Assembly (NCBI GenBank): GCA_029932605.1
Contig: JAOZPT010000001.1
Coordinates: 5,837-69,836, forward strand
Direction: 5' to 3'
Origin: Candidatus Zixiibacteriota bacterium
GTDB taxonomy: Bacteria > Zixibacteria > MSB-5A5 > UBA10806 > 4484-95
Length of the DNA stretch: 64,000 bases
Part shown: positions 1 to 64,000 of the stretch, piece after piece
How positions within the stretch are numbered: the first letter of the stretch is position 1
How the letters are laid out: the number at the start of each line of letters is the position of its first letter
Translations under genes and position numbers: made by a program
Notes under the pieces: model-generated
Seen by the model: the letters and a program-made list of their open reading frames with translations, nothing else
What the model was told of the DNA's origin: nothing
Database searches by the model: none

Positions 1-840
1 GTTCTGGCAGGTCGTGTAAAAACCCGCTGTGCGACAGGTTACTGATTGGAAGAATGCATTTGCCAGAGCATGCGTAAAACGCATTTCTGAGAAAGATGAT
101 TTTTGTTCGGCTATAAAAAATGCGCCGGTGCCCAATACCAACAATACCACCGTAACTGAAACAGCTAACTTTGTATGAAGGGACAATCTGAATTTTTTAT
201 TCTTGATTCCATCACATAACTCTCGAATAACGACAAAGCCCAAACCTCCAGCGATTATCAGAAATGAAAAGATTGATATCATAGATAAATCATTGTTGAA
301 GTTTTCAAGGCTTGTCGAGAAAGTTGAAAAACCGGCGTTGCAGAAAGCTGAAACTGAATGAAATATGGCCACAAATAAGGCTTTCCCCGGGGTAAAATCA
401 TTTCTGAATTTAAAAAAAAGCAGGATAGTTCCAATTACTTCAATGATGAAGGTGATTAATATTATCGCCTTCAAAAGCGATCGGATATTAATCTGGATTC
501 CACCTCCAAGGCTCTGGTTAAATCCTAATCTTTCCCTGAATGATAACTGTGCGCCCAGAGACACGAATAGGGCTGTAGTAAATGTCATGATACCAAGACC
601 TCCAAGTTGAATAAGCACCAGTATTATCAATTGACCAAAAAGCGTAAAATCTTGGCCAGTGTCCATTACGGTTAAACCTGTCACGCAAACTGCTGATGTT
701 GCGGTGAATAGAGCATCTATAAGTTTAATAGAACGATTACTGGTACTGGCGGGTATAAGTAAAAGCATAGTGCCGATGATGATGGTGAAAGCAAAATATA
801 ATATTAACCTTCGTCCGGGATGCCTTCCAAACAATTGCAT
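1..840 (-). CDS. TrkH/KtrB-family cation (K+) transporter, N-terminal part; CDS runs off the window start
   Basis: Minus-strand ATG at 840..838. Translation begins MQLFGRHPGRRLILYFAFTIIIGTMLLLIPAST...SAVCVTGLTVMDTG...LIQLGGLGIMTF, matching TrkH-family repeat and selectivity-filter-like GLG motifs. The reading frame stays open to position 1. It is absent from the ORF track because it has no in-window stop. Confidence 0.75.
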   Translation of the reverse strand, partial: MQLFGRHPGRRLILYFAFTIIIGTMLLLIPASTSNRSIKLIDALFTATSAVCVTGLTVMDTGQDFTLFGQLIILVLIQLGGLGIMTFTTALFVSLGAQLSFRERLGFNQSLGGGIQINIRSLLKAIILITFIIEVIGTILLFFKFRNDFTPGKALFVAIFHSVSAFCNAGFSTFSTSLENFNNDLSMISIFSFLIIAGGLGFVVIRELCDGIKNKKFRLSLHTKLAVSVTVVLLVLGTGAFFIAEQKSSFSEMRFTHALANAFFQSVTCRTAGFYTTCQN

Positions 841-987
841 AATAAAATAATATCATTAAAATAATAAATAATCAATAATACAATTGACCCGTTTTCATGA
901 AAGAGATTTAACTTGTCATCAGTGAGTAATCTGAAAATTAACCATTACTACTTAACAATTGACATAAATTAAGAATTTTATCAGATA

Positions 988-1980
988 TTATAGTTGAAGA
1001 TAGGGCACTGCATTTAAGTCAAGTGCTGAGGTCTTGCCTTTTTCGAGGTGGTAGGCTCCAGCGGCGGCAATCATGGCGGCATTATCGGTGCAAAGATTCG
1101 GATCCGGGGAAAATACCTTTATACCGTTTGCCTTGCTTCTTATAATCTCTCGTAGGCGTTTGTTCACGGCTACTCCACCCGATATCGTAAGTTTATTGAT
1201 TTTTAGGACTTGGCAAGCAGTTAAGGCTTTTTGAGCCAAAACCTCACAAACAGCCTCCTGGAAAGAGGCACATATATCGGTCAAATGGCTTTTGATGAAA
1301 TCATCGCTTTTATCCCTTAGATAAACCGCTACCGCAGTTTTCAGACCCGAAAAGGAGAATTCATATGAATCTTTGCCCATGTAAGCTCGCGGGAACCTTA
1401 TAAATTTGGTATCGCCATCGCAGGCTGTTTTCTCAATCGCTGGACCACCAGGATAGGGAAGACCAAGGAGTTTGGCTACTTTATCGAATGCCTCACCCGG
1501 AGCGTCGTCACGGGTTTTGCCTAGAAGGTTATATTTTCCCCAATCAAGTACATTATATAAACTTGCATGTCCACCGGAAACGATCAATGCTATAAAAGGG
1601 GGTTGGCATTCTGGATACTGAATAAAATTTGAAAAAATATGCCCTTCAAGATGGTTTACTCCGATAAAAGGTTTACCGAGTGCCTGAGCCATGGATTTGA
1701 CAAAAGTTAACCCAACCAGAAGTGCCCCAACGAGTCCGGGACCATAGGTTACAGCAAAACCGTCTATATCAGCAAGAATGTGACCGCTCTGTGAGAGCGC
1801 TGTATCAACAATACCAATTAATCGTTTGATATGTTCTCGCGAGGCAAGTTCGGGGACAACACCGCCATATTTTTCGTGTATCAGTTGTGAATAAATAACA
1901 TTGGATAATAATTTTCGGGGCGATCTTAAGACTGAAGCGGCGGTCTCGTCGCATGATGTCTCAACGCCCAGTACAAGCAT
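988..1980 (-). CDS. tsaD: tRNA N6-adenosine threonylcarbamoyltransferase TsaD (Kae1/YgjD family)
   Basis: 330 aa. N-terminus LVLGVETSCDETAASVL plus HLEGHI, ALIVSGGHASLY and the C-terminal CTDNAAMIAAAG motif are typical of TsaD. Confidence 0.9.
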   Translation of the reverse strand: MLVLGVETSCDETAASVLRSPRKLLSNVIYSQLIHEKYGGVVPELASREHIKRLIGIVDTALSQSGHILADIDGFAVTYGPGLVGALLVGLTFVKSMAQALGKPFIGVNHLEGHIFSNFIQYPECQPPFIALIVSGGHASLYNVLDWGKYNLLGKTRDDAPGEAFDKVAKLLGLPYPGGPAIEKTACDGDTKFIRFPRAYMGKDSYEFSFSGLKTAVAVYLRDKSDDFIKSHLTDICASFQEAVCEVLAQKALTACQVLKINKLTISGGVAVNKRLREIIRSKANGIKVFSPDPNLCTDNAAMIAAAGAYHLEKGKTSALDLNAVPYLQL

Positions 1981-2376
1981 TTATGATTGACGTCTGATTA
2001 ATTCAAAATTACATTTTTTAAGACCGACAAAGCCAGTCTTGACACCGTCTGTTCCGGGGGGGATCGTTAGTTGGTCACATGATAGTTCCAACGAAAATTT
2101 ACCCGGCTCATCGTAATTAGAAAGGTCGATAACAACATTTATGCAGTCGAAATATAGAAGCTTAAAAAGCGTCTTACCTTTGGCAGTGATTTCAATTATG
2201 GTTGATTTCTGGCTATTGGGTGACAACATCAAACCCTCAGATATATTTATGTAATCAATATCAACCGTTATTTGCCTATTAAACTGCTGTTCGGTTGTCA
2301 GATGAAACCACAACGCCAAAGCCAGAAGTAATCCTCCAAATTTCCAGCCTAGGTTCTTGAATAATTTTCTTTTCAC
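1981..2376 (-). CDS. hypothetical protein with N-terminal signal/anchor helix
   Basis: 131-aa ORF whose stop abuts the tsaD start codon. Hydrophobic N-terminus (GGLLLALALWFHL). No family recognised. Confidence 0.4.
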   Translation of the reverse strand: MKRKLFKNLGWKFGGLLLALALWFHLTTEQQFNRQITVDIDYINISEGLMLSPNSQKSTIIEITAKGKTLFKLLYFDCINVVIDLSNYDEPGKFSLELSCDQLTIPPGTDGVKTGFVGLKKCNFELIRRQS

Positions 2377-2392
2377 AGTGATTTAATTTCGG

Positions 2393-2581
2393 TTACTTTT
2401 CGGTGAATTTTAAAATCCGGCCAAAGGAAACCTCTCCATTATCGATTCTTATCGAAAAACCACACTCAAAGTTGGTGCATACCCAGGCCTTATACCTGAT
2501 CTCAGACCCATCCCGACCATAATCGGACAACGGAACTAACACCCCTTTATTGCACTTCAGGCATTCCGGAAAATTATCCAA
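2393..2581 (-). CDS. small zinc-ribbon protein
   Basis: 62 aa with paired Cys motifs (CLKC ... CTNFEC), like YgiT/MqsA-type zinc ribbons. Sits directly downstream of the NYN gene on the same strand. Confidence 0.4.
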   Translation of the reverse strand: MDNFPECLKCNKGVLVPLSDYGRDGSEIRYKAWVCTNFECGFSIRIDNGEVSFGRILKFTEK

Positions 2582-2671
2582 CTTTGCCTCCAGTTAATAA
2601 GGTTAACGTTTGAATAAATACTATAGCATTTAAGCCATGTCAAGACTTTTTAAACCAGCTCGTAAGAGTTA

Positions 2672-3265
2672 TTAAACCTGTTGTATACCCTCAAGTAAAT
2701 CATGGTTAATCAGAATATACTTATCAGCAGCCTGCCTTAGCAAGAACGAACCTCCAAGGTTAGCAACCTCGACATGTTTTCCAAGCTCTTTGACCTTCTC
2801 TACTAATATAGTGAAATCCTCATCCCCGGAGACCAGTATAGCGGTATCATAGGTGTTCTTGTATGCGAAGGTCAACATATCGATGACGATGTGGGTATCC
2901 ACCCCTTTTTCAACATAGGTTGGTGCTGAAATAAATGTGCCATCGGGAAGCGTTTGCCGGACAATTCTTTTCTCGAGGCGACCAAATTTCTTTGTAAGAT
3001 ATGGCACCGAATCTAATGAATCAAAAAATGATTGTTGTTGGCGGTGCTTTTCTTCATCATCCTCTTTGTTGAGGGGGGCATTGTAATAATATGTTCGTAT
3101 AAGATGCCGACCATTAGCAAGTTTTCTGGAAAATTTCTCAAAATCAAGATTTGTGTTTCCGATAACATGTTTTAAACTATGGTATAAGTTGTTGCCATCA
3201 ATAAAAATCATTACTCTCTCATTCGAACCTGATTTTGATTGGTCATCAAACATATATTGGTTCAT
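2672..3265 (-). CDS. NYN-domain (LabA-like, PIN-related) putative ribonuclease
   Basis: 197 aa. VMIFIDGNNLYH ... GVDTHIVIDML ... AILVSGDEDF is the NYN/LabA acidic-residue pattern. Confidence 0.7.
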   Translation of the reverse strand: MNQYMFDDQSKSGSNERVMIFIDGNNLYHSLKHVIGNTNLDFEKFSRKLANGRHLIRTYYYNAPLNKEDDEEKHRQQQSFFDSLDSVPYLTKKFGRLEKRIVRQTLPDGTFISAPTYVEKGVDTHIVIDMLTFAYKNTYDTAILVSGDEDFTILVEKVKELGKHVEVANLGGSFLLRQAADKYILINHDLLEGIQQV

Positions 3266-3414
3266 TAAAAATGACTCCTTATAAAAAAGTTTACATATTT
3301 CTATAAAATCGCCACTTATTTAATTACATCAATTGCAATTTATTGTTGTATGATGGTTACTACTTTAACCGATATAGTTATAAGTTTTTTTCACCACCTC
3401 CTTTTTATCTATTA

Positions 3415-3516
3415 TTAAACCATATCCTGGACAGAAAGTTCTAAAAAACTTTCTATGATTTTTTTGTTCTCCGGATGTGAAAGATAGTTCAGGATTTTAA
3501 GATTGTTGTTAGCCAT
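3415..3516 (-). CDS. candidate small ORF (33 aa)
   Basis: MANNNLKILNYLSHPENKKIIESFLELSVQDMV. A GGAG sequence lies 6-7 nt upstream of the ATG on the minus strand. It sits in a ~950-bp AT-rich intergenic region. It is below the ORF-track length cutoff. Confidence 0.25.
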   Translation of the reverse strand: MANNNLKILNYLSHPENKKIIESFLELSVQDMV

Positions 3517-3992
3517 CAGATACTCCATTCAATCACCCTTTAACAATCCCTTATCCTGCACTTGATTATTAAAGCTAAAACCGGTCGTATTATTTATAAT
3601 ATATACTCCCACACGGTTAATCAAGAGAAAACGAAAATTGGAGTTTCCCTGAAAATTTTAAGGAGAAAACAGGTATCCTTAAAAAAAATAATTGGCAAGC
3701 CTTAAACAAACGACCTTATTAACACAACCCATCATAGCTTAAACTTGCAATGAGATGTTATTAGATTTTGTCTGTTTTATGTAAATAATTTCACACAAAC
3801 AAATTTGTTTTATGAAATGGCATGTTTTAATCTGCAACAAGTGGATTATTTTTCAAATACATAATTTGTCTCAGACAACATATTTTATTGATATTCAACG
3901 GATTGAACTTTTGCGCCACTTTGTTTCGCAAATTGGCGTTATTTTTGATTAAAAAGAATGTAAAAGAGAAAATTTGACAAGGGGAGGAAAGA

Positions 3993-4133
3993 ATGAGAAA
4001 TAGATTTATCGACCTTTTATTGGAAAAAAATCGCCAGGCCGAGAAAAAGGCCTTATCTGAATCGTTGGGATTATACGAGGAGGAAGATTATACAAAATAT
4101 GATCCCTGGCAGGATGACGATAAAGAAAAATAA
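3993..4133 (+). CDS. candidate small acidic protein (46 aa)
   Basis: MRNRFIDLLLEKNRQAEKKALSESLGLYEEEDYTKYDPWQDDDKEK. A strong RBS (GGGGAGG) lies 8 nt upstream. A rho-independent terminator follows immediately. Confidence 0.4.
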   Translation: MRNRFIDLLLEKNRQAEKKALSESLGLYEEEDYTKYDPWQDDDKEK

Positions 4134-4160
4134 TATTTCAATATACTATCAGTTTCTTCT

Positions 4161-4190
4161 CCCCGTCATCAGGCGGGGATTTTTTTATTT
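4161..4190 (+). terminator. rho-independent terminator after the 46-aa ORF
   Basis: CCCCG-TCATCAGG-CGGGG hairpin followed by ATTTTTTTATTT. Confidence 0.6.
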
Positions 4191-4222
4191 GAAAATAAAA
4201 TGCAATTTCATATTCTTGCATT

Positions 4223-4507
4223 ATGGTAAATAATAGCGATAACCAAGTCGAGTTTCCCATAGACGGCACGCTCGATCTGCATACATTCTCACCCAAAGAG
4301 GTAAAAGAGCTTGTGCCGGATTATATAGAGGCCTGTCTGGCAAAAGAGATTTATCAGCTCAGGATTATACATGGCAAAGGCACCGGCACACTCAGGCGGA
4401 TAGTCCACAGCATTCTCGAAAAACATCCGGCTGTGTTAAACTTTTGGCATGAAGAGGGAAGCGGTGGAGGCTGGGGAGCGACGGTGGTGAATTTGAGGAG
4501 GGTTTAA
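4223..4507 (+). CDS. Smr-domain protein (small MutS-related nuclease domain)
   Basis: 94 aa. [11 protein letters not shown] ... [20 protein letters not shown] matches the Smr-domain core. Confidence 0.7.
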
Positions 4508-4637
4508 TCAACCTTCCACCGGTTTGAGGTATTTTCAAGTCTCCCTTTTTTGGTTTAAAAGTAGACTTAGAATTCTTTGATTAAATCATAATATCCCTTG
4601 CCCTGAAAACTAAATATATTATATTGATGATGTAAAA

Positions 4638-4722
4638 AGATAATGGGGTGGTTGCAGACCAGAGTCAGCGGCCTGAGATTACACCCTTTGAACCTGATCT
4701 GGGTAATGCCAGCGTAGGGAAT
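4638..4722 (+). promoter_or_regulatory. TPP (thiamine pyrophosphate) riboswitch aptamer, THI element
   Basis: GGGGUG ... CUGAGA ... ACCCUUUGAACCUGAUCUGGGUAAUGCCAGCGUAGGGAA matches the conserved THI-box (Rfam RF00059-like) core. It lies in the 5' leader of the TonB-dependent receptor gene. Confidence 0.8.
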
Positions 4723-4730
4723 AATTTTAC

Positions 4731-4762
4731 GCCTCCTTCACGCTGGGAGGCTTTTTTCGTTT
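4731..4762 (+). terminator. riboswitch expression-platform terminator
   Basis: GCCTCC-TTCACGCTG-GGAGGC hairpin followed by TTTTTTCG, about 35 nt upstream of the receptor start. Confidence 0.6.
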
Positions 4763-4795
4763 CCCCGCCGGCTCCAGAGAATGCCTTAAAAGGGC

Positions 4796-7318
4796 GTGAA
4801 AGGAGCTTTTATGCTAATCACAAAAACCAAGTTTGTATTGTTAGGGTTATTACTCTTAACAGTACCATCGTTTGGCGCATCCCTTACAGGTGTTGTCACC
4901 AACGCTGAAACGGGAACGCCTGTGGCCGGTGTGCTCATTAAAATAGCCGGCACAGACTTTACTAATGTCACCGATACCGATGGTAGGTTTTTCTTTTCGG
5001 GTTTGCCTGAGGGAAAAATAACCATTGTGGCAAGTGTGATAGGGTATGAAATCACTAAAAAAAGTCTTGATTTAAAGCAGACACAGAACATTGACATACC
5101 GCTCAAACCGAAGGTTCTGAAGGGCCAGGATATAATCGTTACTGCTACCAGGGCCGAGAAGGGGAAAACACCGGCCGCTTTTTCCAACATGGGAAACGAA
5201 GATATCAAACAGCTATACTGGGCTCAGGATACACCGGTTCTTTTATCGGTTCTACCAAGTGTTTTCGCCTACTCCGATGCCGGTAATGGTGTTGGTTATT
5301 CATACTTAAAGATTCGCGGTTTCGACCAGAAACGGATCTCGGTGATGTTAAACGGTATCCCTTTAAACGATGCTGAATCGCATGAGGTTTTCTGGATAGA
5401 CCTTCCCGATTTTGCTGCTAACGTTCAGGATATTCAGGTGCAAAGAGGAGTGGGGTCATCTCTTTATGGTGCTTCATCAATGGGTGGTTCGGTAAATCTC
5501 ATCACCAACGACTTTTCAGCCATCCCGCAGATAAAATTCCAGACAGGTTACGGCAGTTACGATACCAAGAAGCTGTCAATCTCTGGCAATTCAGGTTTGA
5601 TAAATGATTCATACGTCTTCTACGGTCGGTATTCGCGGATTGAAACCGATGGTTACCGTGACAACTCCTGGACGAAAATGTATTCTTATTTCATCGGGCT
5701 GGCTCGTTATGATGAGAACATGACCTTCAAATTCAACACCTATGGCGGGCCTGAAGAATCTCACCTTGCCTATAAGGGAATCCCTTTTGAAATGCTTGAT
5801 ACTCTCAGGAAATACAACGAACTGCAGTATGAGGACGAAATCGACCATTTCAACCAGCCCCATTATGAATTTATACATGATTGGGAAATCAATGATAATC
5901 TCGAGCTGGCTAATACGATTTACTATTTCCACGGTGAGGGTTATTATAACCAGAAAAGAAATAGAAAATATATTGAGGAGTATTTCCCGGAAATCCATTC
6001 GATTATGGTTTCTGACACAACACTTGCGCCACGAGATTATTATGACCTGGATGATTTGGGATATTTTGTAGTAGATACGTCAGGATTATATATCCTCGAG
6101 AAGGTCGATCTTGTGCGTCGACGCACTGTTAAAGAATACGATTGGGGTTGGATACCAAGATTGGCACTTAAGCACAACGATGGGATGTTCACTTTTGGCG
6201 GAGAGATGCGAATTCATTCAGGTCACCATTTTGGCGAGGTGAGATGGGCAAGCGTTTATCCAGCTGGATTAGAACCCAATTCCCGTTATTACGATTATCG
6301 TGGCCAAAGCAACACTTTTACCATCTTCGCTCACGAAACTTACAACTTGACCAGTAGGCTCATTATAATGGCTAATCTCCAGTATCAAAGGCATAACTAC
6401 AAGCTTGAGAATGACAAGCGGTTTAATGTGACATTTGATCGCGATTACGACTTTATCTCACCTCGTGGAGGCATTAATTATCAGGTCAATGAAAATGTCA
6501 ACGTTTTTGTCAATTTCTCAACGACCTCGCGTCAACCTGCTTTTAAGGATATTTACGACCCGACTGATTACTGGTCAAATCCGTATTACAAAACTAACAA
6601 TTTTAACGCATCAGGCGCTGACTGGGAATATGTTGGCATGGAGTTAAAACCGGAGAAACTTTTCGACTTGGAATTTGGTGCTGATTTTAGTAAAAGGACA
6701 GATAATTTGGTCTTTAAAGGTTCTCTCAACATTTATCGTATGCAGATTAACGATGAGTTGATACCGTATGCCGGTCAGATCGATGATAATGGTTATCCTA
6801 TTTCCGGTAATGCAGAAAAAACCATTCATCAGGGTCTAGAGTTATCTTTTGATGCACTTATGCATAGCGAGTTTTCATTAACAGGCAATCTGAGTGTTAA
6901 CGATGACCATTTTGAGTCCTACAAAGAATATGGATTTGATTGGGACATCTGGGAACCGATTGAATATGACCGATCGGATAAGCGAATAGGAGGATTCCCC
7001 AAGGCGATTGCGAATTATCGGCTGGGCTATATACTGAAGAATTTGGATTTTGGTTTAAGCGGAAGATATGTTGGGGAACAATATATCGATAACGGCGAGG
7101 AATACAAGGTCGATGCTTACCACGTTTTCAATGCGGACATTTCATATGATTTGGGAAGGCTAATCGGTTTTAATTCTATGAGAATCACTTTAAGGGCAAA
7201 TAACCTTGCCGATACGAAATACGAGCAAGCTGGTTACATTGAGGAGGATGATGGATTACCTCGTTACATGGTAGGTGCCGAACGCAACTTTTTTGTTTCG
7301 CTTAGCACCGAATTTTGA
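4796..7318 (+). CDS. TonB-dependent outer-membrane receptor with N-terminal carboxypeptidase-regulatory-like domain (probable thiamine or thiamine-precursor uptake)
   Basis: 840 aa. Has a signal peptide, a CarbopepD_reg-like segment (TGVVTNAETGTPVAGVLIKI ... DGRFFF), a plug region, a long beta-barrel, and the terminal aromatic residue (STEF). The start may be the internal M at MLITKTK. The upstream TPP riboswitch supports the substrate inference. Confidence 0.85.
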   Translation: MKGAFMLITKTKFVLLGLLLLTVPSFGASLTGVVTNAETGTPVAGVLIKIAGTDFTNVTDTDGRFFFSGLPEGKITIVASVIGYEITKKSLDLKQTQNIDIPLKPKVLKGQDIIVTATRAEKGKTPAAFSNMGNEDIKQLYWAQDTPVLLSVLPSVFAYSDAGNGVGYSYLKIRGFDQKRISVMLNGIPLNDAESHEVFWIDLPDFAANVQDIQVQRGVGSSLYGASSMGGSVNLITNDFSAIPQIKFQTGYGSYDTKKLSISGNSGLINDSYVFYGRYSRIETDGYRDNSWTKMYSYFIGLARYDENMTFKFNTYGGPEESHLAYKGIPFEMLDTLRKYNELQYEDEIDHFNQPHYEFIHDWEINDNLELANTIYYFHGEGYYNQKRNRKYIEEYFPEIHSIMVSDTTLAPRDYYDLDDLGYFVVDTSGLYILEKVDLVRRRTVKEYDWGWIPRLALKHNDGMFTFGGEMRIHSGHHFGEVRWASVYPAGLEPNSRYYDYRGQSNTFTIFAHETYNLTSRLIIMANLQYQRHNYKLENDKRFNVTFDRDYDFISPRGGINYQVNENVNVFVNFSTTSRQPAFKDIYDPTDYWSNPYYKTNNFNASGADWEYVGMELKPEKLFDLEFGADFSKRTDNLVFKGSLNIYRMQINDELIPYAGQIDDNGYPISGNAEKTIHQGLELSFDALMHSEFSLTGNLSVNDDHFESYKEYGFDWDIWEPIEYDRSDKRIGGFPKAIANYRLGYILKNLDFGLSGRYVGEQYIDNGEEYKVDAYHVFNADISYDLGRLIGFNSMRITLRANNLADTKYEQAGYIEEDDGLPRYMVGAERNFFVSLSTEF

Positions 7319-7334
7319 TTAAATAAGTTCCCGG

Positions 7335-8729
7335 ATGGGTCAGAAACATTATGGTATAGAGAGCGCAATCCTGCTGATAGCGTATCTGGTATTTCTGCTG
7401 ATAGTGGGATTGCGCCTTTTTAAACGAGGGAAATCTGATGCTGATGATTATCTGGTCATGGGGCGACGGCTATCGCTTCCAGCATTTATCGCCAGCATCG
7501 TTTCCACCTGGTATGGTGGTATCCTTGGTGTTGGCGAGTATTCATACAGGCATGGTCTGTCCAACTGGTTGGTTTTTGGTTTGCCTTATTATTTATCTGC
7601 ATTTCTGTTTGCTGTATTTTTGGCTAAAAAAGCTCGGCGAAGCTATCAGCATACAATCCCCGACCAGCTTGATAAAACCTATGGAAAGACTGTCTCTGTT
7701 ATCGGGGCGGTTTTTGTATTTGTAACGACTGTGCCGGCAGCCTATGTCCTACAACTGGGTGTGCTGGCAGAAACAGCCTTCAATATACCTTTAACAATTG
7801 GTGTTGTCGGTGGAACTCTTTTTTCGACCATTTATATCTTTAGCGGGGGATTGCGTGGTGATGTCTTTACCGACAAGGTTCAATTTGCACTCATGTTCAG
7901 TTGTTTTGCTGTTATGGTTGTTGTGCTTATTTCTCGGTTTGGTGGTCTTTCTTTCCTTGAAACCAACCTTCCCGAATCTCATCTTATCTGGAGAGGTTCC
8001 AAGCCGGCATCGTATATATTCGTCTGGTATTTCATTGCCCTGGCAACTCTGGTTGAACCATCTTTCTATCAGCGTTGTTTTGCAGCCAAAAGCGAGAGGG
8101 TTGCCAGAAACGGGATTTTTGTCGCCATCGCTTTCTGGGCAATATTTGATTTTATGACCACCGCTACTGGTATGTATGCCCGGGTTTTGCTACCTGATTT
8201 AGCCAACCCGATAGCGGCCTACCCGGCTTTGGCGGTTCGTATACTACCGCGTGCTCTCCAGGCGGTGTTTTTGCTCGGTTTATTTGCTACTGTGATGTCC
8301 ACCGTTGATTCATACACATTCATTGCCGGTGCAACCGTAGGCAAAGATATCATCTGGCGACTTAAAGGAGGAGACATCACAAAAAACAGCCGATGGGGAT
8401 TGGTGGTTTCAGGAATACTGGCAGTAGTTATAGCTTTGTTTTTCCGCTCGGTTATCGATATCTGGTATTTATTTGGCACACTGGGCACCTGTGCCCTTTT
8501 GATCCCACTTGCCTCGTCGTTTTCGGAAAAATGGCGTATGACCCCAAAAATGGCGGCTATGTCCATGATATTTTCACCTCTGGTAGCCCTTATATGGATT
8601 GTACCAAATCTATTTCTCGGTATAAAATATTTCTGGGGCATCGACCCCATATATCCGGGACTTTTGACGTCAGTTATAATATACATTTTCAGTTGCAATA
8701 TAAAGAATCATTTCCACAAGCCCTTTTAG
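7335..8729 (+). CDS. sodium:solute symporter family (SSF) transporter, ThiV/PanF-like
   Basis: 464 aa, polytopic. Has the N-terminal SSF signature DDYLVMGRRLSLPAFIASIVSTWYGG. It lies 16 nt downstream of the receptor, so is probably co-transcribed under the riboswitch. Confidence 0.75.
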   Translation: MGQKHYGIESAILLIAYLVFLLIVGLRLFKRGKSDADDYLVMGRRLSLPAFIASIVSTWYGGILGVGEYSYRHGLSNWLVFGLPYYLSAFLFAVFLAKKARRSYQHTIPDQLDKTYGKTVSVIGAVFVFVTTVPAAYVLQLGVLAETAFNIPLTIGVVGGTLFSTIYIFSGGLRGDVFTDKVQFALMFSCFAVMVVVLISRFGGLSFLETNLPESHLIWRGSKPASYIFVWYFIALATLVEPSFYQRCFAAKSERVARNGIFVAIAFWAIFDFMTTATGMYARVLLPDLANPIAAYPALAVRILPRALQAVFLLGLFATVMSTVDSYTFIAGATVGKDIIWRLKGGDITKNSRWGLVVSGILAVVIALFFRSVIDIWYLFGTLGTCALLIPLASSFSEKWRMTPKMAAMSMIFSPLVALIWIVPNLFLGIKYFWGIDPIYPGLLTSVIIYIFSCNIKNHFHKPF

Positions 8730-8813
8730 ACCAGAAGATATTAACGGCAGACCAATAAGGCACACCATAAATAAAGCTTGTAAACTTAAAAGACATCCTT
8801 TAATTTTTATTCC

Positions 8814-10103
8814 ATGTTAAATAGGCACTTCTTAACGACAATATTATCAAAGAGAACATTTAACAGATTTAAAGATGAAAAAATAAAAAGGCTTATTGAA
8901 AACTTCTTCTCCCTATCCGTTCTTCAGGTGGTAAACTATATTTTACCGCTTGTTACACTGCCATATTTGGTGAGGGTATTAGGTGCTGAGAAGTTTGGTC
9001 TGGTCATGTTTGCCAACGCCTTTATTCAATATTTTATTATGCTCACGGACTACGGGTTTATTCTGTCGGCCACCAGGGAGATATCTGTTCACAGGGAGGA
9101 TATAAAGAAAGTTTCGGAGATTTTCACCTCGGTTATGATAATAAAAATGGTGTTGTTTCTTGTAAGTTTGATTATCTTGTTTGGTATCGTATTCAGTTTC
9201 GATAAGTTCAGAAATGATTGGCAGTTATATTTTTTAACATCGGGCATGATTTTGGGTAATATTTTATTTCCGATATGGTTCTTTCAGGGTATGGAAAGGA
9301 TGAAATATATAACCATTTTAAATATTACGGCCAAAACGATATTCACAGTCTTAATATTTGTTTTTATAAGAAATCAAGGTGATTACATATATGTACCGGT
9401 TTTCAATTCTTTAGGTTTTATAACGGCTGGCATTTTATCTTTTTGGATAGTAATAAAATATTTTAAGATCCGTTTATATCTACCCAAAATTTCTCGAATA
9501 TACAGTTACTTTAAAGATAGCACTCAATATTTTCTTTCGAGGGTTTCAGTATCAGTATATACAAGTAGTAATACTTTCGTTGTCGGATTATTTTTGGGTA
9601 ATACCGCAGCCGGATATTATTCTGCAGCCGAGAAGCTATTTTTGGCCTTAAGGATGGCATATACTCCTTTGAATACAACTTTATATCCATACATGTGCAA
9701 TACTAGAAACCTGAGATTGTATAAAAAGATATTCCTGCTGGCGTTTATCGTGAATTTAGCGCTGTGTTCTTCAATATTTCTATCCAGCGGGTTTATCATC
9801 GGCCTGCTTTATGGAGAAGGTTTTCAGGTAAGCGTAAAATTACTGCAGATGTTTTCAATACTGGGTCTTATAATAGTTCCTTCCATCTTGCTTGGATATC
9901 CCCTGCTGGCGGCTTTAGGCCATCCTAAATATGCAAACATGAGCGTCATAGTCGCTTCTGTATTTCATTTAATTATGTTGATGTTGATAATTCCCATAAT
10001 CAAAATTTATTTCGTAGTCATAATAGCTATGATAACAGAAACCGTAGTGCTTCTGATCAGAGTCTATGGTATAAGAAAACATAAACTATGGAGAACTAGA
10101 TGA
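8814..10103 (+). CDS. polysaccharide/teichoic-acid-type flippase (Wzx-like, MOP superfamily)
   Basis: 429 aa with about 12 predicted TM segments. The Polysacc_synt-like N-terminus (LSVLQVVNYILPLVTLPYLVRVLGAEKFGLV) is present. Confidence 0.7.
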   Translation: MLNRHFLTTILSKRTFNRFKDEKIKRLIENFFSLSVLQVVNYILPLVTLPYLVRVLGAEKFGLVMFANAFIQYFIMLTDYGFILSATREISVHREDIKKVSEIFTSVMIIKMVLFLVSLIILFGIVFSFDKFRNDWQLYFLTSGMILGNILFPIWFFQGMERMKYITILNITAKTIFTVLIFVFIRNQGDYIYVPVFNSLGFITAGILSFWIVIKYFKIRLYLPKISRIYSYFKDSTQYFLSRVSVSVYTSSNTFVVGLFLGNTAAGYYSAAEKLFLALRMAYTPLNTTLYPYMCNTRNLRLYKKIFLLAFIVNLALCSSIFLSSGFIIGLLYGEGFQVSVKLLQMFSILGLIIVPSILLGYPLLAALGHPKYANMSVIVASVFHLIMLMLIIPIIKIYFVVIIAMITETVVLLIRVYGIRKHKLWRTR

Positions 10104-10783
10104 AAGCAGTTATCCTTGCCGCGGGTATGGGCTTACGAATTGGGAAACCTGTTCCCAAAGCTCTTTTAGAATTACCATCAGGGGAAAGCATTTTGAGCAG
10201 ACAGGTTAGAATTTTTAAATCTGAGGGGATAGAGGATATAAGCGTCGTTGTGGGGTATAAAAAAGAACTGATCATGTCCCACATTCCTGATGTGCGGTTT
10301 ATATTCAATCCCGAATACAGAAATACGAATACCGCTAAAAGTCTTTTGTGCGCGTTGGAGGGAGTAGAGGATGATATTATATGGGCAAACGGGGACCTCG
10401 TTTATGATGAAAACATTTTAACATTGTTAAAATCGCAAAGGTTTAATACAATTGTCGTTAACAATGCTAAATGTGGTGAAGAGGAGGTTAAATATCTTGT
10501 GGATAAAAGTGGTAATGTTATCTCTATTTCCAAGGAAATTGAAAATGGCCAGGGTGAGGCGTTGGGAATAAATTTGATTAAGAAGAAGTCGATTAAAGTA
10601 TTTATTGAGGCGTTAAATGAATGTAAGGACACTGATTTTTTCGAAAAGGCTATACAGATTTTGATCGATAGGGGGGTAATCTTTAAACATCTCGATGTGT
10701 CTGATTACAGATGTATTGAGATTGATTTTGAAGAGGATTTGAACAGGGCTTTGATTTTATTTGGTCAGAATGGTAGAAATTGA
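10100..10783 (+). CDS. LicC-like sugar/alcohol-phosphate cytidylyltransferase (NTP_transferase fold)
   Basis: 227 aa. MKAVILAAGMGLRIG ... PKALLEL at the N-terminus. The whole protein lines up with CTP:phosphocholine cytidylyltransferase LicC-like enzymes. Its start overlaps the flippase stop (ATGA), suggesting translational coupling. Confidence 0.7.
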   Translation: MKAVILAAGMGLRIGKPVPKALLELPSGESILSRQVRIFKSEGIEDISVVVGYKKELIMSHIPDVRFIFNPEYRNTNTAKSLLCALEGVEDDIIWANGDLVYDENILTLLKSQRFNTIVVNNAKCGEEEVKYLVDKSGNVISISKEIENGQGEALGINLIKKKSIKVFIEALNECKDTDFFEKAIQILIDRGVIFKHLDVSDYRCIEIDFEEDLNRALILFGQNGRN

Positions 10784-10886
10784 AATCGCTATCAACCGAA
10801 AATTTATATTTGATTTCAAAAAGACATATTTGTTCGGGAGAAAACCAAATTCCCTATGAAAACGATGGTAAACAGCATACTGAAAA

Positions 10887-12107
10887 TTGATAATGAAAGT
10901 TTTTAGAAGAACGATCACGCTTATAAAATGGCTTTTGGGGAGCATTATATATCTTATTTCATATTTAGTACCCAAGGATAAAAATCTCTGGGTTTTCGGA
11001 GCCTGGTTTGGCGATAAATATTCTGATAACTCGAAATATTTTTTTGAGTATATGAATAGAGCTCATCCCGAAATAAAAGCGGTCTGGCTGACCAACAACG
11101 ATAAGGCTTTAAGATTGGTCAAGAACAAGGGTTTTGAGGTTTTAAGAACATACAGCTTAAAGGGGACCTGGTGCTCGATGCGGGCGACAGTAGGAATACT
11201 TTCAACATGGGTAAACGATATAAATAGATATACGATTTCAAAAACGCGTTTAATACAGTTGTGGCATGGTTCGCCGTTAAAAAAAATAGGCTATGATGAT
11301 AAAATTTCTATTGAGAAGGAATTGCTGATTAAAAGGGTTGTTACAAGGTTGTTGCCGTTCTTGAAAAAGGGTTTAGAGATAAATATGATAATGGCTGCTT
11401 CTTCTAAAGTGCAAGGGATACTATCCGGAGCGTTCAGGGTTTCCAAAAGCAATGTAAAAATAACAGGATATCCTAGAAACGATGTTTTCTTTATGGAAAA
11501 CACCGAGAATTTTCCTATAAAACAGAAACTTCTAAAACTCAAAAATTGTTTTAAAATCGGTATTTATCTTCCCACACATCGCCAGAAAGGAAATATCGAT
11601 ATCGCTTCAATGTTTCTTGATACCATTGATGATGTAAACTCAAGATTAAAAAAAATTAATGTGATTCTTCTGGTAAAATATCATTATTATCATCTGAGAT
11701 CTCTTAAGGACAGGTTGGCAAGTTATTCGAATATCATTTTTTTAAGCGATGATGATATTAATCAGGATATCTATCCTGTCCTGCCGCTGGTTGATTTTTT
11801 GATTACTGATTATTCAAGTGTTTATTTTGATTATTTACTGACGGATAAACCTATAATATTTGCTCCATTTGATATGAGGCAGTATGTGAAGGATGATAGA
11901 GAGCTTTATTTTGACTATGATGAAGTGACACCTGGTGCCAAAGCCACAAATTGGGATGAGCTTATATACTTTATAGACAGAGCAATCAAATACCCCGATG
12001 AATATAAACCGCAAAGAGATAAAATCAGGAGGATTTTCAATCAATATGACGACGGAAATAGTAGCCAGAGAGTCTTCGATGAGGTTATAAAATACACTCA
12101 CTCTTGA
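10887..12107 (+). CDS. CDP-glycerol/CDP-alcohol glycerophosphotransferase family protein (TagB/TagF-like)
   Basis: 406 aa. The C-terminal motif ITDYSSVYFDYLLTDKPIIFAPFDMRQYVKDDRELYFDYDEVTPG is typical of the Glyphos_transf (TagF) family. Confidence 0.75.
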   Translation: MIMKVFRRTITLIKWLLGSIIYLISYLVPKDKNLWVFGAWFGDKYSDNSKYFFEYMNRAHPEIKAVWLTNNDKALRLVKNKGFEVLRTYSLKGTWCSMRATVGILSTWVNDINRYTISKTRLIQLWHGSPLKKIGYDDKISIEKELLIKRVVTRLLPFLKKGLEINMIMAASSKVQGILSGAFRVSKSNVKITGYPRNDVFFMENTENFPIKQKLLKLKNCFKIGIYLPTHRQKGNIDIASMFLDTIDDVNSRLKKINVILLVKYHYYHLRSLKDRLASYSNIIFLSDDDINQDIYPVLPLVDFLITDYSSVYFDYLLTDKPIIFAPFDMRQYVKDDRELYFDYDEVTPGAKATNWDELIYFIDRAIKYPDEYKPQRDKIRRIFNQYDDGNSSQRVFDEVIKYTHS

Positions 12108-12138
12108 TAATTTTTGTTATTGACTAAACGTAAAATTT

Positions 12139-12582
12139 GTGTTAGATGTTTTTGAGATGTTAAAAAGTCTAACAATATGTTTGTGTTTGGTGGTCATTAT
12201 CATAAGTTGCAATTCTCAACCATCACCGAAGGATGTGACTTTTGAGTTCATTGCTGCTGTATTGGATGGAGATACAACTACTATTTTGCAATATTTAGAT
12301 CTTGAGCGGATGGCTGAAAGAAAGATGAAGGATATTGTTTTAAAAGATAGTATCCTTAACCCCGCTGACTTTAAAGCGGAAATCCTTAGTGAGCTTACCG
12401 GCCTTGGGCAAACCCGTAATCAATGGAAAAATCAAAGGATTTTGGTTAACAAAGAGATTGTCAGAGGGGATTCTGCCGAGGTGGAGATGACTTTTATTGA
12501 CCAGTTCACGGGCACGATCAAATACTCGATGGTTTACCTTCATCATAAGGATAACCGCTGGTTGGTTTATTTCTATAAATGA
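12139..12582 (+). CDS. hypothetical lipoprotein
   Basis: 147 aa. Signal peptide with lipobox-like IISC. Confidence 0.45.
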   Translation: MLDVFEMLKSLTICLCLVVIIISCNSQPSPKDVTFEFIAAVLDGDTTTILQYLDLERMAERKMKDIVLKDSILNPADFKAEILSELTGLGQTRNQWKNQRILVNKEIVRGDSAEVEMTFIDQFTGTIKYSMVYLHHKDNRWLVYFYK

Positions 12583-12908
12583 GAACGATAATTATCCTCA
12601 CCGGTTCCTTTCTTTCAGCAATTTTACTTGTTGCCATTGTCGATATTTATGTTCCCGACCACTCGGTGATGGTTATCCCTCTGATGGTTATATTTTTTGT
12701 AATCTGGATGGTTGGATTCGGTTATGCCACTGTTCCTGAGAATCTCAAAAAAAAGACCATTGCAGTTTTAATAATCGAGGGTTTGGCTTTAGCTGTAACT
12801 GCCGTTTACTTTATCATCAGCATTGGATTTGAACCAAAATATATATTCGGTTTAACGCTGGGAGTTGCCTCTTTGATAATAATGATTCTGTTAAGAGAGA
12901 AACGTTAA
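12579..12908 (+). CDS. hypothetical small membrane protein (3 TM)
   Basis: 109 aa. Three hydrophobic helices. Start overlaps the previous gene by 4 nt. Confidence 0.4.
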   Translation: MRTIIILTGSFLSAILLVAIVDIYVPDHSVMVIPLMVIFFVIWMVGFGYATVPENLKKKTIAVLIIEGLALAVTAVYFIISIGFEPKYIFGLTLGVASLIIMILLREKR

Positions 12909-12910
12909 CG

Positions 12911-14227
12911 TTATTTTAAATAAGTCACTTTTGCCGTGGATGATTGGTTTTTCTGCAAAGCGAAATTACGGCCAGAAATTTTTATAAAATATATTCCAGA
13001 TACCAAATTTTCAGGATTCCATACAATAGAGTAACTTCCGTTCTCGAAAACACCTTTTTCAAGGTTAGTAACAAGTTTCCCATTGATGTTATAAATATCC
13101 AGTGAAATTGATGTTACCCTAGCAATCTCGAATCTGATTGTAGCTGCAGAATTAAATGGATTGGGATAACAACCGGTTATCTTGAAACTTACCGGCAGTA
13201 AATTATTGTTGTTATCGATGCTGTTTATATAACTAGGTAGAAGAACAAACAATGAATCGCCATCGGCTAATAACAGGTAGTCGCCATAAACAGCACTTCC
13301 GCGTGCTGTATTAGGACTATCGAATATTGCCAGCAATGAAGGATTCAAAGGGTTATTGACAGAAACAGCGATAAGGCCTCCTGTGTCATCGGCAAGATAG
13401 GCAATTGTATCGGATATAGTAACCCTGTTTAAATAACCCGGGGTGTCGAATGTCGTCAGGCTATCCGGGTGTAAAGGGTCGTTTAAATCAAATATGACCA
13501 TCCCCTCTTGCCCGCAGGCCAAATACAGGTTTTCTGCGGTCATGGTGATATCCGAACCTCCCGTATCGAGTCTGAATGAATCTAAGAGAACCGGATTTAT
13601 CGTATCGGCAAGAGAATATGTTAAAAGCCCGTAATCCTGGTCAGCGATATAAATTGTAGTGCCATTTACCGCAACCGATGCTGTATATCCAAATGGCGGG
13701 ATATATCCCACCTGTTGCGGATTGGAGTTATCTGTGACATCAAGTATGACCAGACCATTGAGAAAGTCAGCTACATATAACAGATTTTCGTATAAAAACA
13801 GATCTATAGTGGTGCCAAGGGTATTGAAAGCTCCAATTGAATCAGGGGAAGCTGGTTGAGACAGGTCAACGATTGTCACTCCTCTGTTCCAGTGGGCAAG
13901 GTAGGCGATGTTATCTGAAACGATGATATCATTTACGAAAGCATCGTCAAAGTATGAAGAGACGTAAATGGGCACTTCAGGTATAACGATATTGAATATC
14001 GAAAGGCCGGCATCACCATCGGCAACCAAGGCGACATTGTCATATATCGCCACAGATTGGGCCTGCCCGGGAGTGTTTGTTACACCGATTACATCGAATT
14101 GCCAGTCATACTGGCAGAATGTTACTGTTGATAATAATAATATCAGTATAGTTGCAGTTGTCGGTAAATTCCGCATAAAATTACCCATATTAAAAACTTG
14201 CAAATAATATACCTGTTGTAAATACAT
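12911..14227 (-). CDS. LVIVD-repeat beta-propeller protein with T9SS C-terminal sorting domain
   Basis: 438 aa. Signal peptide, then repeated L-x-I/V-x-D-like blades (LVILDVTDNSNPQQ, VTIVDLSQPASP, MVIFDLNDPLHP, LIAVSVNNPLNP). C-terminal YPNPFNSAATIRF ... GIYFIKI matches the Por secretion-tail pattern. Confidence 0.7.
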   Translation of the reverse strand: MYLQQVYYLQVFNMGNFMRNLPTTATILILLLSTVTFCQYDWQFDVIGVTNTPGQAQSVAIYDNVALVADGDAGLSIFNIVIPEVPIYVSSYFDDAFVNDIIVSDNIAYLAHWNRGVTIVDLSQPASPDSIGAFNTLGTTIDLFLYENLLYVADFLNGLVILDVTDNSNPQQVGYIPPFGYTASVAVNGTTIYIADQDYGLLTYSLADTINPVLLDSFRLDTGGSDITMTAENLYLACGQEGMVIFDLNDPLHPDSLTTFDTPGYLNRVTISDTIAYLADDTGGLIAVSVNNPLNPSLLAIFDSPNTARGSAVYGDYLLLADGDSLFVLLPSYINSIDNNNNLLPVSFKITGCYPNPFNSAATIRFEIARVTSISLDIYNINGKLVTNLEKGVFENGSYSIVWNPENLVSGIYFIKISGRNFALQKNQSSTAKVTYLK

Positions 14228-14456
14228 TTTCCAATCGATTTGTAGTTATCGATATAAGTTGTTATTATATATTATGATAGCGGATATGAATATGGGCAAG
14301 CCCCGGATATGTAATGACTTAAATTGTATAAACTGATAATAATGTAAGATATTTCGGATTATGTTATTGCATAATAAGATAAAATGGATTCCATGCTAAT
14401 ATCGAATAAACAGTTTTGTTATTGAAAATATTTTTTTGTAACTTATTATATAATGT

Positions 14457-15338
14457 ATGCAGGAAATTATAAGAAATTTGCTCAAACAAAAGGGTTTGTT
14501 TATCTGCAGGCATCCGCTTCATAGCAAATTCGATTTCGAGGTTTCCCCTTATCATATACTCAAACAGAAAAAGTGTTTCAAGACCGGCTGTGTCGAGTTC
14601 ATCTGGCGATGCAAAATTCATGGTAAAAATATCGACTGTCCTCGCGGTTATAAGCATGTCGGGAAAAACTGTTTTTCCTGCAAGCATTATTACGAGGAAA
14701 AAATCTGCAGAAAACCAGAAGCACTGGTGGATAAAGAAACCTTGCAAAAATTCTTCGACGACTTGAAGGATTATGAATACTGGCTTTCGACCGTCGAGGG
14801 GAAAAGGGTATCATTTTCAGGCATCATCACAGCTGTTTATCCCTCGCTGGTAATGACTGTTGATAACAATAGGTCATCAGTCCGGATGAATGGATTTTTG
14901 ATTAAGTTTGCCAAAGGTTATATCGGTTACGATTTATTCGATGACACTATATATTTACATATTGGTAGAAGATTCTTAGCCAAATGGCAACCGGCGCCCA
15001 GTGATGAATTGGAATTTAAAGCACGACTTACAAATAGTAGAGGTAAAGTAGTCTTAATCAGACCGACTGAAGTAGAAATTGAAAAAAACGAGGGAAAACC
15101 CATTATTGACTATTCTAAGGCCCTTATTGGTAAAACAACCGGTACTATTGTCAGGGATGATATAAGCCTTTGTCATCAATGTCCGTTCGGTGCCCTGCTT
15201 GATGTTATCGTGTTAAGGCCTAAGCGGAATATTTACCGGAGATTTTACTGTTTGAGGGGGGTTGAATACTCGAAAGATTGCCCGGTGCGATTAGAACAAG
15301 AATTAATAAAAAACAGTAATCAATCCGTCGAGATTTGA
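14457..15338 (+). CDS. hypothetical cysteine-rich protein (no recognised family)
   Basis: 293 aa. N-terminal cluster of CxxC/CxxxxC motifs (CFKTGC, CKIHGKNIDC, CFSCKHY) and a C-terminal CHQCPFG ... C ... C. Preferred over the overlapping antisense 127-aa ORF at 14364..14747. Confidence 0.4.
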   Translation: MQEIIRNLLKQKGLFICRHPLHSKFDFEVSPYHILKQKKCFKTGCVEFIWRCKIHGKNIDCPRGYKHVGKNCFSCKHYYEEKICRKPEALVDKETLQKFFDDLKDYEYWLSTVEGKRVSFSGIITAVYPSLVMTVDNNRSSVRMNGFLIKFAKGYIGYDLFDDTIYLHIGRRFLAKWQPAPSDELEFKARLTNSRGKVVLIRPTEVEIEKNEGKPIIDYSKALIGKTTGTIVRDDISLCHQCPFGALLDVIVLRPKRNIYRRFYCLRGVEYSKDCPVRLEQELIKNSNQSVEI

Positions 15339-15349
15339 TAAAATAACCT

Positions 15350-16222
15350 ATGGTACTTTTCGATAAGAGGATTCTGGTTGTGGGAGCGACGGGTATGTTT
15401 GGCCAACCTGTGGCACAATCCCTTGAAAAATTTGGATTTAATGTGCGAGTTTTCAGCCGCTCCGAACAAAAGGCTAAAAAGTTATTCGGTGATGGCTATG
15501 AAATCGCCAGTGGAGATATCAGCGATATCGATTCTTTAAAAAATGCTCTTAAAAACTGCTACGGTGTTCATATAAACCTCAAGGGTGGACCTAAGCAAAA
15601 AGATTACGACCGTATAGAACACAAAGGAACTGCTGCTATCGTAAAAGCTGCTTCCGAGGTTGGGGTTAAACGGGTTACATATCTTTCCGGTGCCACGGTC
15701 TCAAAGGAACAATGCTGGTTTGCTGGCACCAAGGCCAAGTATAATGCTGAACAGGCTATTATGAGAAGTGGTCTGGATTATACAATATTTAGGGCTACCT
15801 GGTTTATGGAATCCCTGCCGTTATTTGTAAAGGGAAACCAAGCCTCGGTTATGGGCAAACAGCCTCACAAACTCCACTGGCTGGCCGCTGAGGATTATGC
15901 TCGTATGGTCAGTAAGGCTTATCTTTTCGATAAAGCGGCTAACAAGATATTTTACGCGTTTGGTCCCGAAGCCTATACCATGAAAGAGGCGCTGGAGATT
16001 TTCTGCGGAATAATTAATCCTGATATCAAAGTAACGATGGTTCCATTGGGCGTTCTATCGTTTTTTGCCAAGATAACTTTCAGCAAACAGCTAAAAGAGG
16101 TTTTGCCTCTGATGAGATATTTTGACAAAACAGGCGAACAGGGTGACCCATCACCTACGGACGAGATATTTGGAGCGCCACAAATAACGCTCGAACAGTG
16201 GAGTAAAGAATTTCACAAATAG
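15350..16222 (+). CDS. NmrA-like / atypical SDR NAD(P)-binding protein
   Basis: 290 aa. Rossmann motif ILVVGATGMFGQPV, then the NmrA-like layout. Confidence 0.7.
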   Translation: MVLFDKRILVVGATGMFGQPVAQSLEKFGFNVRVFSRSEQKAKKLFGDGYEIASGDISDIDSLKNALKNCYGVHINLKGGPKQKDYDRIEHKGTAAIVKAASEVGVKRVTYLSGATVSKEQCWFAGTKAKYNAEQAIMRSGLDYTIFRATWFMESLPLFVKGNQASVMGKQPHKLHWLAAEDYARMVSKAYLFDKAANKIFYAFGPEAYTMKEALEIFCGIINPDIKVTMVPLGVLSFFAKITFSKQLKEVLPLMRYFDKTGEQGDPSPTDEIFGAPQITLEQWSKEFHK

Positions 16223-16295
16223 TCGATTCGGTATCTATTGATTTTCATTACATCCGTTCTTTAGGTTGAGTGTGACTTGATCGGTTTGCATGATT

Positions 16296-16506
16296 TCATT
16301 TGGTACTAGTATTTACTCCTTCAAATGTGACCATGATGCCTTCTGGTAGGTTAAATATATTTTTTACTTGTGACTCAGGAACAGAAGCGGCAGTAATAAC
16401 CGCAAAATGCGGAATATAGCCATTGTGATCTAACCTGATATGAAGCTTTATACCGCCATTACCAGATTGTAAAAAAGATAAGCCTGAGGGATAAATTCAA
16501 GACTAA
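16296..16506 (-). pseudogene. IS5-family-like DDE transposase fragment (degraded)
   Basis: Minus-strand frame reads GGIKLHIRLDHNGYIPHFAVITAASVPESQV. This resembles the conserved region around the second catalytic D of IS5-family transposases (K-H-x-x-D ... T-a-a-x-V-h-D-S). It is bounded by stops on both sides with no start codon. No inverted repeats were found. Confidence 0.4.
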
Positions 16507-16848
16507 GTCTCGTAAGGAATACTGCTTGGATAACTTGCAAAAAAGCATGGCCACGAAATGCGGCCATTAGTTAAAAGATATCATAAAACGACGGTTTCTA
16601 CCCCCGAAAACAGCTTTTTCGAAATCGTACTGAGAAATTATTTGCCTTATCTACCCCAATAAGATAAATTTCCTCTGTATGGTTAAGTCTCCTGTATCAA
16701 AGGTGTTATGTTTTGCTTCTACCCTGATTATAAAAGATCTATTAAGCCCTTTTTAAAAAGGCCCGGACATGAGTGATAATATGTAAACATTCAAGTTATA
16801 CACATAATAAAGAAATGGGTAGACCGGTAAAAAACTAAAATTGACAGG

Positions 16849-17436
16849 ATGTCAGTTTTATATCAAGAGAAGATAATGGACAAAAAAATAAATAATAACA
16901 AACCACAAAATAAGGATAACTCACGAAATTCTCAGGAAAAAACTATACAAATTTCTTTTTCCTTAACCCGGGCTGATCTGCTATGGTACAACCTTTATTT
17001 TATTAGATGGATTGTTTTTGGAGCAATCGTACTTATATTGTTTTTTTTAGCCGGTCTGGTTTGGTTTTTAAACACCCCTAAAGGCGATCTGCAGACAGCG
17101 ATAATCTGGATTGTGATAGGTCTTGCAGCTGGTTTTTCGGTATGCATGGGCTCAATTGTAGCAATAATCCTGCAGATATATTTTATCAAAAGCGAGACAG
17201 TGGCTAAAGCTATGACCCCAAAAAGCTATATCATCAATAGTCAGGGCATTACCATATATGATAAAAGAAACCAAATTAATCGACCCTGGGTACAGGTTAT
17301 GAATGTCATAAGGACAAAGCGCGGATTTTATATTCAGACCGGTGATAAGATTTCAATAGTTCTTCCCAGACGAGATTTCAAAGACCCAAAAGACCTGCAA
17401 ACGTTCAATGATATTTTGGTCAAATACAAGTTATAA
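16849..17436 (+). CDS. YcxB-like membrane protein (hypothetical)
   Basis: 195 aa. Two TM helices followed by a soluble domain resembling the YcxB-like family. Confidence 0.4.
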   Translation: MSVLYQEKIMDKKINNNKPQNKDNSRNSQEKTIQISFSLTRADLLWYNLYFIRWIVFGAIVLILFFLAGLVWFLNTPKGDLQTAIIWIVIGLAAGFSVCMGSIVAIILQIYFIKSETVAKAMTPKSYIINSQGITIYDKRNQINRPWVQVMNVIRTKRGFYIQTGDKISIVLPRRDFKDPKDLQTFNDILVKYKL

Positions 17437-17994
17437 TTCAAAAGTATCTTCGAAAACATAGTACTCTAAAATAGTTTTTCATAAAAAATCGAATAAGATA
17501 TTCATAATTTAACCTGCATCATTCATAAGAATTATTTTCTTTCAAAATTAACTGAATTTAAAGTTTTTCAATATGGATTTCAATTAATAACCGAGGATAT
17601 TTTGAGCTTTTGTTATAAGCACGTTTTATCTTTCAAAAGCAACAAAATAGACAACTTTTGATAGCATTCCGCCATATGATCAATATTTTCATATAAGTAG
17701 TCCTTAGTCTTTCCTTCACTTTGTTTTCTTAATCAGCTGTTAACTGGCAATAGAAGTGTATAAAAAGATTTTTTAAAGGATAGCTGCTGTCAAGGTGAAC
17801 CCAAAATCTGCGGTAGCTCTGGACGATTCTGGCTCCGATCTTGACAAGCTCACAGCGTACGATAAATGTAGTTCTCATAGTAACCATAAAAAAACGATGA
17901 CTGCTGGTGACCATGAACCGGATCATCTATTACACTAAATATGGCAACTTTCGCTGTGGTTGCCAAGCGTTTATTTTGCAGTGCGTTAGAAGAC

Positions 17995-18070
17995 TGGTAG
18001 CGCTACGGGGAATCGAACCCCGGTTTGATGGCTGAGAACCACCCGTCCTAGGCCACTAGACGATAGCGCC
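17995..18070 (-). tRNA. tRNA-Glu (anticodon CUC), CCA encoded
   Basis: The reverse complement gives a 7-bp acceptor stem (GGCGCUA/UAGCGCU) with an encoded CCA end. The anticodon loop is UUCUCAG with U33 and A37, and the anticodon CUC reads GAG. A D-arm is present, and there is a standard T-arm CGGGG-TTCGATT-CCCCG. Confidence 0.85.
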
Positions 18071-18073
18071 AAA

Positions 18074-18265
18074 TTGGTCGAAATATATATTCACGATTCT
18101 ATAAGTCAAGAGCTTATTGGCAAGTTTTGTAATGGAATCGAGGTTGATGGTATAAATTATGTTATTATATTTGTAAATCCGGTTTATGTGAATTTGAATA
18201 CAGAACTTGATGACGTTCTTAAAGCAATTGATTTATCTAGTATTACACTTTTTCCTCGACCATAA
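18074..18265 (+). CDS. possible small ORF (63 aa), doubtful
   Basis: ORF-track entry lying between the tRNA and the 3' end of the phosphorylase gene. No recognisable features. Confidence 0.15.
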   Translation: MVEIYIHDSISQELIGKFCNGIEVDGINYVIIFVNPVYVNLNTELDDVLKAIDLSSITLFPRP

Positions 18266-20864
18266 TATGTTGTGATACGGGGTCTTGTGTGTTAGCATCA
18301 ATCCAACGCATTAGTTCCAGTTTAAATTGGCCTGACATATCAGCATGAAATGGCATAATCCTGATTGAATATCCATAAAGGCCACTCTCGTCGCAGAGAA
18401 CGTATCCCTCGTATTTATACAAACCTTCCTGGAGCGTGTTGACGCATTTCATATTTTCCGATGAGCCATTTGTGATGTTGTAATCGCTATCCAGCAGACC
18501 GCTGTATATCTGTACAGTCACATCTTCAGGTTTTATTATTCCAAGCATAACCTCGGCCTCGATTTTAAGTGCAAAGCCCACCTCAACTTCTTTTTTTTGA
18601 ACTGTTGTCTTGATTATTTTTACTTTGTTCCAGTGGGCTTTGATAAACTGTTTCCATTTGACGAGGTTTTTAGTTTTTATGAATTTATCAGCAGAAAGGT
18701 TTTTCCAGTTATTGAGAGCATTAATATAAAATTTCTCCGTATATTCTTTAACCATGCGGTTAGTGTTGAATATCGGGCAGAGTTTCATCATGGATTTTTT
18801 AACCTTAGCTATCCACTGGCGGGGCAATCCGTCATTGCCGATATCGTAAAAAAGTGGAACAACTTCATTTTCCAAGACGTCATAGATGGCATTGCATTCA
18901 ACTTCATCCTGGTAATCCGGGTTGTCGTAATCCTCGCCAGCACCGATTGCCCAACCGGTATCTATGTCATACCCTTCACACCACCAACCATCGAGAACGC
19001 TCAAGTTGAGACCACCATTTGGCAGAACTTTCATACCGCTGGTTCCGCTTGCTTCAAATGGTCGGCGAGGGGTGTTCAGCCAGACATCAACTCCCTGAAC
19101 TAAATATCTGGCGATGTTCATATCGTAGTTTTCGAGGAACACGATATTTTTTCGTATATCCTCAAGTCGTGCGAAGTGAATTATCTGTTTTATGAGGTCC
19201 TTGCCGTTATTATCACGAGGATGGGCTTTGCCGGCAAAGATAAACTGCACGGGATGTTTCTTATCTAAAAGTAATTTTTTTAATCTGTCGGTATTTCTTA
19301 GTAAGAGTGTGGCTCTTTTATAAGTAGCGAACCTTCTGGCAAAACCGATTGTAAGAGTTTCGGAGTTCAAAGCTTCGTAGGCATCATTTACTTCTCTGGG
19401 GCCTGCGCCTCTGCGTTTAAGTTGTTCGGCCAAGCGTTTTCGGGTAAATGCGACCATTCTTTCCCGACGACGTTCATGAATTCGCCACAATTCAACATCG
19501 GGTATATTTTGCACTCTTTGCCAAATGGATTGGTCGGCTGGTTTTTTCAGCCAATTCGGGCCCAGATATCTCGAGAATAACTCAGCCATTTCATTAGAAA
19601 TCCAGGAACGCGCATGAATGCCATTTGTGACATGGGAAATTGGCACCTCATCAAGAGGAACCTTTGGCCATAACGACTGCCACATCTTTCTTGAGACATC
19701 CCCGTGTAGTCTGCTTACGCCGTTAGCATAAGCAGTTGTTCGGAGAGCCATTAGGGCCATATTGATGGGTTCATTTACGTCATCCGGATTTTTTCGACCT
19801 AAGGCGAGAAGTTGCTCCTTCTTGATACCGGCTTTTTCGAAGAAATGGCTGAGATATTTTTCAACAAGCAACGGGTGAAATTCGTCTATTCCTGCGGGCA
19901 CCGGTGTATGCGTAGTAAAGATTGTGCCGCTACGGACAATCTCAATGGCCTCATCGGTGGACAAACCATCTTTTGTTTTTCTGTGCCTTATTCGTTCAAA
20001 AGCCATAAAGGCGCCATGCCCTTCGTTCATATGGCAAACCCGCACATGGATACCAAGTTTTCGCAAGGCTAACATTCCACCGATGCCAAGAATCAGTTCC
20101 TGCTGGATACGGGTTTCATTGTCTCCACCATATAGCTGGTAAGTGATCTTGCGGTCGATGTCATTATTTTGTGGTGTATTAGTATCTAGTAAATAAAGGG
20201 GTATACGGCCTACCTGGGCTTTCCAAATGCGACAGTATACATTCCGGTTTGGAAACTGTAAATCCACCAGAATCGGTATTCCATTATTGTCGACTTCAAG
20301 CTGGATTGGTAAACTACAAAAGTCGTTATCGGGATATGTCTCCTGTTGCCAGCCATCGTAGTTGAGATATTGTTGAAAATAGCCTTGCTGATAGAGCAAA
20401 CCTACACCTACTAATGGTATTCCCAGCTCGCTGGCGGATTTTAGATGGTCACCGGCAAGAATGCCGAGACCACCTGAATAAATTGGTAAACATCCGGTTA
20501 TACCGTACTCCATCGAAAAATAGGCGATCTGTGGAAAATCGTATTTGCCATATTTACTTTCGAACCAGGTTGGGCTATTTAGATATTCTTGGTGATTTTT
20601 ATATACTCTTTCAAGTTGAGCCATAAAAGCTTCATCATTGAGAGCCTGGCTGAGCTTGTCCTGTTTAATCATACTTAACATCTTGACAGGATTGTTACCC
20701 GAGATATTCCACAAGTCGCTATCCAAACGCCGGAAAAGCTCGATAGTATTGTGGTTCCAGCTCCAGAGCAGATTATATGCCAGCTCTTTTAATGCCGATA
20801 ACTCCTCGGGAAGAGTTGCTTTGATCTGAAATGTATCAACAGCCTTTATCATATTATCTCCCAT
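18243..20864 (-). CDS. glgP: alpha-glucan (glycogen/maltodextrin) phosphorylase, GT35 with DUF3417-type N-terminus
   Basis: 873 aa. GGLGILAGDHLKSASELGIPLVGVGLLYQQGYF is the phosphorylase-family motif, and a PLP-lysine region is present. Confidence 0.8.
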   Translation of the reverse strand: MGDNMIKAVDTFQIKATLPEELSALKELAYNLLWSWNHNTIELFRRLDSDLWNISGNNPVKMLSMIKQDKLSQALNDEAFMAQLERVYKNHQEYLNSPTWFESKYGKYDFPQIAYFSMEYGITGCLPIYSGGLGILAGDHLKSASELGIPLVGVGLLYQQGYFQQYLNYDGWQQETYPDNDFCSLPIQLEVDNNGIPILVDLQFPNRNVYCRIWKAQVGRIPLYLLDTNTPQNNDIDRKITYQLYGGDNETRIQQELILGIGGMLALRKLGIHVRVCHMNEGHGAFMAFERIRHRKTKDGLSTDEAIEIVRSGTIFTTHTPVPAGIDEFHPLLVEKYLSHFFEKAGIKKEQLLALGRKNPDDVNEPINMALMALRTTAYANGVSRLHGDVSRKMWQSLWPKVPLDEVPISHVTNGIHARSWISNEMAELFSRYLGPNWLKKPADQSIWQRVQNIPDVELWRIHERRRERMVAFTRKRLAEQLKRRGAGPREVNDAYEALNSETLTIGFARRFATYKRATLLLRNTDRLKKLLLDKKHPVQFIFAGKAHPRDNNGKDLIKQIIHFARLEDIRKNIVFLENYDMNIARYLVQGVDVWLNTPRRPFEASGTSGMKVLPNGGLNLSVLDGWWCEGYDIDTGWAIGAGEDYDNPDYQDEVECNAIYDVLENEVVPLFYDIGNDGLPRQWIAKVKKSMMKLCPIFNTNRMVKEYTEKFYINALNNWKNLSADKFIKTKNLVKWKQFIKAHWNKVKIIKTTVQKKEVEVGFALKIEAEVMLGIIKPEDVTVQIYSGLLDSDYNITNGSSENMKCVNTLQEGLYKYEGYVLCDESGLYGYSIRIMPFHADMSGQFKLELMRWIDANTQDPVSQHIMVEEKV

Positions 20865-20917
20865 AACCGCCTTGGCGTTGTTTATTTAATTTTCACTAAT
20901 AAGTATCGGTGTCTATT

Positions 20918-22465
20918 TTAGATAACTATATGAGCCAGGTTGGTAATAGACTCTATAATTATCTTGTTATCGTTTTCATTTCCGGGTTTTCCTGCTAATG
21001 CGAACATAGCTTTTTTGTAGGCTTCAACTCCAGGTTGAATAAAAGGATTATGTCCAGCTAAATATCCTGATAAAGCTACAGACATTTCCATCATGTAATA
21101 GAACTGGCCGATATTGAAGGCATTTCGCCTTGGGATATCGATTATCATGTTTGGCACTCCCCCCTGGAAGTGGGCGTAAGCCGGGCCATCGATTACCAGA
21201 CGGTTTATGAAATTCATATCTTGGTTTTTGTCAGAAAGATAATTCAAACCATCAAGGTCTTCAGGGTCCGAGGGGATTTTCAGAATATTGTCATGGTTAA
21301 TCAATCGGATAAAAGTTTCCAGTATATTCCTTTCACCATCCTGTATCATCTGGCCATTAGCGTGAAGGTTTTCAGAATACAATGAGGGTGAAACCCACAT
21401 GCCATAGCCGTTGTGCCCTTCGCTTTCCGGGAAAAGCTGTTGCATCCAGCGGGCTAAGTGATATGTAGCGGTAGAATTTGTGGCAACCACTTCGATCTTC
21501 TTGCCTTTCTTATATGCTAAATGACGTATTGCCGCATGAATCATAGCCGGGTTCGTCCAGAATTCATCTTTTATGAGGAGCTTTTTCATATGTTGAAAAC
21601 CGGCTGTGAACTCATGTATATCGATACCAGCCACAGCTAAGCTAACAAGACCGACATCGCTCAATACTGAAAATCTTCCACCGACATTATCAGGAATTTC
21701 AAATGTTTTATACCCCTTTTGTTGGGCTAACTTTCTTAGTGCACCTCTTACCCTATCGGTAGTAACATAGATATACTCTGTTGAACGGTTACCAGCCCAT
21801 TTTTCAATTAAATCGCGAAGTATTCTGAAAGCGATTGCTGTTTCGGTGGTGGTACCTGATTTTGAGATGACATTGATACCGACACGTTTGCCTTGAAGCA
21901 TATCTAGTGTGTCCCTGAAGAAATCAGGGTCGGTGTTTTGTCCAAGAAAATATATCTGTGGAACATTGCCCCTTTCCCGACGGGAAAGTTGATTGAAAAA
22001 GGTATGGGTTAAGGCTTTGAATGTGGCTTCTATACCAAGGTAAGAACCACCAATGCCGAGCGATATGAAAACATCGATATTGTCAGATAATTCTTGGCTA
22101 GCTGATACAATATCGTCGAGTTTTTCAGCGGTTATTTCGTCGGGAAGATTCAACCAGCCCAGCATGGGTATCCCACCATCAAGACAATCCCCTTCGCTGT
22201 TTTTCAACTGATTATGTTTCTGGATTATTGTTGGGGCGATATCATCAAGCTCGGTTTTAGATATAAACGGCTTGTCCCCGGTGGAACTTAATATATAAGT
22301 TATATCGAGTTTGATGGTATTTTCTTTTATGAATTTTTCATTGGTTGTAAGATGATGATGTTTTTTATCTTGAGACATCTGTCTGAGACTGGTTTTATTT
22401 TTCCCGAAGGAACTGATATCCAGTCCAATATCCTGTAAATGTTTTTTCTTATGCTTTGCCGGCAC
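20918..22465 (-). CDS. pgi: glucose-6-phosphate isomerase
   Basis: 515 aa. ISLGIGGSYLG and GGRFSVLSDVGL match the PGI signature motifs. Confidence 0.8.
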   Translation of the reverse strand: MPAKHKKKHLQDIGLDISSFGKNKTSLRQMSQDKKHHHLTTNEKFIKENTIKLDITYILSSTGDKPFISKTELDDIAPTIIQKHNQLKNSEGDCLDGGIPMLGWLNLPDEITAEKLDDIVSASQELSDNIDVFISLGIGGSYLGIEATFKALTHTFFNQLSRRERGNVPQIYFLGQNTDPDFFRDTLDMLQGKRVGINVISKSGTTTETAIAFRILRDLIEKWAGNRSTEYIYVTTDRVRGALRKLAQQKGYKTFEIPDNVGGRFSVLSDVGLVSLAVAGIDIHEFTAGFQHMKKLLIKDEFWTNPAMIHAAIRHLAYKKGKKIEVVATNSTATYHLARWMQQLFPESEGHNGYGMWVSPSLYSENLHANGQMIQDGERNILETFIRLINHDNILKIPSDPEDLDGLNYLSDKNQDMNFINRLVIDGPAYAHFQGGVPNMIIDIPRRNAFNIGQFYYMMEMSVALSGYLAGHNPFIQPGVEAYKKAMFALAGKPGNENDNKIIIESITNLAHIVI

Positions 22466-23372
22466 TTCCCAGTACCTCGATTTTATGTTTTATGATTTCT
22501 TTAACCGCTTTGCGACCGGTCCCAAGAATTTTTCTTGGGTCGAATTCATCGGGTTTTATCGTGAGGGTTTCTCTGATTGCAGAAGTGAATGCCAGTCTGA
22601 GATCGGTGTCGATATTGACCTTGTTAATACCGTATTGTATTGCTTTTCGGTAAGCTTCATCAGGTACACCTTTGGCCCCGGGAATTTTGCCACCATACTT
22701 GGTTAATTTCTTTGTTAGTTCCTCGGGTACACCGCTGGCGCCATGCAAGACCAGAGGTATCCCCAATCTTTTTTTTATCGTTTTTATTCTGTCAAAGTCG
22801 AGTTTTGCTTCGCCTTTAAATTTGTAAGCACCATGACTTGTGCCCACGGCTATTGCCAGCGAATCGCACCTGCTTTCGGTTACGAATTGTTCTGCTTCAG
22901 CGGGGTCTGTAAGTAGCGTCTCTTTGTCGTTGACTTTGACTTCATCCTCGATACCGCCGAGTTTACCAAGTTCAGCCTCAACCGTTATGTTATGCATGTG
23001 GGCGAAATCGACGACCTCGCGGGTGATTTTTACATTTTCCTTAAATGGTAGAGCTGAACCGTCTATCATCACCGAGGTAAAACCGGCCTCGATACATTTT
23101 TTGGCGTCCTCGAATGACGTTCCATGGTCAAGATGAAGAACCACCGGTACTGTTACATTATTTACACCAGCTTTGACCATAGCGATTAAATATTCTAAAC
23201 CTGCGTATTTTATAGCTGATTTTGATGTTGCCAGTATCACCGGCGATTTCATCTCCTGGGCAGCTTCAAGAGTAGCTTGAATGAGTTCAAGGTTGCTTAC
23301 ATTGAACTGGCCTATAGCATAATAGTTTTTGTTGGCATCAACATAAATCTCATGCAAAGGAACAAGTGGCAT
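22449..23372 (-). CDS. fba: class II fructose-bisphosphate aldolase
   Basis: 307 aa. N-terminal YAIGQFNVSNLE, the zinc-binding VPVVLHLDHG and GASGVP match FbaA/tagatose-bisphosphate aldolase. It overlaps pgi by 17 nt. Confidence 0.85.
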   Translation of the reverse strand: MPLVPLHEIYVDANKNYYAIGQFNVSNLELIQATLEAAQEMKSPVILATSKSAIKYAGLEYLIAMVKAGVNNVTVPVVLHLDHGTSFEDAKKCIEAGFTSVMIDGSALPFKENVKITREVVDFAHMHNITVEAELGKLGGIEDEVKVNDKETLLTDPAEAEQFVTESRCDSLAIAVGTSHGAYKFKGEAKLDFDRIKTIKKRLGIPLVLHGASGVPEELTKKLTKYGGKIPGAKGVPDEAYRKAIQYGINKVNIDTDLRLAFTSAIRETLTIKPDEFDPRKILGTGRKAVKEIIKHKIEVLGSAGKA

Positions 23373-23402
23373 TTTCTTCTCGTTGTTAAATGTTACATCT
23401 TA

Positions 23403-25025
23403 TTAATGACCGGTAACGGTTTCAAGGGTTCTCGGTCCTGCTTCTTTTATATCCTCTGGCACCTCTCCCTCGAATTGTTTGAAATTATTTTTAAAAAGCC
23501 CAGCCAGGTAGTTTGCTTTTCCGTCGTAGGCGTTTTTATCGTGCCATGTATCGCGCGGGTTCATCAATTCAGATGGAACGTCCGGACAGGAACTTGGCAC
23601 CATGAAACCATATATGGGATTTCTGTTCGTTGGAACATTGTCTAGCTTTCCGTTTAAAGCGGCTTTGACCATAGCCCTGGTATGGGATATTTTAATTCTT
23701 TTACCAACACCATATGGCCCGCCGGTCCAACCGGTGTTGACCAACCAGCAGTTAACGTCATGGTGCCTTATCTTTTCATCGAGAAGTTTGGCGTATTTGT
23801 AAGGGTGCAGTACCATAAAGGGCGCTCCGAAACATGCCGAAAACGTGGCCTGTGGTTCCGAACCCAACCCTTTTTCCGTTCCTCCTATTTTGGCAGTGTA
23901 GCCGGACATGAAATGATACATTGCTTGAACCGGTGTAAGTTTGGCTATTGGTGGCATAACACCAAAGGCATCACATGTGAGCATTATGATATTTTTAGGA
24001 TGGTCGGCCATTGGTTCTTTAAGAGCGTTTGGGATATGTGATATTGGATAAGCGGCGCGCGTGTTCTCGGTTAGGGAATCATCATCAAGGTCGAGCCGTC
24101 TGGTCCAGATATCAATAGCTACATTTTCGAGGATGGTTCCGAACTTGCGGGTGGTCTGGTAGATTTCCGGTTCAGCCTCTTTAGAAAGCTTTATTACTTT
24201 TGCGTAGCAGCCGCCCTCGAAATTGAATATGCCGTTTTGACTCCAGCCGTGTTCGTCGTCACCAATTAAAGTCCGCTCAGGGTCGGCCGAAAGGGTTGTT
24301 TTACCCGTTCCCGATAAACCGAAAAACAAGGCAACGTCGCCGTCTTTGCCGACATTGGCAGAACAGTGCATCGATAAAATGTTTTCCTGTGGCAGAAGGT
24401 AATTTAATACGGTGAATATCGATTTCTTTATCTCGCCGGCATAACTGGTACCGCCGATTAAGACAAGCTTTTTCTGAAGGTTGAGTATGACGAAGGCTTC
24501 GGAATGGGTGCCATCGATATTGGGTAAAGCCATAAAATTTGGAACATGTAAAAGCGTGAATTGAGGTATATGGTTGATAAGAGTGTCTGGTCTGGCTTGG
24601 ATAAATATATTTCGAGCAAAGAGATTATGCCAGGCGGACTCAGTGATAACTCTTATTGGAAGTCTTAATTTAGGGTCTGCCCCGGCATAACAATCCTGCA
24701 CGAACAGGTCTTTTCCCTGAAGATATGCCAGCAGGCGACTGAATAAAACCTCAAACTTCTCCGGACTGAAAGGTTTGTTTACTTTACCCCACCAGATGTT
24801 ATCTTTGCTGGACGGTTCATCAACTATGAATTTGTCCTTGGCAGCTCTACCGGTGTGATGGCCGGTTCGGACGACGATTGGCCCGAGATGGGCGATATAA
24901 CCCTCTTGTCTTTTAATTATCTCCTCATATAATATAGGGGTGTTGAGGTTCCAATAAACCTGGTGGACATTGGTAATACCGTGATTATCAAGCCCATATG
25001 AACTTTTTAGATGTCCTGTGGCCAT
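23403..25025 (-). CDS. pckA: phosphoenolpyruvate carboxykinase (ATP)
   Basis: 540 aa. The kinase-1a motif GLSGTGKTTLS and the surrounding PEPCK-ATP conserved blocks are present. Confidence 0.9.
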   Translation of the reverse strand: MATGHLKSSYGLDNHGITNVHQVYWNLNTPILYEEIIKRQEGYIAHLGPIVVRTGHHTGRAAKDKFIVDEPSSKDNIWWGKVNKPFSPEKFEVLFSRLLAYLQGKDLFVQDCYAGADPKLRLPIRVITESAWHNLFARNIFIQARPDTLINHIPQFTLLHVPNFMALPNIDGTHSEAFVILNLQKKLVLIGGTSYAGEIKKSIFTVLNYLLPQENILSMHCSANVGKDGDVALFFGLSGTGKTTLSADPERTLIGDDEHGWSQNGIFNFEGGCYAKVIKLSKEAEPEIYQTTRKFGTILENVAIDIWTRRLDLDDDSLTENTRAAYPISHIPNALKEPMADHPKNIIMLTCDAFGVMPPIAKLTPVQAMYHFMSGYTAKIGGTEKGLGSEPQATFSACFGAPFMVLHPYKYAKLLDEKIRHHDVNCWLVNTGWTGGPYGVGKRIKISHTRAMVKAALNGKLDNVPTNRNPIYGFMVPSSCPDVPSELMNPRDTWHDKNAYDGKANYLAGLFKNNFKQFEGEVPEDIKEAGPRTLETVTGH

Positions 25026-25204
25026 ATTTTTCCAAATCCTTTCTTAATTTTACAAGTTAGCAGTGATTAAGTTGCTGGATGTTTTAAATGAAAATTTCTG
25101 TATACTTATATTACTACCCGTTTATATATCGGCATCTATAATAACCTGTTGACCATATAAAAGCGATTGGCATAACTTATTTTTTCGAATTAACACAAAA
25201 CTAA

Positions 25205-25230
25205 GGCCGGATCACGGCTGTAACCCGGCC
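25205..25230 (-). terminator. candidate hairpin downstream of the SWIB gene
   Basis: GGCCGG ... CCGGCC inverted repeat about 30 nt past the minus-strand stop. A T-rich stretch follows on the minus strand. Weak call. Confidence 0.3.
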
Positions 25231-25258
25231 CTGTAACACGGACAAACCGAATTTAAAA

Positions 25259-25681
25259 TTAATGCAGGTGTTTGGAGATCAGTTTAGTCATCTCGAACAT
25301 GCTGACTTTACCCTTGCCACCGAAAATCTTTCTCAGTTTATCATCAGCATTGATCATGGTCCTTTTGAACCTATCCTGTAGTCCGTGCTTTTTAATATAC
25401 GCCCAAATCTTTTTAGTGACCTGAGTCCTGGGTAGGGGCTTACTTCCGACGATTGCACTGAGTGCTAAGCTGGGTGTCCATGGCCTCATGAAAGCTGGAT
25501 TTGGTTTGCGTTTGGCTTTCTTTTTTGCTACTTTCTTCTTAGCTACTTTCTTTTTCGCTACTTTCTTCTTAGCCTTTTTTTTCTTGGCAACTTTTTTCTT
25601 GGCAACTTTTCTTTTTGTAGCTTTTTTCTTTGCTACTTTTTTCTTAGCGGTTTTCTTCCTGGCCTTTTTCTTCGCTGGCAT
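25259..25681 (-). CDS. SWIB/MDM2-domain protein with N-terminal lysine/alanine-rich histone-H1-like repeats
   Basis: The likely true start is MPAKKK (ATG 25681..25679), with AGGAGAGG upstream. About 13 tandem (V/A)AKKK(K) pentapeptide units are followed by LSAIVGSKPLPRTQVTKKIWAYIKKHGLQD ... MFEMTKLISKHL, which matches the SWIB/MDM2 fold. The ORF track extends the start to 25750. Confidence 0.7.
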   Translation of the reverse strand: MPAKKKARKKTAKKKVAKKKATKRKVAKKKVAKKKKAKKKVAKKKVAKKKVAKKKAKRKPNPAFMRPWTPSLALSAIVGSKPLPRTQVTKKIWAYIKKHGLQDRFKRTMINADDKLRKIFGGKGKVSMFEMTKLISKHLH

Positions 25682-26198
25682 ACGCCTCTCCTGGTTAAAG
25701 GTTAGTAGTTGGTTTACAAAATTTCTCTCTCGATTAAGACTCCAATCCACAACTTATTCTTCAAGAAATAGAAAACTCTACCAATCCTGCAACATTGTAG
25801 GAGTAAATTGCGAAACATTTCAAATAAAAATTATGATTTTTTTAAAAAATTACATTATAAAAATGGATTTTAATTACAAATAATTTTATAATATGATATT
25901 TAATAATGATAATCCAAGTTTTTATCAAATAGTACAAGTTGTAATTTTTCCGTATATAGAAGGAGGGCTATTCAAAAGATGAGCATATTTGTACAAAATT
26001 ATATTCAAATAGAATTATCTTTTACCTGATTTATTAGACAGCAAGATGGTATAAATAGATTTGGTTTTATATAGATTTTAAAAACCTTCTCTTGATATGA
26101 TTCTTGTTTGGAAGTATCTTTTATGAAGCTGGGTTTTTTAATAGCCTGTATCGTCCAAACAGAAGTTGGGATTGACGATAATGGTAAGAGGATAAATC

Positions 26199-27176
26199 AT
26201 GGCTGATAAGGTAACAATTCGCAAATTTCTTAAAAGGCATTTCAAACATTTTAATGCTGCGGTAATAGTTGGGGCCGCGGAGTCCTGGGTAACCCACCTT
26301 GAGAATGGGGGAAAGATGTTTTTGACTTTAGCGGGCGCGCTTAGCACCGGCGAGATAGGTATCTCATTAGCGGAGATGATTCGTCGTGATAAGGTACATG
26401 GCATATGTGCTACCGGTGCCAATCTCGAGGAGGATATATTCAACCTTGTAGCCCATAGTCATTACCGCCGTGTTCCCGATTATCGAACACTTACTCCCAA
26501 ACAGGAACAGGAACTGAAAAATCAGGGCCTGAACAGGGTAACTGATACCTGTATTCCTGAAAGGGAGGCAATGCGCCGGGTGGAGAATAAACTTATCAAA
26601 CTATGGCAAAAGGCTGAAAACAATAAAGAGCGGTTTTTCCCTTACGAATATATCTACCAGCTTATAAGAAGCAGGGAATTGGAAGAATATTATGATATAG
26701 AACCTGAGAACTCGTGGGTGTTGGCCGCCTGTCAAAAAAATATACCGATATTCACCCCGGGCTGGGAGGATTCCACACTGGGCAATGTTTATGTAGCAAA
26801 TGTTATTAAGGGAAACCTTAAGTCGTACAGGCCGATCAAGGGGGGGCTTGAACAGATGGCTTTTCTGGTCGAATGGTATCGTTGGATCACCAATCGATGT
26901 TCTCTGGGCTTTTTCCAGATCGGTGGTGGCATCGCTGGCGACTTTGCTATATGTGTGGTTCCACTTATAATGCAGGACCTAAAAGAGGAATGCCGTCTCT
27001 GGGGATATTTTGCCCAGATATCGGATAGCACAACGTCATATGGTTCTTACAGCGGAGCTATACCGAATGAGAAGATTACCTGGGGAAAACTGGATATAGA
27101 TACGCCAAAATTTATTATCGAATCCGATGCCTCTATTGTCGCGCCGTTAATTTTTAGCTATGTTCTGGGTAGCTGA
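26199..27176 (+). CDS. deoxyhypusine synthase (DHS) family protein, bacterial DHS-like
   Basis: 325 aa. TLAGALSTGEIG, CATGANLEEDIF, QIGGGIAGDF, STTSYGSYSGAIPNEKITWGKL and SDASIVAPLIF line up with the conserved blocks of archaeal/eukaryotic DHS (TLAGAM..AG, STGANL.HD, GGGVPKNF, ETGGLSGA..EAISWGK, GDATIVFPLL). Confidence 0.75.
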   Translation: MADKVTIRKFLKRHFKHFNAAVIVGAAESWVTHLENGGKMFLTLAGALSTGEIGISLAEMIRRDKVHGICATGANLEEDIFNLVAHSHYRRVPDYRTLTPKQEQELKNQGLNRVTDTCIPEREAMRRVENKLIKLWQKAENNKERFFPYEYIYQLIRSRELEEYYDIEPENSWVLAACQKNIPIFTPGWEDSTLGNVYVANVIKGNLKSYRPIKGGLEQMAFLVEWYRWITNRCSLGFFQIGGGIAGDFAICVVPLIMQDLKEECRLWGYFAQISDSTTSYGSYSGAIPNEKITWGKLDIDTPKFIIESDASIVAPLIFSYVLGS

Positions 27177-27244
27177 AAATGTGGATTGCTTAAAGTAAGG
27201 AATAAGTGTTTATAAAATATATCCACTACCACTTAAGCATATCA

Positions 27245-27607
27245 TCAATTTTTAGACCAGAGACCTATTGTGTTTCCCTCAAGGTCAGAGAGCATGGCAA
27301 AATAACCGAATTCAGAGGATATTTGAGTTTTACCGACCGAGCACTTGCCACCGACCTCTTCAGTTTTTTTGATAGTTTCATCGATGCTGGCAACTTCAAT
27401 ATAAAATACTATACCTGGTTTTTGAGCTATCTCAAGGGTTCTTGAGAAACCACCGTTGACTCCATCAGGAGTTTTAAAAGTGAGAAAATTCATTTCCTTG
27501 GCTTCATCGAACTGCCAGTTGAATACGTTGCCATAGAACTTTTTCGCTTTACCGAAGTCTTTCGAGGGGATCTCGATATGACAGATGCCGTTCATTTGTC
27601 CTCCCAT
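27245..27607 (-). CDS. VOC-family (glyoxalase/bleomycin-resistance fold) protein
   Basis: 120 aa. ICHIEIPSKDFGKAKKFY ... paired beta-alpha-beta-beta-beta modules. The start may be the internal MNGICH. Confidence 0.65.
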   Translation of the reverse strand: MGGQMNGICHIEIPSKDFGKAKKFYGNVFNWQFDEAKEMNFLTFKTPDGVNGGFSRTLEIAQKPGIVFYIEVASIDETIKKTEEVGGKCSVGKTQISSEFGYFAMLSDLEGNTIGLWSKN

Positions 27608-27868
27608 GATTAGAGTTCAAATTTAAAACATGTTTTTAAAAATAGGAAAAAAAGCAATTGTCAATAAAATAATTTTGAAAAGTTAGCATAAGATATATCT
27701 GGATATTAAAAATCTGCTTGTATTTGAAAGTGATTGAATATCTAAAATAGAAGATTGTTTGGAGCTGGTCTAAGCGATTTGAATTAAGTGAATTGAGCTG
27801 GATGATTTATTATCATAAGGAGAGATTATGAAAGCTGTTGGTTACATGGAAGGAACAAACCGGAGTTA

Positions 27869-28237
27869 TTGACAAACCTTATACTTGAGGGATACGATAC
27901 TCTACCACTCTCAAATGGGTGGGATAACCATGGTAAATATATAGCACATATCAACCGCACCGATAATCTGGTTTTGGTGGTTGGCTACCTTCATAAATTT
28001 ATCCCTGTTATTAAGGAATACCCTGCAGGTGAGGATATACTATCATCGCTGAAAGCCTACAAAATTTTTGTGGTATTCATCATTCCCGGCGGTAAGCAGG
28101 CTAAAGCGAAAAAGATGTTGGCAAGCAAAGGGGTGAGTTATAAACTTGCTTCTCCGGCAGGTGTGTCTAAAACAGTTATGAAAATATTAGAGCCTAAGCG
28201 CTCTGTTAAGAAAGCCCGTTCTCGTAAGAGGAGATAG
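27869..28237 (+). CDS. hypothetical protein with a basic C-terminal tail; apparently interrupted by a frameshift or stop
   Basis: An RBS-bearing ATG at 27828 (AAGGAGAGATT ATG) opens MKAVGYMEGTNRSY, which hits a TGA at 27870..27872. The +1 frame continues from a TTG start at 27869 as TNLILEGYDTLPLSNGWDNHGKY ... KPKRSVKKARSRKRR. The two frames read like a single protein. Confidence 0.35.
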   Translation: MTNLILEGYDTLPLSNGWDNHGKYIAHINRTDNLVLVVGYLHKFIPVIKEYPAGEDILSSLKAYKIFVVFIIPGGKQAKAKKMLASKGVSYKLASPAGVSKTVMKILEPKRSVKKARSRKRR

Positions 28238-28362
28238 TAAAAACCTGGAATAACTTATAAATATTGTCAGGTTATAAACATCTCTAATGTACCGTCGTTA
28301 TTACTTGTGGCAAGTTACTTTTTTATGATAGATATTTGTAAATAATTTCTAATGTTTCATTG

Positions 28363-28767
28363 TTATTTTGTTCCCACCAACAGCACGCCACCAAGTATAA
28401 GGACCAATCCGATCCATTTGGTCAAGGAAAAAGGCTCTTTGAACATAAAAAACGAGACCAGTATAATGGCTCCGTAGGCAAGACTTGTGACAATGGGGTA
28501 GGCTATCGAGATGTCAATTTTTGATAAAAGCACCATGTAACCCCCGACAGATGATACATAGCAAAAAAGTCCAACCAGCACAGCTATATTTGTGAATATA
28601 CGGGAAAAGTTCGTAAGGAAAGCTGTGGGCGTGATAGCACCCAATTGATTCATCCCGATTTTTAAAAAGACATGGCCGCAGATGTTAAAAGTAACAACGA
28701 AAAGCATTACCATATAGCGGGACATTTCAGGCTCCTTTAAAAGAAAAGATTCTAAATTTGTTAACAC
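28363..28767 (-). CDS. small EamA/SMR-like 4-TM protein (ArnE/ArnF-like candidate lipid-linked sugar flippase subunit)
   Basis: 120-134 aa depending on start (probable start MSRYMVML at 28725). Four hydrophobic helices with DMT/EamA-like spacing. Confidence 0.5.
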   Translation of the reverse strand: MLTNLESFLLKEPEMSRYMVMLFVVTFNICGHVFLKIGMNQLGAITPTAFLTNFSRIFTNIAVLVGLFCYVSSVGGYMVLLSKIDISIAYPIVTSLAYGAIILVSFFMFKEPFSLTKWIGLVLILGGVLLVGTK

Positions 28768-28858
28768 TCCATAGAGATATTTTGATTGGGCTGATAAGTG
28801 TATTATAATGTATTTTTACGATGATGAACATGATGCTTGTATATTGGTTTCATGTTTA

Positions 28859-29944
28859 CTAATATTTTTGAAAGAGCTGGCCCCAATCTGTTTCTTTCAG
28901 CCATTTATTAAAAATCTTTTTACCCTTGGTTGGATACCACAATTTATCATGGAAAAGAGCAGAGGCAAAAACGAATATATAAACGATAGGAGTGTGAAAC
29001 ATAAGTTTCTGGAGTACCTTAAGAGGAGAGAACCATAAAATATCACCTACTTTCGAGGCCATGTTATCACCGACCGAAAAGCCGAAATTCATCTTCGAGA
29101 TATCCTCACCGATGATCTCTATTTGACTTACATCGCCACAGCCTAAGCCGGCATCGTGTCCCATTCTTATATATTTAATTGACATTGGTTCAAACCCCAT
29201 GATTTTGGTGGCGACTGCATCTATAGCTACTTGGTCGGCAGAGGCGAGGATGATATCTTTTTTGTGTGGCGTCATTGTCCGCGGTCCAGGTCCCGAGCCG
29301 GCTGTTGTACCATCCATGAAACAGAAAATACCTGAATGTATCTCTTTTTGAATTTGCAAAAGGTCAACCAGGGTCTCGTGTATAACAGAGTGGGTGTAAT
29401 GGCGCTTGGTATTTAAAAGACCACCGAAAGCATTTTTCATAGCGCCGGTAGTGGTCGTGTAAATATGAGTTTTTACGGTGGGTAGGTGGACGATGTTTTT
29501 TCCTATGAAAAATTCAGGTATCTTTATACCCCTTGAGAAAATCTTGTCTAAAACGAGCATCTTTGCTTTTGGTTTATATTCTATCCATTTTAAATCGGAT
29601 GGGTCGTTGTTATATCTTTCAGGGATAGAATATTTTTCATATACTGGTTTTAGTTTGAGGAGCTTACCGCCGGTATAGGGATTAGTAACCACGGTATCAT
29701 TGTGAACTGCTACAATATCAGTAATACCGGCTTTTTTTAGGGCTTTAATTGTTCCCTCGACTTGCCAGGGAACTGAGTTTGCACCTGGAAACGGCAGATG
29801 CCACGAGATATTGTCTTTTAAAATGGTTGTATTATCAGCCACCAGAGAATCCTTCAATCCGGCAACCTGCCCCGCCCTTATATAGTCATCTATAACTTTA
29901 TCAGGAGAGGTTTTTAATACAGCGACTTTTGTTTTACTGCTCAT
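28859..29944 (-). CDS. DUF362-domain protein
   Basis: 361 aa. KVAVLK at the N-terminus, LPTVKTHIYTTTTGAMKNAFGG, DGTTAGSGPGPRT and ASADQVAIDAV match the conserved DUF362 blocks. Confidence 0.55.
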   Translation of the reverse strand: MSSKTKVAVLKTSPDKVIDDYIRAGQVAGLKDSLVADNTTILKDNISWHLPFPGANSVPWQVEGTIKALKKAGITDIVAVHNDTVVTNPYTGGKLLKLKPVYEKYSIPERYNNDPSDLKWIEYKPKAKMLVLDKIFSRGIKIPEFFIGKNIVHLPTVKTHIYTTTTGAMKNAFGGLLNTKRHYTHSVIHETLVDLLQIQKEIHSGIFCFMDGTTAGSGPGPRTMTPHKKDIILASADQVAIDAVATKIMGFEPMSIKYIRMGHDAGLGCGDVSQIEIIGEDISKMNFGFSVGDNMASKVGDILWFSPLKVLQKLMFHTPIVYIFVFASALFHDKLWYPTKGKKIFNKWLKETDWGQLFQKY

Positions 29945-30822
29945 ACTTTACCCTCAAACTGTAAAATAATTAAAACAGTGGTTATCCATAGTGCCACACA
30001 TATTAAAAGGGGTATGTCCGTAACAAGTAATTTTGTGGGATTGCCTCCCTGCTCTTTCTGGTGGATAAGATACAGATATCTGAATATCCCATAGAGCACA
30101 AACGGCACTGTTAGAACTAGATTACCTGTCCCTAACTTTTCCTTTACATCAGGTGAAAGGGTGTAAAATGTGTACGCCACCACGGTGGAGGCGGTAACCA
30201 CACTTATCATTTGGTCTAAAAAATATTTTGAATAATGTGCCAACGATTGCCGGTGCGAAACGGCTCCGTTTCCAAGAATCTCCAGTTCATGTCGTCTCTT
30301 GGAAAATCCTAAAAAGAGGGCTAAAAGAATTGTACATACTAAGAGCCAGGCCGAGATCGGCACTTCTATAGCGGCCGCTCCAGCAACGGCCCTTAGTACA
30401 AAACCCAGCGCCAAGCTCATGACGTCTATAATAACCACATTTTTCAAACCTATGTTGTAAGCTAGATTTAAAATGATATAGATACCAAGATAAATCATAA
30501 ATGTTAAACCCAGGGAATAACCGACCAGTATACTGAGAGCAAGTAGAAATAAGATGGTTATAGAAGCTGTTTTTACAGGGAGTTGGCCTGATGCTATCGG
30601 TCTGTATTTTTTGGTTGGATGATGCTGGTCTTTGCTGAGGTCTGTGATATCGTTGACATAATAAATTGCCGATACGGCGAAGCAGAATGCCAGAAACCCT
30701 TTTATAGCCAGCATCACCGAGATGGGTTCGCTATATTTTTTGGCAAATATTAAAGCTGCAAATACAACGAGGTTTTTAACCCAGTGATGAGGCCTAGCGG
30801 TTTTGATGATAGCACTAAGCAT
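29941..30822 (-). CDS. UbiA-family polyprenyl-phosphate 5-phosphoribosyltransferase-like (decaprenyl-phosphate phosphoribosyltransferase homolog)
   Basis: 293 aa, about 8 TM helices. N-terminal ARPHHWVKNLVVFAALIF and the Asp-rich motif YYVNDITDLSKDQHHPTKKYRPIASGQL parallel Rv3806c-type DPPR synthases (NDxxDxxxD ... HPTK.xRPIA). Confidence 0.7.
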   Translation of the reverse strand: MLSAIIKTARPHHWVKNLVVFAALIFAKKYSEPISVMLAIKGFLAFCFAVSAIYYVNDITDLSKDQHHPTKKYRPIASGQLPVKTASITILFLLALSILVGYSLGLTFMIYLGIYIILNLAYNIGLKNVVIIDVMSLALGFVLRAVAGAAAIEVPISAWLLVCTILLALFLGFSKRRHELEILGNGAVSHRQSLAHYSKYFLDQMISVVTASTVVAYTFYTLSPDVKEKLGTGNLVLTVPFVLYGIFRYLYLIHQKEQGGNPTKLLVTDIPLLICVALWITTVLIILQFEGKV

Positions 30823-30997
30823 AAACCGTTATTAATTAAAATTGGTTTTTATGTCAAGAAATAAAAGGCATGTCTGTTTCGATTGTAATGTAAACACCTT
30901 GTTTAAAATGCGGGTCGGGTTCCTTTAGAAACCAGATGTAGGAACTATGGATTATTGTAATTATTATCTGCTTAGTTTTCGGGCTGCTGTTTGTGGA

Positions 30998-31963
30998 TTA
31001 TAGTTCTTCTTTATCGTTGTTGGATAATGGATTTTTATCAAAATTTATTTCACGTGTTTTTCCGAAATTAATGGTGAATGAAAAGAAATGCGTCTGGCCT
31101 AAGTCCTGGCCGGGGTTGAATGCATAATCGATACGTCCCCACATGAACTTTAGCCCGGCACCAAAATTAACCATGTTAGATTGGTTATCGATACCGAGGT
31201 CACCAAGACCTGTTCTTAAGTTTAAGGCATTGCCCAGATTGTATTCCATTCCAGCGGAAAAGCTTGTTTCACCTGTAAATGCTACTTTTGTTCCCACCAT
31301 CATCGTTATAGGAATATTTATGGGGCTGAAAGAACTACCAACGGAGACCGAGGAGGGAAGCTTGTAGCTCTGCTCATCATATTTAACTTTGGGGCCAAGA
31401 TTATTAACAACGAAACCGAACGTAAATGTATTAATCAAATATTGAATTCCCATATCCAGAGCATAACCAGAGGCTTTAATATCTGCCAACTTTTCCTCTA
31501 TGTATTTCCCGCTTAGGCCAAGGTATAAAGCTCCTGACAATCTCCGGCTATAAGAGGCGATTGCCGTTAAACTATAAGGTCTGATACTTCCATATTGCTG
31601 GTCATACATATTGTAAGTATCGATCTGTCCCATGTGAAGATAAGAAGCTGATACTCCGATTGTTGAGTTGGTTTTCATGGGAATAGCTACAGCTATAAAT
31701 TCATATGATATATCCTGAAGCCATGAATTGTGCATAAAATTTAAGCCTGGTTGCTCAATTGAAGATAAACCAGCTGGATTGAAGTATGTTGAGGCTATGT
31801 CATTACTTATCGCCCAGCTTGCTCCACCCAAAGCAGCATGTCGAGCAGATACACTTATGTTTAGGAAATCTGCGGAGGTAATACCTCCAGCGGTAGCTGT
31901 ATTTATTAGGGTAATGCTCAGTATTATCGTAATAATAGAAATAAATTTCATTTGTTTTATCAT
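30998..31963 (-). CDS. PorV/PorQ-family outer-membrane beta-barrel protein (T9SS-associated)
   Basis: Start chosen at MIKQMKF (GGAGGG 7 nt upstream), giving a signal peptide. The ORF track starts at 32041. ARHAALGGASWAISNDIASTYFNPAGL is the hallmark N-terminal motif of PorV/PorQ-like proteins. It ends in an aromatic-rich beta-barrel C-terminus. Confidence 0.6.
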   Translation of the reverse strand: MIKQMKFISIITIILSITLINTATAGGITSADFLNISVSARHAALGGASWAISNDIASTYFNPAGLSSIEQPGLNFMHNSWLQDISYEFIAVAIPMKTNSTIGVSASYLHMGQIDTYNMYDQQYGSIRPYSLTAIASYSRRLSGALYLGLSGKYIEEKLADIKASGYALDMGIQYLINTFTFGFVVNNLGPKVKYDEQSYKLPSSVSVGSSFSPINIPITMMVGTKVAFTGETSFSAGMEYNLGNALNLRTGLGDLGIDNQSNMVNFGAGLKFMWGRIDYAFNPGQDLGQTHFFSFTINFGKTREINFDKNPLSNNDKEEL

Positions 31964-32371
31964 TAGAACACCCTCCTCTGATGATGGAATATGCAAATGA
32001 TATGCCATCAAGCAGACCCCCCTGGAGGTTGTTTGTAACATATTCTGTTACAACAAGATAAATGTTGCACCAAGATAACAGTTAGTCGGGGTGTTTGGGA
32101 TGTATTTGGTTTAATATTTTGGCAATAATTAAGAACTAATGGCATTTTTAAAGACACAATCCTTTTGAACCTTATAACTCATTGATACTTATGGTGTTCA
32201 AGCCCTTTATCAAAACGATTTTTACTTGCTTAATTGTTGAACAAATCCATCTTTTGAACATATTTTTTTACTATCATGGTTATTGGTTAAAGTCAATAGT
32301 TAATTTATAAAACTCCCCAATTTTACCGGAAATACAATTATAGAAATGTAAGCATGGCGGTGTGTAATCAT

Positions 32372-33652
32372 TTATAGCCTGGAAGCTAATAGTTTTAAGA
32401 ACAATCCAACGTCCGTAACGATACCGGTCGTTTGTTTTGATCCCCTGTCGGCAAGTTTTGTAACAACTGAGGGATTGATATCCACGCAAATGGTACTTAC
32501 CCAGGCGGGAATCATGTTACCGGTGGCAATTGAATGGAGCATGGAAGAAAGCATGATTACTAATTCGACACCTTTGAGAGCCCTGGCATAAGCAGCTTGG
32601 GCCTGAATCATGTCATTTATTGTCTCCGGGAGAGGACCATCATCACGGAGCGAGCCGGCGAGAACAAAAGGGACATTAAACTTAATACAACTATACATTA
32701 TTCCGCTGTGAAGCACTCCGGCTTGAACCATCTTTTTTATTGAGCCATATTTATAAACCTGATTGATGGCCCTGATATGGTTTTTATGGCCCTCCTCGCG
32801 TGGCTTACCCGTTTTTATATCCACTCCCAGGGAGGTGCCGTAAAGAGCCTGTTCGATGTCGTGGACAGCAAGGGCATTTCCCGATAGCAGAACATTTATG
32901 AAACCTTTCCTGATCAGCTTGCATATCGAATCACCGGCACCGGTATGTACAGCCACCGGTCCAACCACAAATGCCACCTTCTTTTTGTTACTTTTTAGCA
33001 AATCGGCGATATTACTTACCGCCAGCTCCACCTTCTTCTCGGAGGAGACCTCTGCCGACATGAATTGAAAATCGCTTCTTTCACGTTGTTTGAATTCTGG
33101 GGTGATTTTTATTCCGGATAGACCGCAAACTATCTTATCACCCTTTTTGATATCTCGAAGCTTAATACATCGGGGGATTCCATTTTTGACAACAATCACT
33201 GAATCCATACGCTGGTTTCGCACCCTGCGCCATCTCCCGTTCAGGCGAATATGGGAAAGGTAATTTGTGGTAGAATAGAAATCTTCAGGAGCACAACCAT
33301 CCTTTGGAGCATTTTTTACAATTGCTGGTTTATTGTCAACGATAATACAACCGAGGTTGTGAAGCTGTTCAACGATGTATGAAAGTTTTTTTGAAGAAGT
33401 GGCTTTTACAAGTATAGAGGCTTTAGTTTCATCGGTGTTGGTTCGTCCCATGACAAATGAGGTTATCTCAAATTTTCCACCCAGACCTATGATTTTGTCG
33501 AGGATATTGGACATTATGCCCGAATCAACCAGGTGTCCATGGGCGGTCACCTCGCGGCTATACCAGCGTTTGGGAGGATAAACTTTCACATCGTTGTTAT
33601 CGGCGAGTTTATTTTTTTGATTAATAATGTGACTCACCAGCCAGCTATGCAA
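32372..33652 (-). CDS. LOR/SDH-family protein (TIGR00300-like; archaeal-type ornithine-cyclodeaminase-like)
   Basis: 426 aa. Blocks GHLVDSGIMSNILDKIIGLGG, VAVHTGAGDS and LLSGNALAVHDIEQALYGT resemble the LOR/SDH bifunctional conserved region. Assignment from memory. Confidence 0.45.
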   Translation of the reverse strand: MHSWLVSHIINQKNKLADNNDVKVYPPKRWYSREVTAHGHLVDSGIMSNILDKIIGLGGKFEITSFVMGRTNTDETKASILVKATSSKKLSYIVEQLHNLGCIIVDNKPAIVKNAPKDGCAPEDFYSTTNYLSHIRLNGRWRRVRNQRMDSVIVVKNGIPRCIKLRDIKKGDKIVCGLSGIKITPEFKQRERSDFQFMSAEVSSEKKVELAVSNIADLLKSNKKKVAFVVGPVAVHTGAGDSICKLIRKGFINVLLSGNALAVHDIEQALYGTSLGVDIKTGKPREEGHKNHIRAINQVYKYGSIKKMVQAGVLHSGIMYSCIKFNVPFVLAGSLRDDGPLPETINDMIQAQAAYARALKGVELVIMLSSMLHSIATGNMIPAWVSTICVDINPSVVTKLADRGSKQTTGIVTDVGLFLKLLASRL

Positions 33653-33737
33653 ACGGTGATGTATATTTTAAAGGCAGAAAGGTTATAACAATAAACTCGT
33701 TAAAAAATATGATATCATCATCGATTCCTTTGGGATT

Positions 33738-34259
33738 TTATTTATTCAAACCGCTTTTATATTTTTCTCTGGTTTTTTCCAGAAAGGTAATGAATTCATT
33801 TTCAAGATAATCCGGATATGTCCATGGTAATTTCTGGAATTTGCCATCGGCGTAAATCAGTGTGACCTCAGCCCAGATGCCCTGGCTGAGGTAAATTCGA
33901 TGGGAGAAATTTTTAGTGGAGGCTAAAACAAATTTGGATGTCTCAAGGTATCCTGGGTCAAGGTTGACCTGGCGCTTGCCGTCTTTAGTGTAAATGTATT
34001 CTATATCGATAGTCGTGCGTTTGGCCAGCCAGAGATTATCTGCCAGGAAAGGTCTTTCGAAGCTGAGAAGTAGTTTTTTTAGATTTGGCCCCATCTCCTT
34101 TGTGTAATAATCAGTGTGAGTGAAATCGATTAGCTTTGATCTGTCCTCGACCAGGCCGAAAGCGTTTTCAAGGTTGGTGATGATATCCTCAAGGTTGACT
34201 TTCGGAGATATGGTCACACCACAGATCAGTTTCACCGTGGGCGGATTTAGATCAATCAT
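33738..34259 (-). CDS. hypothetical protein (DUF4416-like)
   Basis: 173 aa. Begins PPTVKLICGVT, like the DUF4416 family. Overlaps the upstream gene by 8 nt. Confidence 0.35.
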   Translation of the reverse strand: MIDLNPPTVKLICGVTISPKVNLEDIITNLENAFGLVEDRSKLIDFTHTDYYTKEMGPNLKKLLLSFERPFLADNLWLAKRTTIDIEYIYTKDGKRQVNLDPGYLETSKFVLASTKNFSHRIYLSQGIWAEVTLIYADGKFQKLPWTYPDYLENEFITFLEKTREKYKSGLNK

Positions 34260-35022
34260 TATTTACTCCTTTGCAGGCCTTAATACACATACCGCATATC
34301 ATTACACCTATGCCCCGTCTTTTTTCGAATTGCTTTAATAGCTCGAAGCAGGCTTTACCATTGAACTTCTCAATACCATCGGGTGAAATCGCCTTTGCCG
34401 GGCAGGCGGTGATACATTCATAGCAGGCACCGCAGTCAGCTGTTACTGGCGAATCCGTTTTGAGGGGCATATCTGTCAAAAGGCTGGCTAAGCGGATAGC
34501 CGCGCCATACTCTGGATGCACGATTAGCCCATTTCTGCCGAGAAAACCAAGGCCAGCATGCAAGGCGGCGTGCCTTTGCGATAGATGCGAGCGCTGGTTG
34601 ACCCAATCGGTGATTACACTGGCGGGGATGGGCAAGGCCTCGAACCCTTGTGATTGAATAAACTGGCCAAGACCGAATGTGATTTTATCCAAAAGATTAT
34701 TTGCCTGCCGGTAGTGAGCTTTATAGATAAGATTAGGGCCGTCGATCAAGGTTTCTAAAACTTTTCGCTGTATTCGAACAGCAATACTTACTATGAATGG
34801 TAATGTTTGAGCCACCTCTTTAATTTCATCGTTGATATAGTCATATATTTTAGTTGTTTTTGTTACGCCGAAGAGGTCGGCGCCAAGGTCTGTGGCTTTC
34901 TGTTTTAGCATATCGTAATTGTCCATACAGAGAAAGTAAATGATTGAGTTAGGTATGTCAATTGGGATGTTGTTCCATTTCGTCGTAGGTAAAAACCGTA
35001 ACCTTGCTGTTAGTATAAACAC
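34252..35022 (-). CDS. QueG-like (epoxyqueuosine-reductase-like) 4Fe-4S protein, short form
   Basis: HAALHAGLGFLGRNGLIVHPEYG resembles the QueG AGLGW.GKN motif. CGACYECITACPAKAI is a CxxCxxCxxxCP ferredoxin motif, with a second Cys cluster CGMCIKAC. It is shorter than canonical QueG. Confidence 0.45.
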   Translation of the reverse strand: MFILTARLRFLPTTKWNNIPIDIPNSIIYFLCMDNYDMLKQKATDLGADLFGVTKTTKIYDYINDEIKEVAQTLPFIVSIAVRIQRKVLETLIDGPNLIYKAHYRQANNLLDKITFGLGQFIQSQGFEALPIPASVITDWVNQRSHLSQRHAALHAGLGFLGRNGLIVHPEYGAAIRLASLLTDMPLKTDSPVTADCGACYECITACPAKAISPDGIEKFNGKACFELLKQFEKRRGIGVMICGMCIKACKGVNND

Positions 35023-35204
35023 CTTTAAGTTAAAACTAAAAAGCTATTAACTTCCAGAACATAAGGGATATCGATTGGAATTATATATTATTCCCAACAT
35101 ATAATAATAACTATTTAACTTCCCTAATTTTTAGTTGATATATACACCCACTAATACTTAATTAATGTTAGTGATATGTTATTTTAATGATTACTGGAGG
35201 TATC

Positions 35205-36893
35205 ATGGATTTAACAAAAATAAAAGCCCCGATCGGGACATCGATTACCTGCAAAAGCTGGCAGACGGAGGGGGCATTAAGAATGTTATTAAACAACCTC
35301 GATTCTGAGGTTGGAGAAAACCCCAAGGAATTGGTTGTCTATGGTGGACGGGGCAAGGCCGCCCGAAATGTCGATTGTTTGAAGGCGATAATCAAGTCCT
35401 TAAGGGAGCTGGAATCGGATGAAACCCTTTTGGTTCAATCGGGCAAGCCGGTAGGTATCTTCAAGACTCATCCTTATTCGCCGCGAGTGCTTATCGCCAA
35501 TAGCAATATGGTGCCGGCCTGGGCTACACCGGAGAAATTCCGTGAACTGGAGGAACTAGGCCTTATCATGTTCGGTCAGATGACCGCTGGCTCGTGGATT
35601 TACATCGGCACCCAGGGGATTTTGCAGGGGACTTATGAGACATTTAACGCCGCCGGTCAGAAACATTATAATACCGACCTTGCCGGTAAATTTATACTTA
35701 CCGGTGGCATGGGTGGAATGGGTGGCGCTCAACCGTTAGCGGCGACGATGAACAACGCCGTTATTCTGGTGGTTGAGGTTGACCCTTCACGTATAAAGAA
35801 ACGCCTCGATACCGGTTATTGCGATATCATGGAAACTGACCTTGATAAAGCCCTTGCCCGGATAGACAAAGCCAGATCGGCTAAACAGCCGTTGTCGGTG
35901 GGGCTTGTTGGCAATGCCGCCGATATCTTTCCTGAACTGTTGAAACGCAACATCGTCCCCGACTTGGTTACTGACCAGACCTCCGCCCATGATGAGCTAA
36001 ACGGCTATATCCCCGCCGGTATAACGTTAGAGAAGGCACTGAAACTTCGACACAGCAACCCGGATAAATATATCAAAATGGCTTATGAATCGATGGTTAA
36101 GCATACCGAGGCGATGGTTGGTTTCTCTAAGGCTGGCGCTCATGTTTTTGACTATGGCAATAATCTCAGAGGACAGGCCTACAAGGCCGGTTATAAAGAT
36201 GCGTTTGCATACCCCGGTTTTGTGCCGGCATATATCAGGCCACTTTTCTGCGAGGGTAGAGGCCCATTTCGCTGGGCGGCTCTATCGGGCGACCCTGAGG
36301 ATATCGCGGTAACCGATGAAATGGTGCTGAAGATGTTTTCTTATAATGAGCCGTTGGTGCGGTGGATCGAGATGGCACAAAAGAAAGTTCATTTCCAGGG
36401 TCTGCCAGCTCGTATCTGCTGGCTGGGTTATGGTGAGCGCGATAAGATGGGGCTTGAGATAAACCGCTATGTAAGAGAGGGCAAGCTTAAAGCTCCGATT
36501 GTCATCGGCCGCGACCATTTAGATAGCGGTTCGGTTGCCTCGCCATATCGCGAGACCGAGGGCATGAAAGACGGCTCTGACTGTATAGCCGACTGGCCGG
36601 TTTTAAACGCCCTGTTGAACACAGCCAGCGGAGCCTCATGGGTGAGTTTCCATCACGGCGGCGGTGTTGGCATAGGTAATTCACTTCATGCCGGACAGGT
36701 ATTAGTCTGTGACGGCACACCGGAGATGGATATCCGTATCGAGCGGGTGCTAACCAACGACCCGAGTATCGGAATAGCTCGCCATGTCGACGCCGGCTAT
36801 GATGAGGCAGTCAAAGTGGCAGATGAAAAGAATGTGAAGATACCGATGAGGATGTATAGGGAGTTTGTTGAATCGGATAATAACTTAGTGTAA
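35205..36893 (+). CDS. hutU: urocanate hydratase
   Basis: About 560 aa. [17 protein letters not shown] and extensive urocanase conservation. Start chosen at MDLTKIK with GGAGG 5 nt upstream. The ORF track starts at 35187. Confidence 0.9.
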
Positions 36894-36958
36894 GGGTATA
36901 CTGATTATACACTTTAATGTGGGAATCCAATAACATGGATAAATAAAAGAGCAGTAAC

Positions 36959-37480
36959 TTGACAAAATCAACCACCGCTAAGGCATTGATACCAATCGAG
37001 ATTATAGAACGGAAGATATTCCTCCTCCGCAGGCAAAAAGTTATGATTGATAAAGACTTGGCTGAACTTTATGGTGTAACAACCGGAAACCTTAACAAAG
37101 CAGTAAGCAGAAACATTGATCGATTCCCTGAGGACTTTATGTTTCAATTAACAAAGGTTGAGTTTGAAAACTTGAAATTCCATTTTGGAATATCAAGTTG
37201 GGGTGGTACTCGAAGGTTACCCAGAGCATTTACTGAGCAAGGTGTAGCTATGCTCTCCAGTGTGCTAAGAAGTAAACGGGCTGTTCAGGTTAACATTCAA
37301 ATAATGAGGACTTTTGTTAAACTCCGGGAATTAATATCATCACATACGCAATTGGCTAAGAAGGTACAAGCTTTGGAAAAGAGATACAACTCCCAGTTCA
37401 AAGTTGTGTTTGATGCTATTCACAAATTGATTGAATCGCCCAAAAAGGATAAAAGACGTATTGGCTTTTACAGAAAGTAG
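36959..37480 (+). CDS. ORF6N-domain protein (KilA-N-related, phage-antirepressor-like)
   Basis: 173 aa. IEIIERKIFLLRRQKVMIDKDLAELYGVTTGNLNKAVSRNIDRFPEDFMFQLTKVE is the ORF6N consensus. Such proteins are typically carried on mobile or phage-like elements. Confidence 0.7.
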   Translation: MTKSTTAKALIPIEIIERKIFLLRRQKVMIDKDLAELYGVTTGNLNKAVSRNIDRFPEDFMFQLTKVEFENLKFHFGISSWGGTRRLPRAFTEQGVAMLSSVLRSKRAVQVNIQIMRTFVKLRELISSHTQLAKKVQALEKRYNSQFKVVFDAIHKLIESPKKDKRRIGFYRK

Positions 37481-37512
37481 GTCAAAACCCCTGCGGTTTT
37501 GACATATATTAT
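37481..37512 (+). terminator. rho-independent terminator after the ORF6N gene
   Basis: GTCAAAACC-CCTGC-GGTTTTGAC hairpin immediately after the stop, followed by an A/T-rich tract. Confidence 0.5.
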
Positions 37513-38190
37513 GAGATAATAGCCAATAGCACAAGGCTCGTGGCCTACGGCTCTACTAATAGCTATTACAAAATATGGCATGTATTTTTTATTCTTTTAA
37601 CTTTTCCTCAAATTCCGTAAAATAATTGTTTATAACCCTTAAATTAAATTTCGAAGGTACGGTAGGACAGACTTTTAGTCTGTCCGGTCAGACAGGAATG
37701 TCTGACCTACCAGCAATCTTGAATTTGGAGTTGTTGAGGTTTTCGTTTCACTCAGACACCGACCTACGATTACCCTCAACGATTCTGGACAGCATTTTTT
37801 GCTGACCCTACATGAATCTACACTTTTATATGATAATAGCCAATAGCACAAGGCTCGTGGCCTACGGCTCTACTAATAGCTATTACAAAATATGGCATGT
37901 ATTTTTTATTCTTTTAACTTTTCCTCAAATTCCGTAAAATAATTGTTTATAACCCTTAAATTAAATTTCGAAGGTACGGTAGGACAGACTTTTAGTCTGT
38001 CCGGTCAGACAGGAATGTCTGACCTACCAGCAATCTTGAATTTGGAGTTGTTGAGGTTTTCGTTTCACTCAGACACCGACCTACGATTACCCTCAACGAT
38101 TCTGGACAGCATTTTTTGCTGACCCTACATAAATCTACACTTTTATATGATAATAGTCAAGAGCACAAGGCTCGTGGCCTACTTATTGTT
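37504..38190. repeat. tandem direct repeat, 317-bp unit x about 2.1 copies, highly structured
   Basis: Unit starts are at 37515, 37832 and 38149. Copies 1 and 2 are near-identical (single-base differences, e.g. catgaat vs cataaat). The third copy is truncated at the stop of the convergent downstream gene. Each unit carries nested palindromes (GGTAGG[ACAGAC-TTTTA-GTCTGT]CC[GGTCAGACA-GGAA-TGTCTGACC]TACC, GTTGAGG ... CCTCAAC, AATAGCTATT). No ORF of 60 aa or more. Confidence 0.85.
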
Positions 38191-38605
38191 CCACTTTTAC
38201 TGGTTTATAAATTGCGCCGACGATCAGCCCAAGAATGATCATTTCTATCATTCCGAATAATATCCATAGCCAGAGCAATGCTCCAGGAATAGGAAATATT
38301 GGCCAGCACATAAAGGAGCCAACCACTATATAGAACAGGCCTATATAGATACCATAGCGGAATCCTTCAATGACCCCTTTGCCTTTAACACCGTAAGTAT
38401 ATATCCATACGAATAACAAGGTGAAAAAGAAGGCGCCGATATAATAAGCCCACATTTTCGAGTTCATATCCGCTTCGCTGCGAAGTAGCGTGCCGGTGAG
38501 GGGTTTGTAAATTTCGCCAAGTATCAACACATGTATGATTAAATCCATCACGAACAAAGCTACAAAGCCTACGATTACGGCATTGATGAATCTTTTCCAA
38601 TTCAT
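38183..38605 (-). CDS. hypothetical 4-TM membrane protein (DUF1761-like)
   Basis: 140 aa with four hydrophobic helices. Its stop codon lies inside the third (partial) repeat copy. Confidence 0.4.
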   Translation of the reverse strand: MNWKRFINAVIVGFVALFVMDLIIHVLILGEIYKPLTGTLLRSEADMNSKMWAYYIGAFFFTLLFVWIYTYGVKGKGVIEGFRYGIYIGLFYIVVGSFMCWPIFPIPGALLWLWILFGMIEMIILGLIVGAIYKPVKVEQ

Positions 38606-38738
38606 TTTTCTCTCCTAAATGTTTGATTTTTTCTGTCTGATTGTGGGAGTTTTTGCAGGGATTTTCAAGCGAAATTTTCGATATTTTCAGAGGATATTAT
38701 ACCGCCATGAATTAATATGCGGATTTAGATTTGTTCGT

Positions 38739-40340
38739 TTATAAAAGGTATTTCCTTGGGTCAGCAATAGCGCCCTCAAGGGCAGAGGCAGCCGCGGTAG
38801 CTGGAGAAGATAGATAAACTTCCGGATTCTTTGAGTTGGTTTGCCGGATTAAATCACAGCTGTTGGTAGTAAGGATTCTTTCATCTGCAGCAAGCATATC
38901 CTTGTGAGCTCCCGCACATGAGCCGCAACCCGGACTTAACATGACACACCCCGACCCAACTAAAGAACGGATATAACCTTTATCGATTGCGGCAAGATAT
39001 GTTTTGCGGGAAGCGGGTACGATTATCATCCGGGTGTCGCGGTGGATACGTCTTCCCCGGAGTATGGAGACAACCATTTCCAGGTCATCTAAACGACCAC
39101 TTGAACATCCGCATAATACAATCTGGTCTATTTTCTTACCCGCTACATCTTCCACCGGTTTAACACAATGCTTTTTATTCAGACATGCGACCTGAGGTGT
39201 GAGATATGAGACATCTATTTCGATTTCGTTTTCGTATTTGGCATTGATGTCAGGAGCAATTGGAGAGAATCTTTCTTTGGTAATTTTTTTTAAGTATCTT
39301 TGAGATACATCATCAAAGGGAATTATGGCTGATTTTGCCCCGATTTCCAAGGAGGAACTGGTTAAAATAAGTCTTTGTGGCACCGTCATTGTGGAGACCG
39401 CATCACCATAGAATTCCAGCGCCTTATAATTTATATCCTCAAAATGAAGGTCTCGGGATAATTTAAGGATGATATCTTTTGCGAATACACCCCGGGTGGG
39501 TAAACCGTTTATAACCACCTTGATAGTTTTGGGTACTTTCAGCCAGATTCTGCCCGAGGCCCATACTACCGCCATATCCAGTGGGCTTATACAGGTTGAG
39601 AAAGCACCAATACTTCCGTGGGATGTGGCTTGGTTATCGGTTGCCACAATCAGGCGGCTGGGAAGTATTAATCCCTCTTCGAGGGTAATCTGGTATGGTA
39701 TTCCCCAACCGATATCGTAAAATTTTTCTATTCTTTGTTTTTTAACAAATTTGCGGATTCTTTTGTGGACATCGGCAATCTTCCCAAATTCATTTTGTGT
39801 CCAGTCATTCAAAATTATAGTGATTTTTGAATTGTCCCACACTTTGGGAAAGCCTGTCAGTTTAAACTGTTTTATAATTTGTTCGGTATCGTCAACTGAT
39901 ACAGCTAGGTCGGGTCGGACGCTTATGACCTGACCCTCTTCTACTGATTTCAGCCCGGACTTTTTTGCCAGTAATTTTTTGATAAATGTTTCTCTTCGGG
40001 AATCTCTGCTTTTCCTGTAGGTTCCTCTTAAGTCCAGTTCAAGTTGTTCCATTTTCAGTTGAACCGGTTTTTTCTTGATGCCGTATTTGATGCGCCATTG
40101 GCGGAAGCCGGGACCGGATATCCCCAGCTCTGCTCCGGCTAATCTATCATCACCATAGCGTTCCCAGAGTTCTATTATTTTCTCATGTGAATATTTTGAG
40201 AAGCTGTATTGTCCGATATTTTTCTTCGAGCGCCAGTATGCGACCAAACGGCTGGGCACTCCATAGACCTCTGCAATTTTCTTGTCGGTTCGGTATTTCT
40301 TTTGAAGCTCTAAGAGCTCTTTTTTCTTGGGTATTTTCAC
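38739..40340 (-). CDS. aconitase-family dehydratase large subunit (LeuC/HacA type II-like) with about 110-aa N-terminal extension
   Basis: 533 aa. The core from about residue 115 (ETFIKKLLAKKSG ... VISVRPDLAVSVDD ... ATDNQATSHGSIGAF ... CGCSSG ... GCGSCAG ... VYLSSPATAAASALEGAIADPR) follows archaeal-type 3-isopropylmalate/homoaconitate dehydratase large subunits. The N-terminal part (KKIAEVYGVPSRLVAYWRSKK ... GFRQWRIKYGIKKK) is basic and HTH-like. Confidence 0.65.
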   Translation of the reverse strand: MKIPKKKELLELQKKYRTDKKIAEVYGVPSRLVAYWRSKKNIGQYSFSKYSHEKIIELWERYGDDRLAGAELGISGPGFRQWRIKYGIKKKPVQLKMEQLELDLRGTYRKSRDSRRETFIKKLLAKKSGLKSVEEGQVISVRPDLAVSVDDTEQIIKQFKLTGFPKVWDNSKITIILNDWTQNEFGKIADVHKRIRKFVKKQRIEKFYDIGWGIPYQITLEEGLILPSRLIVATDNQATSHGSIGAFSTCISPLDMAVVWASGRIWLKVPKTIKVVINGLPTRGVFAKDIILKLSRDLHFEDINYKALEFYGDAVSTMTVPQRLILTSSSLEIGAKSAIIPFDDVSQRYLKKITKERFSPIAPDINAKYENEIEIDVSYLTPQVACLNKKHCVKPVEDVAGKKIDQIVLCGCSSGRLDDLEMVVSILRGRRIHRDTRMIIVPASRKTYLAAIDKGYIRSLVGSGCVMLSPGCGSCAGAHKDMLAADERILTTNSCDLIRQTNSKNPEVYLSSPATAAASALEGAIADPRKYLL

Positions 40341-40358
40341 TTTTTTTGGTGTTTATCT

Positions 40359-40844
40359 TTACTGGAGTTTTTTTAGATGTTTTTTTAAAGAGTCGTATAT
40401 ATCCAGTAAAGCAAGCGATTGGACTTTTGTTAACCCCACAACTGGCATAAAATTGGTGTCTCCCTGGAAACGTGGTACAACATGTATATGCAGATGGTCA
40501 GTGATGCTTGAACCGGCCACCTCGCCGATATTGATACCGATATTTAAGCCGTCAGCCGGCATGGCGATATTGAGAAGTTTTGAGCTGAGAATCATGAGTC
40601 TAAACATCTCTGTATATTCAGCTTTAGTCAATTTATCAAGGTTGGATTTATGTTTATTGGGAGCTATCATTAAATGCCCACTGTTATAAGGGTAGCGGTT
40701 TAAAATGATAAAAGCATTTTTACCCCTGTATAAGATCAGATTTTGCCGGTCTCTTTTTTGTTTTAACCGACTGCAAAATATACATTCTTTTTCTTTTGAG
40801 CCAATAATATATTCAGCACGCCAGGGTGCCCAGAGCTCTTCCAT
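40359..40844 (-). CDS. HIT-family (histidine triad) protein
   Basis: Probable start MEELWAPWRAEYI (the ORF track extends to 40922). The histidine triad HLHIHVVPR is present. Confidence 0.75.
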   Translation of the reverse strand: MEELWAPWRAEYIIGSKEKECIFCSRLKQKRDRQNLILYRGKNAFIILNRYPYNSGHLMIAPNKHKSNLDKLTKAEYTEMFRLMILSSKLLNIAMPADGLNIGINIGEVAGSSITDHLHIHVVPRFQGDTNFMPVVGLTKVQSLALLDIYDSLKKHLKKLQ

Positions 40845-41048
40845 GTTATACAAGTTAAATAGAATGATTTTAAAATCAAGAATTTTTTGAGAATTATTAT
40901 TTCTTGTGAGAAGAATTGACAAAAAGTTGACATCCGATTTATTATAATAATATATTAATGTCAGATGACTACTCCCCGATAGAATACAGAAGAACTTGAC
41001 ATGGTAAAAGACAATGGTTATTTTGTTTTTTTATTGAAGGATTAAATT

Positions 41049-43724
41049 ATGACTGAGATTGCGAAAGCTTATAACCCCAAACTTGTAGAGGATGCCATTT
41101 ATCAAAGATGGCTTAAAATGGGCATATTTCATGCCCGCCTTGATTCTGATAAGAAACCTTATTCAATTGTCATCCCCCCACCCAATGTAACCGATGTTTT
41201 ACATTTGGGACATGCCTTAAACAATACTCTTCAGGATATAATGATACGCTGGAAGAGGATGCAGGGTTACGAGGTAGAGTGGCTTCCAGGTGTTGACCAT
41301 GCCGGTATCGCCACCCAGGTTGTAGTGGAAAAAACCCTTGTGCGCGAGGGGCGTTCACGGCATGATATTGGCCGTGAGAAGTTTGTTCGGAGAATCTGGA
41401 AATGGAAAGAGGAAAAGTTTAACATCATCATAAGACAGCTCCAGAAAATAGGTTGTAGTTGTGATTGGGACCGTATTCGTTTTACTATGGATAAGCAACT
41501 TTCACGAGCCGTTATCGAGGTGTTTTGCAGGCTTTATGAAAAAGGCTTGATATATCGCGGCGAGAGGATAGTTAATTGGTGTCCCGAATGCCTAACCACT
41601 CTTTCTGACGATGAGGTTGAAAGGGAGGAGGTTGATTCGTTCCTCTGGTACATTAGATATAAACTCAAAGGTTCAGATGAGTTTTTAACTGTTGCTACCA
41701 CACGTCCGGAAACAATGCTTGGCGATACCGCAATTGCGGTTAACCCTGATGATGGGCGTTTTAAAAGATATATCGGAAAATCAGCAATATTGCCATTTCT
41801 CGACCGTGAATTGCCAATAATAGCTGATGATTACGTTGATCCGGAGTTTGGCACAGGCGTACTGAAGATTACACCTGCTCATGATGCTAATGATTTTGAG
41901 GTTGGTATACGCCATAACCTGGATAGAATTAATATCTTAAATAAAAATGGCACACTCAATGAAAATGCTGGGAAATTCGCAGGGCTGGACAGGTATGAAG
42001 CCCGTAAGAAGATAGTTGAGGAGCTTAAACAGAAAGGTCATCTGGAAAAGATTGAGAACTATTCTTTGATATCTGGTTCTTGTTATCGTTGTCATTCAGT
42101 TGTTGAACCCTATCTTTCCAAGCAATGGTTTGTGAAGATGAAGCCATTGGTTAAGCCGGCCATAGAATCGGTCAAGTCGGGAAGGATCAAATTTCATCCG
42201 GAGCATTGGGTTAAAACGTATCTTCATTGGATGGAGAACGTACGTGATTGGTGCATCTCGCGCCAACTCTGGTGGGGACATCGTATTCCGGTGTATTATT
42301 GTAATGACTGCAACGAGATTATAGTTGAGCGAGAAAAACCGAGGGAATGTTCAAGATGTAAGAGTAAAAATATCGTCCAAGATGAGGATGTATTGGACAC
42401 TTGGTTTTCCTCATGGTTATGGCCATTTTCAACTTTTGGCTGGCCGGAGAAGACAGCTGAACTGGATAAGTTTTTCCCGACAAATGCCTTATTTACTGCA
42501 AATGAAATTATATATTTATGGGTTGCCCGGATGGTGATGGCCTCACTTGAGTTTATGGGTAAGGAACCGTTCTATGATGTATATATTCATGGCACCGTGC
42601 GAGATGCTGATGGTATCAAGATGTCCAAATCACTTGGTAATGGAATTGATCCATTGGAAATTATCGATAAATTTGGAGCTGATGCTTTGAGGGCTTCGTT
42701 GATTCTGACCACTCCTGAGGGGCAGGACCCATCCATATCAGAAAGAACTTTCGAGATAGGACGTAATTTCGCTAACAAGCTCTGGAGTGCCTCAAGGTTT
42801 GTAAGGCTTAATATTGGCGATTTTAAGCTTACTAAAGATATTAATGTTAATGCTAATTATCTGGAGATGTCTGATAGATGGATACTCTCACGTTTAGCTA
42901 AAACTATTGGCCAGATAAATAATTATCTTTCGGGATTTCGTTTTTGCACTGCTGCCAAAGCTGTTTATGATTTTACCTGGAACGACTATTGCAGTAATTA
43001 CTTAGAGATGATTAAGCCACGGTTGGCTGCCGAGAGCAATGATAAAAATCCTCAATTGCAAAGATCGAAAATGGCGGCGCGTCTGTGCTCAGGTTTTACC
43101 CTTCTGCAGATATTGAAAATCCTTCACCCCTTTATGCCGTTTGTCACATGTGAGATCTGGATGTTGTTATTAGGTGATGATAAGGCCGGAACGATCTCAA
43201 TCGAGAACTGGCCTGAACCGCAGTTGAAATTCATTGATGATAACCTTGAAAAAGAGATGGAGAAAGTGATAAGGCTGGCCGAAGCTGTGAGAACGGCCTG
43301 TGCCGAGCTTAACGTTCCCCCCTCGAAAAAACCGCATATATTGATTAAGTGTGAGGATGGTAAACTGGCTGATATATTTAATGCTCACCGACAGGAGATA
43401 AAAAATCTGGCTCGTTCGGGTGATGTAAGGGCAAATATCGACATTGCCAAACCACCGCTGTCTGCTTCAGCTGTTATACCCGGGGCAGAGGTATATATAC
43501 CACTTGAGGGACTTATCGATATCGAACAGGAAAAGGTTCGCCTTGAAAAACAAATTGAGGAGAAACGGATTTATTACGAGAAGCTCACCAAGAAGCTAAA
43601 CAATAAGGATTTTACAGAACGTGCTCCATCTGAGGTAGTTGAGGCGGAGAAGGCTAAATTATTAAAAACTGAGAAGCTGATCGAGAAACTCAATAAAAAC
43701 CTCGAATCGCTGGCAGGGTGGTAA
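41049..43724 (+). CDS. valS: valine--tRNA ligase
   Basis: 891 aa. Class I HIGH (HLGHAL) and KMSKS motifs, an editing domain and a C-terminal coiled coil. Confidence 0.95.
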   Translation: MTEIAKAYNPKLVEDAIYQRWLKMGIFHARLDSDKKPYSIVIPPPNVTDVLHLGHALNNTLQDIMIRWKRMQGYEVEWLPGVDHAGIATQVVVEKTLVREGRSRHDIGREKFVRRIWKWKEEKFNIIIRQLQKIGCSCDWDRIRFTMDKQLSRAVIEVFCRLYEKGLIYRGERIVNWCPECLTTLSDDEVEREEVDSFLWYIRYKLKGSDEFLTVATTRPETMLGDTAIAVNPDDGRFKRYIGKSAILPFLDRELPIIADDYVDPEFGTGVLKITPAHDANDFEVGIRHNLDRINILNKNGTLNENAGKFAGLDRYEARKKIVEELKQKGHLEKIENYSLISGSCYRCHSVVEPYLSKQWFVKMKPLVKPAIESVKSGRIKFHPEHWVKTYLHWMENVRDWCISRQLWWGHRIPVYYCNDCNEIIVEREKPRECSRCKSKNIVQDEDVLDTWFSSWLWPFSTFGWPEKTAELDKFFPTNALFTANEIIYLWVARMVMASLEFMGKEPFYDVYIHGTVRDADGIKMSKSLGNGIDPLEIIDKFGADALRASLILTTPEGQDPSISERTFEIGRNFANKLWSASRFVRLNIGDFKLTKDINVNANYLEMSDRWILSRLAKTIGQINNYLSGFRFCTAAKAVYDFTWNDYCSNYLEMIKPRLAAESNDKNPQLQRSKMAARLCSGFTLLQILKILHPFMPFVTCEIWMLLLGDDKAGTISIENWPEPQLKFIDDNLEKEMEKVIRLAEAVRTACAELNVPPSKKPHILIKCEDGKLADIFNAHRQEIKNLARSGDVRANIDIAKPPLSASAVIPGAEVYIPLEGLIDIEQEKVRLEKQIEEKRIYYEKLTKKLNNKDFTERAPSEVVEAEKAKLLKTEKLIEKLNKNLESLAGW

Positions 43725-43887
43725 AAGTTTTGCTGTTTTAGCCATTACTTTAAGAACACAACTGAAATATCGCATAAATTATTTCCCTTGCATTTGAAAT
43801 TCGTTTAAAATAAAATTTCTTAAAGAATATTATTTGACTCCTAAGCGTATCATCTATAAATTGAAAGATTTAAAAGAGGAGGAAAAG

Positions 43888-45270
43888 ATGAGAAAGTGGC
43901 TGGTTATTTTAATAGCGGTTGTTTTTATCGCCACCGTTAACGCAGGTGGTTCCAAAGAGGTGTCCATTACCATTTATAACAATGACCTAGGGCTTGTTAA
44001 AGATGTCCGAAGTCTCGAGTTTAAAAGGGGAATCAATAATATCGATTTCGATGAGGTAGCCTCGCGTATTGACCCAACCAGTGTTAATTTTCGCTGTATT
44101 GATGATAAGAATGTAGCGGTGCTCGAGCAAAACTTTTTATATGATTTGGTTTCAACCGATGCTTTATTGAAGCGTTACCTTGGCAAAAATATCGAGGTTA
44201 TTGCTGAGGATGACAGACGCTATCGGGGAGAGCTTCTCTCTTTTGATGGTAAAAATGTAATACTGGGTAGTGATGATGGCGAGGTAATGATGGTGTCGTT
44301 GGCTAAAATCGCCGATTACACATTCCCCTCACTTCCTGAGGGGCTAATGTTGAAACCCACACTGTGCTGGTTAGCCGACTCGCCATCTGGGGGAGCGAAA
44401 CGATGTGAGGTAAGTTACCTTACAAACGGAATCAACTGGCATGCCGACTACGTGGCGGTGGCTTCAGCCGATGATAGACAGCTTGACCTGTCAGGTTGGG
44501 TGACTATCAACAACAAAAGCGGAGCCACTTATGAAGATGCGACATTGAAACTGGTCGCCGGGGATGTCCATCGGGTTGAAGAGCGCCGTCGCCCCAGGAT
44601 GGATCTGGCGGAGGCTAAGTTTAAAGGTGGGGCCGGCAGGCCACAGTTTGAAGAGGAAGAATTTTTCGAATACCATCTGTATTCACTCTCCAGACCGGCA
44701 ACGATTAATGACAAAGAGATAAAACAGCTTTCACTATTTCCATCCACTCGCACCAAGGTTAAGAAGGTGTATATATTTGATGCTGCCAGACAGGTGTATT
44801 TTCGCACTGATGGTGACAAGATTAAGATTAAAGTCAATCTTGAGTTTGAAAATTCTGAAGAGGCCGGACTGGGTATACCTTTACCAAAAGGCAAAATAAG
44901 GGTTTACAAGGCTGATTTAAAAGGAGCACTTCAGTTTATAGGCGAGGATTTGATAGACCATACTCCCAAGGATGAAAAGGTGCGGGTATATCTGGGTGAT
45001 GCTTTTGATATCACCGGTACTCGAAAGAAAACTAATATAGAAGACCTCGGCAAAGATAGGGTTCGTGAAAGTTATGAAATTGTCTTGAAAAATCATAAAA
45101 AAGAAGATATAGTGGTCACTGTGGTTGAGCATACTCGAGGCTGGAGGGAATGGGAGATAAAAAGGAGTAGTCTGGAATACAGGAAAATAGATAATTATAG
45201 AATCGAGTTTGACGTTGAAGTTGCTGCTGAAAGTGAGGCAACGCTAACCTATACAATTCAATATTATTAA
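43888..45270 (+). CDS. DUF4139/DUF4140-domain secreted protein (TIGR02231-like)
   Basis: Start MRKWLVILIA with AGAGGAGGAAAAG upstream (the ORF track starts at 43834). Signal peptide. The architecture resembles the conserved hypothetical family with N-terminal DUF4140 and C-terminal DUF4139. Confidence 0.55.
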   Translation: MRKWLVILIAVVFIATVNAGGSKEVSITIYNNDLGLVKDVRSLEFKRGINNIDFDEVASRIDPTSVNFRCIDDKNVAVLEQNFLYDLVSTDALLKRYLGKNIEVIAEDDRRYRGELLSFDGKNVILGSDDGEVMMVSLAKIADYTFPSLPEGLMLKPTLCWLADSPSGGAKRCEVSYLTNGINWHADYVAVASADDRQLDLSGWVTINNKSGATYEDATLKLVAGDVHRVEERRRPRMDLAEAKFKGGAGRPQFEEEEFFEYHLYSLSRPATINDKEIKQLSLFPSTRTKVKKVYIFDAARQVYFRTDGDKIKIKVNLEFENSEEAGLGIPLPKGKIRVYKADLKGALQFIGEDLIDHTPKDEKVRVYLGDAFDITGTRKKTNIEDLGKDRVRESYEIVLKNHKKEDIVVTVVEHTRGWREWEIKRSSLEYRKIDNYRIEFDVEVAAESEATLTYTIQYY

Positions 45271-45283
45271 TTTTGGAGGGATA

Positions 45284-46339
45284 ATGAATCAAGGATTGCA
45301 AGTAAAAAGGGCGTTTACGCTTGGAGCTTCGATGGTGATTTTGGCGCTGATACTTGGTGGTTGTGTCCCAAAAGAGATTAGAACATCAAGGATTGAACTA
45401 GGTACTGTGAAGAAGCCAAGAAATAACCCTGACCTTAACCGTGTAAAAAGGAATCTTGAAGAAGCGATGAAATTGTATCCGGATAATGCTGAGGTTTATC
45501 ATCTCTGGGGAAGAGTTTATGCTATGGAAGGCAAGTATAAAGACATGGACATTGCTTTTACCAAGTCGGAGGAGTTGGATCCTAAGTTTGAAAAGGATAA
45601 TGAATTTATAAGGCAGATAAACTGGGAAAAACTTTTTAACCAAGGGAAAGCCCTTGCACAAAACGACGAACTCGATTCAGCCCTGGTGAGTTTTGAAAAC
45701 AGTGCTATTTGCTGGCCCGAGAGGTATGAATCTTTGATAAATGCGTCGGTTTTAGCTCACCAGCTTGGACGTAACGAGGAAGCATACGAATTAAGTAAAA
45801 AAGCCTACGACATAGATTCCAATACGGTATTGGTCATGGAACAATATGCTTCAATGTGTATGGTTAATAATAAATATAATGAGGCAGAACCGGTTTACAA
45901 GCGAATTCTTGAAAAGGATCCCACCAATGCCGAGGTTATGTTCCAGCTTGGCAATATCTACCGAATTGAAAACGATACCACTAAGGCTATAGAATATTAT
46001 ACTCAGGCTCTTGATATCGATAAGAACAACTCCGATGGTTGGTTCAATCTCGGCCTTATATATTTCCATAAGAAAGATTTCTGCATGGCTGCTGAGTGTT
46101 TCGGCCGTGTTTGTTCGCTTATTCCTGAAGATACGGATGCCAGAGTGGACTATTTGCTGTCGCTTGTCCAGTGTGGTAAGTTGGATACTGCTCGGTCCGA
46201 ACTGGAGAAATTTACAATGGAACATCCTGATAACTGTGATGGTTGGGACCTTCTCTCACAGACATATCTCAAACTGAAGATGAAAAAGGAAGCTAACGAA
46301 GCTTATAAAAAGTTCGAGAGTTGCAAAAAAGAACATTAG
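45284..46339 (+). CDS. TPR-repeat lipoprotein
   Basis: 351 aa. Lipobox LILGGC, then multiple 34-residue TPR-like repeats (AEVYHLWGRVYAMEGKY, AEVMFQLGNIYRIEND, SDGWFNLGLIYFHKKD). Confidence 0.65.
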   Translation: MNQGLQVKRAFTLGASMVILALILGGCVPKEIRTSRIELGTVKKPRNNPDLNRVKRNLEEAMKLYPDNAEVYHLWGRVYAMEGKYKDMDIAFTKSEELDPKFEKDNEFIRQINWEKLFNQGKALAQNDELDSALVSFENSAICWPERYESLINASVLAHQLGRNEEAYELSKKAYDIDSNTVLVMEQYASMCMVNNKYNEAEPVYKRILEKDPTNAEVMFQLGNIYRIENDTTKAIEYYTQALDIDKNNSDGWFNLGLIYFHKKDFCMAAECFGRVCSLIPEDTDARVDYLLSLVQCGKLDTARSELEKFTMEHPDNCDGWDLLSQTYLKLKMKKEANEAYKKFESCKKEH

Positions 46340-46662
46340 GTTTTGATGTTATTAATATTTCTGAGGTTGGAACGCTAACTGAGGTTAGAGTAGAAAAGGC
46401 AAATAAATTATGTAAGGATACCGATAGCGCGAAAGCGACATGTATCCTGGTAGATGGTGAGGGTTAAGAAATTACATCTTAAAACATTACGTAACTTATT
46501 CTAGTAAGTGGGCCTTGGTGGTCTTGGAAAAAACTTATTTCGATTATATGACTTCAGATGTGAAATATGTTGATTTGAGAGACGTTGTATTTCAAATTGA
46601 AGGCATTAACTACAAATGAGTTAATTCTTGGCTATAAGGTACTTATATCTAAATAGACTTAA

Positions 46663-46690
46663 GTAGGGGCGTATTGCAATACGCCCCTAC
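46663..46690. promoter_or_regulatory. perfect 28-bp palindrome 9 nt upstream of the priA start
   Basis: GTAGGGGCGTATTG|CAATACGCCCCTAC. Candidate operator or hairpin. No clear U-tract follows. Confidence 0.4.
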
Positions 46691-46699
46691 AGATTTATT

Positions 46700-49102
46700 A
46701 TGTATGCAGAGGTAGCATTACCCGGCACAGGTTTCAAGACCTTTACATATATCATTCCCCCAAAGCTGAAATCATCGATAAGGCCGGGTGTACCGGTGAT
46801 GGTTCCTCTTCGGAATTACTCAGCGGTCGGCGTTGTAATGGCGCTGAGCGATAAGAATCCTGCAAAAGAAAAAGAGTTAAAGGAAATCAGCGGCTTAATC
46901 GATCCGGTCTTCACTTTGACAGCAAAACACCTTACTCTGATTAACTGGATTGCCGATTATTACATTTGTCCTGTTGGTGATGTCTTAAAAGCCTCATTCC
47001 CACCTGATGTAATCGGGCGGACAAAAATGAGGGTTTTTGCAAGCAAAAAGATTCCACATGAACCAAAATGGAATTATGTTTATGAAAGAATAAGGTCTAA
47101 GACCGAAGGCTATGCTTATAAAAAGAGCAAACCTATTGTTTCGGGGGTGTCAAATGCCCTTGTTAATAAAATGATAAAGGCTGGTTTTCTATACTTATCC
47201 GTTGATTACAGGGTTCAGAAACCGGTTGCCAGATTATTCGCTTGTATTAAGCCTGATATCGATATCTCATCTTCAGGGCAACAGTTATCTTCTCGAAGGA
47301 GAGAACTTCTGGAGCTTATGTGGGGTTACCCGTCAGGCATGGCTGTTTCAAAGCTGGTTGCTTTAGGTTTTTCGAGAGCCTTGATCGAGGCTATGGCAAG
47401 AGATGGATTTTTAGAGATTAAAGCACAGTACGATAGTGCGATTGTATCGCCAAAAGATGATTTCTTAAAAGATTTCGTGTTAAATAAAGACCAACAAAAG
47501 GCGGTTGAATCGATTAACGAATCGCTGGAGAAGAATATCGTCAACACTTACCTGCTTTTTGGAATAACTGGCTCTGGAAAAACGCAGGTTTATATAGAGG
47601 TTGCCCGTAAGGCATTGACCATGGGCAAATCAGTGTTGATACTTCTGCCTGAGATATCGTTAACCCCACAGGCAATTAAGAGATTTTCTGAGTCATTAAG
47701 ATGTCCAATTGGGATATGGCATTCAAGAGTCACTGTTGCTCAGCGTGTTGATATTTATAAGCGGGCCAAAAAAGGTGAGTTGAGAGTTATACTCGGTGTA
47801 AGGTCAGCGGTTTTTGCCCCGTTAGAGAATCTTGGCCTTGTGGTAATAGATGAGGAACAGGATGATTTGTATAAACAGTCGGATCCGGCGCCCCGGTATA
47901 ATGCTCGTGATGTTGCTTTGATGAAAGCGAAAATCGAAGGGGCAACCACTGTGATGGGTTCGGCAACACCGTCGATGGAGAGTTTTTACAATGCCGAAAT
48001 AGGAAAGTATAAGCTTTTAAGGCTTCCTAAAAGATATGGTGGGGCTAAACTCCCCCGTGCTTATGCTATCGATTTAAAAAACGTTGAGGTGAATAAAAAA
48101 TATTGGCCATTGTCCGAGCCTTTCATTGATAGGATTTGTAATAACATCGCTGATGGCAAACAGGTGATTATCCTTCTTAATCGCCGTGGTTACTCGGGGT
48201 TATTATTATGCAAGGGATGTGGTTATATTGCGACCTGTCCAGATTGCCAGGTGGCAATGACATATCATAAACCAGGCGGGCAATTGCGTTGTCATTTTTG
48301 TGGCCTGGCGGTTAAAGCTCCTACTATCTGTCCTGAGTGTAAGGGTGTATCCTTTGATTATCGTGGTATAGGCACCCAGAAATTAGAGGAATTGTTGATT
48401 GAGATTCTTGGTGAAAAAGGGATTATAAGAATGGATTCCGATTCCACCTCACGCAAGGGTGCCCTGGAGAAAATAATATCAACCTTTGAGGTTGGTGAAA
48501 AACCAGTTCTATTAGGTACCCGGATGGTAACAAAGGGCCATCATTTTCCTAAGGTTGGTCTGGTTGGCGTTGTTTTGGCAGATACCGGCTTGCACCTGCC
48601 GGATTTCAGGGCTTCGGAGAAAGTGTTTCAACTGTTGGTCCAGTTTGCCGGTCGTGCCGGACGGTCTGGTAACAGTGATGGCCAGGGTGAGTTTATTGTT
48701 CAAACTTTTGACCCTTCCTCGGGGATTTTAGAATTTGCCACCGGTCAGGATTATGAGTTATTTTATCGCAAAGAGCTGTTACATCGCCGTGAACTTGGTT
48801 ATCCGCCGTTTGGTAAAATAATACGAGTTGTGTTTTCAGGTAGCGATGGTTCTTATACCCGGTGGGTGGCAAGGAAATCAGCCGATGAATTTACCTCTAA
48901 TTTAAAGACGGGCAAAATATTAGGGCCAGCGCCCACAAGAGTATTTCGGCTTGGGAAAAAATATCACTACCAGGTTGTTTTAAAAGGTAAGTTTTCTGCC
49001 GATTTCAAAGAGTGGTTGAAAGGTTTTTTAGGTGGTGGGCACTCATGGCAGAAAAAGTCGGTTATTATTAAGATCGATGTCGACCCGAGGGAGATGATAT
49101 AG
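46700..49102 (+). CDS. priA: primosomal protein N-prime (replication restart helicase PriA)
   Basis: 800 aa. Walker A LLFGITGSGKTQVY, DEEQD-type motif VIDEEQD, and Cys-rich zinc-binding insertion CKGCGYIATCPDCQVAMTYH ... CHFCG ... CPEC. Confidence 0.95.
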   Translation: MYAEVALPGTGFKTFTYIIPPKLKSSIRPGVPVMVPLRNYSAVGVVMALSDKNPAKEKELKEISGLIDPVFTLTAKHLTLINWIADYYICPVGDVLKASFPPDVIGRTKMRVFASKKIPHEPKWNYVYERIRSKTEGYAYKKSKPIVSGVSNALVNKMIKAGFLYLSVDYRVQKPVARLFACIKPDIDISSSGQQLSSRRRELLELMWGYPSGMAVSKLVALGFSRALIEAMARDGFLEIKAQYDSAIVSPKDDFLKDFVLNKDQQKAVESINESLEKNIVNTYLLFGITGSGKTQVYIEVARKALTMGKSVLILLPEISLTPQAIKRFSESLRCPIGIWHSRVTVAQRVDIYKRAKKGELRVILGVRSAVFAPLENLGLVVIDEEQDDLYKQSDPAPRYNARDVALMKAKIEGATTVMGSATPSMESFYNAEIGKYKLLRLPKRYGGAKLPRAYAIDLKNVEVNKKYWPLSEPFIDRICNNIADGKQVIILLNRRGYSGLLLCKGCGYIATCPDCQVAMTYHKPGGQLRCHFCGLAVKAPTICPECKGVSFDYRGIGTQKLEELLIEILGEKGIIRMDSDSTSRKGALEKIISTFEVGEKPVLLGTRMVTKGHHFPKVGLVGVVLADTGLHLPDFRASEKVFQLLVQFAGRAGRSGNSDGQGEFIVQTFDPSSGILEFATGQDYELFYRKELLHRRELGYPPFGKIIRVVFSGSDGSYTRWVARKSADEFTSNLKTGKILGPAPTRVFRLGKKYHYQVVLKGKFSADFKEWLKGFLGGGHSWQKKSVIIKIDVDPREMI

Positions 49103-49155
49103 CCCTTGACTGGTAGGTAGTAACCTTTTACATTGAAGTTCATTATGGAGGCAAG

Positions 49156-49815
49156 TTGATTACTTTAAATGACGTAAAACAAAACGAAAAAGTGGCTTTG
49201 TTGATATCCAAAGCTGATGAATTTCTGGGTATCATCGGTTACACGGAGCATGGTGAGAGGCACAGTTCGCTGGCATCCAATATTGCCTATAACATTATGA
49301 TTCGTCTTGGCAAGGGGGAGAAACGTGCCCAGCTTGCCGCTATTGCTGCCTATTTACATGATATCGGCAACGTTATCAACCGTGACTACCATGCCCAGAC
49401 GGCCTCGATTATAGCTATGAATATCCTTGATGAGATAGGTATGGAGTATAGTGATATTATCGAGGTCATCGCTGCTATTGGCAATCATGATGAAAAGGAT
49501 GGTAGCCCCATTTCGGATATTTGTGCGGCGGTTATTTTGGCTGATAAGTCCGACGTTCATCAGTCACGTGTGCGCAATCCCGAATTCATCAAGACGGATA
49601 TTCATGATCGGGTAAACTGGGCTGCCAAATCGTCATTTTTAAGAGTCGATGAGGTTAAGAAAAAGGTGATCTTGGAGATAAAGATCGATACTTCCGTATC
49701 CTCGGTAATGGAGTATTTTGAGATATTTTTATCACGAATGGTGGTTTGTCGTAGGGCGGCTGAATTTTTAGGATTAAAGTTTGAACTTGAAATCAACGGG
49801 TATAAACTTCTTTGA
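49156..49815 (+). CDS. HD-domain phosphohydrolase
   Basis: 219 aa. HGERHS ... YLHDIG ... metal-binding H/HD motifs. Confidence 0.65.
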   Translation: MITLNDVKQNEKVALLISKADEFLGIIGYTEHGERHSSLASNIAYNIMIRLGKGEKRAQLAAIAAYLHDIGNVINRDYHAQTASIIAMNILDEIGMEYSDIIEVIAAIGNHDEKDGSPISDICAAVILADKSDVHQSRVRNPEFIKTDIHDRVNWAAKSSFLRVDEVKKKVILEIKIDTSVSSVMEYFEIFLSRMVVCRRAAEFLGLKFELEINGYKLL

Positions 49816-50855
49816 AAAATCCTGCTTCTGAGTACGCTAAATCAGGCGTTGATATAAAAGCCTCTGATAAAGCCAAGTTGCTGATGAAAAAGCTGGTGGA
49901 GGGCACCTTTAATGGTAATGTTATCGGTGGCCATGGGGGTTTCGGCGGTTTGTATTCAATTAAGGAGCTTACCGGTGTTGACAAGATATTGGTAGGTTCA
50001 ACAGATTCTGTTGGTACCAAACTGAAACTTGCGTTTATGACCGGCCGACACGACACAGTAGGGCAGGACCTGGTTAACCATTTAGTCAATGATATCTTGT
50101 GCTGTGGGGCTAAGCCGATGTTCTTTTTCGACTACTTAGGGCTTGGGAGTATTTCGCCTGATACGGTTGTTGATATCGTAAAAGGCTTGGTTAAGGCTTG
50201 CGAGGAAAACAACACGGTATTGCTTGGGGGTGAAACCGCCGAGTTGCCCGGTTTTTACAACGAGGGTGAATATGACTTGGCTGGTTTTATCATTGGCTGG
50301 GTGGATAAAGATAGAATTATTGATGGCAAGTTAATTAAACCCGGGGATAAAATAATCGGTTTGGCCTCGTCTGGTCTTCATACAAACGGTTATTCATTGG
50401 CCAGACGGGCTTTTTTCGATATCGCTGGAATGAAACATGGCGATAAAATCGAGGAAACAGGCACTGAGGTTACCACAGAGCTTATGAAGGTCCATTATTC
50501 ATATTTGGATGTCGTTACGCCTTTGCTTGATTTAAGATTAATCAAGGGAATATCCCATATAACCGGTGGTGGTTTTGAGGGAAATATCAGAAGAATTATA
50601 CCTGATGGTATCTCAGCAGTTATCAAAACAGAAACCTGGCCGGTGCCTGGGATATTTAAGGCTATCCAGAGAATAGCTTCAGTTTCAGATTCTGAGATGT
50701 ACAGGGTGTTTAATATGGGTATAGGAATGGTTTTAGTTTGTAATACTCAGGACAGCGGTAAGGTAATTTCCTTTATAAAAGATGCAAATATTGACGTTTA
50801 TGAGATAGGATTTTGTGAGAAAGGGAGGCGAAGAGTGGTGGTTGAATTTGGTTAA
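49812..50855 (+). CDS. purM: phosphoribosylformylglycinamidine cyclo-ligase (AIR synthetase)
   Basis: 347 aa. AYAKSGVDI, GGFGGL and GSTDSVGTKLKLAF match PurM blocks. Overlaps the HD gene by 4 nt. Confidence 0.95.
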   Translation: MKNPASEYAKSGVDIKASDKAKLLMKKLVEGTFNGNVIGGHGGFGGLYSIKELTGVDKILVGSTDSVGTKLKLAFMTGRHDTVGQDLVNHLVNDILCCGAKPMFFFDYLGLGSISPDTVVDIVKGLVKACEENNTVLLGGETAELPGFYNEGEYDLAGFIIGWVDKDRIIDGKLIKPGDKIIGLASSGLHTNGYSLARRAFFDIAGMKHGDKIEETGTEVTTELMKVHYSYLDVVTPLLDLRLIKGISHITGGGFEGNIRRIIPDGISAVIKTETWPVPGIFKAIQRIASVSDSEMYRVFNMGIGMVLVCNTQDSGKVISFIKDANIDVYEIGFCEKGRRRVVVEFG

Positions 50856-50883
50856 CGATTCTCATACAATCAGGCGTCCGATT

Positions 50884-52410
50884 ATGCTTCTTATAATGGA
50901 TGGATTTGGTTTGAGCCAATCCGATTATTATAATGCTATAAAAGCCGCTAACACACCGAATTTTGATAGATTGTGGGCTAAATATCCTCATACGGCCCTG
51001 GGCGCTTCAGGATTATCGGTAGGTCTTCCTGATGGCCAGATGGGTAATTCTGAGGTGGGCCATCTTAATTTAGGTGCTGGGCGAATCGTTTACCAGGAGG
51101 TTACCCGTATTGATAAGTCAATCAGCGATGGCAACTTCTTTAACAATCCGGTGCTCGTTAATCTTATAGATAGACTTAAAAATCAGGATAAACCGCTTCA
51201 TTTAATGGGTCTTTTATCTGATGGTTGTGTTCATTCATCATTAGATCACCTCTATGCTATACTTGAACTTTGTCTAAAAGAAGGTTTGAAAAAAGTGTTT
51301 ATCCATGCTTTTCTTGATGGTCGAGATACTTCCCCATACGGAGGTGCCGATTATATCAACCAGCTAATCGGGAAATGTAAAGAGATAGGTATCGGCAAGC
51401 TAATGACGGTGATCGGTAGGTATTATGCCATGGATCGGGATAAGAGATGGCAGAGGACACAGGTGGCATATAACCTTATCTGTAAGGGTATCGGGGAAAA
51501 AACGGATGATTTTATAAAAACCGTCAAACAGCACTATGACCGGCAAAACACTGATGAGTTTATGGAACCTTTAATATTCTCAGAAGCCTTAGGAGAAAAT
51601 GGTCTTGTGCGTTCGGGTGAAGGTGTTATTTTCTTTAATTTCCGTGCCGATCGTGCCCGTCAGTTATGCCATGCTATAACAGATGATAAGTTTGACAATT
51701 TTGTTCGCCGTCCGAAAGTTATCGTGAATCTTGTTTCTCTGACGCATTACGATGATACTTTAAGGGCGGAGGTGGCTTTTCCCCAGGTAAAATTGGAGAA
51801 GATATTACCGGAGGTCATTTCAGAGGCTGGCCTAAAGCATTTGAAAATTGCTGAGACGGAAAAGTATCCTCATGTTACGTTCTTCTTTAATGGTGGCGTA
51901 GAGCGCACTCTTGAGGGTGAGGACAGGGTTTTAATCCCCTCGCCTAAAGTAGCTACATACGATCTGAAACCGGAGATGTCGGCACTGGAAGTCACCCAGG
52001 AGGTTTTAAAACGCATTGAATCTGGCAAGTATGATGTAATCATACTTAACTTTGCCAACTGTGATATGGTTGGCCATACTGGTATATTTAAGGCGGCTAT
52101 TAAGGCAGTTGAGGTAGTAGATAAGGGGTTGGGCGAGGTTGTTAACGCTGTTAGAGACGAAGGCGGTGTGGTGATGGTTACTGCCGACCATGGTAATGCC
52201 GAGGTTATGATGGGAAAAGATGGTAAGCCTTTTACTGCACATACGACCTCGCCGGTACCGTTTATTCTCGTAGATGATGAATACAATGGTCCACTTAGAA
52301 GCGGCGGGATTTTAGCCGACGTGGCTCCAACCATAATAGAATATCTGGGTTTAAAACAGCCATCAGTGATGACCGGGGGGTCGCTTATAGAGAAGGTTAA
52401 AGTATCTTAG
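50884..52410 (+). CDS. gpmI: 2,3-bisphosphoglycerate-independent phosphoglycerate mutase
   Basis: Start at MLLIMDGFG (the ORF track begins at 50815, overlapping purM). The metalloenzyme catalytic Ser region NSEVGHLNLGAGR and the iPGM domain order are present. Confidence 0.9.
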   Translation: MLLIMDGFGLSQSDYYNAIKAANTPNFDRLWAKYPHTALGASGLSVGLPDGQMGNSEVGHLNLGAGRIVYQEVTRIDKSISDGNFFNNPVLVNLIDRLKNQDKPLHLMGLLSDGCVHSSLDHLYAILELCLKEGLKKVFIHAFLDGRDTSPYGGADYINQLIGKCKEIGIGKLMTVIGRYYAMDRDKRWQRTQVAYNLICKGIGEKTDDFIKTVKQHYDRQNTDEFMEPLIFSEALGENGLVRSGEGVIFFNFRADRARQLCHAITDDKFDNFVRRPKVIVNLVSLTHYDDTLRAEVAFPQVKLEKILPEVISEAGLKHLKIAETEKYPHVTFFFNGGVERTLEGEDRVLIPSPKVATYDLKPEMSALEVTQEVLKRIESGKYDVIILNFANCDMVGHTGIFKAAIKAVEVVDKGLGEVVNAVRDEGGVVMVTADHGNAEVMMGKDGKPFTAHTTSPVPFILVDDEYNGPLRSGGILADVAPTIIEYLGLKQPSVMTGGSLIEKVKVS

Positions 52411-52421
52411 GGTTAGCCTGA

Positions 52422-53927
52422 GTGGTTATATCCCAAATAAAAAAAAAGGTCTTACTGGCAGCCATTTCTGCGCTACTTACAGTATTTGCCTTCCCTCCGT
52501 ATAAAACCGGTTTTTTTATTTATCTTTCTCCGCTTTTGTTACTATATGCTCTTGATGATATTTCATCTAAAACGTCTTTTGTTATTGGTTATATTTGGGG
52601 GCTTGTGTTCAATCTTGGCATTTTATACGGCGTATTCTGGGCGACCATTCCCGGAACATTTGGCATTCTTGCCATAATGTCTTTACTGCCGGCTATTATT
52701 TGCGCTATATACAAGTTCGTCTCCGCCAGGTCGAAAGTTTTAAGTTATATTATGTGGCCCTTGCTCTGGGTTGCCTGGGATTACCTTCGAACATTAACCC
52801 AGCTTAATTTCCCATGGGCGGATTACGGTTACACTCATAGTTATTATCTTGCCATGATTCAAATTGCTGAGATATTTGGCGTCTATGGTATTTCACTGAT
52901 GATACATATTGTCAATATCCTGTTATTTATATCGTTTAAATCAGATGTGATAGTTGTCAGGCGGCGGATTGCCTTTATAGTAGCGGTATTGTTGCCATGC
53001 GCATTTCTGGTTTATGGTTTATTCCGTTTGCCAGGTGAAGCGGAGGATGGCACATTGAAAGTCGCCATAGCCCAGGGTAATGTTACTCGTGACATAAAAT
53101 GGAAAAAGGGAGGAGTAGAGTACAGCCTTAACCTATTTTCCCAGATGACTCGCCAAGCAGCGGGTAAAGGAGCTGATTTGGTTATCTGGCCTGAAACTGC
53201 TATCCCGTTTTATTTATTGCATGAACCAAATAAATTAAACCGGGTAAAAAAGCTTGTGGATAGCGCTGATGTAAGATTGTTGACCGGCACTCCAGAGTAT
53301 TATAAGGTTGGAAAAAACGAGTATATTTATTTTAATGCTGCGGTTATGATTTCCCCCGCGGAAGATTCAATACCTGTTTATGAGAAGATGAAGCTGGTGC
53401 CGTTTAGCGAGCGGATACCTTTTTCCGAAAGGTTTAAGAAGCTGAGAGATATTCACCTTGGCCAGGCGGATTTTTCCCCGGGAAGGTATATGACGATTTT
53501 CTCATTTGACGATATTAAATATGCAACCGTGATTTGTTTTGAGTCAGTTTTTCCCGGTTATTGTGCTGAATTTTGCCGGAAGGGAGCCCAGTTTTTGGTG
53601 GTTATCACGAATGACATGTGGTTTGGTCCATCATCGCTTCCATACCAACATGCTCAGATGTCGATCTATCGAGCAATAGAAAATCGTCTACCTCTGGTTA
53701 GATGTGCTAACACTGGGATATCGATGTTCGTTGATCGATGGGGGAGAGTTTACAATCGCACAAAGATGTTTGAGAGAAAGCTGATAATGGGTACTATCAT
53801 ACCTGAACAATCTACGAGTATCTATAACCGCGTGGGTGATTTTTTGCCAATTTGTTGTATATTTGGTAGTATTCTGGTAATTGCCGTTGTGGTTTTTATG
53901 AAGGGGAGATATGATGGGAAATTTTAA
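52422..53927 (+). CDS. lnt: apolipoprotein N-acyltransferase
   Basis: 501 aa. N-terminal polytopic region plus C-terminal CN-hydrolase domain (VAIAQGNV ... WPETAIP ... CFESVF). Confidence 0.85.
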   Translation: MVISQIKKKVLLAAISALLTVFAFPPYKTGFFIYLSPLLLLYALDDISSKTSFVIGYIWGLVFNLGILYGVFWATIPGTFGILAIMSLLPAIICAIYKFVSARSKVLSYIMWPLLWVAWDYLRTLTQLNFPWADYGYTHSYYLAMIQIAEIFGVYGISLMIHIVNILLFISFKSDVIVVRRRIAFIVAVLLPCAFLVYGLFRLPGEAEDGTLKVAIAQGNVTRDIKWKKGGVEYSLNLFSQMTRQAAGKGADLVIWPETAIPFYLLHEPNKLNRVKKLVDSADVRLLTGTPEYYKVGKNEYIYFNAAVMISPAEDSIPVYEKMKLVPFSERIPFSERFKKLRDIHLGQADFSPGRYMTIFSFDDIKYATVICFESVFPGYCAEFCRKGAQFLVVITNDMWFGPSSLPYQHAQMSIYRAIENRLPLVRCANTGISMFVDRWGRVYNRTKMFERKLIMGTIIPEQSTSIYNRVGDFLPICCIFGSILVIAVVVFMKGRYDGKF

Positions 53928-56130
53928 GTATAATATGGTTTTGGCATTGATATTATTAAGTTTTTTATTAGGCTCTTCGCTTCTTTTTTCCGCTATTGGC
54001 GATTGGCAAAGTTTTACTTATTCTGATGATAGCAAAGATATCATAGCCGATAGTCAATTTGTATGGTGTGCTACTACCGGAGGTTTGATAAGGTGTGATA
54101 TCGAGACTGGGGAGCTTAAGAAGTTTCTGAACTCCGATGGTTTGGGTGATATTGAACTCTGGTCGGTTGAAATAGATACTGCTGGTGCCTTATTTGCCGG
54201 AGGCAGTAATGGGACGATTACTAAGATTGCAACCGATGGAGAGATAACCGTTTATGATTTTGAATACGACCCGGAGGTCCATTATGGCATTTTGGATATG
54301 GTCACTGATGGAGAAAAGTTATGGGTGGCTACCGAGGTCTGTGTGGCTGAATTTCTTATATATCACTATGGAGGAGAGTTCAGAGATAAAGCGGTTCAGC
54401 TTGGTGAAATTCCACGGGGCATTCCCGTTAATACTGTTCAGATTGTTGGTGATTATTTATGGGCTGGTACTGACAGCGGTGTAGCCTTTATCGACAAAGA
54501 TAACTATCTTCCTCAAGACCCGCAGAACTGGCGTTCCTATCGTCTTGATGAAAATGGTTTGACCGATGCCAGTATACATTCAATAACTTCTGTTGCGGAT
54601 ACCGTATTCATTGGCACAGGTGATGGTGTGTTTATGTTCGGGCAGGATTCAGTCTGGTATAATATTGGTCCCATTTCTGGGGTGATTTATGCTCTGGAAA
54701 ATTTCGGTGAAGAGCTCTATGCTGCAACCAACAACGGTATTTACCATCGTTACTTATCGGGTTGGGAGCTTTTACCCAATGATGGATTATTGAGTATCCA
54801 AGCTCGAGGGCTGGCTAAGGATAACCGAGGAGATATCTGGGCAGCTTTTCATCAGGGTGGGTTTTCTATGTATAACCAAACATCCTGGGATGTTTTTACT
54901 GTTCCGGGACCGGCGACAAACTTCATAATTGATATAGCCATCGACTCATCGAGAAATGTCTGGTTAGCTCATACCGTACCTGGTTATCTCTGTCTTGAGG
55001 GTGTTTCCAAATTTGATGGTTCAAATTGGTATATATATAATAGTTCAAATTCGGGAATCGGCAATAATGGAGCTGTTGCAGTTGAATACGATGTTTTCCA
55101 TGACCTTGTCTGGTTTGGTAGCTGGGGTGATGGTCTCTTCGGCTTTGACGGTGACACGCTTTGGGTAAATTACGATGAGACCAATAGTCCTTACAGGGGC
55201 TTGGTTGATGATACTTTTTATGTTGCCATCCCCGATATAGCTATTGATGAGCGAGGAAATATCTGGGGATTAAATCTCAAGGCGGCAAATCCTGAAGTTG
55301 TTATGGCCGTGTTTGACCCTGATGATTCTGTTTGGCTGGCTTATTATGAGAATCCTCAAGAGCAAATCCACAGGAATTATCAATTTGTAATGCATATAAA
55401 TGATAATAATGTTTATGTTGGCGGTGAGTATGTATACCGTCTGGATTTTGGATATAATTCTACTGATACTACTGATGACGAGTGGTTTGATGCGTTGGTT
55501 AAGATTGTCGATGTCTCGGCTTTGGCTTTTGATCAATCGGGGAGACTTTTTGTTGGTAGCGCCTCCGGTTTGATTTACTACGATTTCTTATTTGGCGATA
55601 CTTTTACGGTAGAGCTTCCCGATGGTTACCGTAGTTCGGTTAATACGATAGAAATCGATGGACTGGGTAACAAATGGATTGGCACCGATTCGGGGATTGT
55701 GGTATTAGCGAAAAATAATATAGCCTGGATAGATAGCTTCAAAACCTCAAATTCTTACCTTTTAGAAAATGAGGTTCAGGAGATAGAAATCGACAAAACG
55801 ACCGGCATTGTTTATGTTGGCACATCAAGGGGGCTTTCGATCTATGAATCGGGTTATGCTGCGGCATCGCCTGATTTGGAGGATATGGATGTTTATCCAA
55901 ATCCCGTAAAACCAGATGATAACAGAGTTAATTTTTTGCGTGTGCCTGCAGATGCCGAAATATTTATCTACACCACCGCCGGTGAATTAGTCAGGAGGTT
56001 TAAATATGAGAACACGAACTACTGGGATTTACTCAACGAGGGGAGACAAAAAGTTGCAGCCGGTATATACATTTTTTATGTTCGGTCTGGCCAACGATCG
56101 GGAACCGGCAAGATTGCTGTAATAAGATAA
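53911..56130 (+). CDS. two-component-regulator-propeller (Reg_prop) repeat beta-propeller protein with T9SS C-terminal sorting domain
   Basis: 739 aa. Signal peptide. Many W-x-G-T-x-x-G repeats (VWCATTGGLIRCD, LWAGTDSGVAFID, KWIGTDSGIVVL, VYVGTSRGLSIY). C-terminal YPNPV ... IFIYTTAGELV ... GIYIFYV matches the Por sorting tail. Confidence 0.7.
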   Translation: MMGNFKYNMVLALILLSFLLGSSLLFSAIGDWQSFTYSDDSKDIIADSQFVWCATTGGLIRCDIETGELKKFLNSDGLGDIELWSVEIDTAGALFAGGSNGTITKIATDGEITVYDFEYDPEVHYGILDMVTDGEKLWVATEVCVAEFLIYHYGGEFRDKAVQLGEIPRGIPVNTVQIVGDYLWAGTDSGVAFIDKDNYLPQDPQNWRSYRLDENGLTDASIHSITSVADTVFIGTGDGVFMFGQDSVWYNIGPISGVIYALENFGEELYAATNNGIYHRYLSGWELLPNDGLLSIQARGLAKDNRGDIWAAFHQGGFSMYNQTSWDVFTVPGPATNFIIDIAIDSSRNVWLAHTVPGYLCLEGVSKFDGSNWYIYNSSNSGIGNNGAVAVEYDVFHDLVWFGSWGDGLFGFDGDTLWVNYDETNSPYRGLVDDTFYVAIPDIAIDERGNIWGLNLKAANPEVVMAVFDPDDSVWLAYYENPQEQIHRNYQFVMHINDNNVYVGGEYVYRLDFGYNSTDTTDDEWFDALVKIVDVSALAFDQSGRLFVGSASGLIYYDFLFGDTFTVELPDGYRSSVNTIEIDGLGNKWIGTDSGIVVLAKNNIAWIDSFKTSNSYLLENEVQEIEIDKTTGIVYVGTSRGLSIYESGYAAASPDLEDMDVYPNPVKPDDNRVNFLRVPADAEIFIYTTAGELVRRFKYENTNYWDLLNEGRQKVAAGIYIFYVRSGQRSGTGKIAVIR

Positions 56131-56132
56131 TT

Positions 56133-57095
56133 TTGCCAGAGCTTGAGATAATAAAAGCGGATAAGACCCAATATCGAAACTGGGTTACTTCGGAACAACT
56201 TGATTTTTCAGGCTCGATATTTTATCACCCCGATTTTCTGGAGGTCGCCGCTGATATTTTAAACCTGCAGTTTAAACCGCTTATTTGCCTGTCATCGGGG
56301 AAGTTAACTGGTATCGTAAACCTCCTTATCGGCAACAGATTTAATGTCAAAACCGCTCTGATACCAAGGCTTTTCCAATATTATGGACCTGTGGCTATTG
56401 CCGGTAATACCGACGTCTTTGAATACGTAACAAAAACAATCGAGAATGAAATTGACACGGCTGTTTTTTCTATCAGGCCGGAGGAAAGTTTAAAGCCTGA
56501 TTTGTGCGGTTGGCATTTAAAAAATCGACTGACCTATTATCTTAGACCGGATACATTTGAAAATATGAAAAGCGATTGTTTTCCTGATGTAAAAAATAAA
56601 ATCAATAAGGCTGTAAAGGTTGGAATCAAGGTTGAGAACATCTCGCAATTTCCATATGAAATTTATCAGGCAAGCTTCAAAAGACAAAGAGCCACACCCC
56701 CTCTTGGAAAAGAGCTTTTGTCAGTTTGGGTGGAGCGTTTAACGAATTTGAATCTGGCCGCAACTTTTATCGCTGTCTTTGAGGGCAAACCAGTGTCCTT
56801 CAGGACCCAGCTTGTTTGGGGTGGTTATGCTTATGATTGGTTGGCGGGAGCTTATCCTGATTATAATCATCTCGGTGTAAATCAACTTCTAATTTTGAAA
56901 ATCGGTGAACAGTTTTATCGCAAAAGTGTTAAAAATTGGGACCTGCTTGGTGGAGATATTAAATCGATAGCTGGTTTTAAAAGATCTTTTGGCTCAATCC
57001 CCAAAACACATGTTCAGCTTGAAAAAAATTTCAGTATGAAAGGCAGAATTTACCGCTTGTTGATGAGGTTGAAAGCGGGTTTGAGACGTTTTTAG
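56133..57095 (+). CDS. FemAB-like / GNAT-fold acyl- or aminoacyl-transferase (EPS-locus type)
   Basis: 320 aa, TTG start. Size and layout are like FemAB-related proteins found next to CE4 deacetylases in exopolysaccharide loci (e.g. PEP-CTERM-associated subfamilies). Confidence 0.45.
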   Translation: MPELEIIKADKTQYRNWVTSEQLDFSGSIFYHPDFLEVAADILNLQFKPLICLSSGKLTGIVNLLIGNRFNVKTALIPRLFQYYGPVAIAGNTDVFEYVTKTIENEIDTAVFSIRPEESLKPDLCGWHLKNRLTYYLRPDTFENMKSDCFPDVKNKINKAVKVGIKVENISQFPYEIYQASFKRQRATPPLGKELLSVWVERLTNLNLAATFIAVFEGKPVSFRTQLVWGGYAYDWLAGAYPDYNHLGVNQLLILKIGEQFYRKSVKNWDLLGGDIKSIAGFKRSFGSIPKTHVQLEKNFSMKGRIYRLLMRLKAGLRRF

Positions 57096-57099
57096 TTTT

Positions 57100-58476
57100 A
57101 TGTTTAAGCTGACCTGCAGTTTTTATTGCCCACCTCGGGCTGAAAAGATAGCAATATACATGCTCAATTTGATTGCTTCAGTAACTGGCATTCGTTTTCG
57201 GCGAGTTAACGGTCAGGCTGATATCGTTTATGGTGGGGTATCTAATAGTAATTCTTTTTATATACCGTATAGGGAAACGGATAAAAGATTCGTCCATGGT
57301 GATATCGACAGCTGGTATCTACACGAGGATGGTGAGCTTAGGATTGCGTTGCCGAAGAGTATTAAAAAGATAAATATCCATAATAATGAAATTGATTTTG
57401 ATATTTTTTCGGTGATGTTCAATTTTTTACAGACAGCACTTTCTGTTCATAACAAACATTTAGAATTTTTTCGGAAGTTCAAAAATGACGACATATTTAT
57501 TCCGCCTGTTTTTGATGATTACATCAGTTATTTTTTGCAGGTTTTAAAATCATGCCAGAAACTTCCCAATGATTTTAAGAGAAAATCACCCTGGCCAGAG
57601 GAGGCCGATTTTGCTCTGGGTATAAGCCATGATATCGATATTTTTAAAAGAAAGATTCCCGGAAGCGTGGCCATGTTGATGAAATCCTTGTTCTCAAATG
57701 AAGTCCCTGGAGGAGTAAGGGGTTCATTGAAAGGCCTTTTTAAATCTGTATCAACAGCTTTGACAGGCGAGACAAATCCCTATAGTGCAATTGAAAAATG
57801 GTTTGATATTGAGAGTGAAAATACATTTTTTATTCATGCCGGGGTTAGGAGGTCGGTTGAGGACCCGACCTATGCTCCTGAGGATATCCGGAGAGTTCTG
57901 GTGGGATTAGGTATGGACGGTATTGAGATCGGGTTACACAACAGCATTGGTTCCTGGACAGATAAAGAAGATTTAAAAGAGCAAAAAGATAGGCTGATGA
58001 ATATTTTCAATACAGAGATAGAGGGGATCCGCCCTCACTATCTTGATTGTCGGTATCCGGATTATTGGAGAAACGCTGAGTCATTTAAGTATTCGTCATC
58101 GGTTGGTTCGGATGCCATTGCTGGTTTTACCTGCGGTATCAATTTTCCATTTTTTGGTTTCGATTTTGATACTGCCAATGTTTTGGATATTCTTGAGATA
58201 CCCATCGGATTGATGGATTGTGCCCTTTTTTCGATATGTGAGAAAACTTCAAAAGAGAAGACCATAGACAAGCTTATAGATATCTGTGTTTCAAACCATG
58301 GGTTGCTGGTTTTAGACTGGCATACAAGGACTGTGTATGAGCCTGATTTTCCCGGCTGGTTTGATACTTATTGTATGATACTTAAAAAAGCTAAATCGGC
58401 AGGTGCGTTTATCGCCCCACTGGGCAAGATAAGCAGCTATTGGAAAAACCATTGCACATCGTTTTTTTTATCTTAA
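57100..58476 (+). CDS. polysaccharide deacetylase (CE4/NodB-homology) with N-terminal extra domain
   Basis: 458 aa. The C-terminal half carries NodB-like motifs: ALGISHDID (Asp pair), GIEIGLHNSIGSW (H-x-x-x-H metal site) and IRPHYL (RxPY). Confidence 0.55.
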   Translation: MFKLTCSFYCPPRAEKIAIYMLNLIASVTGIRFRRVNGQADIVYGGVSNSNSFYIPYRETDKRFVHGDIDSWYLHEDGELRIALPKSIKKINIHNNEIDFDIFSVMFNFLQTALSVHNKHLEFFRKFKNDDIFIPPVFDDYISYFLQVLKSCQKLPNDFKRKSPWPEEADFALGISHDIDIFKRKIPGSVAMLMKSLFSNEVPGGVRGSLKGLFKSVSTALTGETNPYSAIEKWFDIESENTFFIHAGVRRSVEDPTYAPEDIRRVLVGLGMDGIEIGLHNSIGSWTDKEDLKEQKDRLMNIFNTEIEGIRPHYLDCRYPDYWRNAESFKYSSSVGSDAIAGFTCGINFPFFGFDFDTANVLDILEIPIGLMDCALFSICEKTSKEKTIDKLIDICVSNHGLLVLDWHTRTVYEPDFPGWFDTYCMILKKAKSAGAFIAPLGKISSYWKNHCTSFFLS

Positions 58477-59555
58477 ATCCATTTGATTATGATTCGCGGG
58501 CGCAGTTGATTTGCCATGACATACTATCCTCAGGCTGGCGTCTTGATATAATCGCTACAATCGGTGGCAAGATTCCATCGTTTGGGAATGCTGATATCCA
58601 TCGATTGCCCCAGCCGGTCTGGCCGACAAGGAAAAGGCGGTTTATTGAATACAACATTAGGGCGACCTCATTGGCAAAGAGATTAAGAGCTGACATTTAC
58701 CATGCGGTTGACCTTGATACCCTGTGGGCGGCGGTTAATGCGGCAAGGGCTGTGGGGGGAAAAGTGGTTTATGAATCGCGTGAGTTATATACCGAGCTTA
58801 TGTCCTTATCTGGAAGGCCTATCGTTAGAGCGTTCTGGAGCATTCTTGAGAAAAAGTTAATCCGGAAGGTCGATGTTGTGGTGACGGTAAATCAGGCTAT
58901 CGCCGAGGAGATGACGAAACGTTATAGAATAAATCCACCGGAGATTGTAATGAATGTGGCTCGATCAGGGGAATCCATCGAACCAATTGACCTTCGTAAA
59001 GAGTTTAACCTTCAAAGTAAATTCGTATTGATTTTCCAGGGAATTTTACGGCCGGGGCAGGGAATACTCAGAGCTATCGAGTTGATAGTATATCTTCCTG
59101 AGGTTAGCCTTGTGTTTATAGGGGATGGTCCGTTAAGGGATACTATCGAAAAAAGGGCAAATGATCTTGGTATCAGTAACCGTGTGCGGATTGCTGGAAA
59201 GATTGAACCCGGTCGGTTGGCACATTATACCAGTGGTGCCGATGCCGGTTTGATTTTGATAGAACCGGTAGCATTGAACAATCGTCTGGCTCTACCTCAA
59301 AAGCTTTTCCAGTATATCTCTGCTGAAACGCCGCCCATAGTCTCCGACCTTCCCATGTTGCGGCAGATAGTGCAGGAAGATAAATTGGGCTTGGTGTTGA
59401 AAGATGGTTTACCTAAAGAAAGTGCCGAGGCCGTACGTGATTTTTTGAACAACGGGCTTGAAATGGCTATCGGCCAGTGCCGTATAGCAAAAAGGAAGTA
59501 TTGCTGGGAAATCGAGGGCAAGAAGTTTATTAACTTGTACAGGAATCTCGTTTGA
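58440..59555 (+). CDS. family-4 glycosyltransferase (GT4, GT-B fold)
   Basis: 371 aa. C-terminal EPVALNNRLALPQKLFQYISAETPPIVSD matches the GT4 EX7E-type region. TTG start overlaps the previous gene. Confidence 0.7.
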   Translation: MEKPLHIVFFILNPFDYDSRAQLICHDILSSGWRLDIIATIGGKIPSFGNADIHRLPQPVWPTRKRRFIEYNIRATSLAKRLRADIYHAVDLDTLWAAVNAARAVGGKVVYESRELYTELMSLSGRPIVRAFWSILEKKLIRKVDVVVTVNQAIAEEMTKRYRINPPEIVMNVARSGESIEPIDLRKEFNLQSKFVLIFQGILRPGQGILRAIELIVYLPEVSLVFIGDGPLRDTIEKRANDLGISNRVRIAGKIEPGRLAHYTSGADAGLILIEPVALNNRLALPQKLFQYISAETPPIVSDLPMLRQIVQEDKLGLVLKDGLPKESAEAVRDFLNNGLEMAIGQCRIAKRKYCWEIEGKKFINLYRNLV

Positions 59556-60481
59556 TGATTGAAACGAGTATAATAATACCCGTTAGAAACCAGAAAAAGT
59601 CGTTGCTTATGACATTAAAAACTCTTAAGCGGCAGATTAGAAATCTGAAGATTTTCGAGGTCATAATTTGTGATGATGGTTCCACTGATGGTACAGAAGA
59701 GGAGGTAAAAAAGCTTCGTTATCCGATATTTTTAAAATATTTCAGGAATGCCCCACCGCTGGGCAGAGCGGTTAATCGCAATTTGGGATATGAACGTTCA
59801 AGCGGACAAAACCTTATATTTCTCGATGGTGATATGGTGCCGACCGAAGGATATATCGAGGCTATGCTTACAGCCACATCCACTGATATAGTAAAACTTG
59901 GTAATGTTAAACACCCACCTGCAGAACAAACAGGTCGTTTGGAAAAATACCTTTATTCACGAGGCCGTTTTGGCTCTCGATATAAAAACACCCCTCTTCC
60001 AGGAAGGCTATTTACTAGCAATAACTTCTTTATAAGCAAACGAAATTTTACTAGGGTTGGTGGATTTGACCCGAATTTCAAAAGCTGGGGTGGTGAGGAT
60101 ATCGATTTTGGCTTGAGGCTTGAAGATTTAGAAATTCCCATAAGAATCGAGCCGGCAGCTTTAACTTACCATTACCATAAACGCACTGTTGAATCGTTGA
60201 TGAAGGATTTTTACAGTTTTGGAAAAAACTCTTTCGAATACCTGATTAAAAAACATCCCGCCTTTTTAGAACAATTGCCAGCTCATTTCCTTGGATTAAA
60301 AAATGCTCACCTGATATATAAATTAATCTCTAAGCTTACCGTTAACAAAACCGCTCTTGGCATTGTTAGCAAAACCGTATCGTCCTTTGAAAAATTTAAC
60401 TGGCCAGATTTCATATTTGATTATTTATTCTGGGGAAACCTTGTATTGGGTTATAGAAAAAGTGAGAAGTCGATTGGATAA
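59555..60481 (+). CDS. family-2 glycosyltransferase (GT2, GT-A fold)
   Basis: SIIIPVRN ... ICDDGSTDGT ... FLDGDMVP (DxD). The ATG overlaps the GT4 stop (TGATG). Confidence 0.8.
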   Translation: MIETSIIIPVRNQKKSLLMTLKTLKRQIRNLKIFEVIICDDGSTDGTEEEVKKLRYPIFLKYFRNAPPLGRAVNRNLGYERSSGQNLIFLDGDMVPTEGYIEAMLTATSTDIVKLGNVKHPPAEQTGRLEKYLYSRGRFGSRYKNTPLPGRLFTSNNFFISKRNFTRVGGFDPNFKSWGGEDIDFGLRLEDLEIPIRIEPAALTYHYHKRTVESLMKDFYSFGKNSFEYLIKKHPAFLEQLPAHFLGLKNAHLIYKLISKLTVNKTALGIVSKTVSSFEKFNWPDFIFDYLFWGNLVLGYRKSEKSIG

Positions 60482-62009
60482 AAAAGCGATTGTTTTAATC
60501 GTTTTGGTAATGGTAATAGCTGTGGTTTACTGTCTTCTGTTGTTTGGTGGATATTCGGGTACAAGCGATACCTGTGATTACGGAGGGCTGGCATTAAATC
60601 TTATTTCAGGAAAGGGATTTACTGTCAACCATGTTTTACCATTGTCGCTGGTTTTTATTCCCAATGTTCCTCAGCCGAACTGTACCTGGGCACCCGGGTA
60701 TCCAGTTTTTCTGGCAGGGGTGTTTACGGTTTTAGGCGTTTCGGATTATTCAATTTTAGGAGCAAACCTGTTTTTGTTTCTGATGGTGATTATCTCGGGT
60801 TATTTTTTAACTAAAAAATATGTTAATTATGAGGCCGCTCTGATTTTCGTGCTTTTTATGGGTTTGAATCAGTACTCTTATTATACAATCCTTTATGGTT
60901 CGCCTGAGATGCTGGCGGCCGCTTTGTTAACTTTTTCACTTCTTTTGTGGGGTGATAATTACAGACGGGTGATCATAGCGGGTCTTTTTTACGGACTGGC
61001 GGTTCTTACACGTTACCAGATGGTAATTTTGTTGCCGGTATATCTCGTGTTTTTTAAAAAGATAAACAAAAAATACATCGTTTTTATTGCGGTAGTTGTT
61101 ATTGTATGTGCTGGCTGGCTGGTGCGTAATATTGTTCTTTTTGGTGACCCCTTGTTTTGCCTGCAACGTTATGGGGAGTTTACCAAGGGGATGGGTATCG
61201 GGGATGATTTTTACTACACGTATCGTTCACTTGAACCTGCCGGGTTTTTTTATGTGATATCTACATATCCGTTGCTGTTTTTGCGCAAACTGGCGGTTGG
61301 TGTAACGTATTTTTTAAGAACGCTTCCAGAACACCTTAATTCTTTTGGCCTGTTTCTTGTTTTCTGGGCGATAATTTATCGGGAAAAGTTAGCTACTTTG
61401 AATTCTAATAAATCTCGAATGGGAGTTAATCTCTGGCGACCGGCAGTTAGGTTTTTGATTATAGGTGTTGCATTAACTGTTATTATATGCCTGTTCGATG
61501 GCCAGCATCATCGGCACCTTTACATATTCAACCCTCTTATGATTATGATATCATCCGCTGGTTTTAACGATTTCGCTTTGAGAACGGGTATTATGAAAAA
61601 AAGGTTCTACTATCTCGTTTTGCTTTTATTTTTCTTGATACCCTTACAATTTCCCCAGCAGGAGGTTTGGTTGAGAGATCTCAAGGTTAGGATTAAAGCC
61701 GAGATTCCTGTTTATAGAGAGGTGGCTATAAATTTATCCTGCTATGGCCCGGTTGCTTCTGATGCCAGCGATGCCTTGTGGTGGTATAGCGGTCTGAATA
61801 CCGTCTGGATGCCAACTAACTATGAGACGTTTGTGAAAGTCGATTCGCTGATAGACATAAAGGCTGTTTATTTTCAAAAGGACGATTGGCTGAAAAAACT
61901 TGACAAAGAGGAAAGACGAAAGTTTATGATTTCCTTTCCAGAAATAAGGCGTTTCAATGATGGCTCTGTATTATATATCAAGAGCTTGGTTGACGGAAGA
62001 TTAGAGTGA
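60462..62009 (+). CDS. polytopic membrane protein, GT-C-like glycosyltransferase candidate (PMT_2/ArnT-like)
   Basis: About 515 aa with 11 or more TM helices. Size and organisation are like GT39/GT83-type lipid-linked sugar transferases. The start is uncertain: a GTG is possible at 60462, and the ORF track extends to 60357, overlapping the GT2 gene. Confidence 0.4.
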   Translation: MRSRLDKKAIVLIVLVMVIAVVYCLLLFGGYSGTSDTCDYGGLALNLISGKGFTVNHVLPLSLVFIPNVPQPNCTWAPGYPVFLAGVFTVLGVSDYSILGANLFLFLMVIISGYFLTKKYVNYEAALIFVLFMGLNQYSYYTILYGSPEMLAAALLTFSLLLWGDNYRRVIIAGLFYGLAVLTRYQMVILLPVYLVFFKKINKKYIVFIAVVVIVCAGWLVRNIVLFGDPLFCLQRYGEFTKGMGIGDDFYYTYRSLEPAGFFYVISTYPLLFLRKLAVGVTYFLRTLPEHLNSFGLFLVFWAIIYREKLATLNSNKSRMGVNLWRPAVRFLIIGVALTVIICLFDGQHHRHLYIFNPLMIMISSAGFNDFALRTGIMKKRFYYLVLLLFFLIPLQFPQQEVWLRDLKVRIKAEIPVYREVAINLSCYGPVASDASDALWWYSGLNTVWMPTNYETFVKVDSLIDIKAVYFQKDDWLKKLDKEERRKFMISFPEIRRFNDGSVLYIKSLVDGRLE

Positions 62010-62157
62010 GAGCAATTATAGAAGATAAGTTTCGGAAACGGCCGAGAAAAAACCTGAAAGAATTGTTTATATTTAGTTATCTGCTTATAGCTTTTGGAGC
62101 CTATTTCCTTTCGTTGGTACTTTCACGTATAGAAAGGATAAAAGCGTTATTTGGCTT

Positions 62158-64000
62158 ATGAAGTTTATTATTGATTTACTTTTTGGCATTCTATTTAGCA
62201 TGTCGTTAGGGGGGTTAGGGGTTGTTTTCTTCAGGCGGATTTTAAAGACCGAGATCGATTTCTTCAGGGGATTTTTTACTGGATGTGGGATAGCGGTAGT
62301 AGTGTTATTTGTCGGTGGTCTTTTGGGCTTATTCGGCAGGACTTTCTTTTTTATATTTATAATTTTAATTTTTATTTTTGCCATACCGGGGAGGAGAAAG
62401 TTTTTCACTTACAAGTTTATTGTTAACCGGAAATACATTTTGCCTTTGATATTGTTAGCATTGGTTTTGGTTATCACCGGCTTATCATCTCTTTCTCCGC
62501 CTATCAAGAACGATACTTTGTATTACCATCTGGGATTGCCGAAACTATGGTCGATTGATGGTTATTTCAATTTTTACCCGACCATAGTTTTTTCCGCAAC
62601 CGCCTTGAACTCGGAGCTTTTGTTGACACCTATTCTGTCAGTGGTTTCTCCTGAGGCGGCTCAGTTCTTTGTATTTTTAGTTGGTTTGATGGTCATTTTT
62701 CTTCTTGGCGATGGTTTTTCCCGCTTTACCGGTGGTTCCAAGGCGCTGGCTGTTTTATCGCTTTCCGTGGTTCCCCTTTTCATAAGTGGCATGGCAGATG
62801 CTAAAAACGATTATCTTGCCGCTGGTTTTTCCCTTATGTCAGCACTGTTTTATTTTGATTATCTGAAAAGATATAATCCTGGATTTATTTTGTTGGCTGG
62901 CATCTTTGCTGGCCTGGCAGCGGGGACCAAGACCAATGCTTTAATCTTCGTCATGGCTATGTTCATCGTGATTGTCCTTTCACGTCATCGATTAAAGGAT
63001 ATTATTCTTTTTCTGGTTGGAACATTGGTCTTCGGTTTCCCCTGGTATCTCAAAGCATACATCGAAACCGGAAACCCGTTTTTCCCTTTCTATGACAACA
63101 TATTTCATTCTCCATATTGGCGCGAGATTTTCGACGGTTTCAATAGAGTCACATTGCCCGAGGTTGAACATAAAAGCATCTTGAACTTTATAACTTCTCC
63201 GTTCAGGTTGGTTTATTTTCCAGATGTTTTCAGGGGGAGATTGGGGCCCCTGTTATTTATGCTTTTACCTTTATTATTATTTATCAGGAAAATACCGGGA
63301 GTGGTTTTCAAAGCCCTGTTTATTTCAGCTGCATTTTATATCCTGTGGTATCTGGTTTCCGCCAATGCCCGATACATGATGCCTATTGTACCTCTATTAG
63401 CCCTGTTAGCTGCATATGTCATGGACAGGTTTATAAGCATAAGCAGATCGTCTGGCTTAGTTATCATTTGTACTTTAACCCTGTTATTGGCAGTAAACGG
63501 CGTTCAGGTATTCCGTGATGGATTTAGTCGAGCAAAGGCTGCTGTTGGGATTATTGAATACGATGAGTTTTTGCACAAGATAGAAGTGTTAGATCCGAAT
63601 GACGTTTCATCTTCAACAAGATGTCTCGCCATACCTTATTATGATATATGGCAATTTATCAACGTCACCGCTGGGGATGATGCTGTTGTAGGAATATTGT
63701 GCTCAAACTGGAACCGGGCTGATGGTTTTTACCTCGATCGTCACTTTCTTCTTTTAAACCCCACTGAACAGGTTGAGGTTGATTTTTCTGGACGTAGATA
63801 TAACCTAATATCGTCGTTAGTAAAGCATAAAGTGAATTATGTTTTGATAGACAATCTTGTAGTTGAGGAGTTTTCTGCCGGGTCAACTTTTACTGAGGCA
63901 CCGGGCTTTAAAATTTTTAAGCAGGGGGTTACAGATTTCGTTGACATTGTAAAAGAAAACGGTCAATTGGTTTATTTAACTGACCGCTTCGAGTTATACA
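62158..64000 (+). CDS. second polytopic GT-C-like membrane protein; CDS runs off the window end
   Basis: ATG at 62158, open frame to position 64000 (614 or more codons), which is why it is absent from the ORF track. Many TM helices (MKFIIDLLFGILFSMSLGGLGVV ... ) then a large soluble C-terminal region. Confidence 0.4.
   Translation, partial: MKFIIDLLFGILFSMSLGGLGVVFFRRILKTEIDFFRGFFTGCGIAVVVLFVGGLLGLFGRTFFFIFIILIFIFAIPGRRKFFTYKFIVNRKYILPLILLALVLVITGLSSLSPPIKNDTLYYHLGLPKLWSIDGYFNFYPTIVFSATALNSELLLTPILSVVSPEAAQFFVFLVGLMVIFLLGDGFSRFTGGSKALAVLSLSVVPLFISGMADAKNDYLAAGFSLMSALFYFDYLKRYNPGFILLAGIFAGLAAGTKTNALIFVMAMFIVIVLSRHRLKDIILFLVGTLVFGFPWYLKAYIETGNPFFPFYDNIFHSPYWREIFDGFNRVTLPEVEHKSILNFITSPFRLVYFPDVFRGRLGPLLFMLLPLLLFIRKIPGVVFKALFISAAFYILWYLVSANARYMMPIVPLLALLAAYVMDRFISISRSSGLVIICTLTLLLAVNGVQVFRDGFSRAKAAVGIIEYDEFLHKIEVLDPNDVSSSTRCLAIPYYDIWQFINVTAGDDAVVGILCSNWNRADGFYLDRHFLLLNPTEQVEVDFSGRRYNLISSLVKHKVNYVLIDNLVVEEFSAGSTFTEAPGFKIFKQGVTDFVDIVKENGQLVYLTDRFELY

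Follow-up and report, generated by a model that had tools for sequence, protein, structure and literature searches.

A TPP riboswitch upstream of a TonB-dependent receptor and SSF symporter pair predicted to take up thiamine in Candidatus Zixiibacteriota

What do two otherwise generic transporters carry when they lie one behind the other downstream of a THI-box? The question is raised by one locus in a 64,000-nucleotide stretch of DNA (the window), the source of which is a Candidatus Zixiibacteriota MAG. An earlier note, made from the sequence, had described here a THI-box with a terminator platform, an 840-aa TonB-dependent receptor, and a symporter of the SSF family, with thiamine or a precursor as the suggested substrate. 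We consider it probable that these parts constitute a bicistronic operon for thiamine uptake, governed by an OFF riboswitch that senses TPP. The features are as follows.

4598..4625, + strand: candidate sigma-70-like promoter, TTGCCC, 16-nt spacer, TATATT (consensus scan, 9/12 matches)
4634..4738, + strand: TPP riboswitch aptamer, or THI element (RF00059 and covariation in homologous leaders)
4709..4746, + strand: predicted anti-terminator, CCAGCGUAGGG (4709..4719) pairing with CCUU-C-ACGCUGG (4735..4746) (inferred from constrained folding)
4731..4757, + strand: intrinsic terminator, 7-bp G+C-rich stem GCCUCCU/GGGAGGC, 7-nt loop, U6 tract (terminator scan)
4811..7318, + strand: TonB-dependent outer-membrane receptor, 835 aa, predicted thiamine receptor (Pfam and conserved THI leaders)
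7335..8729, + strand: SSF (SLC5-type) sodium:solute symporter, 464 aa, predicted inner-membrane Na+:thiamine symporter (PF00474)

The whole window contains a single match to the TPP riboswitch family (RF00059, Rfam cmscan), which lies at 4634..4738 on the + strand, scores 65.1 bits against a gathering score of 54.3 (E 1.6e-10), and spans the full model from position 1 to 105. The leader thus contains the significant match that the earlier note had asked for, and the strings it quoted are present: CTGAGA starts at 4673 (CUGAGA, 4673..4678 in the RNA), and the THI-box ACCTGATCTGGGTAATGCCAGCGTAGGGA occupies 4692..4720. In the cmscan alignment, the window aptamer lacks the optional hairpin that can follow CUGAGA. 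When the window leader is aligned with 40 homologous ones, the columns of CUGAGA and of ACCUGA...GCGUAGGGA are invariant or nearly so across all 41, and pair-keeping double changes occur in 6 of the 15 predicted aptamer pairs; one P5 pair is C-G in 27 leaders, U-A in 14, and broken in none. A chance origin can be excluded because of the Rfam E-value and because the element is kept in every orthologous leader examined. The THI element with its terminator platform is genuine. The candidate promoter would put the transcription start just 5' of the aptamer; it is weak, a consensus match alone, and the sigma-70 consensus may not be that of Zixibacteria.

The canonical terminator begins 11 nt 3' of the THI-box. 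Its hairpin spans 4731..4751 as GCCTCCT-TCACGCT-GGGAGGC, with TTTTTT next. Both the consensus scan and the MFE fold contain it; folded alone, it reaches -11.5 kcal/mol. In the aptamer, helices P5 and P4 both take their 3' strands from the segment CCAGCGUAGGG. In constrained folding, its alternative pairing as an anti-terminator (-36.7 kcal/mol) is near-isoenergetic with aptamer plus terminator (-38.6 kcal/mol), and the two sets of pairings are mutually exclusive. It could be argued that the riboswitch works chiefly on translation or mRNA stability and that the terminator-like hairpin is not decisive, a reading to which we give little credence. A stable hairpin at 4770..4807 (-17 kcal/mol) buries the Shine-Dalgarno by pairing GGAGCU (4802..4807) with GGCUCC (4770..4775) in the leader fold and falls outside what the transcription-termination model explains, only 27 of 51 related aptamers are followed by a terminator-like hairpin, leaving about half of the leaders without one, and little transcriptional response is described for Bacteroides transport riboswitches (PMC5613172; bioRxiv 10.1101/867226). 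In B. thetaiotaomicron, thiamine has little effect on the OMthi and pnuT transcripts (PMC5613172), so a riboswitch in a transport leader need not exert its control on transcription. However, no pairing that joins the Shine-Dalgarno hairpin to the aptamer was found in the leader folds, and the canonical terminator with its U6 tract overlaps an anti-terminator made of aptamer strands. The same layout, with the terminator 7-10 nt past the aptamer, is common to the three closest relatives (L003, L004, L005). We prefer ligand-dependent termination as the probable mode of control.

The receptor gene was given 840 aa in the earlier note, and the corresponding frame from GTG 4796 (4796..7318) does exist. 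ATG 4811, which gives 835 aa, is the more probable start, because it lies 5 nt after an AAAGGAG Shine-Dalgarno and because close homologues are also 835 aa long. The protein consists of a signal peptide, an N-terminal CarboxypepD_reg-like domain (PF13715, CarbopepD_reg_2), a plug (PF07715, 55.9 bits), and a beta-barrel (PF00593, TonB_dep_Rec_b-barrel, 116.9 bits), the last two in that order and both above their cut-offs. QDIIVTATR at residues 106-114, just ahead of the plug, resembles the TonB-box consensus by eye. The receptor reaches the curated cut-off of no NCBIfam model named for siderophores, haem, or B12.

The symporter follows 16 nt after the receptor stop, as the earlier note had it, and matches PF00474 with 87.3 bits (gathering score 22.8) over profile positions 3-401 of 406. 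A consensus scan found no terminator-like site between the two genes, which may be co-transcribed. Residues S322/T323 in TM8 are invariant in the symporter clade and align with the Ser-Thr of PutP, PanF, and ThiV at the Na2 site; the PutP pair is S340/T341, known from mutagenesis of that protein. Sodium coupling of the window protein is predicted.

Are these two genes linked by function or merely by position? Our comparison set comprised 81 loci, 80 from a symporter search of genomes plus the window. The symporter adjoins a receptor homologue in 59 of them, across several candidate phyla, and the gap between the two genes has a median of 6 nt. A complete receptor gene stands beside the symporter in 47 loci, and every one of these pairs (47/47) has a same-strand upstream THI-box; in the 12 further loci with a receptor, the contig ends short of the leader. 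RF00059 was confirmed in 14 of 14 related elements sampled. Receptor homologues picked regardless of the symporter (38-48% identity) gave an RF00059 match in the leader in four cases out of four, and TPP riboswitches stand in all leaders of the receptor homologues over the range of 38-100% identity. The earlier note had named as an outcome against it that the receptor cluster with characterised siderophore or polysaccharide receptors whose relatives lack THI elements; none of the receptor homologues with a leader in the comparison lacks one. In L059, L066, and L075, the order is inverted to riboswitch-symporter-receptor, which argues for a functional, not accidental, linkage.

That the symporter is a mere neighbour carrying an unrelated solute (pantothenate, proline, or other), with only the receptor in the thiamine regulon, strikes us as highly improbable. 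Its top NCBIfam and profile matches are indeed PanF and PutP, and 12 symporter homologues sit in unrelated contexts, free of both a riboswitch and a neighbouring receptor, so THI regulation does not extend to the whole clade. Yet all PanF and PutP scores lie far under the curated equivalog cut-offs, the adjacency to the receptor survives the inversion of gene order, and in L053, L083, and L087 the symporter gene overlaps by a few bases with one for thiamine diphosphokinase (TPK).

TPK, called by TIGR01378 above its cut-off, is the recurrent enzyme partner of the module. At least 11 relatives encode it inside the operon or adjoining it. In L011, L062, L053, and L083, its gene separates receptor from symporter; in L087/L088, it lies directly 5' of the symporter; and in six Eisenbacteria-type loci, it is divergent and adjoins the riboswitch. 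On the strength of this linkage, intact thiamine is favoured as the predicted cargo over pyrimidine or thiazole precursors, which narrows the substrate range of the earlier note and leaves its precursor half disfavoured. The same riboswitch and operon could instead serve to import a compound that thiamine is made from or breaks down into (HMP, AmMP/FAMP, or thiazole), as proposed for SAR11 ThiV, a TPP-riboswitch-regulated SSF protein tied to HMP uptake (PMC11452348). We regard this as unlikely: TPK acts on intact thiamine, thiD, thiE, thiM, and tenA were not seen among the annotated operon neighbours, and the symporter clade is no nearer ThiV than PanF/PutP and lacks the signatures in TM3 (acidic) and TM6 (Phe-His). 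In favour of a precursor, the Zixibacteria clade shares with ThiV/SSSP the Tyr of TM2 and the Asp that follows Ser-Thr in TM8. The arrangement in L087 points the same way: the riboswitch there precedes a thiL-receptor pair (TPK-symporter lies upstream of the riboswitch), which puts the receptor under shared control with thiL, whose step belongs to both de novo synthesis and salvage. This layout also counts against the operon model preferred here.

The earlier note had also called the symporter ThiV-type. SAR11 ThiV (SAR11_0811, Q4FMG0) and the eukaryotic thiamine/HMP symporters SSSP and SSSQ are, like the window protein, members of the SSF superfamily with a TPP riboswitch upstream, and ThiV/SSSP share with it the TM2 Tyr (Y85 here) and a Ser-Thr-x-Asp motif in TM8. 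The published ThiV/SSSP signature comprises the TM2 Tyr, an acidic residue in TM3, and a Phe followed by His or a polar residue in TM6 (PMC11452348); in the clade of the window symporter, an invariant Tyr137 replaces the TM3 Glu/Asp and Val-Glu/Asp-Pro replaces the TM6 Phe-His. The clade HMM scores PanF at 108.5, PutP at 68.2, ThiV at 57.3, and SiaT at 35.5 bits and leaves SSSP and SSSQ undetected, and the top matches of ThiV itself are SSSP (152 bits) and SSSQ (111 bits), with the symporter clade at about 60 bits. Orthology to SAR11 ThiV is rejected, given 26% identity to the one ThiV sequence on which the comparison rests (SAR11_0811), the higher scores of PanF and PutP, and the absence of two of the three signature residues. 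ThiV is tied to HMP and is without an outer-membrane receptor partner, whereas the window clade is tied to TPK and the receptor. The label would fit only in its loose original sense, a THI-regulated PanF homologue (Rodionov 2002, in the summary given by PMC2211319), because PanF is the best characterised match and the gene stands in a THI-led operon.

That closest characterised relative, the Na+/pantothenate symporter PanF of E. coli, shows 24% identity (E 4e-21; profile 108 bits), and the closest solved structure is the high-affinity choline transporter SLC5A7 (PDB 9rws, E 2.4e-15). Both are SSF proteins that use Na+ to carry small solutes, vitamin-like or cationic. The symporter reaches 82.7 bits against the NCBIfam PanF equivalog cut-off of 328, and its genomic context is thiamine-specific, unlike those of pantothenate (PanF) or choline (SLC5A7). 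A genome scan with the clade gave at least 591 confirmed matches. We lean, by no great measure, towards the view that the symporter belongs to an unnamed, uncharacterised, and independent clade of Na+:thiamine symporters, distinct from SAR11/eukaryotic ThiV-SSSP, PnuT, ThiT, and ThiBPQ. Such a clade would be the usual partner, at the inner membrane, of OMthi-like receptors in Zixibacteria, Ignavibacteria, Eisenbacteria, KSB1, Calditrichaeota, and uncultured lineages related to them.

The arrangement of riboswitch, receptor, and symporter is already described for Caldithrix abyssi, from a related phylum, and with OMthi predicted in 2002 and 2017 it embodies no new principle. In C. abyssi, Cabys_3975-3977 combine a TPP riboswitch with a receptor, a symporter, and a pyrophosphokinase, read as thiamine uptake in a predicted auxotroph (Kublanov et al. 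2017, PMC5317091). The parts are those of our relatives L011, L062, and L083, and the shared architecture suggests homology; the window locus differs in being without a pyrophosphokinase gene, and both systems are known as predictions. The C. abyssi receptor was called 'highly similar' to BT2390 (PMC5317091), the OMthi protein for which genetic evidence indicates a contribution to thiamine acquisition by B. thetaiotaomicron (PMC5613172). OMthi (BT2390) is reported with PnuT-Tnr3 (BT2396-97) and corresponds to the 'omr/omr1' of Rodionov et al. 2002 (PMC5613172, PMC2211319). The likeness to these Bacteroidetes receptors, drawn in the earlier note, is apt: both systems place a TPP riboswitch before a TonB-dependent receptor, OMthi, too, has a thiamine permease of the inner membrane and a thiamine pyrophosphokinase as partners, and the conserved TPP riboswitch that defines OMthi/omr1 leaders was found in all 47 pairs and all four independent receptors, the link to BT2390 coming via the statement in PMC5317091 only. 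The inner-membrane partner differs, being PnuT (PnuC family, facilitated diffusion with phosphorylation trapping) in B. thetaiotaomicron and an SSF sodium symporter here. BT2390 has some 740 aa by gene length, against 835 aa for the window receptor with its CarboxypepD_reg-like N-terminal domain.

Taken as a thiamine-uptake operon, the locus would work as follows. At high TPP, the ligand would bind the aptamer and keep CCAGCGUAGGG in P4/P5; with this segment sequestered, the terminator hairpin and U-tract would form, and transcription would halt before the genes. At low TPP, CCAGCGUAGGG would pair with 4735..4746 as anti-terminator, and RNA polymerase would read through. The TonB-energised receptor would then take up scarce thiamine into the periplasm, and the sodium-coupled symporter would move it over the inner membrane. 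Conversion of cytoplasmic thiamine to TPP by thiamine diphosphokinase would close the feedback loop. No TPK or other thi gene lies within the 64-kb window, so this salvage step is assumed to be encoded elsewhere in the genome.

For this metagenome-only phylum, comparative genomics makes thiamine a well-supported predicted substrate of two otherwise generic transporters. The riboswitch-receptor-SSF module, often with TPK, is widespread over FCB-type candidate phyla, and the 'ThiV' label now spans at least two unrelated SSF lineages. This bears on environmental studies of B1 cycling that count thiV, omr1, and pnuT as marker genes. If the symporters do form an independent clade, vitamin-B1 marker-gene surveys would miss the thiamine uptake capacity of these lineages.

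The arrangement described in the earlier note, a TPP riboswitch ahead of a TonB-dependent receptor and an SSF-family symporter, is confirmed, the sequence strings that it quoted are present in 4634..4760, and its interpretation was largely right. The features are as follows.

4634..4738 (+): TPP riboswitch (RF00059)
4731..4751 (+): terminator-like hairpin GCCUCCU/GGGAGGC with a U6 tract, directly 3' of the aptamer
4811..7318 (+): TonB-dependent receptor
7335..8729 (+): SSF symporter, 464 aa (PF00474, 87 bits), beginning 16 nt past the receptor stop codon
8814..12107: Polysacc_synt flippase, MobA-like nucleotidyltransferase and CDP-glycerol glycerophosphotransferase (teichoic-acid-type chemistry)

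An Rfam scan of the whole window bears out the proposed THI-box: RF00059 is matched over the full model with E = 1.6e-10 and 65.1 bits (gathering score 54.3), the sole deviation being that the optional hairpin 3' of the CUGAGA junction is missing. It is the only riboswitch match across the window; the one other Rfam match is a tRNA gene at 17998..18070 (-), with 54.3 bits. The unconstrained fold of 4634..4760 combines an aptamer-like structure with the terminator and has an energy of -38.6 kcal/mol. A constraint that pairs CCAGCGUAGGG (4709..4719), which comprises the 3' strands of P5 and P4, with CCUU-C-ACGCUGG (4735..4746) yields -36.7 kcal/mol and takes away part of both terminator arms. 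The usual transcriptional OFF switch has two near-isoenergetic, mutually exclusive folds with a common aptamer strand. The modeled folds have this layout, from which we infer an OFF function. In the three closest relatives among the matches listed (loci L003-L005), a terminator likewise lies 7-10 nt past the aptamer; because only 27 of 51 related leaders have a terminator-like hairpin, the platform type varies. Alignment of 41 leaders reveals compensatory changes in P2, P3, and P5, with one P5 pair being C-G in 27, U-A in 14, and broken in none.

Two further features of these leaders were observed. A stable hairpin (4770..4807, -17 kcal/mol), in which GGCUCC (4770..4775) pairs with the Shine-Dalgarno GGAGCU (4802..4807), is located downstream of the riboswitch terminator and ahead of the receptor start codon. 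No pairing between this hairpin and the aptamer was found, and it may add translational control or be constitutive. In one clade, labeled Zixibacteria/Ignavibacteriales, a tandem pair of complete TPP aptamers, all above the Rfam gathering score, precedes the receptor (L061 3149..3538; L065 2869..3493; L073 3163..3420; L080 3192..3436), with a terminator-like hairpin after the first copy and none after the second.

The receptor ORF can be read from GTG 4796 to give the 840 aa originally reported, but a start at ATG 4811, which sits 5 nt past AAAGGAG, makes the protein 835 aa long, as its closest homologues are. A signal-peptide-like N-terminus is followed by a CarboxypepD_reg-like domain, a plug, and a TonB-receptor barrel. 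The protein reaches no curated cut-off among the NCBIfam siderophore, haem, and B12 receptor models, and a PDB search for a solved homologue returned just weak, generic TonB-receptor matches (9rvq, FhuA), which are uninformative. No terminator-like site was found between the receptor and symporter genes. The symporter is identical to the deposited DRP26_00950 of a Candidatus Zixiibacteriota MAG. The gap of 84 nt between the symporter and the flippase genes is also without a terminator-like site; nevertheless, we left the genes at 8814..12107 out of the unit because they adjoin the symporter in none of the relatives listed. Upstream of the riboswitch, NYN-domain and Smr-domain genes (2672..4507) are syntenic with 1592..3146 of L005, the closest long relative among the matches listed, and the whole neighborhood, beyond the operon, is therefore conserved in the Zixibacteria lineage of the window. 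Elsewhere, an LVIVD-repeat protein with a Por_Secre_tail sorting domain (12911..14227, -) and a PorV-like protein (30998..32041, -) represent type IX secretion system components and cargo in this Zixibacteria genome.

Queried with an alignment of symporter homologues, a genome set limited to one per species yielded at least 591 confirmed matches. The 80 loci retrieved span Zixibacteria, Ignavibacteriales, Eisenbacteria, KSB1, Fermentibacteria, Calditrichaeota, and others, and with the window make a comparison set of 81. A complete receptor homologue adjoins the symporter, with a THI-box upstream on the same strand, in 47/81, so that the THI element expected of orthologous pairs accompanies every complete pair (47/47). 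The receptor is present and the contig stops short of the leader in 12/81, the contig is cut too near the symporter for judgement in 10/81, and neither a receptor nor a riboswitch adjoins the symporter in 12/81. Rfam confirmed all 14 regex THI-box matches in ten sampled loci, and 11 of the 12 riboswitch-less loci, scanned by Rfam at the gathering score, contain no TPP element missed by the regex. The symporter's neighbors at riboswitch-less loci are unrelated genes; at the twelfth (L029), a riboswitch and the start of a receptor gene lie 5.4 kb off on the opposite strand. The median receptor-to-symporter gap is 6 nt. In three high-GC Eisenbacteria-type loci (L059, L066, L075), the order is inverted to riboswitch-symporter-receptor yet the genes are still adjacent, which argues that selection holds them together. 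The L075 receptor is 713 aa as called (first start codon past the preceding stop) and is without the CarboxypepD_reg-like N-terminal domain. Three MAG contigs labeled Limnocylindrales, Dormiibacterota, and Omnitrophota (L013, L014, L060) have symporters that cluster tightly with Eisenbacteria sequences and an Eisenbacteria-like G+C content; these labels may be binning errors.

We also inspected the contigs of four receptor homologues (38-48% identity) chosen blind to the symporter. Every one of the four leaders contains an RF00059 match; two contigs encode the receptor alone, one, from an Ignavibacteria MAG, has the order receptor, GIY-YIG gene, thiamine diphosphokinase (TPK), symporter, and the remaining one has TPK-symporter followed by riboswitch-thiL-receptor. 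Because of these four leaders, the receptor clade is predicted to be consistently THI-regulated, and a siderophore or polysaccharide receptor with THI-less relatives, the alternative posed in the earlier note, is therefore excluded. In bacterium BMS3Bbin03 (L087 1..6487), TPK and symporter genes overlapping by a few bases lie upstream of riboswitch-thiL-receptor; by gene order, the riboswitch is predicted to control thiL (TIGR01379, 272 bits), a 41-aa ORF, and the receptor. The symporter there is not downstream of the visible riboswitch.

The cargo had been given as thiamine or a pyrimidine/thiazole precursor. TPK genes (PF04263 with PF04265; TIGR01378 above cut-off) are linked to the operon in several layouts: between receptor and symporter (L011, L062, L053, L083), immediately 5' of the symporter (L087/L088), or divergent and adjoining the riboswitch (six Eisenbacteria-type loci). 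Since the substrate of this enzyme is intact thiamine, and thiD, thiE, thiM, and tenA are absent from the annotated operon neighbors, gene content makes thiamine a likelier cargo than HMP or thiazole. The 64-kb window itself has no TPK homologue, and Pfam annotation of its other large ORFs found no thiamine-related gene; an AIRS-domain protein (49812..50855), considered as ThiL, is PurM.

The symporter had been likened to ThiV. SAR11 ThiV (Q4FMG0) and reference SSF sequences were taken from the supplement of PMC11452348. The window symporter shares 26% identity with ThiV (E = 9e-13) and 24% with E. coli PanF (E = 4e-21), and the best matches of ThiV itself are the eukaryotic SSSP and SSSQ.

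Scores of reference SSF proteins against the symporter clade profile
E. coli PanF: 108 bits
E. coli PutP: 68 bits
SAR11 ThiV: 57 bits
SiaT: 36 bits
Eukaryotic SSSP / SSSQ: not detected

Three ThiV/SSSP signature positions, in TM2, TM3, and TM6, have been described (PMC11452348). The clade keeps only the TM2 Tyr; in TM3 an invariant Tyr takes the place of the acidic residue, as Val-Glu/Asp-Pro does of Phe-His in TM6. A TM8 Ser-Thr-x-Asp motif is common to both groups. On identity, profile scores, and the two missing signatures, we keep the symporter apart from SAR11-type ThiV; the label holds in the loose sense, as the protein fits a THI-regulated PanF homologue, the original ThiV description (PMC2211319). 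At or near the positions where SiaT binds substrate, the clade has aromatic and acidic residues that are invariant and would be a good fit for an aromatic cation, for example thiamine; that the closest solved structure in a PDB search is the choline transporter SLC5A7 would fit as well. Both points are only suggestive.

Predictions of outer-membrane receptors under TPP-riboswitch control (omr/omr1, OMthi) go back to 2002 (PMC2211319). OMthi (BT2390) is genetically supported in B. thetaiotaomicron (PMC5613172), where its partners are PnuT and a pyrophosphokinase (PMC5613172; PMC2211319). A locus with TPP riboswitch, receptor, symporter, and pyrophosphokinase was noted in Caldithrix abyssi in 2017, and its receptor has been termed highly similar to BT2390 (PMC5317091). 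The window locus is thus a further instance of a predicted module that is already on record. The symporter clade would constitute a distinct, widespread candidate family of thiamine importers, one that marker-gene surveys of vitamin B1 cycling apparently miss.

Follow-up and report, generated by a model that had tools for sequence, protein, structure and literature searches.

Gene organization of the locus

The window (the whole stretch of DNA analyzed, 64,000 nucleotides) belongs to a Zixibacteria metagenome-assembled genome (MAG), and not to the Bacteroidota-like lineage supposed in an earlier note on this DNA; NCBI assigns a protein 100% identical to its nucleotidyltransferase to Candidatus Zixiibacteriota (candidate division Zixibacteria). 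Three tightly linked genes on its + strand encode a flippase, a nucleotidyltransferase (NT), and a TagF-like transferase. These open reading frames (ORFs) and the adjoining features are as follows.

4796-7318, + strand: TonB-dependent receptor (Pfam)
7335-8729, + strand: sodium:solute symporter (Pfam)
8814-10103, + strand: Wzx-type flippase (MOP superfamily, Polysacc_synt), 429 aa (PF01943, E = 6e-64, 216 bits)
10100-10103, + strand: ATGA start/stop overlap of Wzx and NT (NT ATG 10100-10102, Wzx TGA 10101-10103)
10100-10783, + strand: LicC/PntC-fold NT (COG1213-type, NTP_transf_3), 227 aa, predicted CTP:glycerol-3-phosphate cytidylyltransferase (PF12804, E = 1e-14)
10893-12107, + strand: single-domain TagF-like (Glyphos_transf, GT-B) polyol-phosphate transferase, predicted CDP-glycerol:glycan glycerophosphotransferase (PF04464)
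11262-11282, + strand: W124-H125-G-S-P128-L129-K130 of the TagF-like protein, comprising the catalytic base His and stacking Trp followed by the "PL" glycerol-binding motif (aligned with TagF W443-H444-G-T-P447-L448-K)
11682-11684, + strand: H264 of the TagF-like protein, second catalytic histidine (aligned with TagF H584, mutated to Ala in 3L7M)
12139-12908, + strand: two small genes, one for a probable lipoprotein (147 aa) and one for a protein with four TM segments (109 aa), kept in the Zixibacteria lineage only

The linkage of this trio had been pointed out in the earlier note, and HMM searches gave strong matches to PF01943, PF12804, and PF04464, in line with its gene assignments. The ATGA overlap that it described between the flippase stop and the NT start was also found, and suggests translational coupling. 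The same 4-bp overlap occurs in two Zixibacteria relatives (L092 and L094), in Desulfurobacterium crinifex (L095/L096, as TTGA), and in an Acidobacteriota MAG (L097), and is thus a conserved feature and no chance juxtaposition.

The receptor and symporter genes precede the cassette in the same direction and are possibly co-transcribed. A strong terminator-like hairpin (4731-4751) lies just 5' of the receptor gene, and a hairpin scan detected none in the intergenic gaps from the receptor through the cassette; weaker ones were located within genes (e.g., 7685-7715, 8483-8496, and 10689-10722). The synteny with the receptor and symporter is kept in L092 and L094 and is missing from the cassette in other phyla; the two genes are thus lineage-specific and lie outside the conserved cassette. 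The cassette neighbors in the window are transport and housekeeping genes, and no glycosyltransferase, initiating transferase, Wzy, or ligase gene adjoins the cassette in the Zixibacteria genome. Neither an ABC exporter (TagGH or KpsMT-type) nor TagO/TagA/TagB was found in the window. A Pfam scan of 50 window ORFs identified no LicA-type kinase, TagD-type domain, LicD, choline-kinase, or PEP-mutase family, and a TagD query had no match among the window ORFs, which agrees with the earlier observation that genes for a LicA-type kinase and a GCT/TarD-like enzyme are absent from the window. Aminotransferase-family matches in these searches came from other loci only.

Properties of the cassette proteins

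The hydropathy scan of Wzx revealed seven hydrophobic stretches, several of which are long enough to span two helices. Across phyla, its counterparts are 50-63% identical to the window protein, including those in the cassettes of D. crinifex (58%) and Acidobacteriota (56%) and in L009 (63%).

The NT scored 55.5 bits against PF12804 (cut-off 27). Its nearest solved structures by sequence were PntC (1e-10) and LicC (3e-9), with 21-25% identity, and profile comparison ranked PntC (6e-18) and LicC (1.5e-14) ahead of a sugar-1-phosphate enzyme (1.2e-10), IPCT (1.4e-9), and GlmU (1e-7 or weaker). An AlphaFold model of the NT (pLDDT 94) matched PntC with a TM score of 0.87, LicC with 0.85, and IPCT with 0.77-0.80, sugar-1-phosphate enzymes, among them GlmU and ST0452, giving 0.80-0.84. 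The NT thus groups with the alcohol-phosphate and phosphonate cytidylyltransferases, though only loosely ahead of the sugar-1-phosphate enzymes; clustering with the latter, which according to the earlier note would have spoken against its reading, was not observed, although the structural scores of GlmU and ST0452 come close to those of PntC and LicC. G9, G11, R13, K20, and D99 are invariant across the NT family. In common with COG1213 enzymes, the NT has the nucleotide-binding signature GxGxR...K near its N terminus and an acidic residue at the metal site.

The TagF-like protein matched the full PF04464 profile (E = 8e-70, 236 bits). Its translation may start at TTG 10887 (406 aa) or ATG 10893 (404 aa), the latter being taken by public gene callers. 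Residues 33-398 align with residues 355-714 of Staphylococcus epidermidis TagF, the best PDB match (E = 6e-24), and a hydrophobic segment occupies residues 7-26. The top NCBIfam match was TarF, for which the score of 143 bits is well under the cut-off of 550. The loss of the TagF catalytic residues, the other outcome that would have contradicted the earlier note, was likewise not seen: H125 and H264 correspond to TagF H444 and H584, and in a 30-member family alignment H264 was invariant and H125 at least 90% conserved. The name CDP-alcohol phosphotransferase given to the protein in that note, however, denotes a different family. Glycerol-phosphate transferases carry "PL" where ribitol-phosphate transferases have "GAF", and polymerases bear an additional N-terminal domain (PMC10901376). 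The polyol loop of the window protein, WHGSPLK, has the glycerol motif and not the ribitol one.

Conservation of the cassette and the probable donor

The module, which had been thought uncommon in Bacteroidota-like lineages, is not rare: carriers of the cassette include Aquificota, Acidobacteriota, and Desulfobacterota, with D. crinifex and Oleidesulfovibrio alaskensis G20 as cultured examples, and it recurs in many metagenomes. The Wzx-NT-TagF order with the 4-bp overlap recurs within Wzx-type glycan clusters of Aquificota and Acidobacteriota, so that gene order and overlap were found in three phyla. The Acidobacteriota cluster in which the Wzx-NT-(GpsA)-TagF order is embedded includes Wzy_C and Wzz, and that of D. 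crinifex, with Wzx-NT-GpsA-TagF, includes Bac_transf and glycosyltransferases. Seen from the NT side, seven of the eight distinct homologues examined adjoin a Glyphos_transf gene, the one lacking a TagF-like neighbor being that of Orenia (52% identical). The Wzx-TagF pairing is retained where other cytidylyltransferases occupy the NT slot.

The donor had been regarded as unreadable from the sequence, but the comparative context and the published specificity motif indicate that it is most likely CDP-glycerol. Among 80 metagenome loci with TagF-like homologues, a TagD-like gene was present in 36, often directly adjacent, and a window-type NT (score of 275 bits or more with the NT family HMM) in seven, never alongside TagD (hypergeometric P = 0.012). 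In 25 loci, the flanking sequence reached 2.5 kb or more in both directions; 16 of these had TagD, seven had only a LicC-fold NT, and two had neither. The TagD-linked TagF-like homologues have WHGxPLK in common with the window protein. Four of the TagD-like ORFs obtained with the TagD query were compared with TIGR01518 (cut-off 165.4 bits); that of L047 passed (209.5), those of L021 and L022 fell just under (~160), and that of L032 scored ~96. Furthermore, the NT gene lies directly upstream of that for GpsA, the NAD(P)H glycerol-3-phosphate dehydrogenase, followed by the TagF-like gene, in five loci (L012, L040, L043, L095, and L096), four of which are independent, L095 and L096 both being D. 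crinifex. In L021, the slot is occupied by a GpsA-TagD fusion, confirmed against NCBIfam, and eight further TagD-like ORFs of ~450 aa are, judging from their length, probably such fusions. In the window, gpsA is absent from the cassette.

In the literature searched, all the characterized glycerol-3-phosphate cytidylyltransferases had the TagD (COG0615) fold, and glycerol-3-phosphate was unreported as a substrate for the LicC fold; the substrate predicted for the NT thus rests on gene context. The family may moreover not have one single substrate, since in L071 and L079 its members are paired with TagF-like proteins bearing WHGCSIK. The neighboring MptE-like/DUF115 genes there are presumably Maf-type flagellin-glycosylation genes.

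Comparison with known systems

The TagF-like protein shares with Staphylococcus aureus TarF and with TagF of S. epidermidis and Bacillus subtilis (wall teichoic acid) the GT-B Glyphos_transf fold, both catalytic His residues, the stacking Trp, the PL motif, and membrane association, and is close in size to TarF (about 390-400 aa). It is, however, only ~25-30% identical to them, falls far short of the TarF equivalog cut-off, and lacks the N-terminal domain of TagF. Whereas those systems include TagO/TagA/TagB/TagGH and obtain the donor from TagD, the window cassette has a Wzx flippase in a diderm and a LicC-fold enzyme as the predicted supplier. The reaction predicted for the NT is identical to that of TagD/TarD (TIGR01518, COG0615), which in homologous loci also stands beside TagF-like genes and in some of them adjoins GpsA or forms a fusion with it, but the folds are unrelated, TagD having the HxGH/RTxGISTT cytidylyltransferase fold and the NT that of GlmU/LicC type. 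The NT did not match TIGR01518.

Among the COG1213 enzymes, the fold of the NT matches LicC, PntC, IPCT, CpgD, and Cj1416 (TM 0.77-0.87), which act on small non-sugar phospho-compounds, namely phosphocholine, 2-aminoethylphosphonate, inositol-1-phosphate, phosphoglycerate, and phosphoglutamine, respectively. Their partners are LicD or DIPPS, in contrast to the TagF-like transferase here. The pneumococcal capsules that carry pendant glycerol-phosphate (genes gct or gtp1-3, and wchX) are Wzx/Wzy-dependent and have a dedicated CDP-glycerol pathway, in which the glycerol phosphotransferase WchX decorates the repeat unit as proposed for the window cassette; the host is, however, Gram-positive and the genes lie inside a full cps locus. 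Pneumococcal Gtp2 is a non-TagD nucleotidyltransferase that acts on glycerol-2-phosphate and requires Gtp1 and Gtp3, both of which are presumably absent from the window system. The Gram-negative group 2 capsule polymerases (Cps3D/Cps7D, Bcs3, and Campylobacter jejuni HS:1) employ TagF-like chemistry with CDP-glycerol or CDP-ribitol in diderm hosts, but are large, multi-domain, ABC-exported, and supplied by TagD-type enzymes, and Bcs3 and Cps3D resemble the window protein weakly (3e-12 and 5e-8). For the Clostridioides difficile flagellin Type A glycan, the LicC-like CD0242 and the TagF-like CD0244 would together attach a head group to a sugar through a phosphodiester, the proposed donor being CDP-threonine and the acceptor flagellin-linked GlcNAc, with no Wzx; unlike CD0244, the window protein occurs in a Wzx context and has the glycerol PL motif.

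Proposed function of the cassette

All these comparisons are best explained by a cassette in which Wzx, the LicC-fold NT, and the small TagF-like enzyme would tag a lipid-linked surface sugar unit with glycerol-phosphate, a reading that we hold with a probability of roughly 0.58. The scheme of the earlier note, in which the NT would make a CDP-activated head group and the TagF-family enzyme would transfer it as a phosphodiester to a Wzx-handled glycan, is consistent with every test run.

The same architecture could serve another head group, such as 2- or 3-phosphoglycerate (as for CpgD), phosphocholine (LicC), 2-aminoethylphosphonate (PntC), or, following the proposal for C. difficile CD0242, a phospho-amino acid, activated by the NT and transferred by the TagF-like enzyme. 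PntC and LicC are the closest solved relatives of the NT, but at the low identity noted above; COG1213 substrates are varied and the enzymes can be promiscuous, the phosphothreonine transfer proposed for CD0244 and CD0242 offers a precedent, and some NT-family members reside in contexts that do not look glycerol-related. Phosphoglycerate, like glycerol-3-phosphate, requires no dedicated kinase and so fits the missing precursor genes. The adjoining symporter and receptor could import a head-group precursor, but outside Zixibacteria they do not accompany the cassette. Given the lack of LicD, choline-kinase, and PEP-mutase matches among the window ORFs scanned, the recurrent GpsA after the NT, the mutual exclusion of NT and TagD in one slot, and the PL motif, we consider a different head group unlikely.

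Somewhat less probable still is a true teichoic-acid-like polymer, in which the TagF-like enzyme would act processively, giving poly(glycerol-phosphate) or, with the help of a glycosyltransferase, poly(glycosyl-glycerol-phosphate), the chain being anchored to a lipid for surface export. Gram-negative pathogens have TagF-like capsule polymerases with products of this kind, the top PDB match is the polymerase TagF, and Wzy polymerization of repeat units with glycerol-phosphate in their backbone would also yield a teichoic-acid-like polymer. The window protein, however, consists of the GT-B domain alone and matches Bcs3 and Cps3D weakly, the exporter and the TagO/TagA/TagB enzymes are missing from the window, and the partner conserved with it is Wzx, a flippase of the kind that acts on short lipid-linked units in Wzx/Wzy pathways. 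Mere adjacency of the three genes, with no joint function, is very improbable: although the trio lies outside any glycosyltransferase cluster here, among transport and housekeeping genes, its order and overlap recur in three phyla, seven of the eight NT homologues examined adjoin a TagF-like gene, and the Wzx-TagF pair persists with other cytidylyltransferases in the slot.

In the favored glycerol-phosphate tagging, the NT would join CTP and sn-glycerol-3-phosphate from the housekeeping pool into CDP-glycerol, the job normally of the unrelated TagD/TarD enzyme. The membrane-anchored TagF-like enzyme, with H125 as base, would then move glycerol-phosphate from CDP-glycerol, with release of CMP, to a hydroxyl of a lipid-linked oligosaccharide, presumably undecaprenyl-diphosphate-linked, at the cytoplasmic face; for this step, the family and catalytic residues of the enzyme were identified directly, and its substrate is what we infer. 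The co-translated Wzx would finally flip the unit with its glycerol-phosphate across the inner membrane, to be polymerized or ligated by enzymes whose genes would lie elsewhere. As for the products suggested earlier, a decoration or a short poly(alcohol-phosphate), one or a few glycerol-phosphates on a Wzx-flipped repeat unit are favored over a teichoic-acid polymer because the transferase lacks the polymerase N-terminal domain, no ABC exporter is nearby, and Wzx is present.

The product would thus be an anionic, phosphodiester-linked glycerol-phosphate, either attached to or built into the chain of a glycan of the O-antigen or exopolysaccharide type, and not a long poly(glycerol-phosphate) teichoic acid. 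Such tagging chemistry is already known, and the sole unusual point is the predicted CDP-glycerol synthase with a LicC fold, unlike the textbook enzyme.

Organization and surroundings of the cassette

The three open reading frames (ORFs) that an earlier note had claimed between positions 8814 and 12107 were all recovered where it placed them, and both their family matches and the ATGA overlap (10100-10103) between the Wzx stop and the start of the nucleotidyltransferase (NT) were confirmed. The public gene callers start the TagF-like gene at the ATG at 10893, which gives a protein of 404 aa. Wzx was polytopic, with multiple hydrophobic segments in a hydropathy scan, and in an NCBIfam scan neither Wzx nor NT matched any family above its cut-off. 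The host had been described as belonging to a Bacteroidota-like lineage, which is wrong: it is a member of the Zixibacteria (FCB group), and NT is 100% identical to proteins assigned at NCBI to metagenome-assembled genomes (MAGs) of Candidatus Zixiibacteriota / candidate division Zixibacteria.

Genes of the cassette and its immediate flanks (position, strand, description)
4796-7318, +, TonB-dependent receptor, upstream of the cassette
7335-8729, +, sodium:solute symporter (SSF family), upstream of the cassette and 17 bp from the receptor gene
8814-10103, +, Wzx flippase; Polysacc_synt (PF01943), E = 6e-64, 216 bits against a cut-off of 28.2
10100-10783, +, NT, 227 aa; NTP_transf_3 (PF12804), 55.5 bits (cut-off 27)
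10887/10893-12107, +, TagF-like protein; Glyphos_transf (PF04464), E = 8e-70
12139-12908, +, 147-aa lipoprotein-like gene (lipobox IISC, weak DUF4878 match) and 109-aa four-TM gene, 3' of the TagF-like gene

The remainder of the 64-kb window mostly encodes housekeeping functions (TsaD, glycolysis/gluconeogenesis enzymes, ValRS, PriA, iPGM, Lnt and others), and the only other glycan-type genes lie at 56133-62009, approximately 45 kb from the cassette, and thus the trio was regarded as an orphan cassette. These distant genes, all on the + strand, encode an Acetyltransf_6 (FemAB-like) protein, a 458-aa ORF with no Pfam match, a GT4, a GT2 and a PMT_2/ArnT-like GT-C membrane glycosyltransferase, and they could relate to the acceptor glycan. 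Elsewhere in the window, a small EamA/TMEM234-like membrane protein, a DUF362 protein and a UbiA-family prenyltransferase are encoded in a run at 28363-30822 (-), which could serve another lipid-carrier or glycolipid function. Type IX secretion is represented by an LVIVD-repeat protein ending in a T9SS sorting domain and an outer-membrane protein resembling PorV, at 12911-14227 (-) and 30998-32041 (-), and a 163-aa protein encoded at 25259-25750 (-) carries a SWIB/MDM2 domain (E = 5.5e-27), a domain not known to be common in bacteria.

A promoter and terminator scan, which is suggestive only, detected a strong terminator-like hairpin at 4731-4751, weaker ones within genes and none in the intergenic gaps. 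Since the gaps between the receptor, symporter and cassette genes hold no such hairpin, their co-transcription is possible. The flanking synteny with the receptor and symporter was kept in two Zixibacteria relatives, L092 and L094, with TagF-like proteins sharing 85% and 71% identity with that of the window, and the receptor and symporter arrangement occurs in the relatives at 91/85% and 91/81% identity. We considered whether these two genes could form a head-group import part of the module; however, their linkage to the cassette was confined to Zixibacteria and was absent from the cassette in other phyla, and they were therefore treated as mere neighbours. The lipoprotein-like and four-TM genes on the 3' side, which overlap by 4 bp, were also kept in L092.

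Catalytic residues and donor loop of the TagF-like protein

The TagF-like protein scored 236 bits against PF04464 (gathering cut-off 22.1) and covered positions 2-366 of the 367 in the profile, and its residues 33-398 aligned with residues 355-714 of Staphylococcus epidermidis TagF (E = 6e-24). In this alignment His125, preceded by Trp124 in the motif LWHGSPLK, pairs with the catalytic base His444 of TagF, and His264 in KYHYY pairs with TagF His584, a correspondence made explicit by the PDB entries of the respective mutants, 3L7J (H444N) and 3L7M (H584A). Across a 30-sequence alignment of the family, His264 was invariant, and Trp124, His125, Pro128 and Leu129 were conserved in at least 90% of the members. 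Two catalytic histidines are essential in this family, namely His444/His584 in TagF and His300/His433 in TarL, the latter studied by cryo-EM (PMC10901376).

The loop following the base histidine is reported to discriminate between donors: TagF and TarF, which transfer glycerol-phosphate, have PL there, and ribitol-phosphate transferases have GAF, some TagB/TarB primases being exceptions to this rule (PMC10901376). The corresponding loop of the window protein, WHGSPLK, is of the PL type. A CDP-ribitol donor was accordingly rejected, as the loop is not GAF and no TarJ- or TarI-type gene was found. The best NCBIfam match was the TarF equivalog NF041712, at 143 bits, far short of its cut-off of 550. 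By family, the enzyme is predicted to transfer a polyol-phosphate from a CDP donor with the release of CMP, and from its sequence it is predicted to work like a TarF-type glycerol-phosphate transferase while not being an ortholog of one. In one assembly of the same species (L004:4039-4791), the TagF-like gene is broken up into ORFs of 111 and 99 aa, reflecting either a frameshift/pseudogene variant or an assembly error.

Fold and family of the nucleotidyltransferase

Among solved structures, NT was closest in sequence to the phosphonate cytidylyltransferase PntC (1e-10) and LicC (3e-9), followed by IPCT (6e-6) with GlmU behind, and the profile of the NT family gave the same leading pair (PntC 6e-18, LicC 1.5e-14), with a sugar-1-phosphate enzyme (1.2e-10) placed between these and IPCT (1.4e-9). 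The AlphaFold model of NT (pLDDT 94) superposed best on PntC (TM 0.87) and LicC (0.85), with a TM of 0.77-0.80 on IPCT. Furthermore, Gly9, Gly11, Arg13, Lys20 and Asp99, which make up the GxGxR...K signature and the acidic metal ligand, were invariant in the family; Arg16, Lys26 and Asp112, cited as critical in IMPCT and CpgD, are equivalent to the nucleotide- and metal-binding residues of NT. Thr76-Asn77-Thr78, Glu128-Glu129-Lys131-Tyr132 and Glu153 are likewise invariant across the family and are candidates for the lining of the head-group pocket. Because sequence, profile, structural superposition and invariant residues all agree, NT is a COG1213/LicC-fold cytidylyltransferase. The earlier expectation that it would cluster with the alcohol-phosphate rather than the sugar-1-phosphate enzymes thus held in that PntC and LicC ranked first, but they were only loosely ahead of the sugar-1-phosphate enzymes.

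The identity of NT to any characterized member was 21-25% (approximately 21% to LicC), so that its substrate cannot be transferred by homology. NT had no match to TIGR01518, and a TagD probe revealed no TagD-like ORF in the window; the relation of NT to TagD/TarD, which carry the HxGH and RTxGISTT motifs, is one of functional analogy and not of membership. The public names of its homologues are inconsistent, ranging over 'phosphocholine cytidylyltransferase family protein', 'choline kinase', 'UDP-N-acetylglucosamine pyrophosphorylase', 'L-glutamine-phosphate cytidylyltransferase' and '4-diphosphocytidyl-2C-methyl-D-erythritol synthase', and none of them is backed by gene context.

Gene context and the predicted donor

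As a genome-contig scan with the single TagF-like protein returned three loci, we used instead an alignment-based scan of metagenome contigs, which gave 80 loci with TagF-like homologues, together with individual homologue look-ups. HMMs built for two families, the window NT and TagF, were run together with the TagD probe against the ORFs of the 80 loci. A TagD-like gene was present in 36 of the 80 loci, often adjoining the TagF-like gene; among four such ORFs checked against TIGR01518, one (L047) was above the cut-off, two were slightly under it and one scored approximately 96 bits. At L021:403-1758, next to TagF-like and Wzx genes, an ORF of approximately 450 aa proved on an NCBIfam check to be a fusion of a TagD-type glycerol-3-phosphate cytidylyltransferase with a GpsA-type glycerol-3-phosphate dehydrogenase, and eight further TagD-like ORFs of this size (L019, L048, L050, L070, L073, L074, L080 and L090) are, judged by length only, probably similar fusions.

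The window-type NT (at least 275 bits) occurred in seven of the 80 loci, none of which had TagD (P = 0.012). When the count was restricted to the 25 loci with 2.5 kb or more of sequence on each side, 16 carried TagD, seven only a LicC-fold NT and two neither. The TagD-linked TagF-like proteins have the loop WHGxPLK in common with the window protein. In three loci (L012, L040 and L043) the genes follow one another directly in the order NT, GpsA-type NAD(P)H glycerol-3-phosphate dehydrogenase, TagF-like, and the cultured Aquificota member Desulfurobacterium crinifex shows the order Bac_transf, Wzx, NT, GpsA, TagF-like, glycosyltransferases, rml. A Glyphos_transf gene adjoined NT in seven of the eight distinct homologues sampled (those of the window, O. 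alaskensis G20, D. crinifex, an Acidobacteriota MAG, Maridesulfovibrio frigidus and two further MAGs), the one lacking this neighbour being that of Orenia metallireducens. The cassette of the window itself has no gpsA.

The simplest reading of these gene contexts is that NT would fill the slot of TagD. From the NT-GpsA-TagF synteny and the exclusivity with TagD, we infer the activity CTP + sn-glycerol-3-phosphate -> CDP-glycerol + PPi. In the pathway so proposed, glycerol-3-phosphate would be formed from DHAP by GpsA or drawn from the housekeeping pool, NT would convert it to CDP-glycerol, and the TagF-like protein would then transfer glycerol-phosphate. In the literature searched, TagD/COG0615 is the fold given for the known glycerol-3-phosphate cytidylyltransferases, and therefore a LicC-fold CDP-glycerol synthase would represent a non-orthologous replacement that is undescribed there. 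The COG1213 substrates in that literature are phosphocholine, phospho-sugars, phosphoglutamine and phosphoglycerate, and searches for glycerol-3-phosphate as a substrate of any COG1213/NTP_transf_3 enzyme brought up nothing relevant. Aquifex AQ1368 was considered as a LicC-fold precedent and rejected, since it is placed in the TagD-type cytidylyltransferase family, while AQ185 belongs to the FAD-synthetase family (PMC8262930).

The CDP-choline and CMP-AEP pathways were also considered, and the Pfam search of 50 window ORFs gave no match to LicA, LicD or the PEP-mutase family; unlike in the LicC phosphocholine pathway, which relies on LicA and LicD, the partner of the cytidylyltransferase here is TagF-like. 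A different head group, such as CDP-glycerate (CpgD-like) or the kind of CDP-amino acid put forward for CD0242/CD0244, seems less likely. In L071:6354-9228 and L079:254-3079, NT-family genes accompany divergent TagF-like genes with the donor loop WHGCSIK beside MptE-like/DUF115 genes, and in L100:5823-9069 an NT-family gene beside an MptE-like gene accompanies a TagF-like protein with the loop WHGIPLK. We take these MptE-like/DUF115 genes to be of the Maf type involved in flagellin glycosylation, and these loci suggest that in some cases the donor may differ or the target may be a protein glycan, perhaps as with C. difficile CD0242/CD0244. The Orenia NT (L008:8001-11825), 52% identical to that of the window, is followed by Phosphodiest (PF01663), ATP-grasp, HAD hydrolase, NeuB and CMP-sugar synthetase genes; a Phosphodiest gene also lies 5' of NT in L040. 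Since these contexts differ, substrate diversity within the NT family is possible.

Linkage to Wzx and size of the product

Two further phyla share both the gene order Wzx-NT-TagF and its 4-bp overlap. Identities to the window proteins were 58% (Wzx), 50% (NT) and 52% (TagF-like) in D. crinifex, and 56%, 57% and 32%, respectively, in an Acidobacteriota cluster of the O-antigen type that includes Wzy_C and Wzz. The Wzx-TagF pair also persists where a different cytidylyltransferase occupies the slot. In L009 (7249-9954), the closest TagF-like locus outside the Zixibacteria (Wzx 63% and TagF 59% identical), the slot holds a nucleotidyltransferase of a different clade, which is 28% identical and matches PF00483 best in Pfam, with an AsnB-type amidotransferase gene ahead of it, and a similar nucleotidyltransferase gene is followed by GpsA in L055. 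In L021 and L022, whose Wzx proteins are 50-52% identical to that of the window, the slot holds TagD or the GpsA-TagD fusion. This conservation of a co-translated Wzx across phyla is a notable feature of the cassette.

TagF-like polymerases bear an extra N-terminal domain (PMC10901376). In the window protein the GT-B domain is preceded by only approximately 30 residues, with a hydrophobic segment at 7-26, and the alignment to TagF, which covers 355-714 only, leaves no counterpart of the TagF/TarL-type polymerase N-terminal domain. Pfam detected no ABC exporter gene among the window ORFs scanned. The linkage to Wzx, which flips short lipid-linked units, the missing polymerase domain and the missing exporter gene together suggest that a lipid-linked repeat unit receives one or a few glycerol-phosphates, rather than a long poly(glycerol-phosphate), before it is flipped. 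If the glycerol-phosphate were to lie in the main chain of the unit, however, later polymerization by Wzy would still yield a teichoic-acid-like polymer.

In function, the predicted system resembles the pneumococcal Wzx/Wzy capsules with pendant glycerol-phosphate, which use gct or gtp1-3 together with wchX, and the TarF-type transferases; its resemblance to the TagF-like capsule polymerases of Gram-negative pathogens is more distant. Unlike the Gram-positive wall teichoic acid pathway, it is accompanied by no TagO, TagA, TagB or TagGH among the window ORFs scanned.

Implications

Wzx-dependent glycans that carry glycerol-phosphate are already established, as are Gram-negative TagF-like enzymes, and the finding is therefore incremental, its modestly novel component being the predicted LicC-fold CDP-glycerol synthase. 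Nothing relevant on teichoic-like glycans in Zixibacteria emerged from literature searches. At a probability of roughly 0.4, we propose that NT represents an uncharacterized, widespread family of LicC/PntC-fold CTP:glycerol-3-phosphate cytidylyltransferases that displaces the TagD fold in many environmental diderm phyla (Zixibacteria, Aquificota, Acidobacteriota and Desulfobacterota), and that it travels with the TagF-like protein and a co-translated Wzx of unusually high conservation (50-63% identical between phyla), specialized for glycerol-phosphate-bearing units, as a self-contained, horizontally mobile cassette tagging otherwise unrelated surface glycans.

Enantiopure CDP-glycerol is described as commercially unavailable, which has limited the use of TagF-like polymerases (PMC8262930). 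If the predicted function of the cassette is correct, NTs such as that from Desulfurobacterium could provide thermostable enzymes for the chemo-enzymatic synthesis of CDP-glycerol, the automatic annotations of the NT family as 'phosphocholine cytidylyltransferase', 'choline kinase' or 'UDP-GlcNAc pyrophosphorylase' would need correcting, and the family would be a candidate for a second, LicC-fold solution to CDP-glycerol synthesis. For the Zixibacteria, an uncultured sediment lineage, the cassette would then predict an anionic glycerol-phosphate decoration on a surface polysaccharide.

Follow-up and report, generated by a model that had tools for sequence, protein, structure and literature searches.

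A conserved UbiA-DUF362 linkage with flippase-like neighbours suggests a DUF362-containing variant of three-component pentofuranosylation

In a 64,000-nucleotide stretch of DNA (hereafter the window) from candidate division Zixibacteria bacterium 4484_95, a protein of the large DUF362 family (PF04015), which has no assigned function, is encoded between a UbiA-family enzyme and a small membrane protein, and this arrangement raises the question of what a DUF362 protein may contribute to the making of a lipid-linked pentose. The initial annotation of this DNA had described the three genes as a candidate pentose donor module in a Bacteroidota-like host; the source, recognised by a 100% identical protein, belongs to the FCB group and not to the Bacteroidota proper, while the three open reading frames (ORFs) were all recovered on the minus strand and the 4-nt overlap of the first two was confirmed by reading the sequence directly:

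29941-30822, minus strand: UbiA-family ORF, 293 aa
29941-29944, minus strand: UbiA/DUF362 overlap, ATGA, shared by the stop of UbiA and the start of DUF362
28859-29944, minus strand: DUF362 protein ORF, 361 aa
28363-28767, minus strand: small membrane protein ORF, 134 aa from a GTG start
28363..28725, minus strand: small DMT/SMR-type membrane protein, 120 aa from ATG 28725
30998-32041, upstream of the module: PorV/PorQ-family gene, NF033709 181.5 bits (cutoff 90)

By every sequence test available, the UbiA-family protein is a polyprenyl-phosphate phosphoribosyltransferase, the type that had been proposed for it. Besides matching PF01040 (78.5 bits), it scores 301.6 bits with the "decaprenyl-phosphate phosphoribosyltransferase" (DPPRT) model NF008977 (cutoff 234), 215.7 bits with NF008978 (cutoff 207) and 165.8 bits with the actinobacterial equivalog model NF008976, below its cutoff of 474. 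It aligns over its full length with M. tuberculosis Rv3806c (PDB 8j8j; E 4e-36, ~35% identity), whose PRPP, 5'-phosphate and Mg ligands were defined by cryo-EM and mutagenesis (PMC10994848). The Mg-binding NDxxDxxxD motif is kept (N57, D58, D61 and D65 for Rv3806c N73, D74, D77 and D81, residues whose importance is documented in PMC10994848 and PMC11127046), and so are the K/R cluster for pyrophosphate (R10, K71, R74 and K127 for R22, K87, R90 and K143) and a tyrosine, Y122, that corresponds to Y138. As for the 5'-phosphate ligands, K16 and Y54 correspond to K28 and Y70 of Rv3806c, and F141 replaces Y157, a Tyr-to-Phe change that is also seen in some mycobacteria (PMC10994848).

The linkage between UbiA, DUF362 and flippase-like genes turned out to be conserved when 80 DUF362 loci from species-representative genomes were compared, 72 of them with enough flank. 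A UbiA/PPPRS gene lies directly upstream of DUF362 and on the same strand in 34/80 loci (33/72 with enough flank), most of these pairs being separated by a gap of 0-100 nt, and the pairing is spread over at least 10 phyla: it was found in Zixibacteria, Planctomycetota, Bacteroidota, Ignavibacteria, Chlorobiaceae, Bacillota, Spirochaetota, Desulfobacterota, Acidobacteriota and Thermotogaceae, plus Patescibacteria. About 28 pairs of DUF362 and UbiA matches were also found in metagenomes on contigs of equal size. In 31/80 loci DUF362 has a flippase-like neighbour, which comes from any of three families without relation to one another (small 4-TM in 5 loci, EamA 10-TM in 13 and LPG_synthase_TM in 13). 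UbiA was absent within 10 kb of DUF362 in 46/80 loci, and the PorV/PorQ-like gene, which is indeed present upstream as had been noted, was linked to the module in 0/80 related loci. The conserved PPPRS/DUF362/flippase linkage is the first functional context for the DUF362 family, even if DUF362 is a phosphatase or has another role.

Pathways made up of a PPPRS, a phosphatase, an optional epimerase, a flippase and a GT-C enzyme are experimentally established (PMC11127046), and since Gram-negative systems with PPPRS, flippase and GT-C were characterised in 2024 (PMC11127046), the earlier statement that such pathways are essentially uncharacterised outside Actinobacteria does not hold. In Citrobacter youngae O1/O2, ORF15 is a PPPRS-PRP, ORF14 a MATE flippase, ORF12 a GT136 GT-C and ORF13 an SDR epimerase (Kelly et al. 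2024, PMC11127046). In three-component systems of this kind, PRPP is converted into a polyprenyl-P-ribofuranose donor by a PPPRS of the UbiA type, cytoplasmic auxiliary enzymes can alter the pentose before export, the donor is proposed to be flipped by a membrane protein of its own and GT-C enzymes use it outside the cytoplasm; the same donor synthesis and the same kind of flipping are proposed here, and relatives of the module likewise occur in clusters of the O-antigen type, together with Wzm/Wzt, GT2/GT4 and Wzy_C. Unlike the Citrobacter synthase, the one described here has no HAD phosphatase domain; in place of a MATE flippase there is a 4-TM DMT/SMR candidate, with EamA or LPG_synthase_TM in this position in other phyla, DUF362 stands where an SDR or DprE1/E2 would be the accessory enzyme, and no GT-C gene is adjacent in this window, whereas the Citrobacter-type system includes one. 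The mycobacterial pathway (Rv3806c, Rv3807c, DprE1/DprE2, Rv3789, Emb/Aft GT-C) follows a similar logic, from PRPP through lipid-linked ribose and a modified pentose to GT-C; its first enzyme is a full-length homologue with conserved substrate ligands and, as here, a small 4-TM protein is its proposed flippase. Mycobacteria however use the PAP2 phosphatase Rv3807c and the FAD/NADH enzymes DprE1/DprE2, and while the initial annotation had recommended a search of the genome for such genes, a search of the 64-kb window found neither a DprE1/DprE2 pair nor a phosphatase (no HAD, PAP2 or PHP gene among the window ORFs scanned). Their lipid is decaprenyl, whereas it is presumably undecaprenyl here.

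We lean towards reading the three genes as the "donor" half, at the cytoplasmic face, of a DUF362-containing variant of three-component pentofuranosylation, and DUF362 as a candidate for a LarA-like epimerase that would act on lipid-linked ribose. The UbiA enzyme, whose activity is suggested by strong homology, would use PRPP to place 5-phosphoribose on a polyprenyl phosphate, which is probably undecaprenyl-P, giving polyprenyl-P-ribofuranose-5-P. DUF362, which its hydrophobic C-terminal helices would anchor to the membrane, would then remodel the lipid-linked ribose by transient oxidation and re-reduction, meaning a C2' or C3' epimerisation to arabino- or xylofuranose, and a single DUF362 protein would thus carry out the step for which mycobacteria use DprE1 plus DprE2 and Citrobacter an SDR. 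The 5-phosphate would be removed by a separate phosphatase (HAD or PHP in some relatives), the small 4-TM DMT/SMR protein would flip the polyprenyl-P-pentose to the periplasmic face, and a GT-C glycosyltransferase, whose gene is not confidently located here, would add the pentose to a surface glycan.

PF04015 is the sole Pfam family that the DUF362 protein matches (75 bits), and its C-terminal tail (~residues 295-361) is hydrophobic and helical. Its subfamily, at 59% identity or more, is found in at least 594 loci of species-representative genomes, and some homologues carry inteins inserted exactly between K158 and (C/T)159-H160; identities of 59-80% across distant phyla, together with inteins at the core motif, argue that this subfamily is functionally important. 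We found no role of DUF362 in a lipid-linked pentose pathway in the searchable literature, and no mention of DUF362 in PMC11127046 or its supplement, so that such a role would be new, as had been anticipated.

DUF362 and LarA_N share Pfam clan CL0471, and the LarA superfamily already includes sugar-acid C2 epimerases, GntE (both PMC11770544). The PF04015 profile matches genuine LarA at 25.8 bits, and H160, K170 and H185, which are invariant within the DUF362 subfamily down to 31% identity, fall on the same profile columns as LarA H174, K184 and H200 (H200 exactly, the others ±1), forming an H-x9-K-x14/15-H constellation like that of LarA. Since DUF362 keeps putative counterparts of the catalytic His, the cofactor-tethering Lys and the nickel-ligand His of LarA, oxidation and re-reduction would be its most likely chemistry, and we regard the protein as a candidate for a LarA-like fold and for a function as lipid-linked-ribose epimerase. 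The differences are considerable: DUF362 and LarA are 7-11% identical, the DUF362 core has ~290 residues compared with 424 and is followed by the hydrophobic tail, and the substrate would be a lipid-linked furanose, while that of the LarA superfamily, made up of nickel-pincer nucleotide-dependent racemases and epimerases, is a 2-hydroxy acid. The LarA models PF09861 (Lar_N) and PF21113 (LarA_C) gave no match to the DUF362 protein, hhalign and hmmsearch with shallow profiles of our own aligned LarA to DUF362 over one N-terminal motif only, and H81, a possible but uncertain counterpart of LarA His108, is not invariant. The window also encodes a TIGR00300 "nickel-pincer nucleotide-dependent ornithine cyclodeaminase" (510 bits), which implies that the host makes the nickel-pincer cofactor, and no larB, larC or larE was found in the 64-kb window, in the 10 kb beyond its start or among the operon neighbours of related loci. 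The DUF362 subfamily is also present in MAGs assigned to Patescibacteria and Dependentiae, in which nickel-pincer cofactor synthesis would, to our knowledge, be unexpected. The more specific proposal that DUF362 may be a membrane-associated LarA-type (nickel-pincer) single-enzyme epimerase, turning polyprenyl-phospho-ribofuranose into an arabino- or xylofuranose donor, is put forward tentatively, as possible rather than probable.

Alternatively, DUF362 may be the missing 5'-phosphatase that converts polyprenyl-P-ribose-5-P into polyprenyl-P-ribose; as the cofactor of LarA is, for its part, a 5-phosphoribosyl compound, it could be the 5-phosphoribose of the substrate, and not a cofactor, that occupies the conserved LarA-like pocket. 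Every characterised system needs such a phosphatase (PMC11127046), minimal UbiA/DUF362/flippase sets without another phosphatase occur in Zixibacteria, Bacteroidota and Ignavibacteria, and the conserved residues H182, H185, H189, D194, D211, D237 and D242 could bind metal. However, the residues common to DUF362 and LarA are the hydride-transfer and cofactor set, and two independent operons carry a dedicated phosphatase beside DUF362: UbiA / ABC1 / DUF362 / LPG_synthase_TM / PHP / GT87 / membrane protein in Sporomusa sp. KB1, and UbiA / HAD phosphatase / DUF362 / PMT_2 in a Patescibacteria MAG. Because of these PHP and HAD genes, DUF362 is probably not the 5-phosphatase, and we consider this reading unlikely.

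DUF362 may also act in the pathway in another way and without a nickel-pincer cofactor, be it as an oxidoreductase giving a keto- or modified pentose, as an isomerase or as a non-catalytic coupler between synthase and flippase. The linkage is strong, yet silent on chemistry, no lar genes lie nearby, and a Foldseek search of DUF362 against the PDB gave no significant match (best E 0.046). Moreover, in divergent DUF362 relatives, with less than 45% identity, the fold motifs persist but H160 and K170 are lost, showing that the scaffold tolerates the loss of both. Set against this are the extreme conservation of the subfamily (74% mean column identity across phyla), the targeting of the H160 motif by inteins and the match with three key LarA residues, which points to catalysis at that site, and the probability that we attach to such a role is low.

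Far less probable than either is that the UbiA homologue is an ordinary prenyltransferase (for quinones, ether lipids or aromatics) in a neighbourhood unrelated to glycans, even though JGI pipelines call many homologues "4-hydroxybenzoate polyprenyltransferase" and the NDxxDxxxD motif is common to all UbiA enzymes. Models outside the phosphoribosyltransferases (UbiA, MenA-type, heme-O, chlorophyll-synthase and GGGP) score only 16-40 bits on this protein (best 39.9), compared with ~301 bits for the DPPRT model, and the profile scores therefore place it with the latter and not with the MenA, UbiA, heme-O or chlorophyll-synthase enzymes, a grouping that would have spoken against the initial annotation. 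The counterparts of the PRPP 5'-phosphate ligands K28 and Y70, which are described as not conserved in prenyl-transferring UbiA enzymes (PMC10994848), are present together with the whole K/R cluster. In other phyla, genes for glycans are found in the neighbourhood (Bac_transf, GT2/GT4, Wzm/Wzt, Wzy_C and GT-C), with DUF362 / 4-TM standing beside Wzm-Wzt and glycosyltransferases in Nitrospirae and Planctomycetota.

The least credible reading is that the UbiA/DUF362 adjacency is lineage-specific synteny without functional meaning: many other DUF362 neighbours are housekeeping genes conserved only within a lineage (MutL, methylmalonyl-CoA mutase, enolase, GlnA, TldD and IspF) and 36/80 loci have neither UbiA nor a flippase-like gene. 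Yet the pairing is met again in at least 10 phyla, where gene order and flippase family vary and the frames often overlap or almost touch, a pattern that inherited synteny alone would not lead one to expect.

To return to the pentofuranosylation variant that we favour, UbiA and the 4-TM DMT/SMR gene are on the same strand and within 2.5 kb of each other, so that donor synthesis and candidate flippase share one locus. For the small gene, ATG 28725 is the most likely start, rather than GTG 28767: a Shine-Dalgarno sequence (AAAGGAG) lies 7 nt upstream of this ATG, and the resulting 120 aa agree with homologues of 118-121 aa. The protein has four hydrophobic segments in a four-TM SMR/DMT architecture and was first described as ArnE/ArnF-like; its size, four TM segments, DMT/SMR kinship and best NCBIfam matches are in keeping with this, but it stays below the equivalog cutoffs of both ArnF (NF002816, its best match, 43.2 bits, cutoff 99) and ArnE (30.6 bits, cutoff 92), and it scores 33.6 bits with TMEM234 (PF10639, cutoff 30.1), 24.6 bits with SMR (PF00893, cutoff 23.7) and 25.1 bits with EamA. 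Whereas ArnE/ArnF form a heterodimer pair, a single gene is found here, and there are no arn genes. Orthologues lie directly after or beside DUF362 in Zixibacteria (L001, L004-6), Thermotogaceae (L066), Nitrospirae (L084) and Planctomycetota (L089), and in all of these loci, too, the gene is single. ArnE/ArnF carry undecaprenyl-phospho-L-Ara4N, and we propose the small 4-TM protein as a candidate flippase for a cargo that would likewise be a polyprenyl-phospho-pentose.

GT-C-type proteins (PMT_2+TPR, GT87 and DUF2298) are encoded within 10 kb of DUF362 in ~12 loci, and such genes are adjacent in relatives at loci L078, L080 and L081 and in Thermoanaerobaculia. No GT-C gene lies beside the donor genes here, the nearest in the 64-kb window being 30 kb away, but the two GT-C-like polytopic proteins that had been pointed out at 60.4-64.0 kb are both present:

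60357..62009, plus strand: PMT_2 (GT-C-type) polytopic protein, PF13231 26.4 bits, in a glycan gene cluster at 56-64 kb
62077..64000, plus strand, running past the window end: second PMT_2 (GT-C-type) polytopic protein, PF13231 39 bits

These window genes are distant kin of the DUF362-adjacent GT-C genes of other phyla (direct E 1e-6 to 1e-13), the protein at 62077..64000 being weakly similar (E ~1e-6) to a 725-aa membrane protein encoded near DUF362 in Thermoanaerobaculia, and both are possible consumers of the lipid-linked donor.

As a hypothesis, DUF362 can now be tied to polyprenyl-phospho-ribose, the product of a PPPRS, as its class of substrate and to LarA-like hydride shuttling as its chemistry. 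If the preferred reading is true, many phyla of uncultured and environmental bacteria would be added to those with three-component pentofuranosylation, bacteria would possess an alternative to the DprE1/DprE2 step, a drug target in tuberculosis, and lipid-linked sugars would join the known substrates of nickel-pincer enzymes. On the more specific nickel-pincer proposal, more than 10 bacterial phyla would have a DprE1/DprE2-independent route to lipid-linked pentofuranoses and, by extension, the DUF362 family (PF04015) would make up a second branch of nickel-pincer enzymes that has so far gone unrecognised. Sporomusa sp. KB1, which carries the whole operon, is a cultured organism.

All three genes that the initial annotation had proposed as a candidate lipid-linked pentose module are present on the minus strand, with the claimed 4-nt overlap between the first two, where one tetranucleotide, ATGA, holds both the stop codon of UbiA and the start codon of DUF362:

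29941-30822, minus strand, UbiA-family protein, 293 aa
28859-29944, minus strand, DUF362 protein, 361 aa
28363-28767, minus strand, small hydrophobic protein with four transmembrane segments (4-TM), ORF as first described

The true start of the small gene is probably the ATG at 28725, since it is preceded by an AAAGGAG ribosome-binding site and gives a 120-aa protein, as long as its homologues. A promoter and terminator scan of 27.6-32.6 kb gave no more sites than shuffled sequence. The host, described earlier as Bacteroidota-like, does belong to the FCB group, though outside Bacteroidota, since its DUF362 protein is 100% identical to that recorded for candidate division Zixibacteria bacterium 4484_95.

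As had been proposed, the UbiA-family protein sides with the polyprenyl-phosphate phosphoribosyltransferases (PPPRS) rather than with the MenA, UbiA, heme-O or chlorophyll synthases, by NCBIfam scores, alignment with Rv3806c and conserved ligands. It scored 301.6 bits against NF008977 ('decaprenyl-phosphate phosphoribosyltransferase'; cutoff 234) and 215.7 bits against NF008978 (cutoff 207), and the NCBIfam prenyltransferase models (among them those for 4-hydroxybenzoate, heme O and chlorophyll synthase and the GGGP type) all gave 16-40 bits. Its score against NF008976, which appears to model the actinobacterial enzymes proper, was 165.8, under the cutoff of 474. Full-length alignment with Mycobacterium tuberculosis Rv3806c (PDB 8j8j) was obtained at an E-value of 4e-36. 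In that enzyme, the ligands of Mg, ribose 5'-phosphate and pyrophosphate were named by cryo-EM and mutagenesis, and the phosphoribose-binding sites were stated not to be conserved across the wider UbiA superfamily (PMC10994848). Mapping through the alignment showed that R22, K28, Y70, N73, D74, D77, D81, K87, R90, Y138 and K143 of Rv3806c are identical in the window protein, and that Y157 is replaced by Phe, as it also is in some mycobacteria. This identity is not new, since NCBI already gives the Zixibacteria homologues the same name.

Close homologues of the DUF362 protein (65-90% identity) occur in Zixibacteria, Planctomycetota, Nitrospirae and Patescibacteria MAGs, and a scan of one genome per species returned at least 594 DUF362 loci. 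The best 80 of these (59-76% identity) come from Zixibacteria, Planctomycetota, Verrucomicrobiota, Bacteroidota, Ignavibacteria, Chlorobiaceae, Acidobacteriota, Chloroflexota, Bacillota (including the isolate Sporomusa sp. KB1), Myxococcota, Desulfobacterota, Spirochaetota, Thermotogaceae and others. Running our own HMMs on all six-frame ORFs of these 80 loci, we found DUF362 immediately preceded by a co-oriented PPPRS-type UbiA gene in 34 of them (33 of the 72 whose upstream flank reached 1.2 kb or more) and adjoined by a putative flippase gene on the same strand in 31, so that the linkage claimed for the module does recur in relatives. At least one of the two partners was present in 44 of the 80 loci and both in 21. 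The UbiA-DUF362 pair spans at least 10 phyla in variable gene order: the 4-TM gene lies between UbiA and DUF362 in a Thermotogaceae locus (L066), and an LPG_synthase_TM gene does so in two Bacillota loci (L028 and L030). About 28 metagenomic matches of DUF362 and UbiA fell on contigs of identical size, many of them 2.6-8 kb long. The further neighbours that recur beside DUF362 are housekeeping genes, each tied to particular lineages (MutL, methylmalonyl-CoA mutase, enolase, GlnA, TldD and IspF).

Several genes surround the module in the window:

30998-32041, minus strand, PorV/PorQ-family outer-membrane protein
32372-33652, minus strand, TIGR00300 'ornithine cyclodeaminase, nickel-pincer nucleotide-dependent' (510 bits, cutoff 411), two genes upstream of the module
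33738-34259, minus strand, DUF4416 protein, beside the TIGR00300 gene
34252-35022, minus strand, QueG/reductive-dehalogenase-like 4Fe-4S protein, following the DUF4416 gene

The PorV-like gene, mentioned earlier as lying near the module, is real but stands beside DUF362 in none of the 80 loci. We placed it outside the module together with the ornithine cyclodeaminase, DUF4416, QueG-like, glyoxalase and deoxyhypusine-synthase-like genes, since none of the six recurs beside DUF362 in these loci.

Relatives carry operons with additional components, and GT-C-type proteins were encoded within 10 kb of DUF362 in about 12 of the 80 loci (GT87 being a GT-C family):

Sporomusa sp. KB1 (L080; NZ_VLKC01000001.1, about 71.5-79.1 kb): UbiA, ABC1 (UbiB-like), DUF362, LPG_synthase_TM, PHP phosphoesterase, GT87, 524-aa polytopic protein
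Patescibacteria MAG (L081-83): four Wzy_C+TPR proteins, UbiA, HAD-like hydrolase (149 aa), DUF362, PMT_2 GT-C
Thermoanaerobaculia: DUF362, LPG_synthase_TM, PMT_2+TPR GT-C
Thermoanaerobaculia (L078): UbiA, DUF362, giant PMT_2-DUF2298-NHL protein
Nitrospirae (L084) and Planctomycetota (L089): DUF362, 4-TM protein, next to Wzm/Wzt-type ABC transporter genes, GT2/GT4/GT9 and Wzz
A further locus (L087): UbiA-DUF362 pair at the end of an operon with radical-SAM genes, SDR, GT4 and a Bac_transf initiating transferase
A further locus (L085): DUF362 alone

The ABC1/UbiB-type atypical kinase gene of Sporomusa sp. KB1 (8812-10005 of its locus), placed between the PPPRS and DUF362 genes, is the sole such case in the 80 loci; UbiB-family proteins are otherwise tied to isoprenoid-quinone lipids.

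The small protein had been called ArnE/ArnF-like, which holds insofar as it is a DMT/SMR-type half-transporter with ArnF and ArnE as its best named matches, but these matches are far under cutoff. Its 4-TM orthologues are encoded after DUF362 in Zixibacteria, Thermotogaceae, Nitrospirae and Planctomycetota, and EamA or LPG_synthase_TM proteins take their place in other phyla. Since three mutually unrelated membrane families (small 4-TM, n=5; 10-TM EamA, n=13; LPG_synthase_TM, n=13, confirmed by Pfam) share one position beside DUF362, this arrangement argues for a candidate flippase role. Possible consumers of a lipid-linked pentose had been pointed out at the far end of the window, where a glycan cluster lies:

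56133-64000, plus strand, FemAB-like GNAT, 458-aa protein without family match, GT4, GT2 and two PMT_2 (GT-C) proteins, the last passing the window end

The two PMT_2 proteins (60.4-64 kb) are plausible candidates for this function; direct comparison showed nothing tying them to the module. Iterated searches had made the window GT-C proteins seem akin to those near DUF362 in Acidobacteria, but direct comparison gave weak similarity only, and we therefore did not count them as linkage.

The DUF362 protein itself is very highly conserved, with a mean column identity of 74% in a 20-sequence cross-phylum alignment, and only 260 clusters match it at E ≤1e-30 in a library of 50%-identity representatives. 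Its subfamily is marked by the motif ILKDNISW ... TG[AS]MKNAFGG. Some homologues (P0242, P0243 and P0249; 527-896 aa) carry inteins, either mini or, in one, with an endonuclease-sized insert; in the motif HLPTVK-(C/T)HIYTTTTGAMKNAFGG, the insertion point is precisely the junction of K158 with (C/T)159-H160. The same two-piece match was seen in the long representatives P0246, P0248, P0301 and P0322. Intein insertion points usually mark highly conserved functional cores. Long apparent fusion ORFs with DUF362 (585-1927 aa, in GC-rich loci) proved to be out-of-frame read-through into the next gene. The NCBI label 'iron-sulfur cluster-binding protein' is baseless, since the protein has only two cysteines, neither of them conserved.

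DUF362 and the N-terminal domain of LarA, the nickel-pincer lactate racemase, share one Pfam clan, and the LarA tree has been rooted with DUF362 sequences as outgroup (PMC11770544). Genuine LarA is matched by the PF04015 profile at 25.8 bits, over the cutoff, and Loigolactobacillus LarA proteins (P0395-P0397) show, besides the LarA models, a precomputed and reproducible PF04015 match at residues 82-245; the two Pfam families thus overlap more in sequence than their names imply. Reading PF04015 profile coordinates from fragments, and checking LarA sequence and numbering against 5huq, we placed residues 155-186 of the window protein on columns 106-137 without gaps, which puts H160 on column 111, K170 on 121 and H185 on 136. 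LarA residues 154/155, 161, 191, 194 and 201 fall on columns 91/92, 98, 127, 130 and 137, and from these flanking residues His200 maps to column 136 exactly, Lys184 to 120/121 and His174 to 110/111. In LarA, His200 is a nickel ligand, Lys184 the covalent cofactor tether and His174 catalytic. The order of secondary-structure elements around H160, K170 and H185 presumably agrees with the LarA structure as well. These three residues do not vary among members of the subfamily as low as 31% identity and are lost in remoter relatives; H81 has the spacing expected of a LarA His108 counterpart, yet it is not invariant. A proposed match between 'ASADQVAIDAV' of DUF362 and 'PLDQNIYQAV' of LarA (Y294/Q295/K298) was rejected because secondary-structure order and Pfam coordinates put this helix opposite LarA 255-269. 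Searching PDB sequences with the DUF362 protein and its alignment gave no meaningful match, and hhalign and hmmsearch with our own alignments paired only residues 32-79 with LarA 57-104, non-significantly, these profiles being too shallow because all LarA sequences retrieved were at least 77% identical. Relatives at 30-45% identity (P0254, P0255, P0260, P0269 and others) keep PWQLEG, LVDLL, MDGT and ASxDxVAxDA and lack H160 and K170, and in some the C-terminal end is a true transmembrane helix; such paralogues may be non-catalytic or of different catalysis.

Two roles may be considered for DUF362, and we favour that of an epimerase, since two operons have a phosphatase of their own and the residues shared with LarA are the hydride-transfer set. 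LarA oxidises a CH-OH group to a ketone and returns the hydride to the opposite face, giving racemisation or epimerisation. On polyprenyl-P-ribose, such chemistry would proceed by way of the very 2'-keto intermediate made by DprE1 and reduced by DprE2, and the LarA family already includes sugar-acid C2 epimerases (PMC11770544). The last ~65 residues of DUF362, forming hydrophobic or amphipathic helices, would suit an enzyme acting on a lipid-linked substrate. DUF362 could also be a phosphatase, since removal of the 5-phosphate is obligatory in all characterised systems and no phosphatase is seen in the minimal UbiA/DUF362/flippase sets; however, a dedicated PHP or HAD phosphatase lies directly beside DUF362 in two independent operons, and the hydride-transfer residues also speak against this role. 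The epimerase reading calls for caution. No larB, larC or larE was found in the window, in the 10 kb past the window start, or beside DUF362 in related loci; the TIGR00300 gene implies that the organism makes the nickel-pincer cofactor. Since this cofactor is itself a 5-phosphoribosyl compound, the LarA-homologous pocket of DUF362 might hold the phosphoribose of the substrate instead. LarA homologues are richest in Myxococcota, Planctomycetota and Negativicutes (PMC11770544), and the overlap of these taxa with carriers of this DUF362 subfamily lends the epimerase reading weak support.

The initial annotation was right in outline and needs updating to the three-component framework described for Citrobacter youngae, in which several components add side chains of alpha-ribofuranose or of xylofuranose (Kelly et al., PNAS 2024, PMC11127046). 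There, a UbiA-type polyprenyl phosphoribose synthase with a fused HAD phosphatase makes the donor, a MATE flippase and a GT-C enzyme (GT136) complete the system, and the SDR epimerase ORF13 converts ribose to xylose; the authors link this system to the mycobacterial pathway (Rv3806c, Rv3807c, DprE1/DprE2, Rv3789 and Emb/Aft) and to Pseudomonas pilin arabinosylation (PMC11127046). Like such systems, the module has a synthase and a candidate flippase, and relatives add a phosphatase and GT-C proteins; unlike them, its conserved extra component is DUF362, which is absent from the text and supplement of PMC11127046. Our literature search found no paper tying DUF362 or nickel-pincer enzymes to polyprenyl-linked sugars. 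The new element is a very highly conserved DUF362 protein in predicted PPPRS-based pentofuranosylation modules of many phyla, with a LarA-like catalytic constellation, and a concrete, testable function can be proposed for a large DUF family.

Elsewhere in the window, a 163-aa protein (25259-25750, minus strand) combines a SWIB/MDM2 domain (PF02201, 93.8 bits), uncommon in bacteria, with a fused long repeat that is rich in Lys and Ala and resembles histone H1 (KKKVAKKK...). A teichoic-acid-like set (8814-12107, plus strand) comprises a Polysacc_synt flippase, an IspD/MobA-like nucleotidyltransferase and a CDP-glycerol glycerophosphotransferase (PF04464, 236 bits), in a genome that has genes for a TonB receptor and the PorV-like protein, both of the outer membrane. 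Hallmarks of Type IX secretion, unlinked to the module, are the PorV/PorQ-family protein and a protein of LVIVD repeats (12911-14227, minus strand) that ends in a C-terminal sorting domain, Por_Secre_tail. Finally, a deoxyhypusine-synthase-like protein (26199-27176, plus strand; PF01916, 141 bits) falls under every equivalog cutoff, with a homospermidine biosynthesis protein model as its best match, and together with the nearby ornithine cyclodeaminase gene it hints at polyamine or arginine-derived metabolism.
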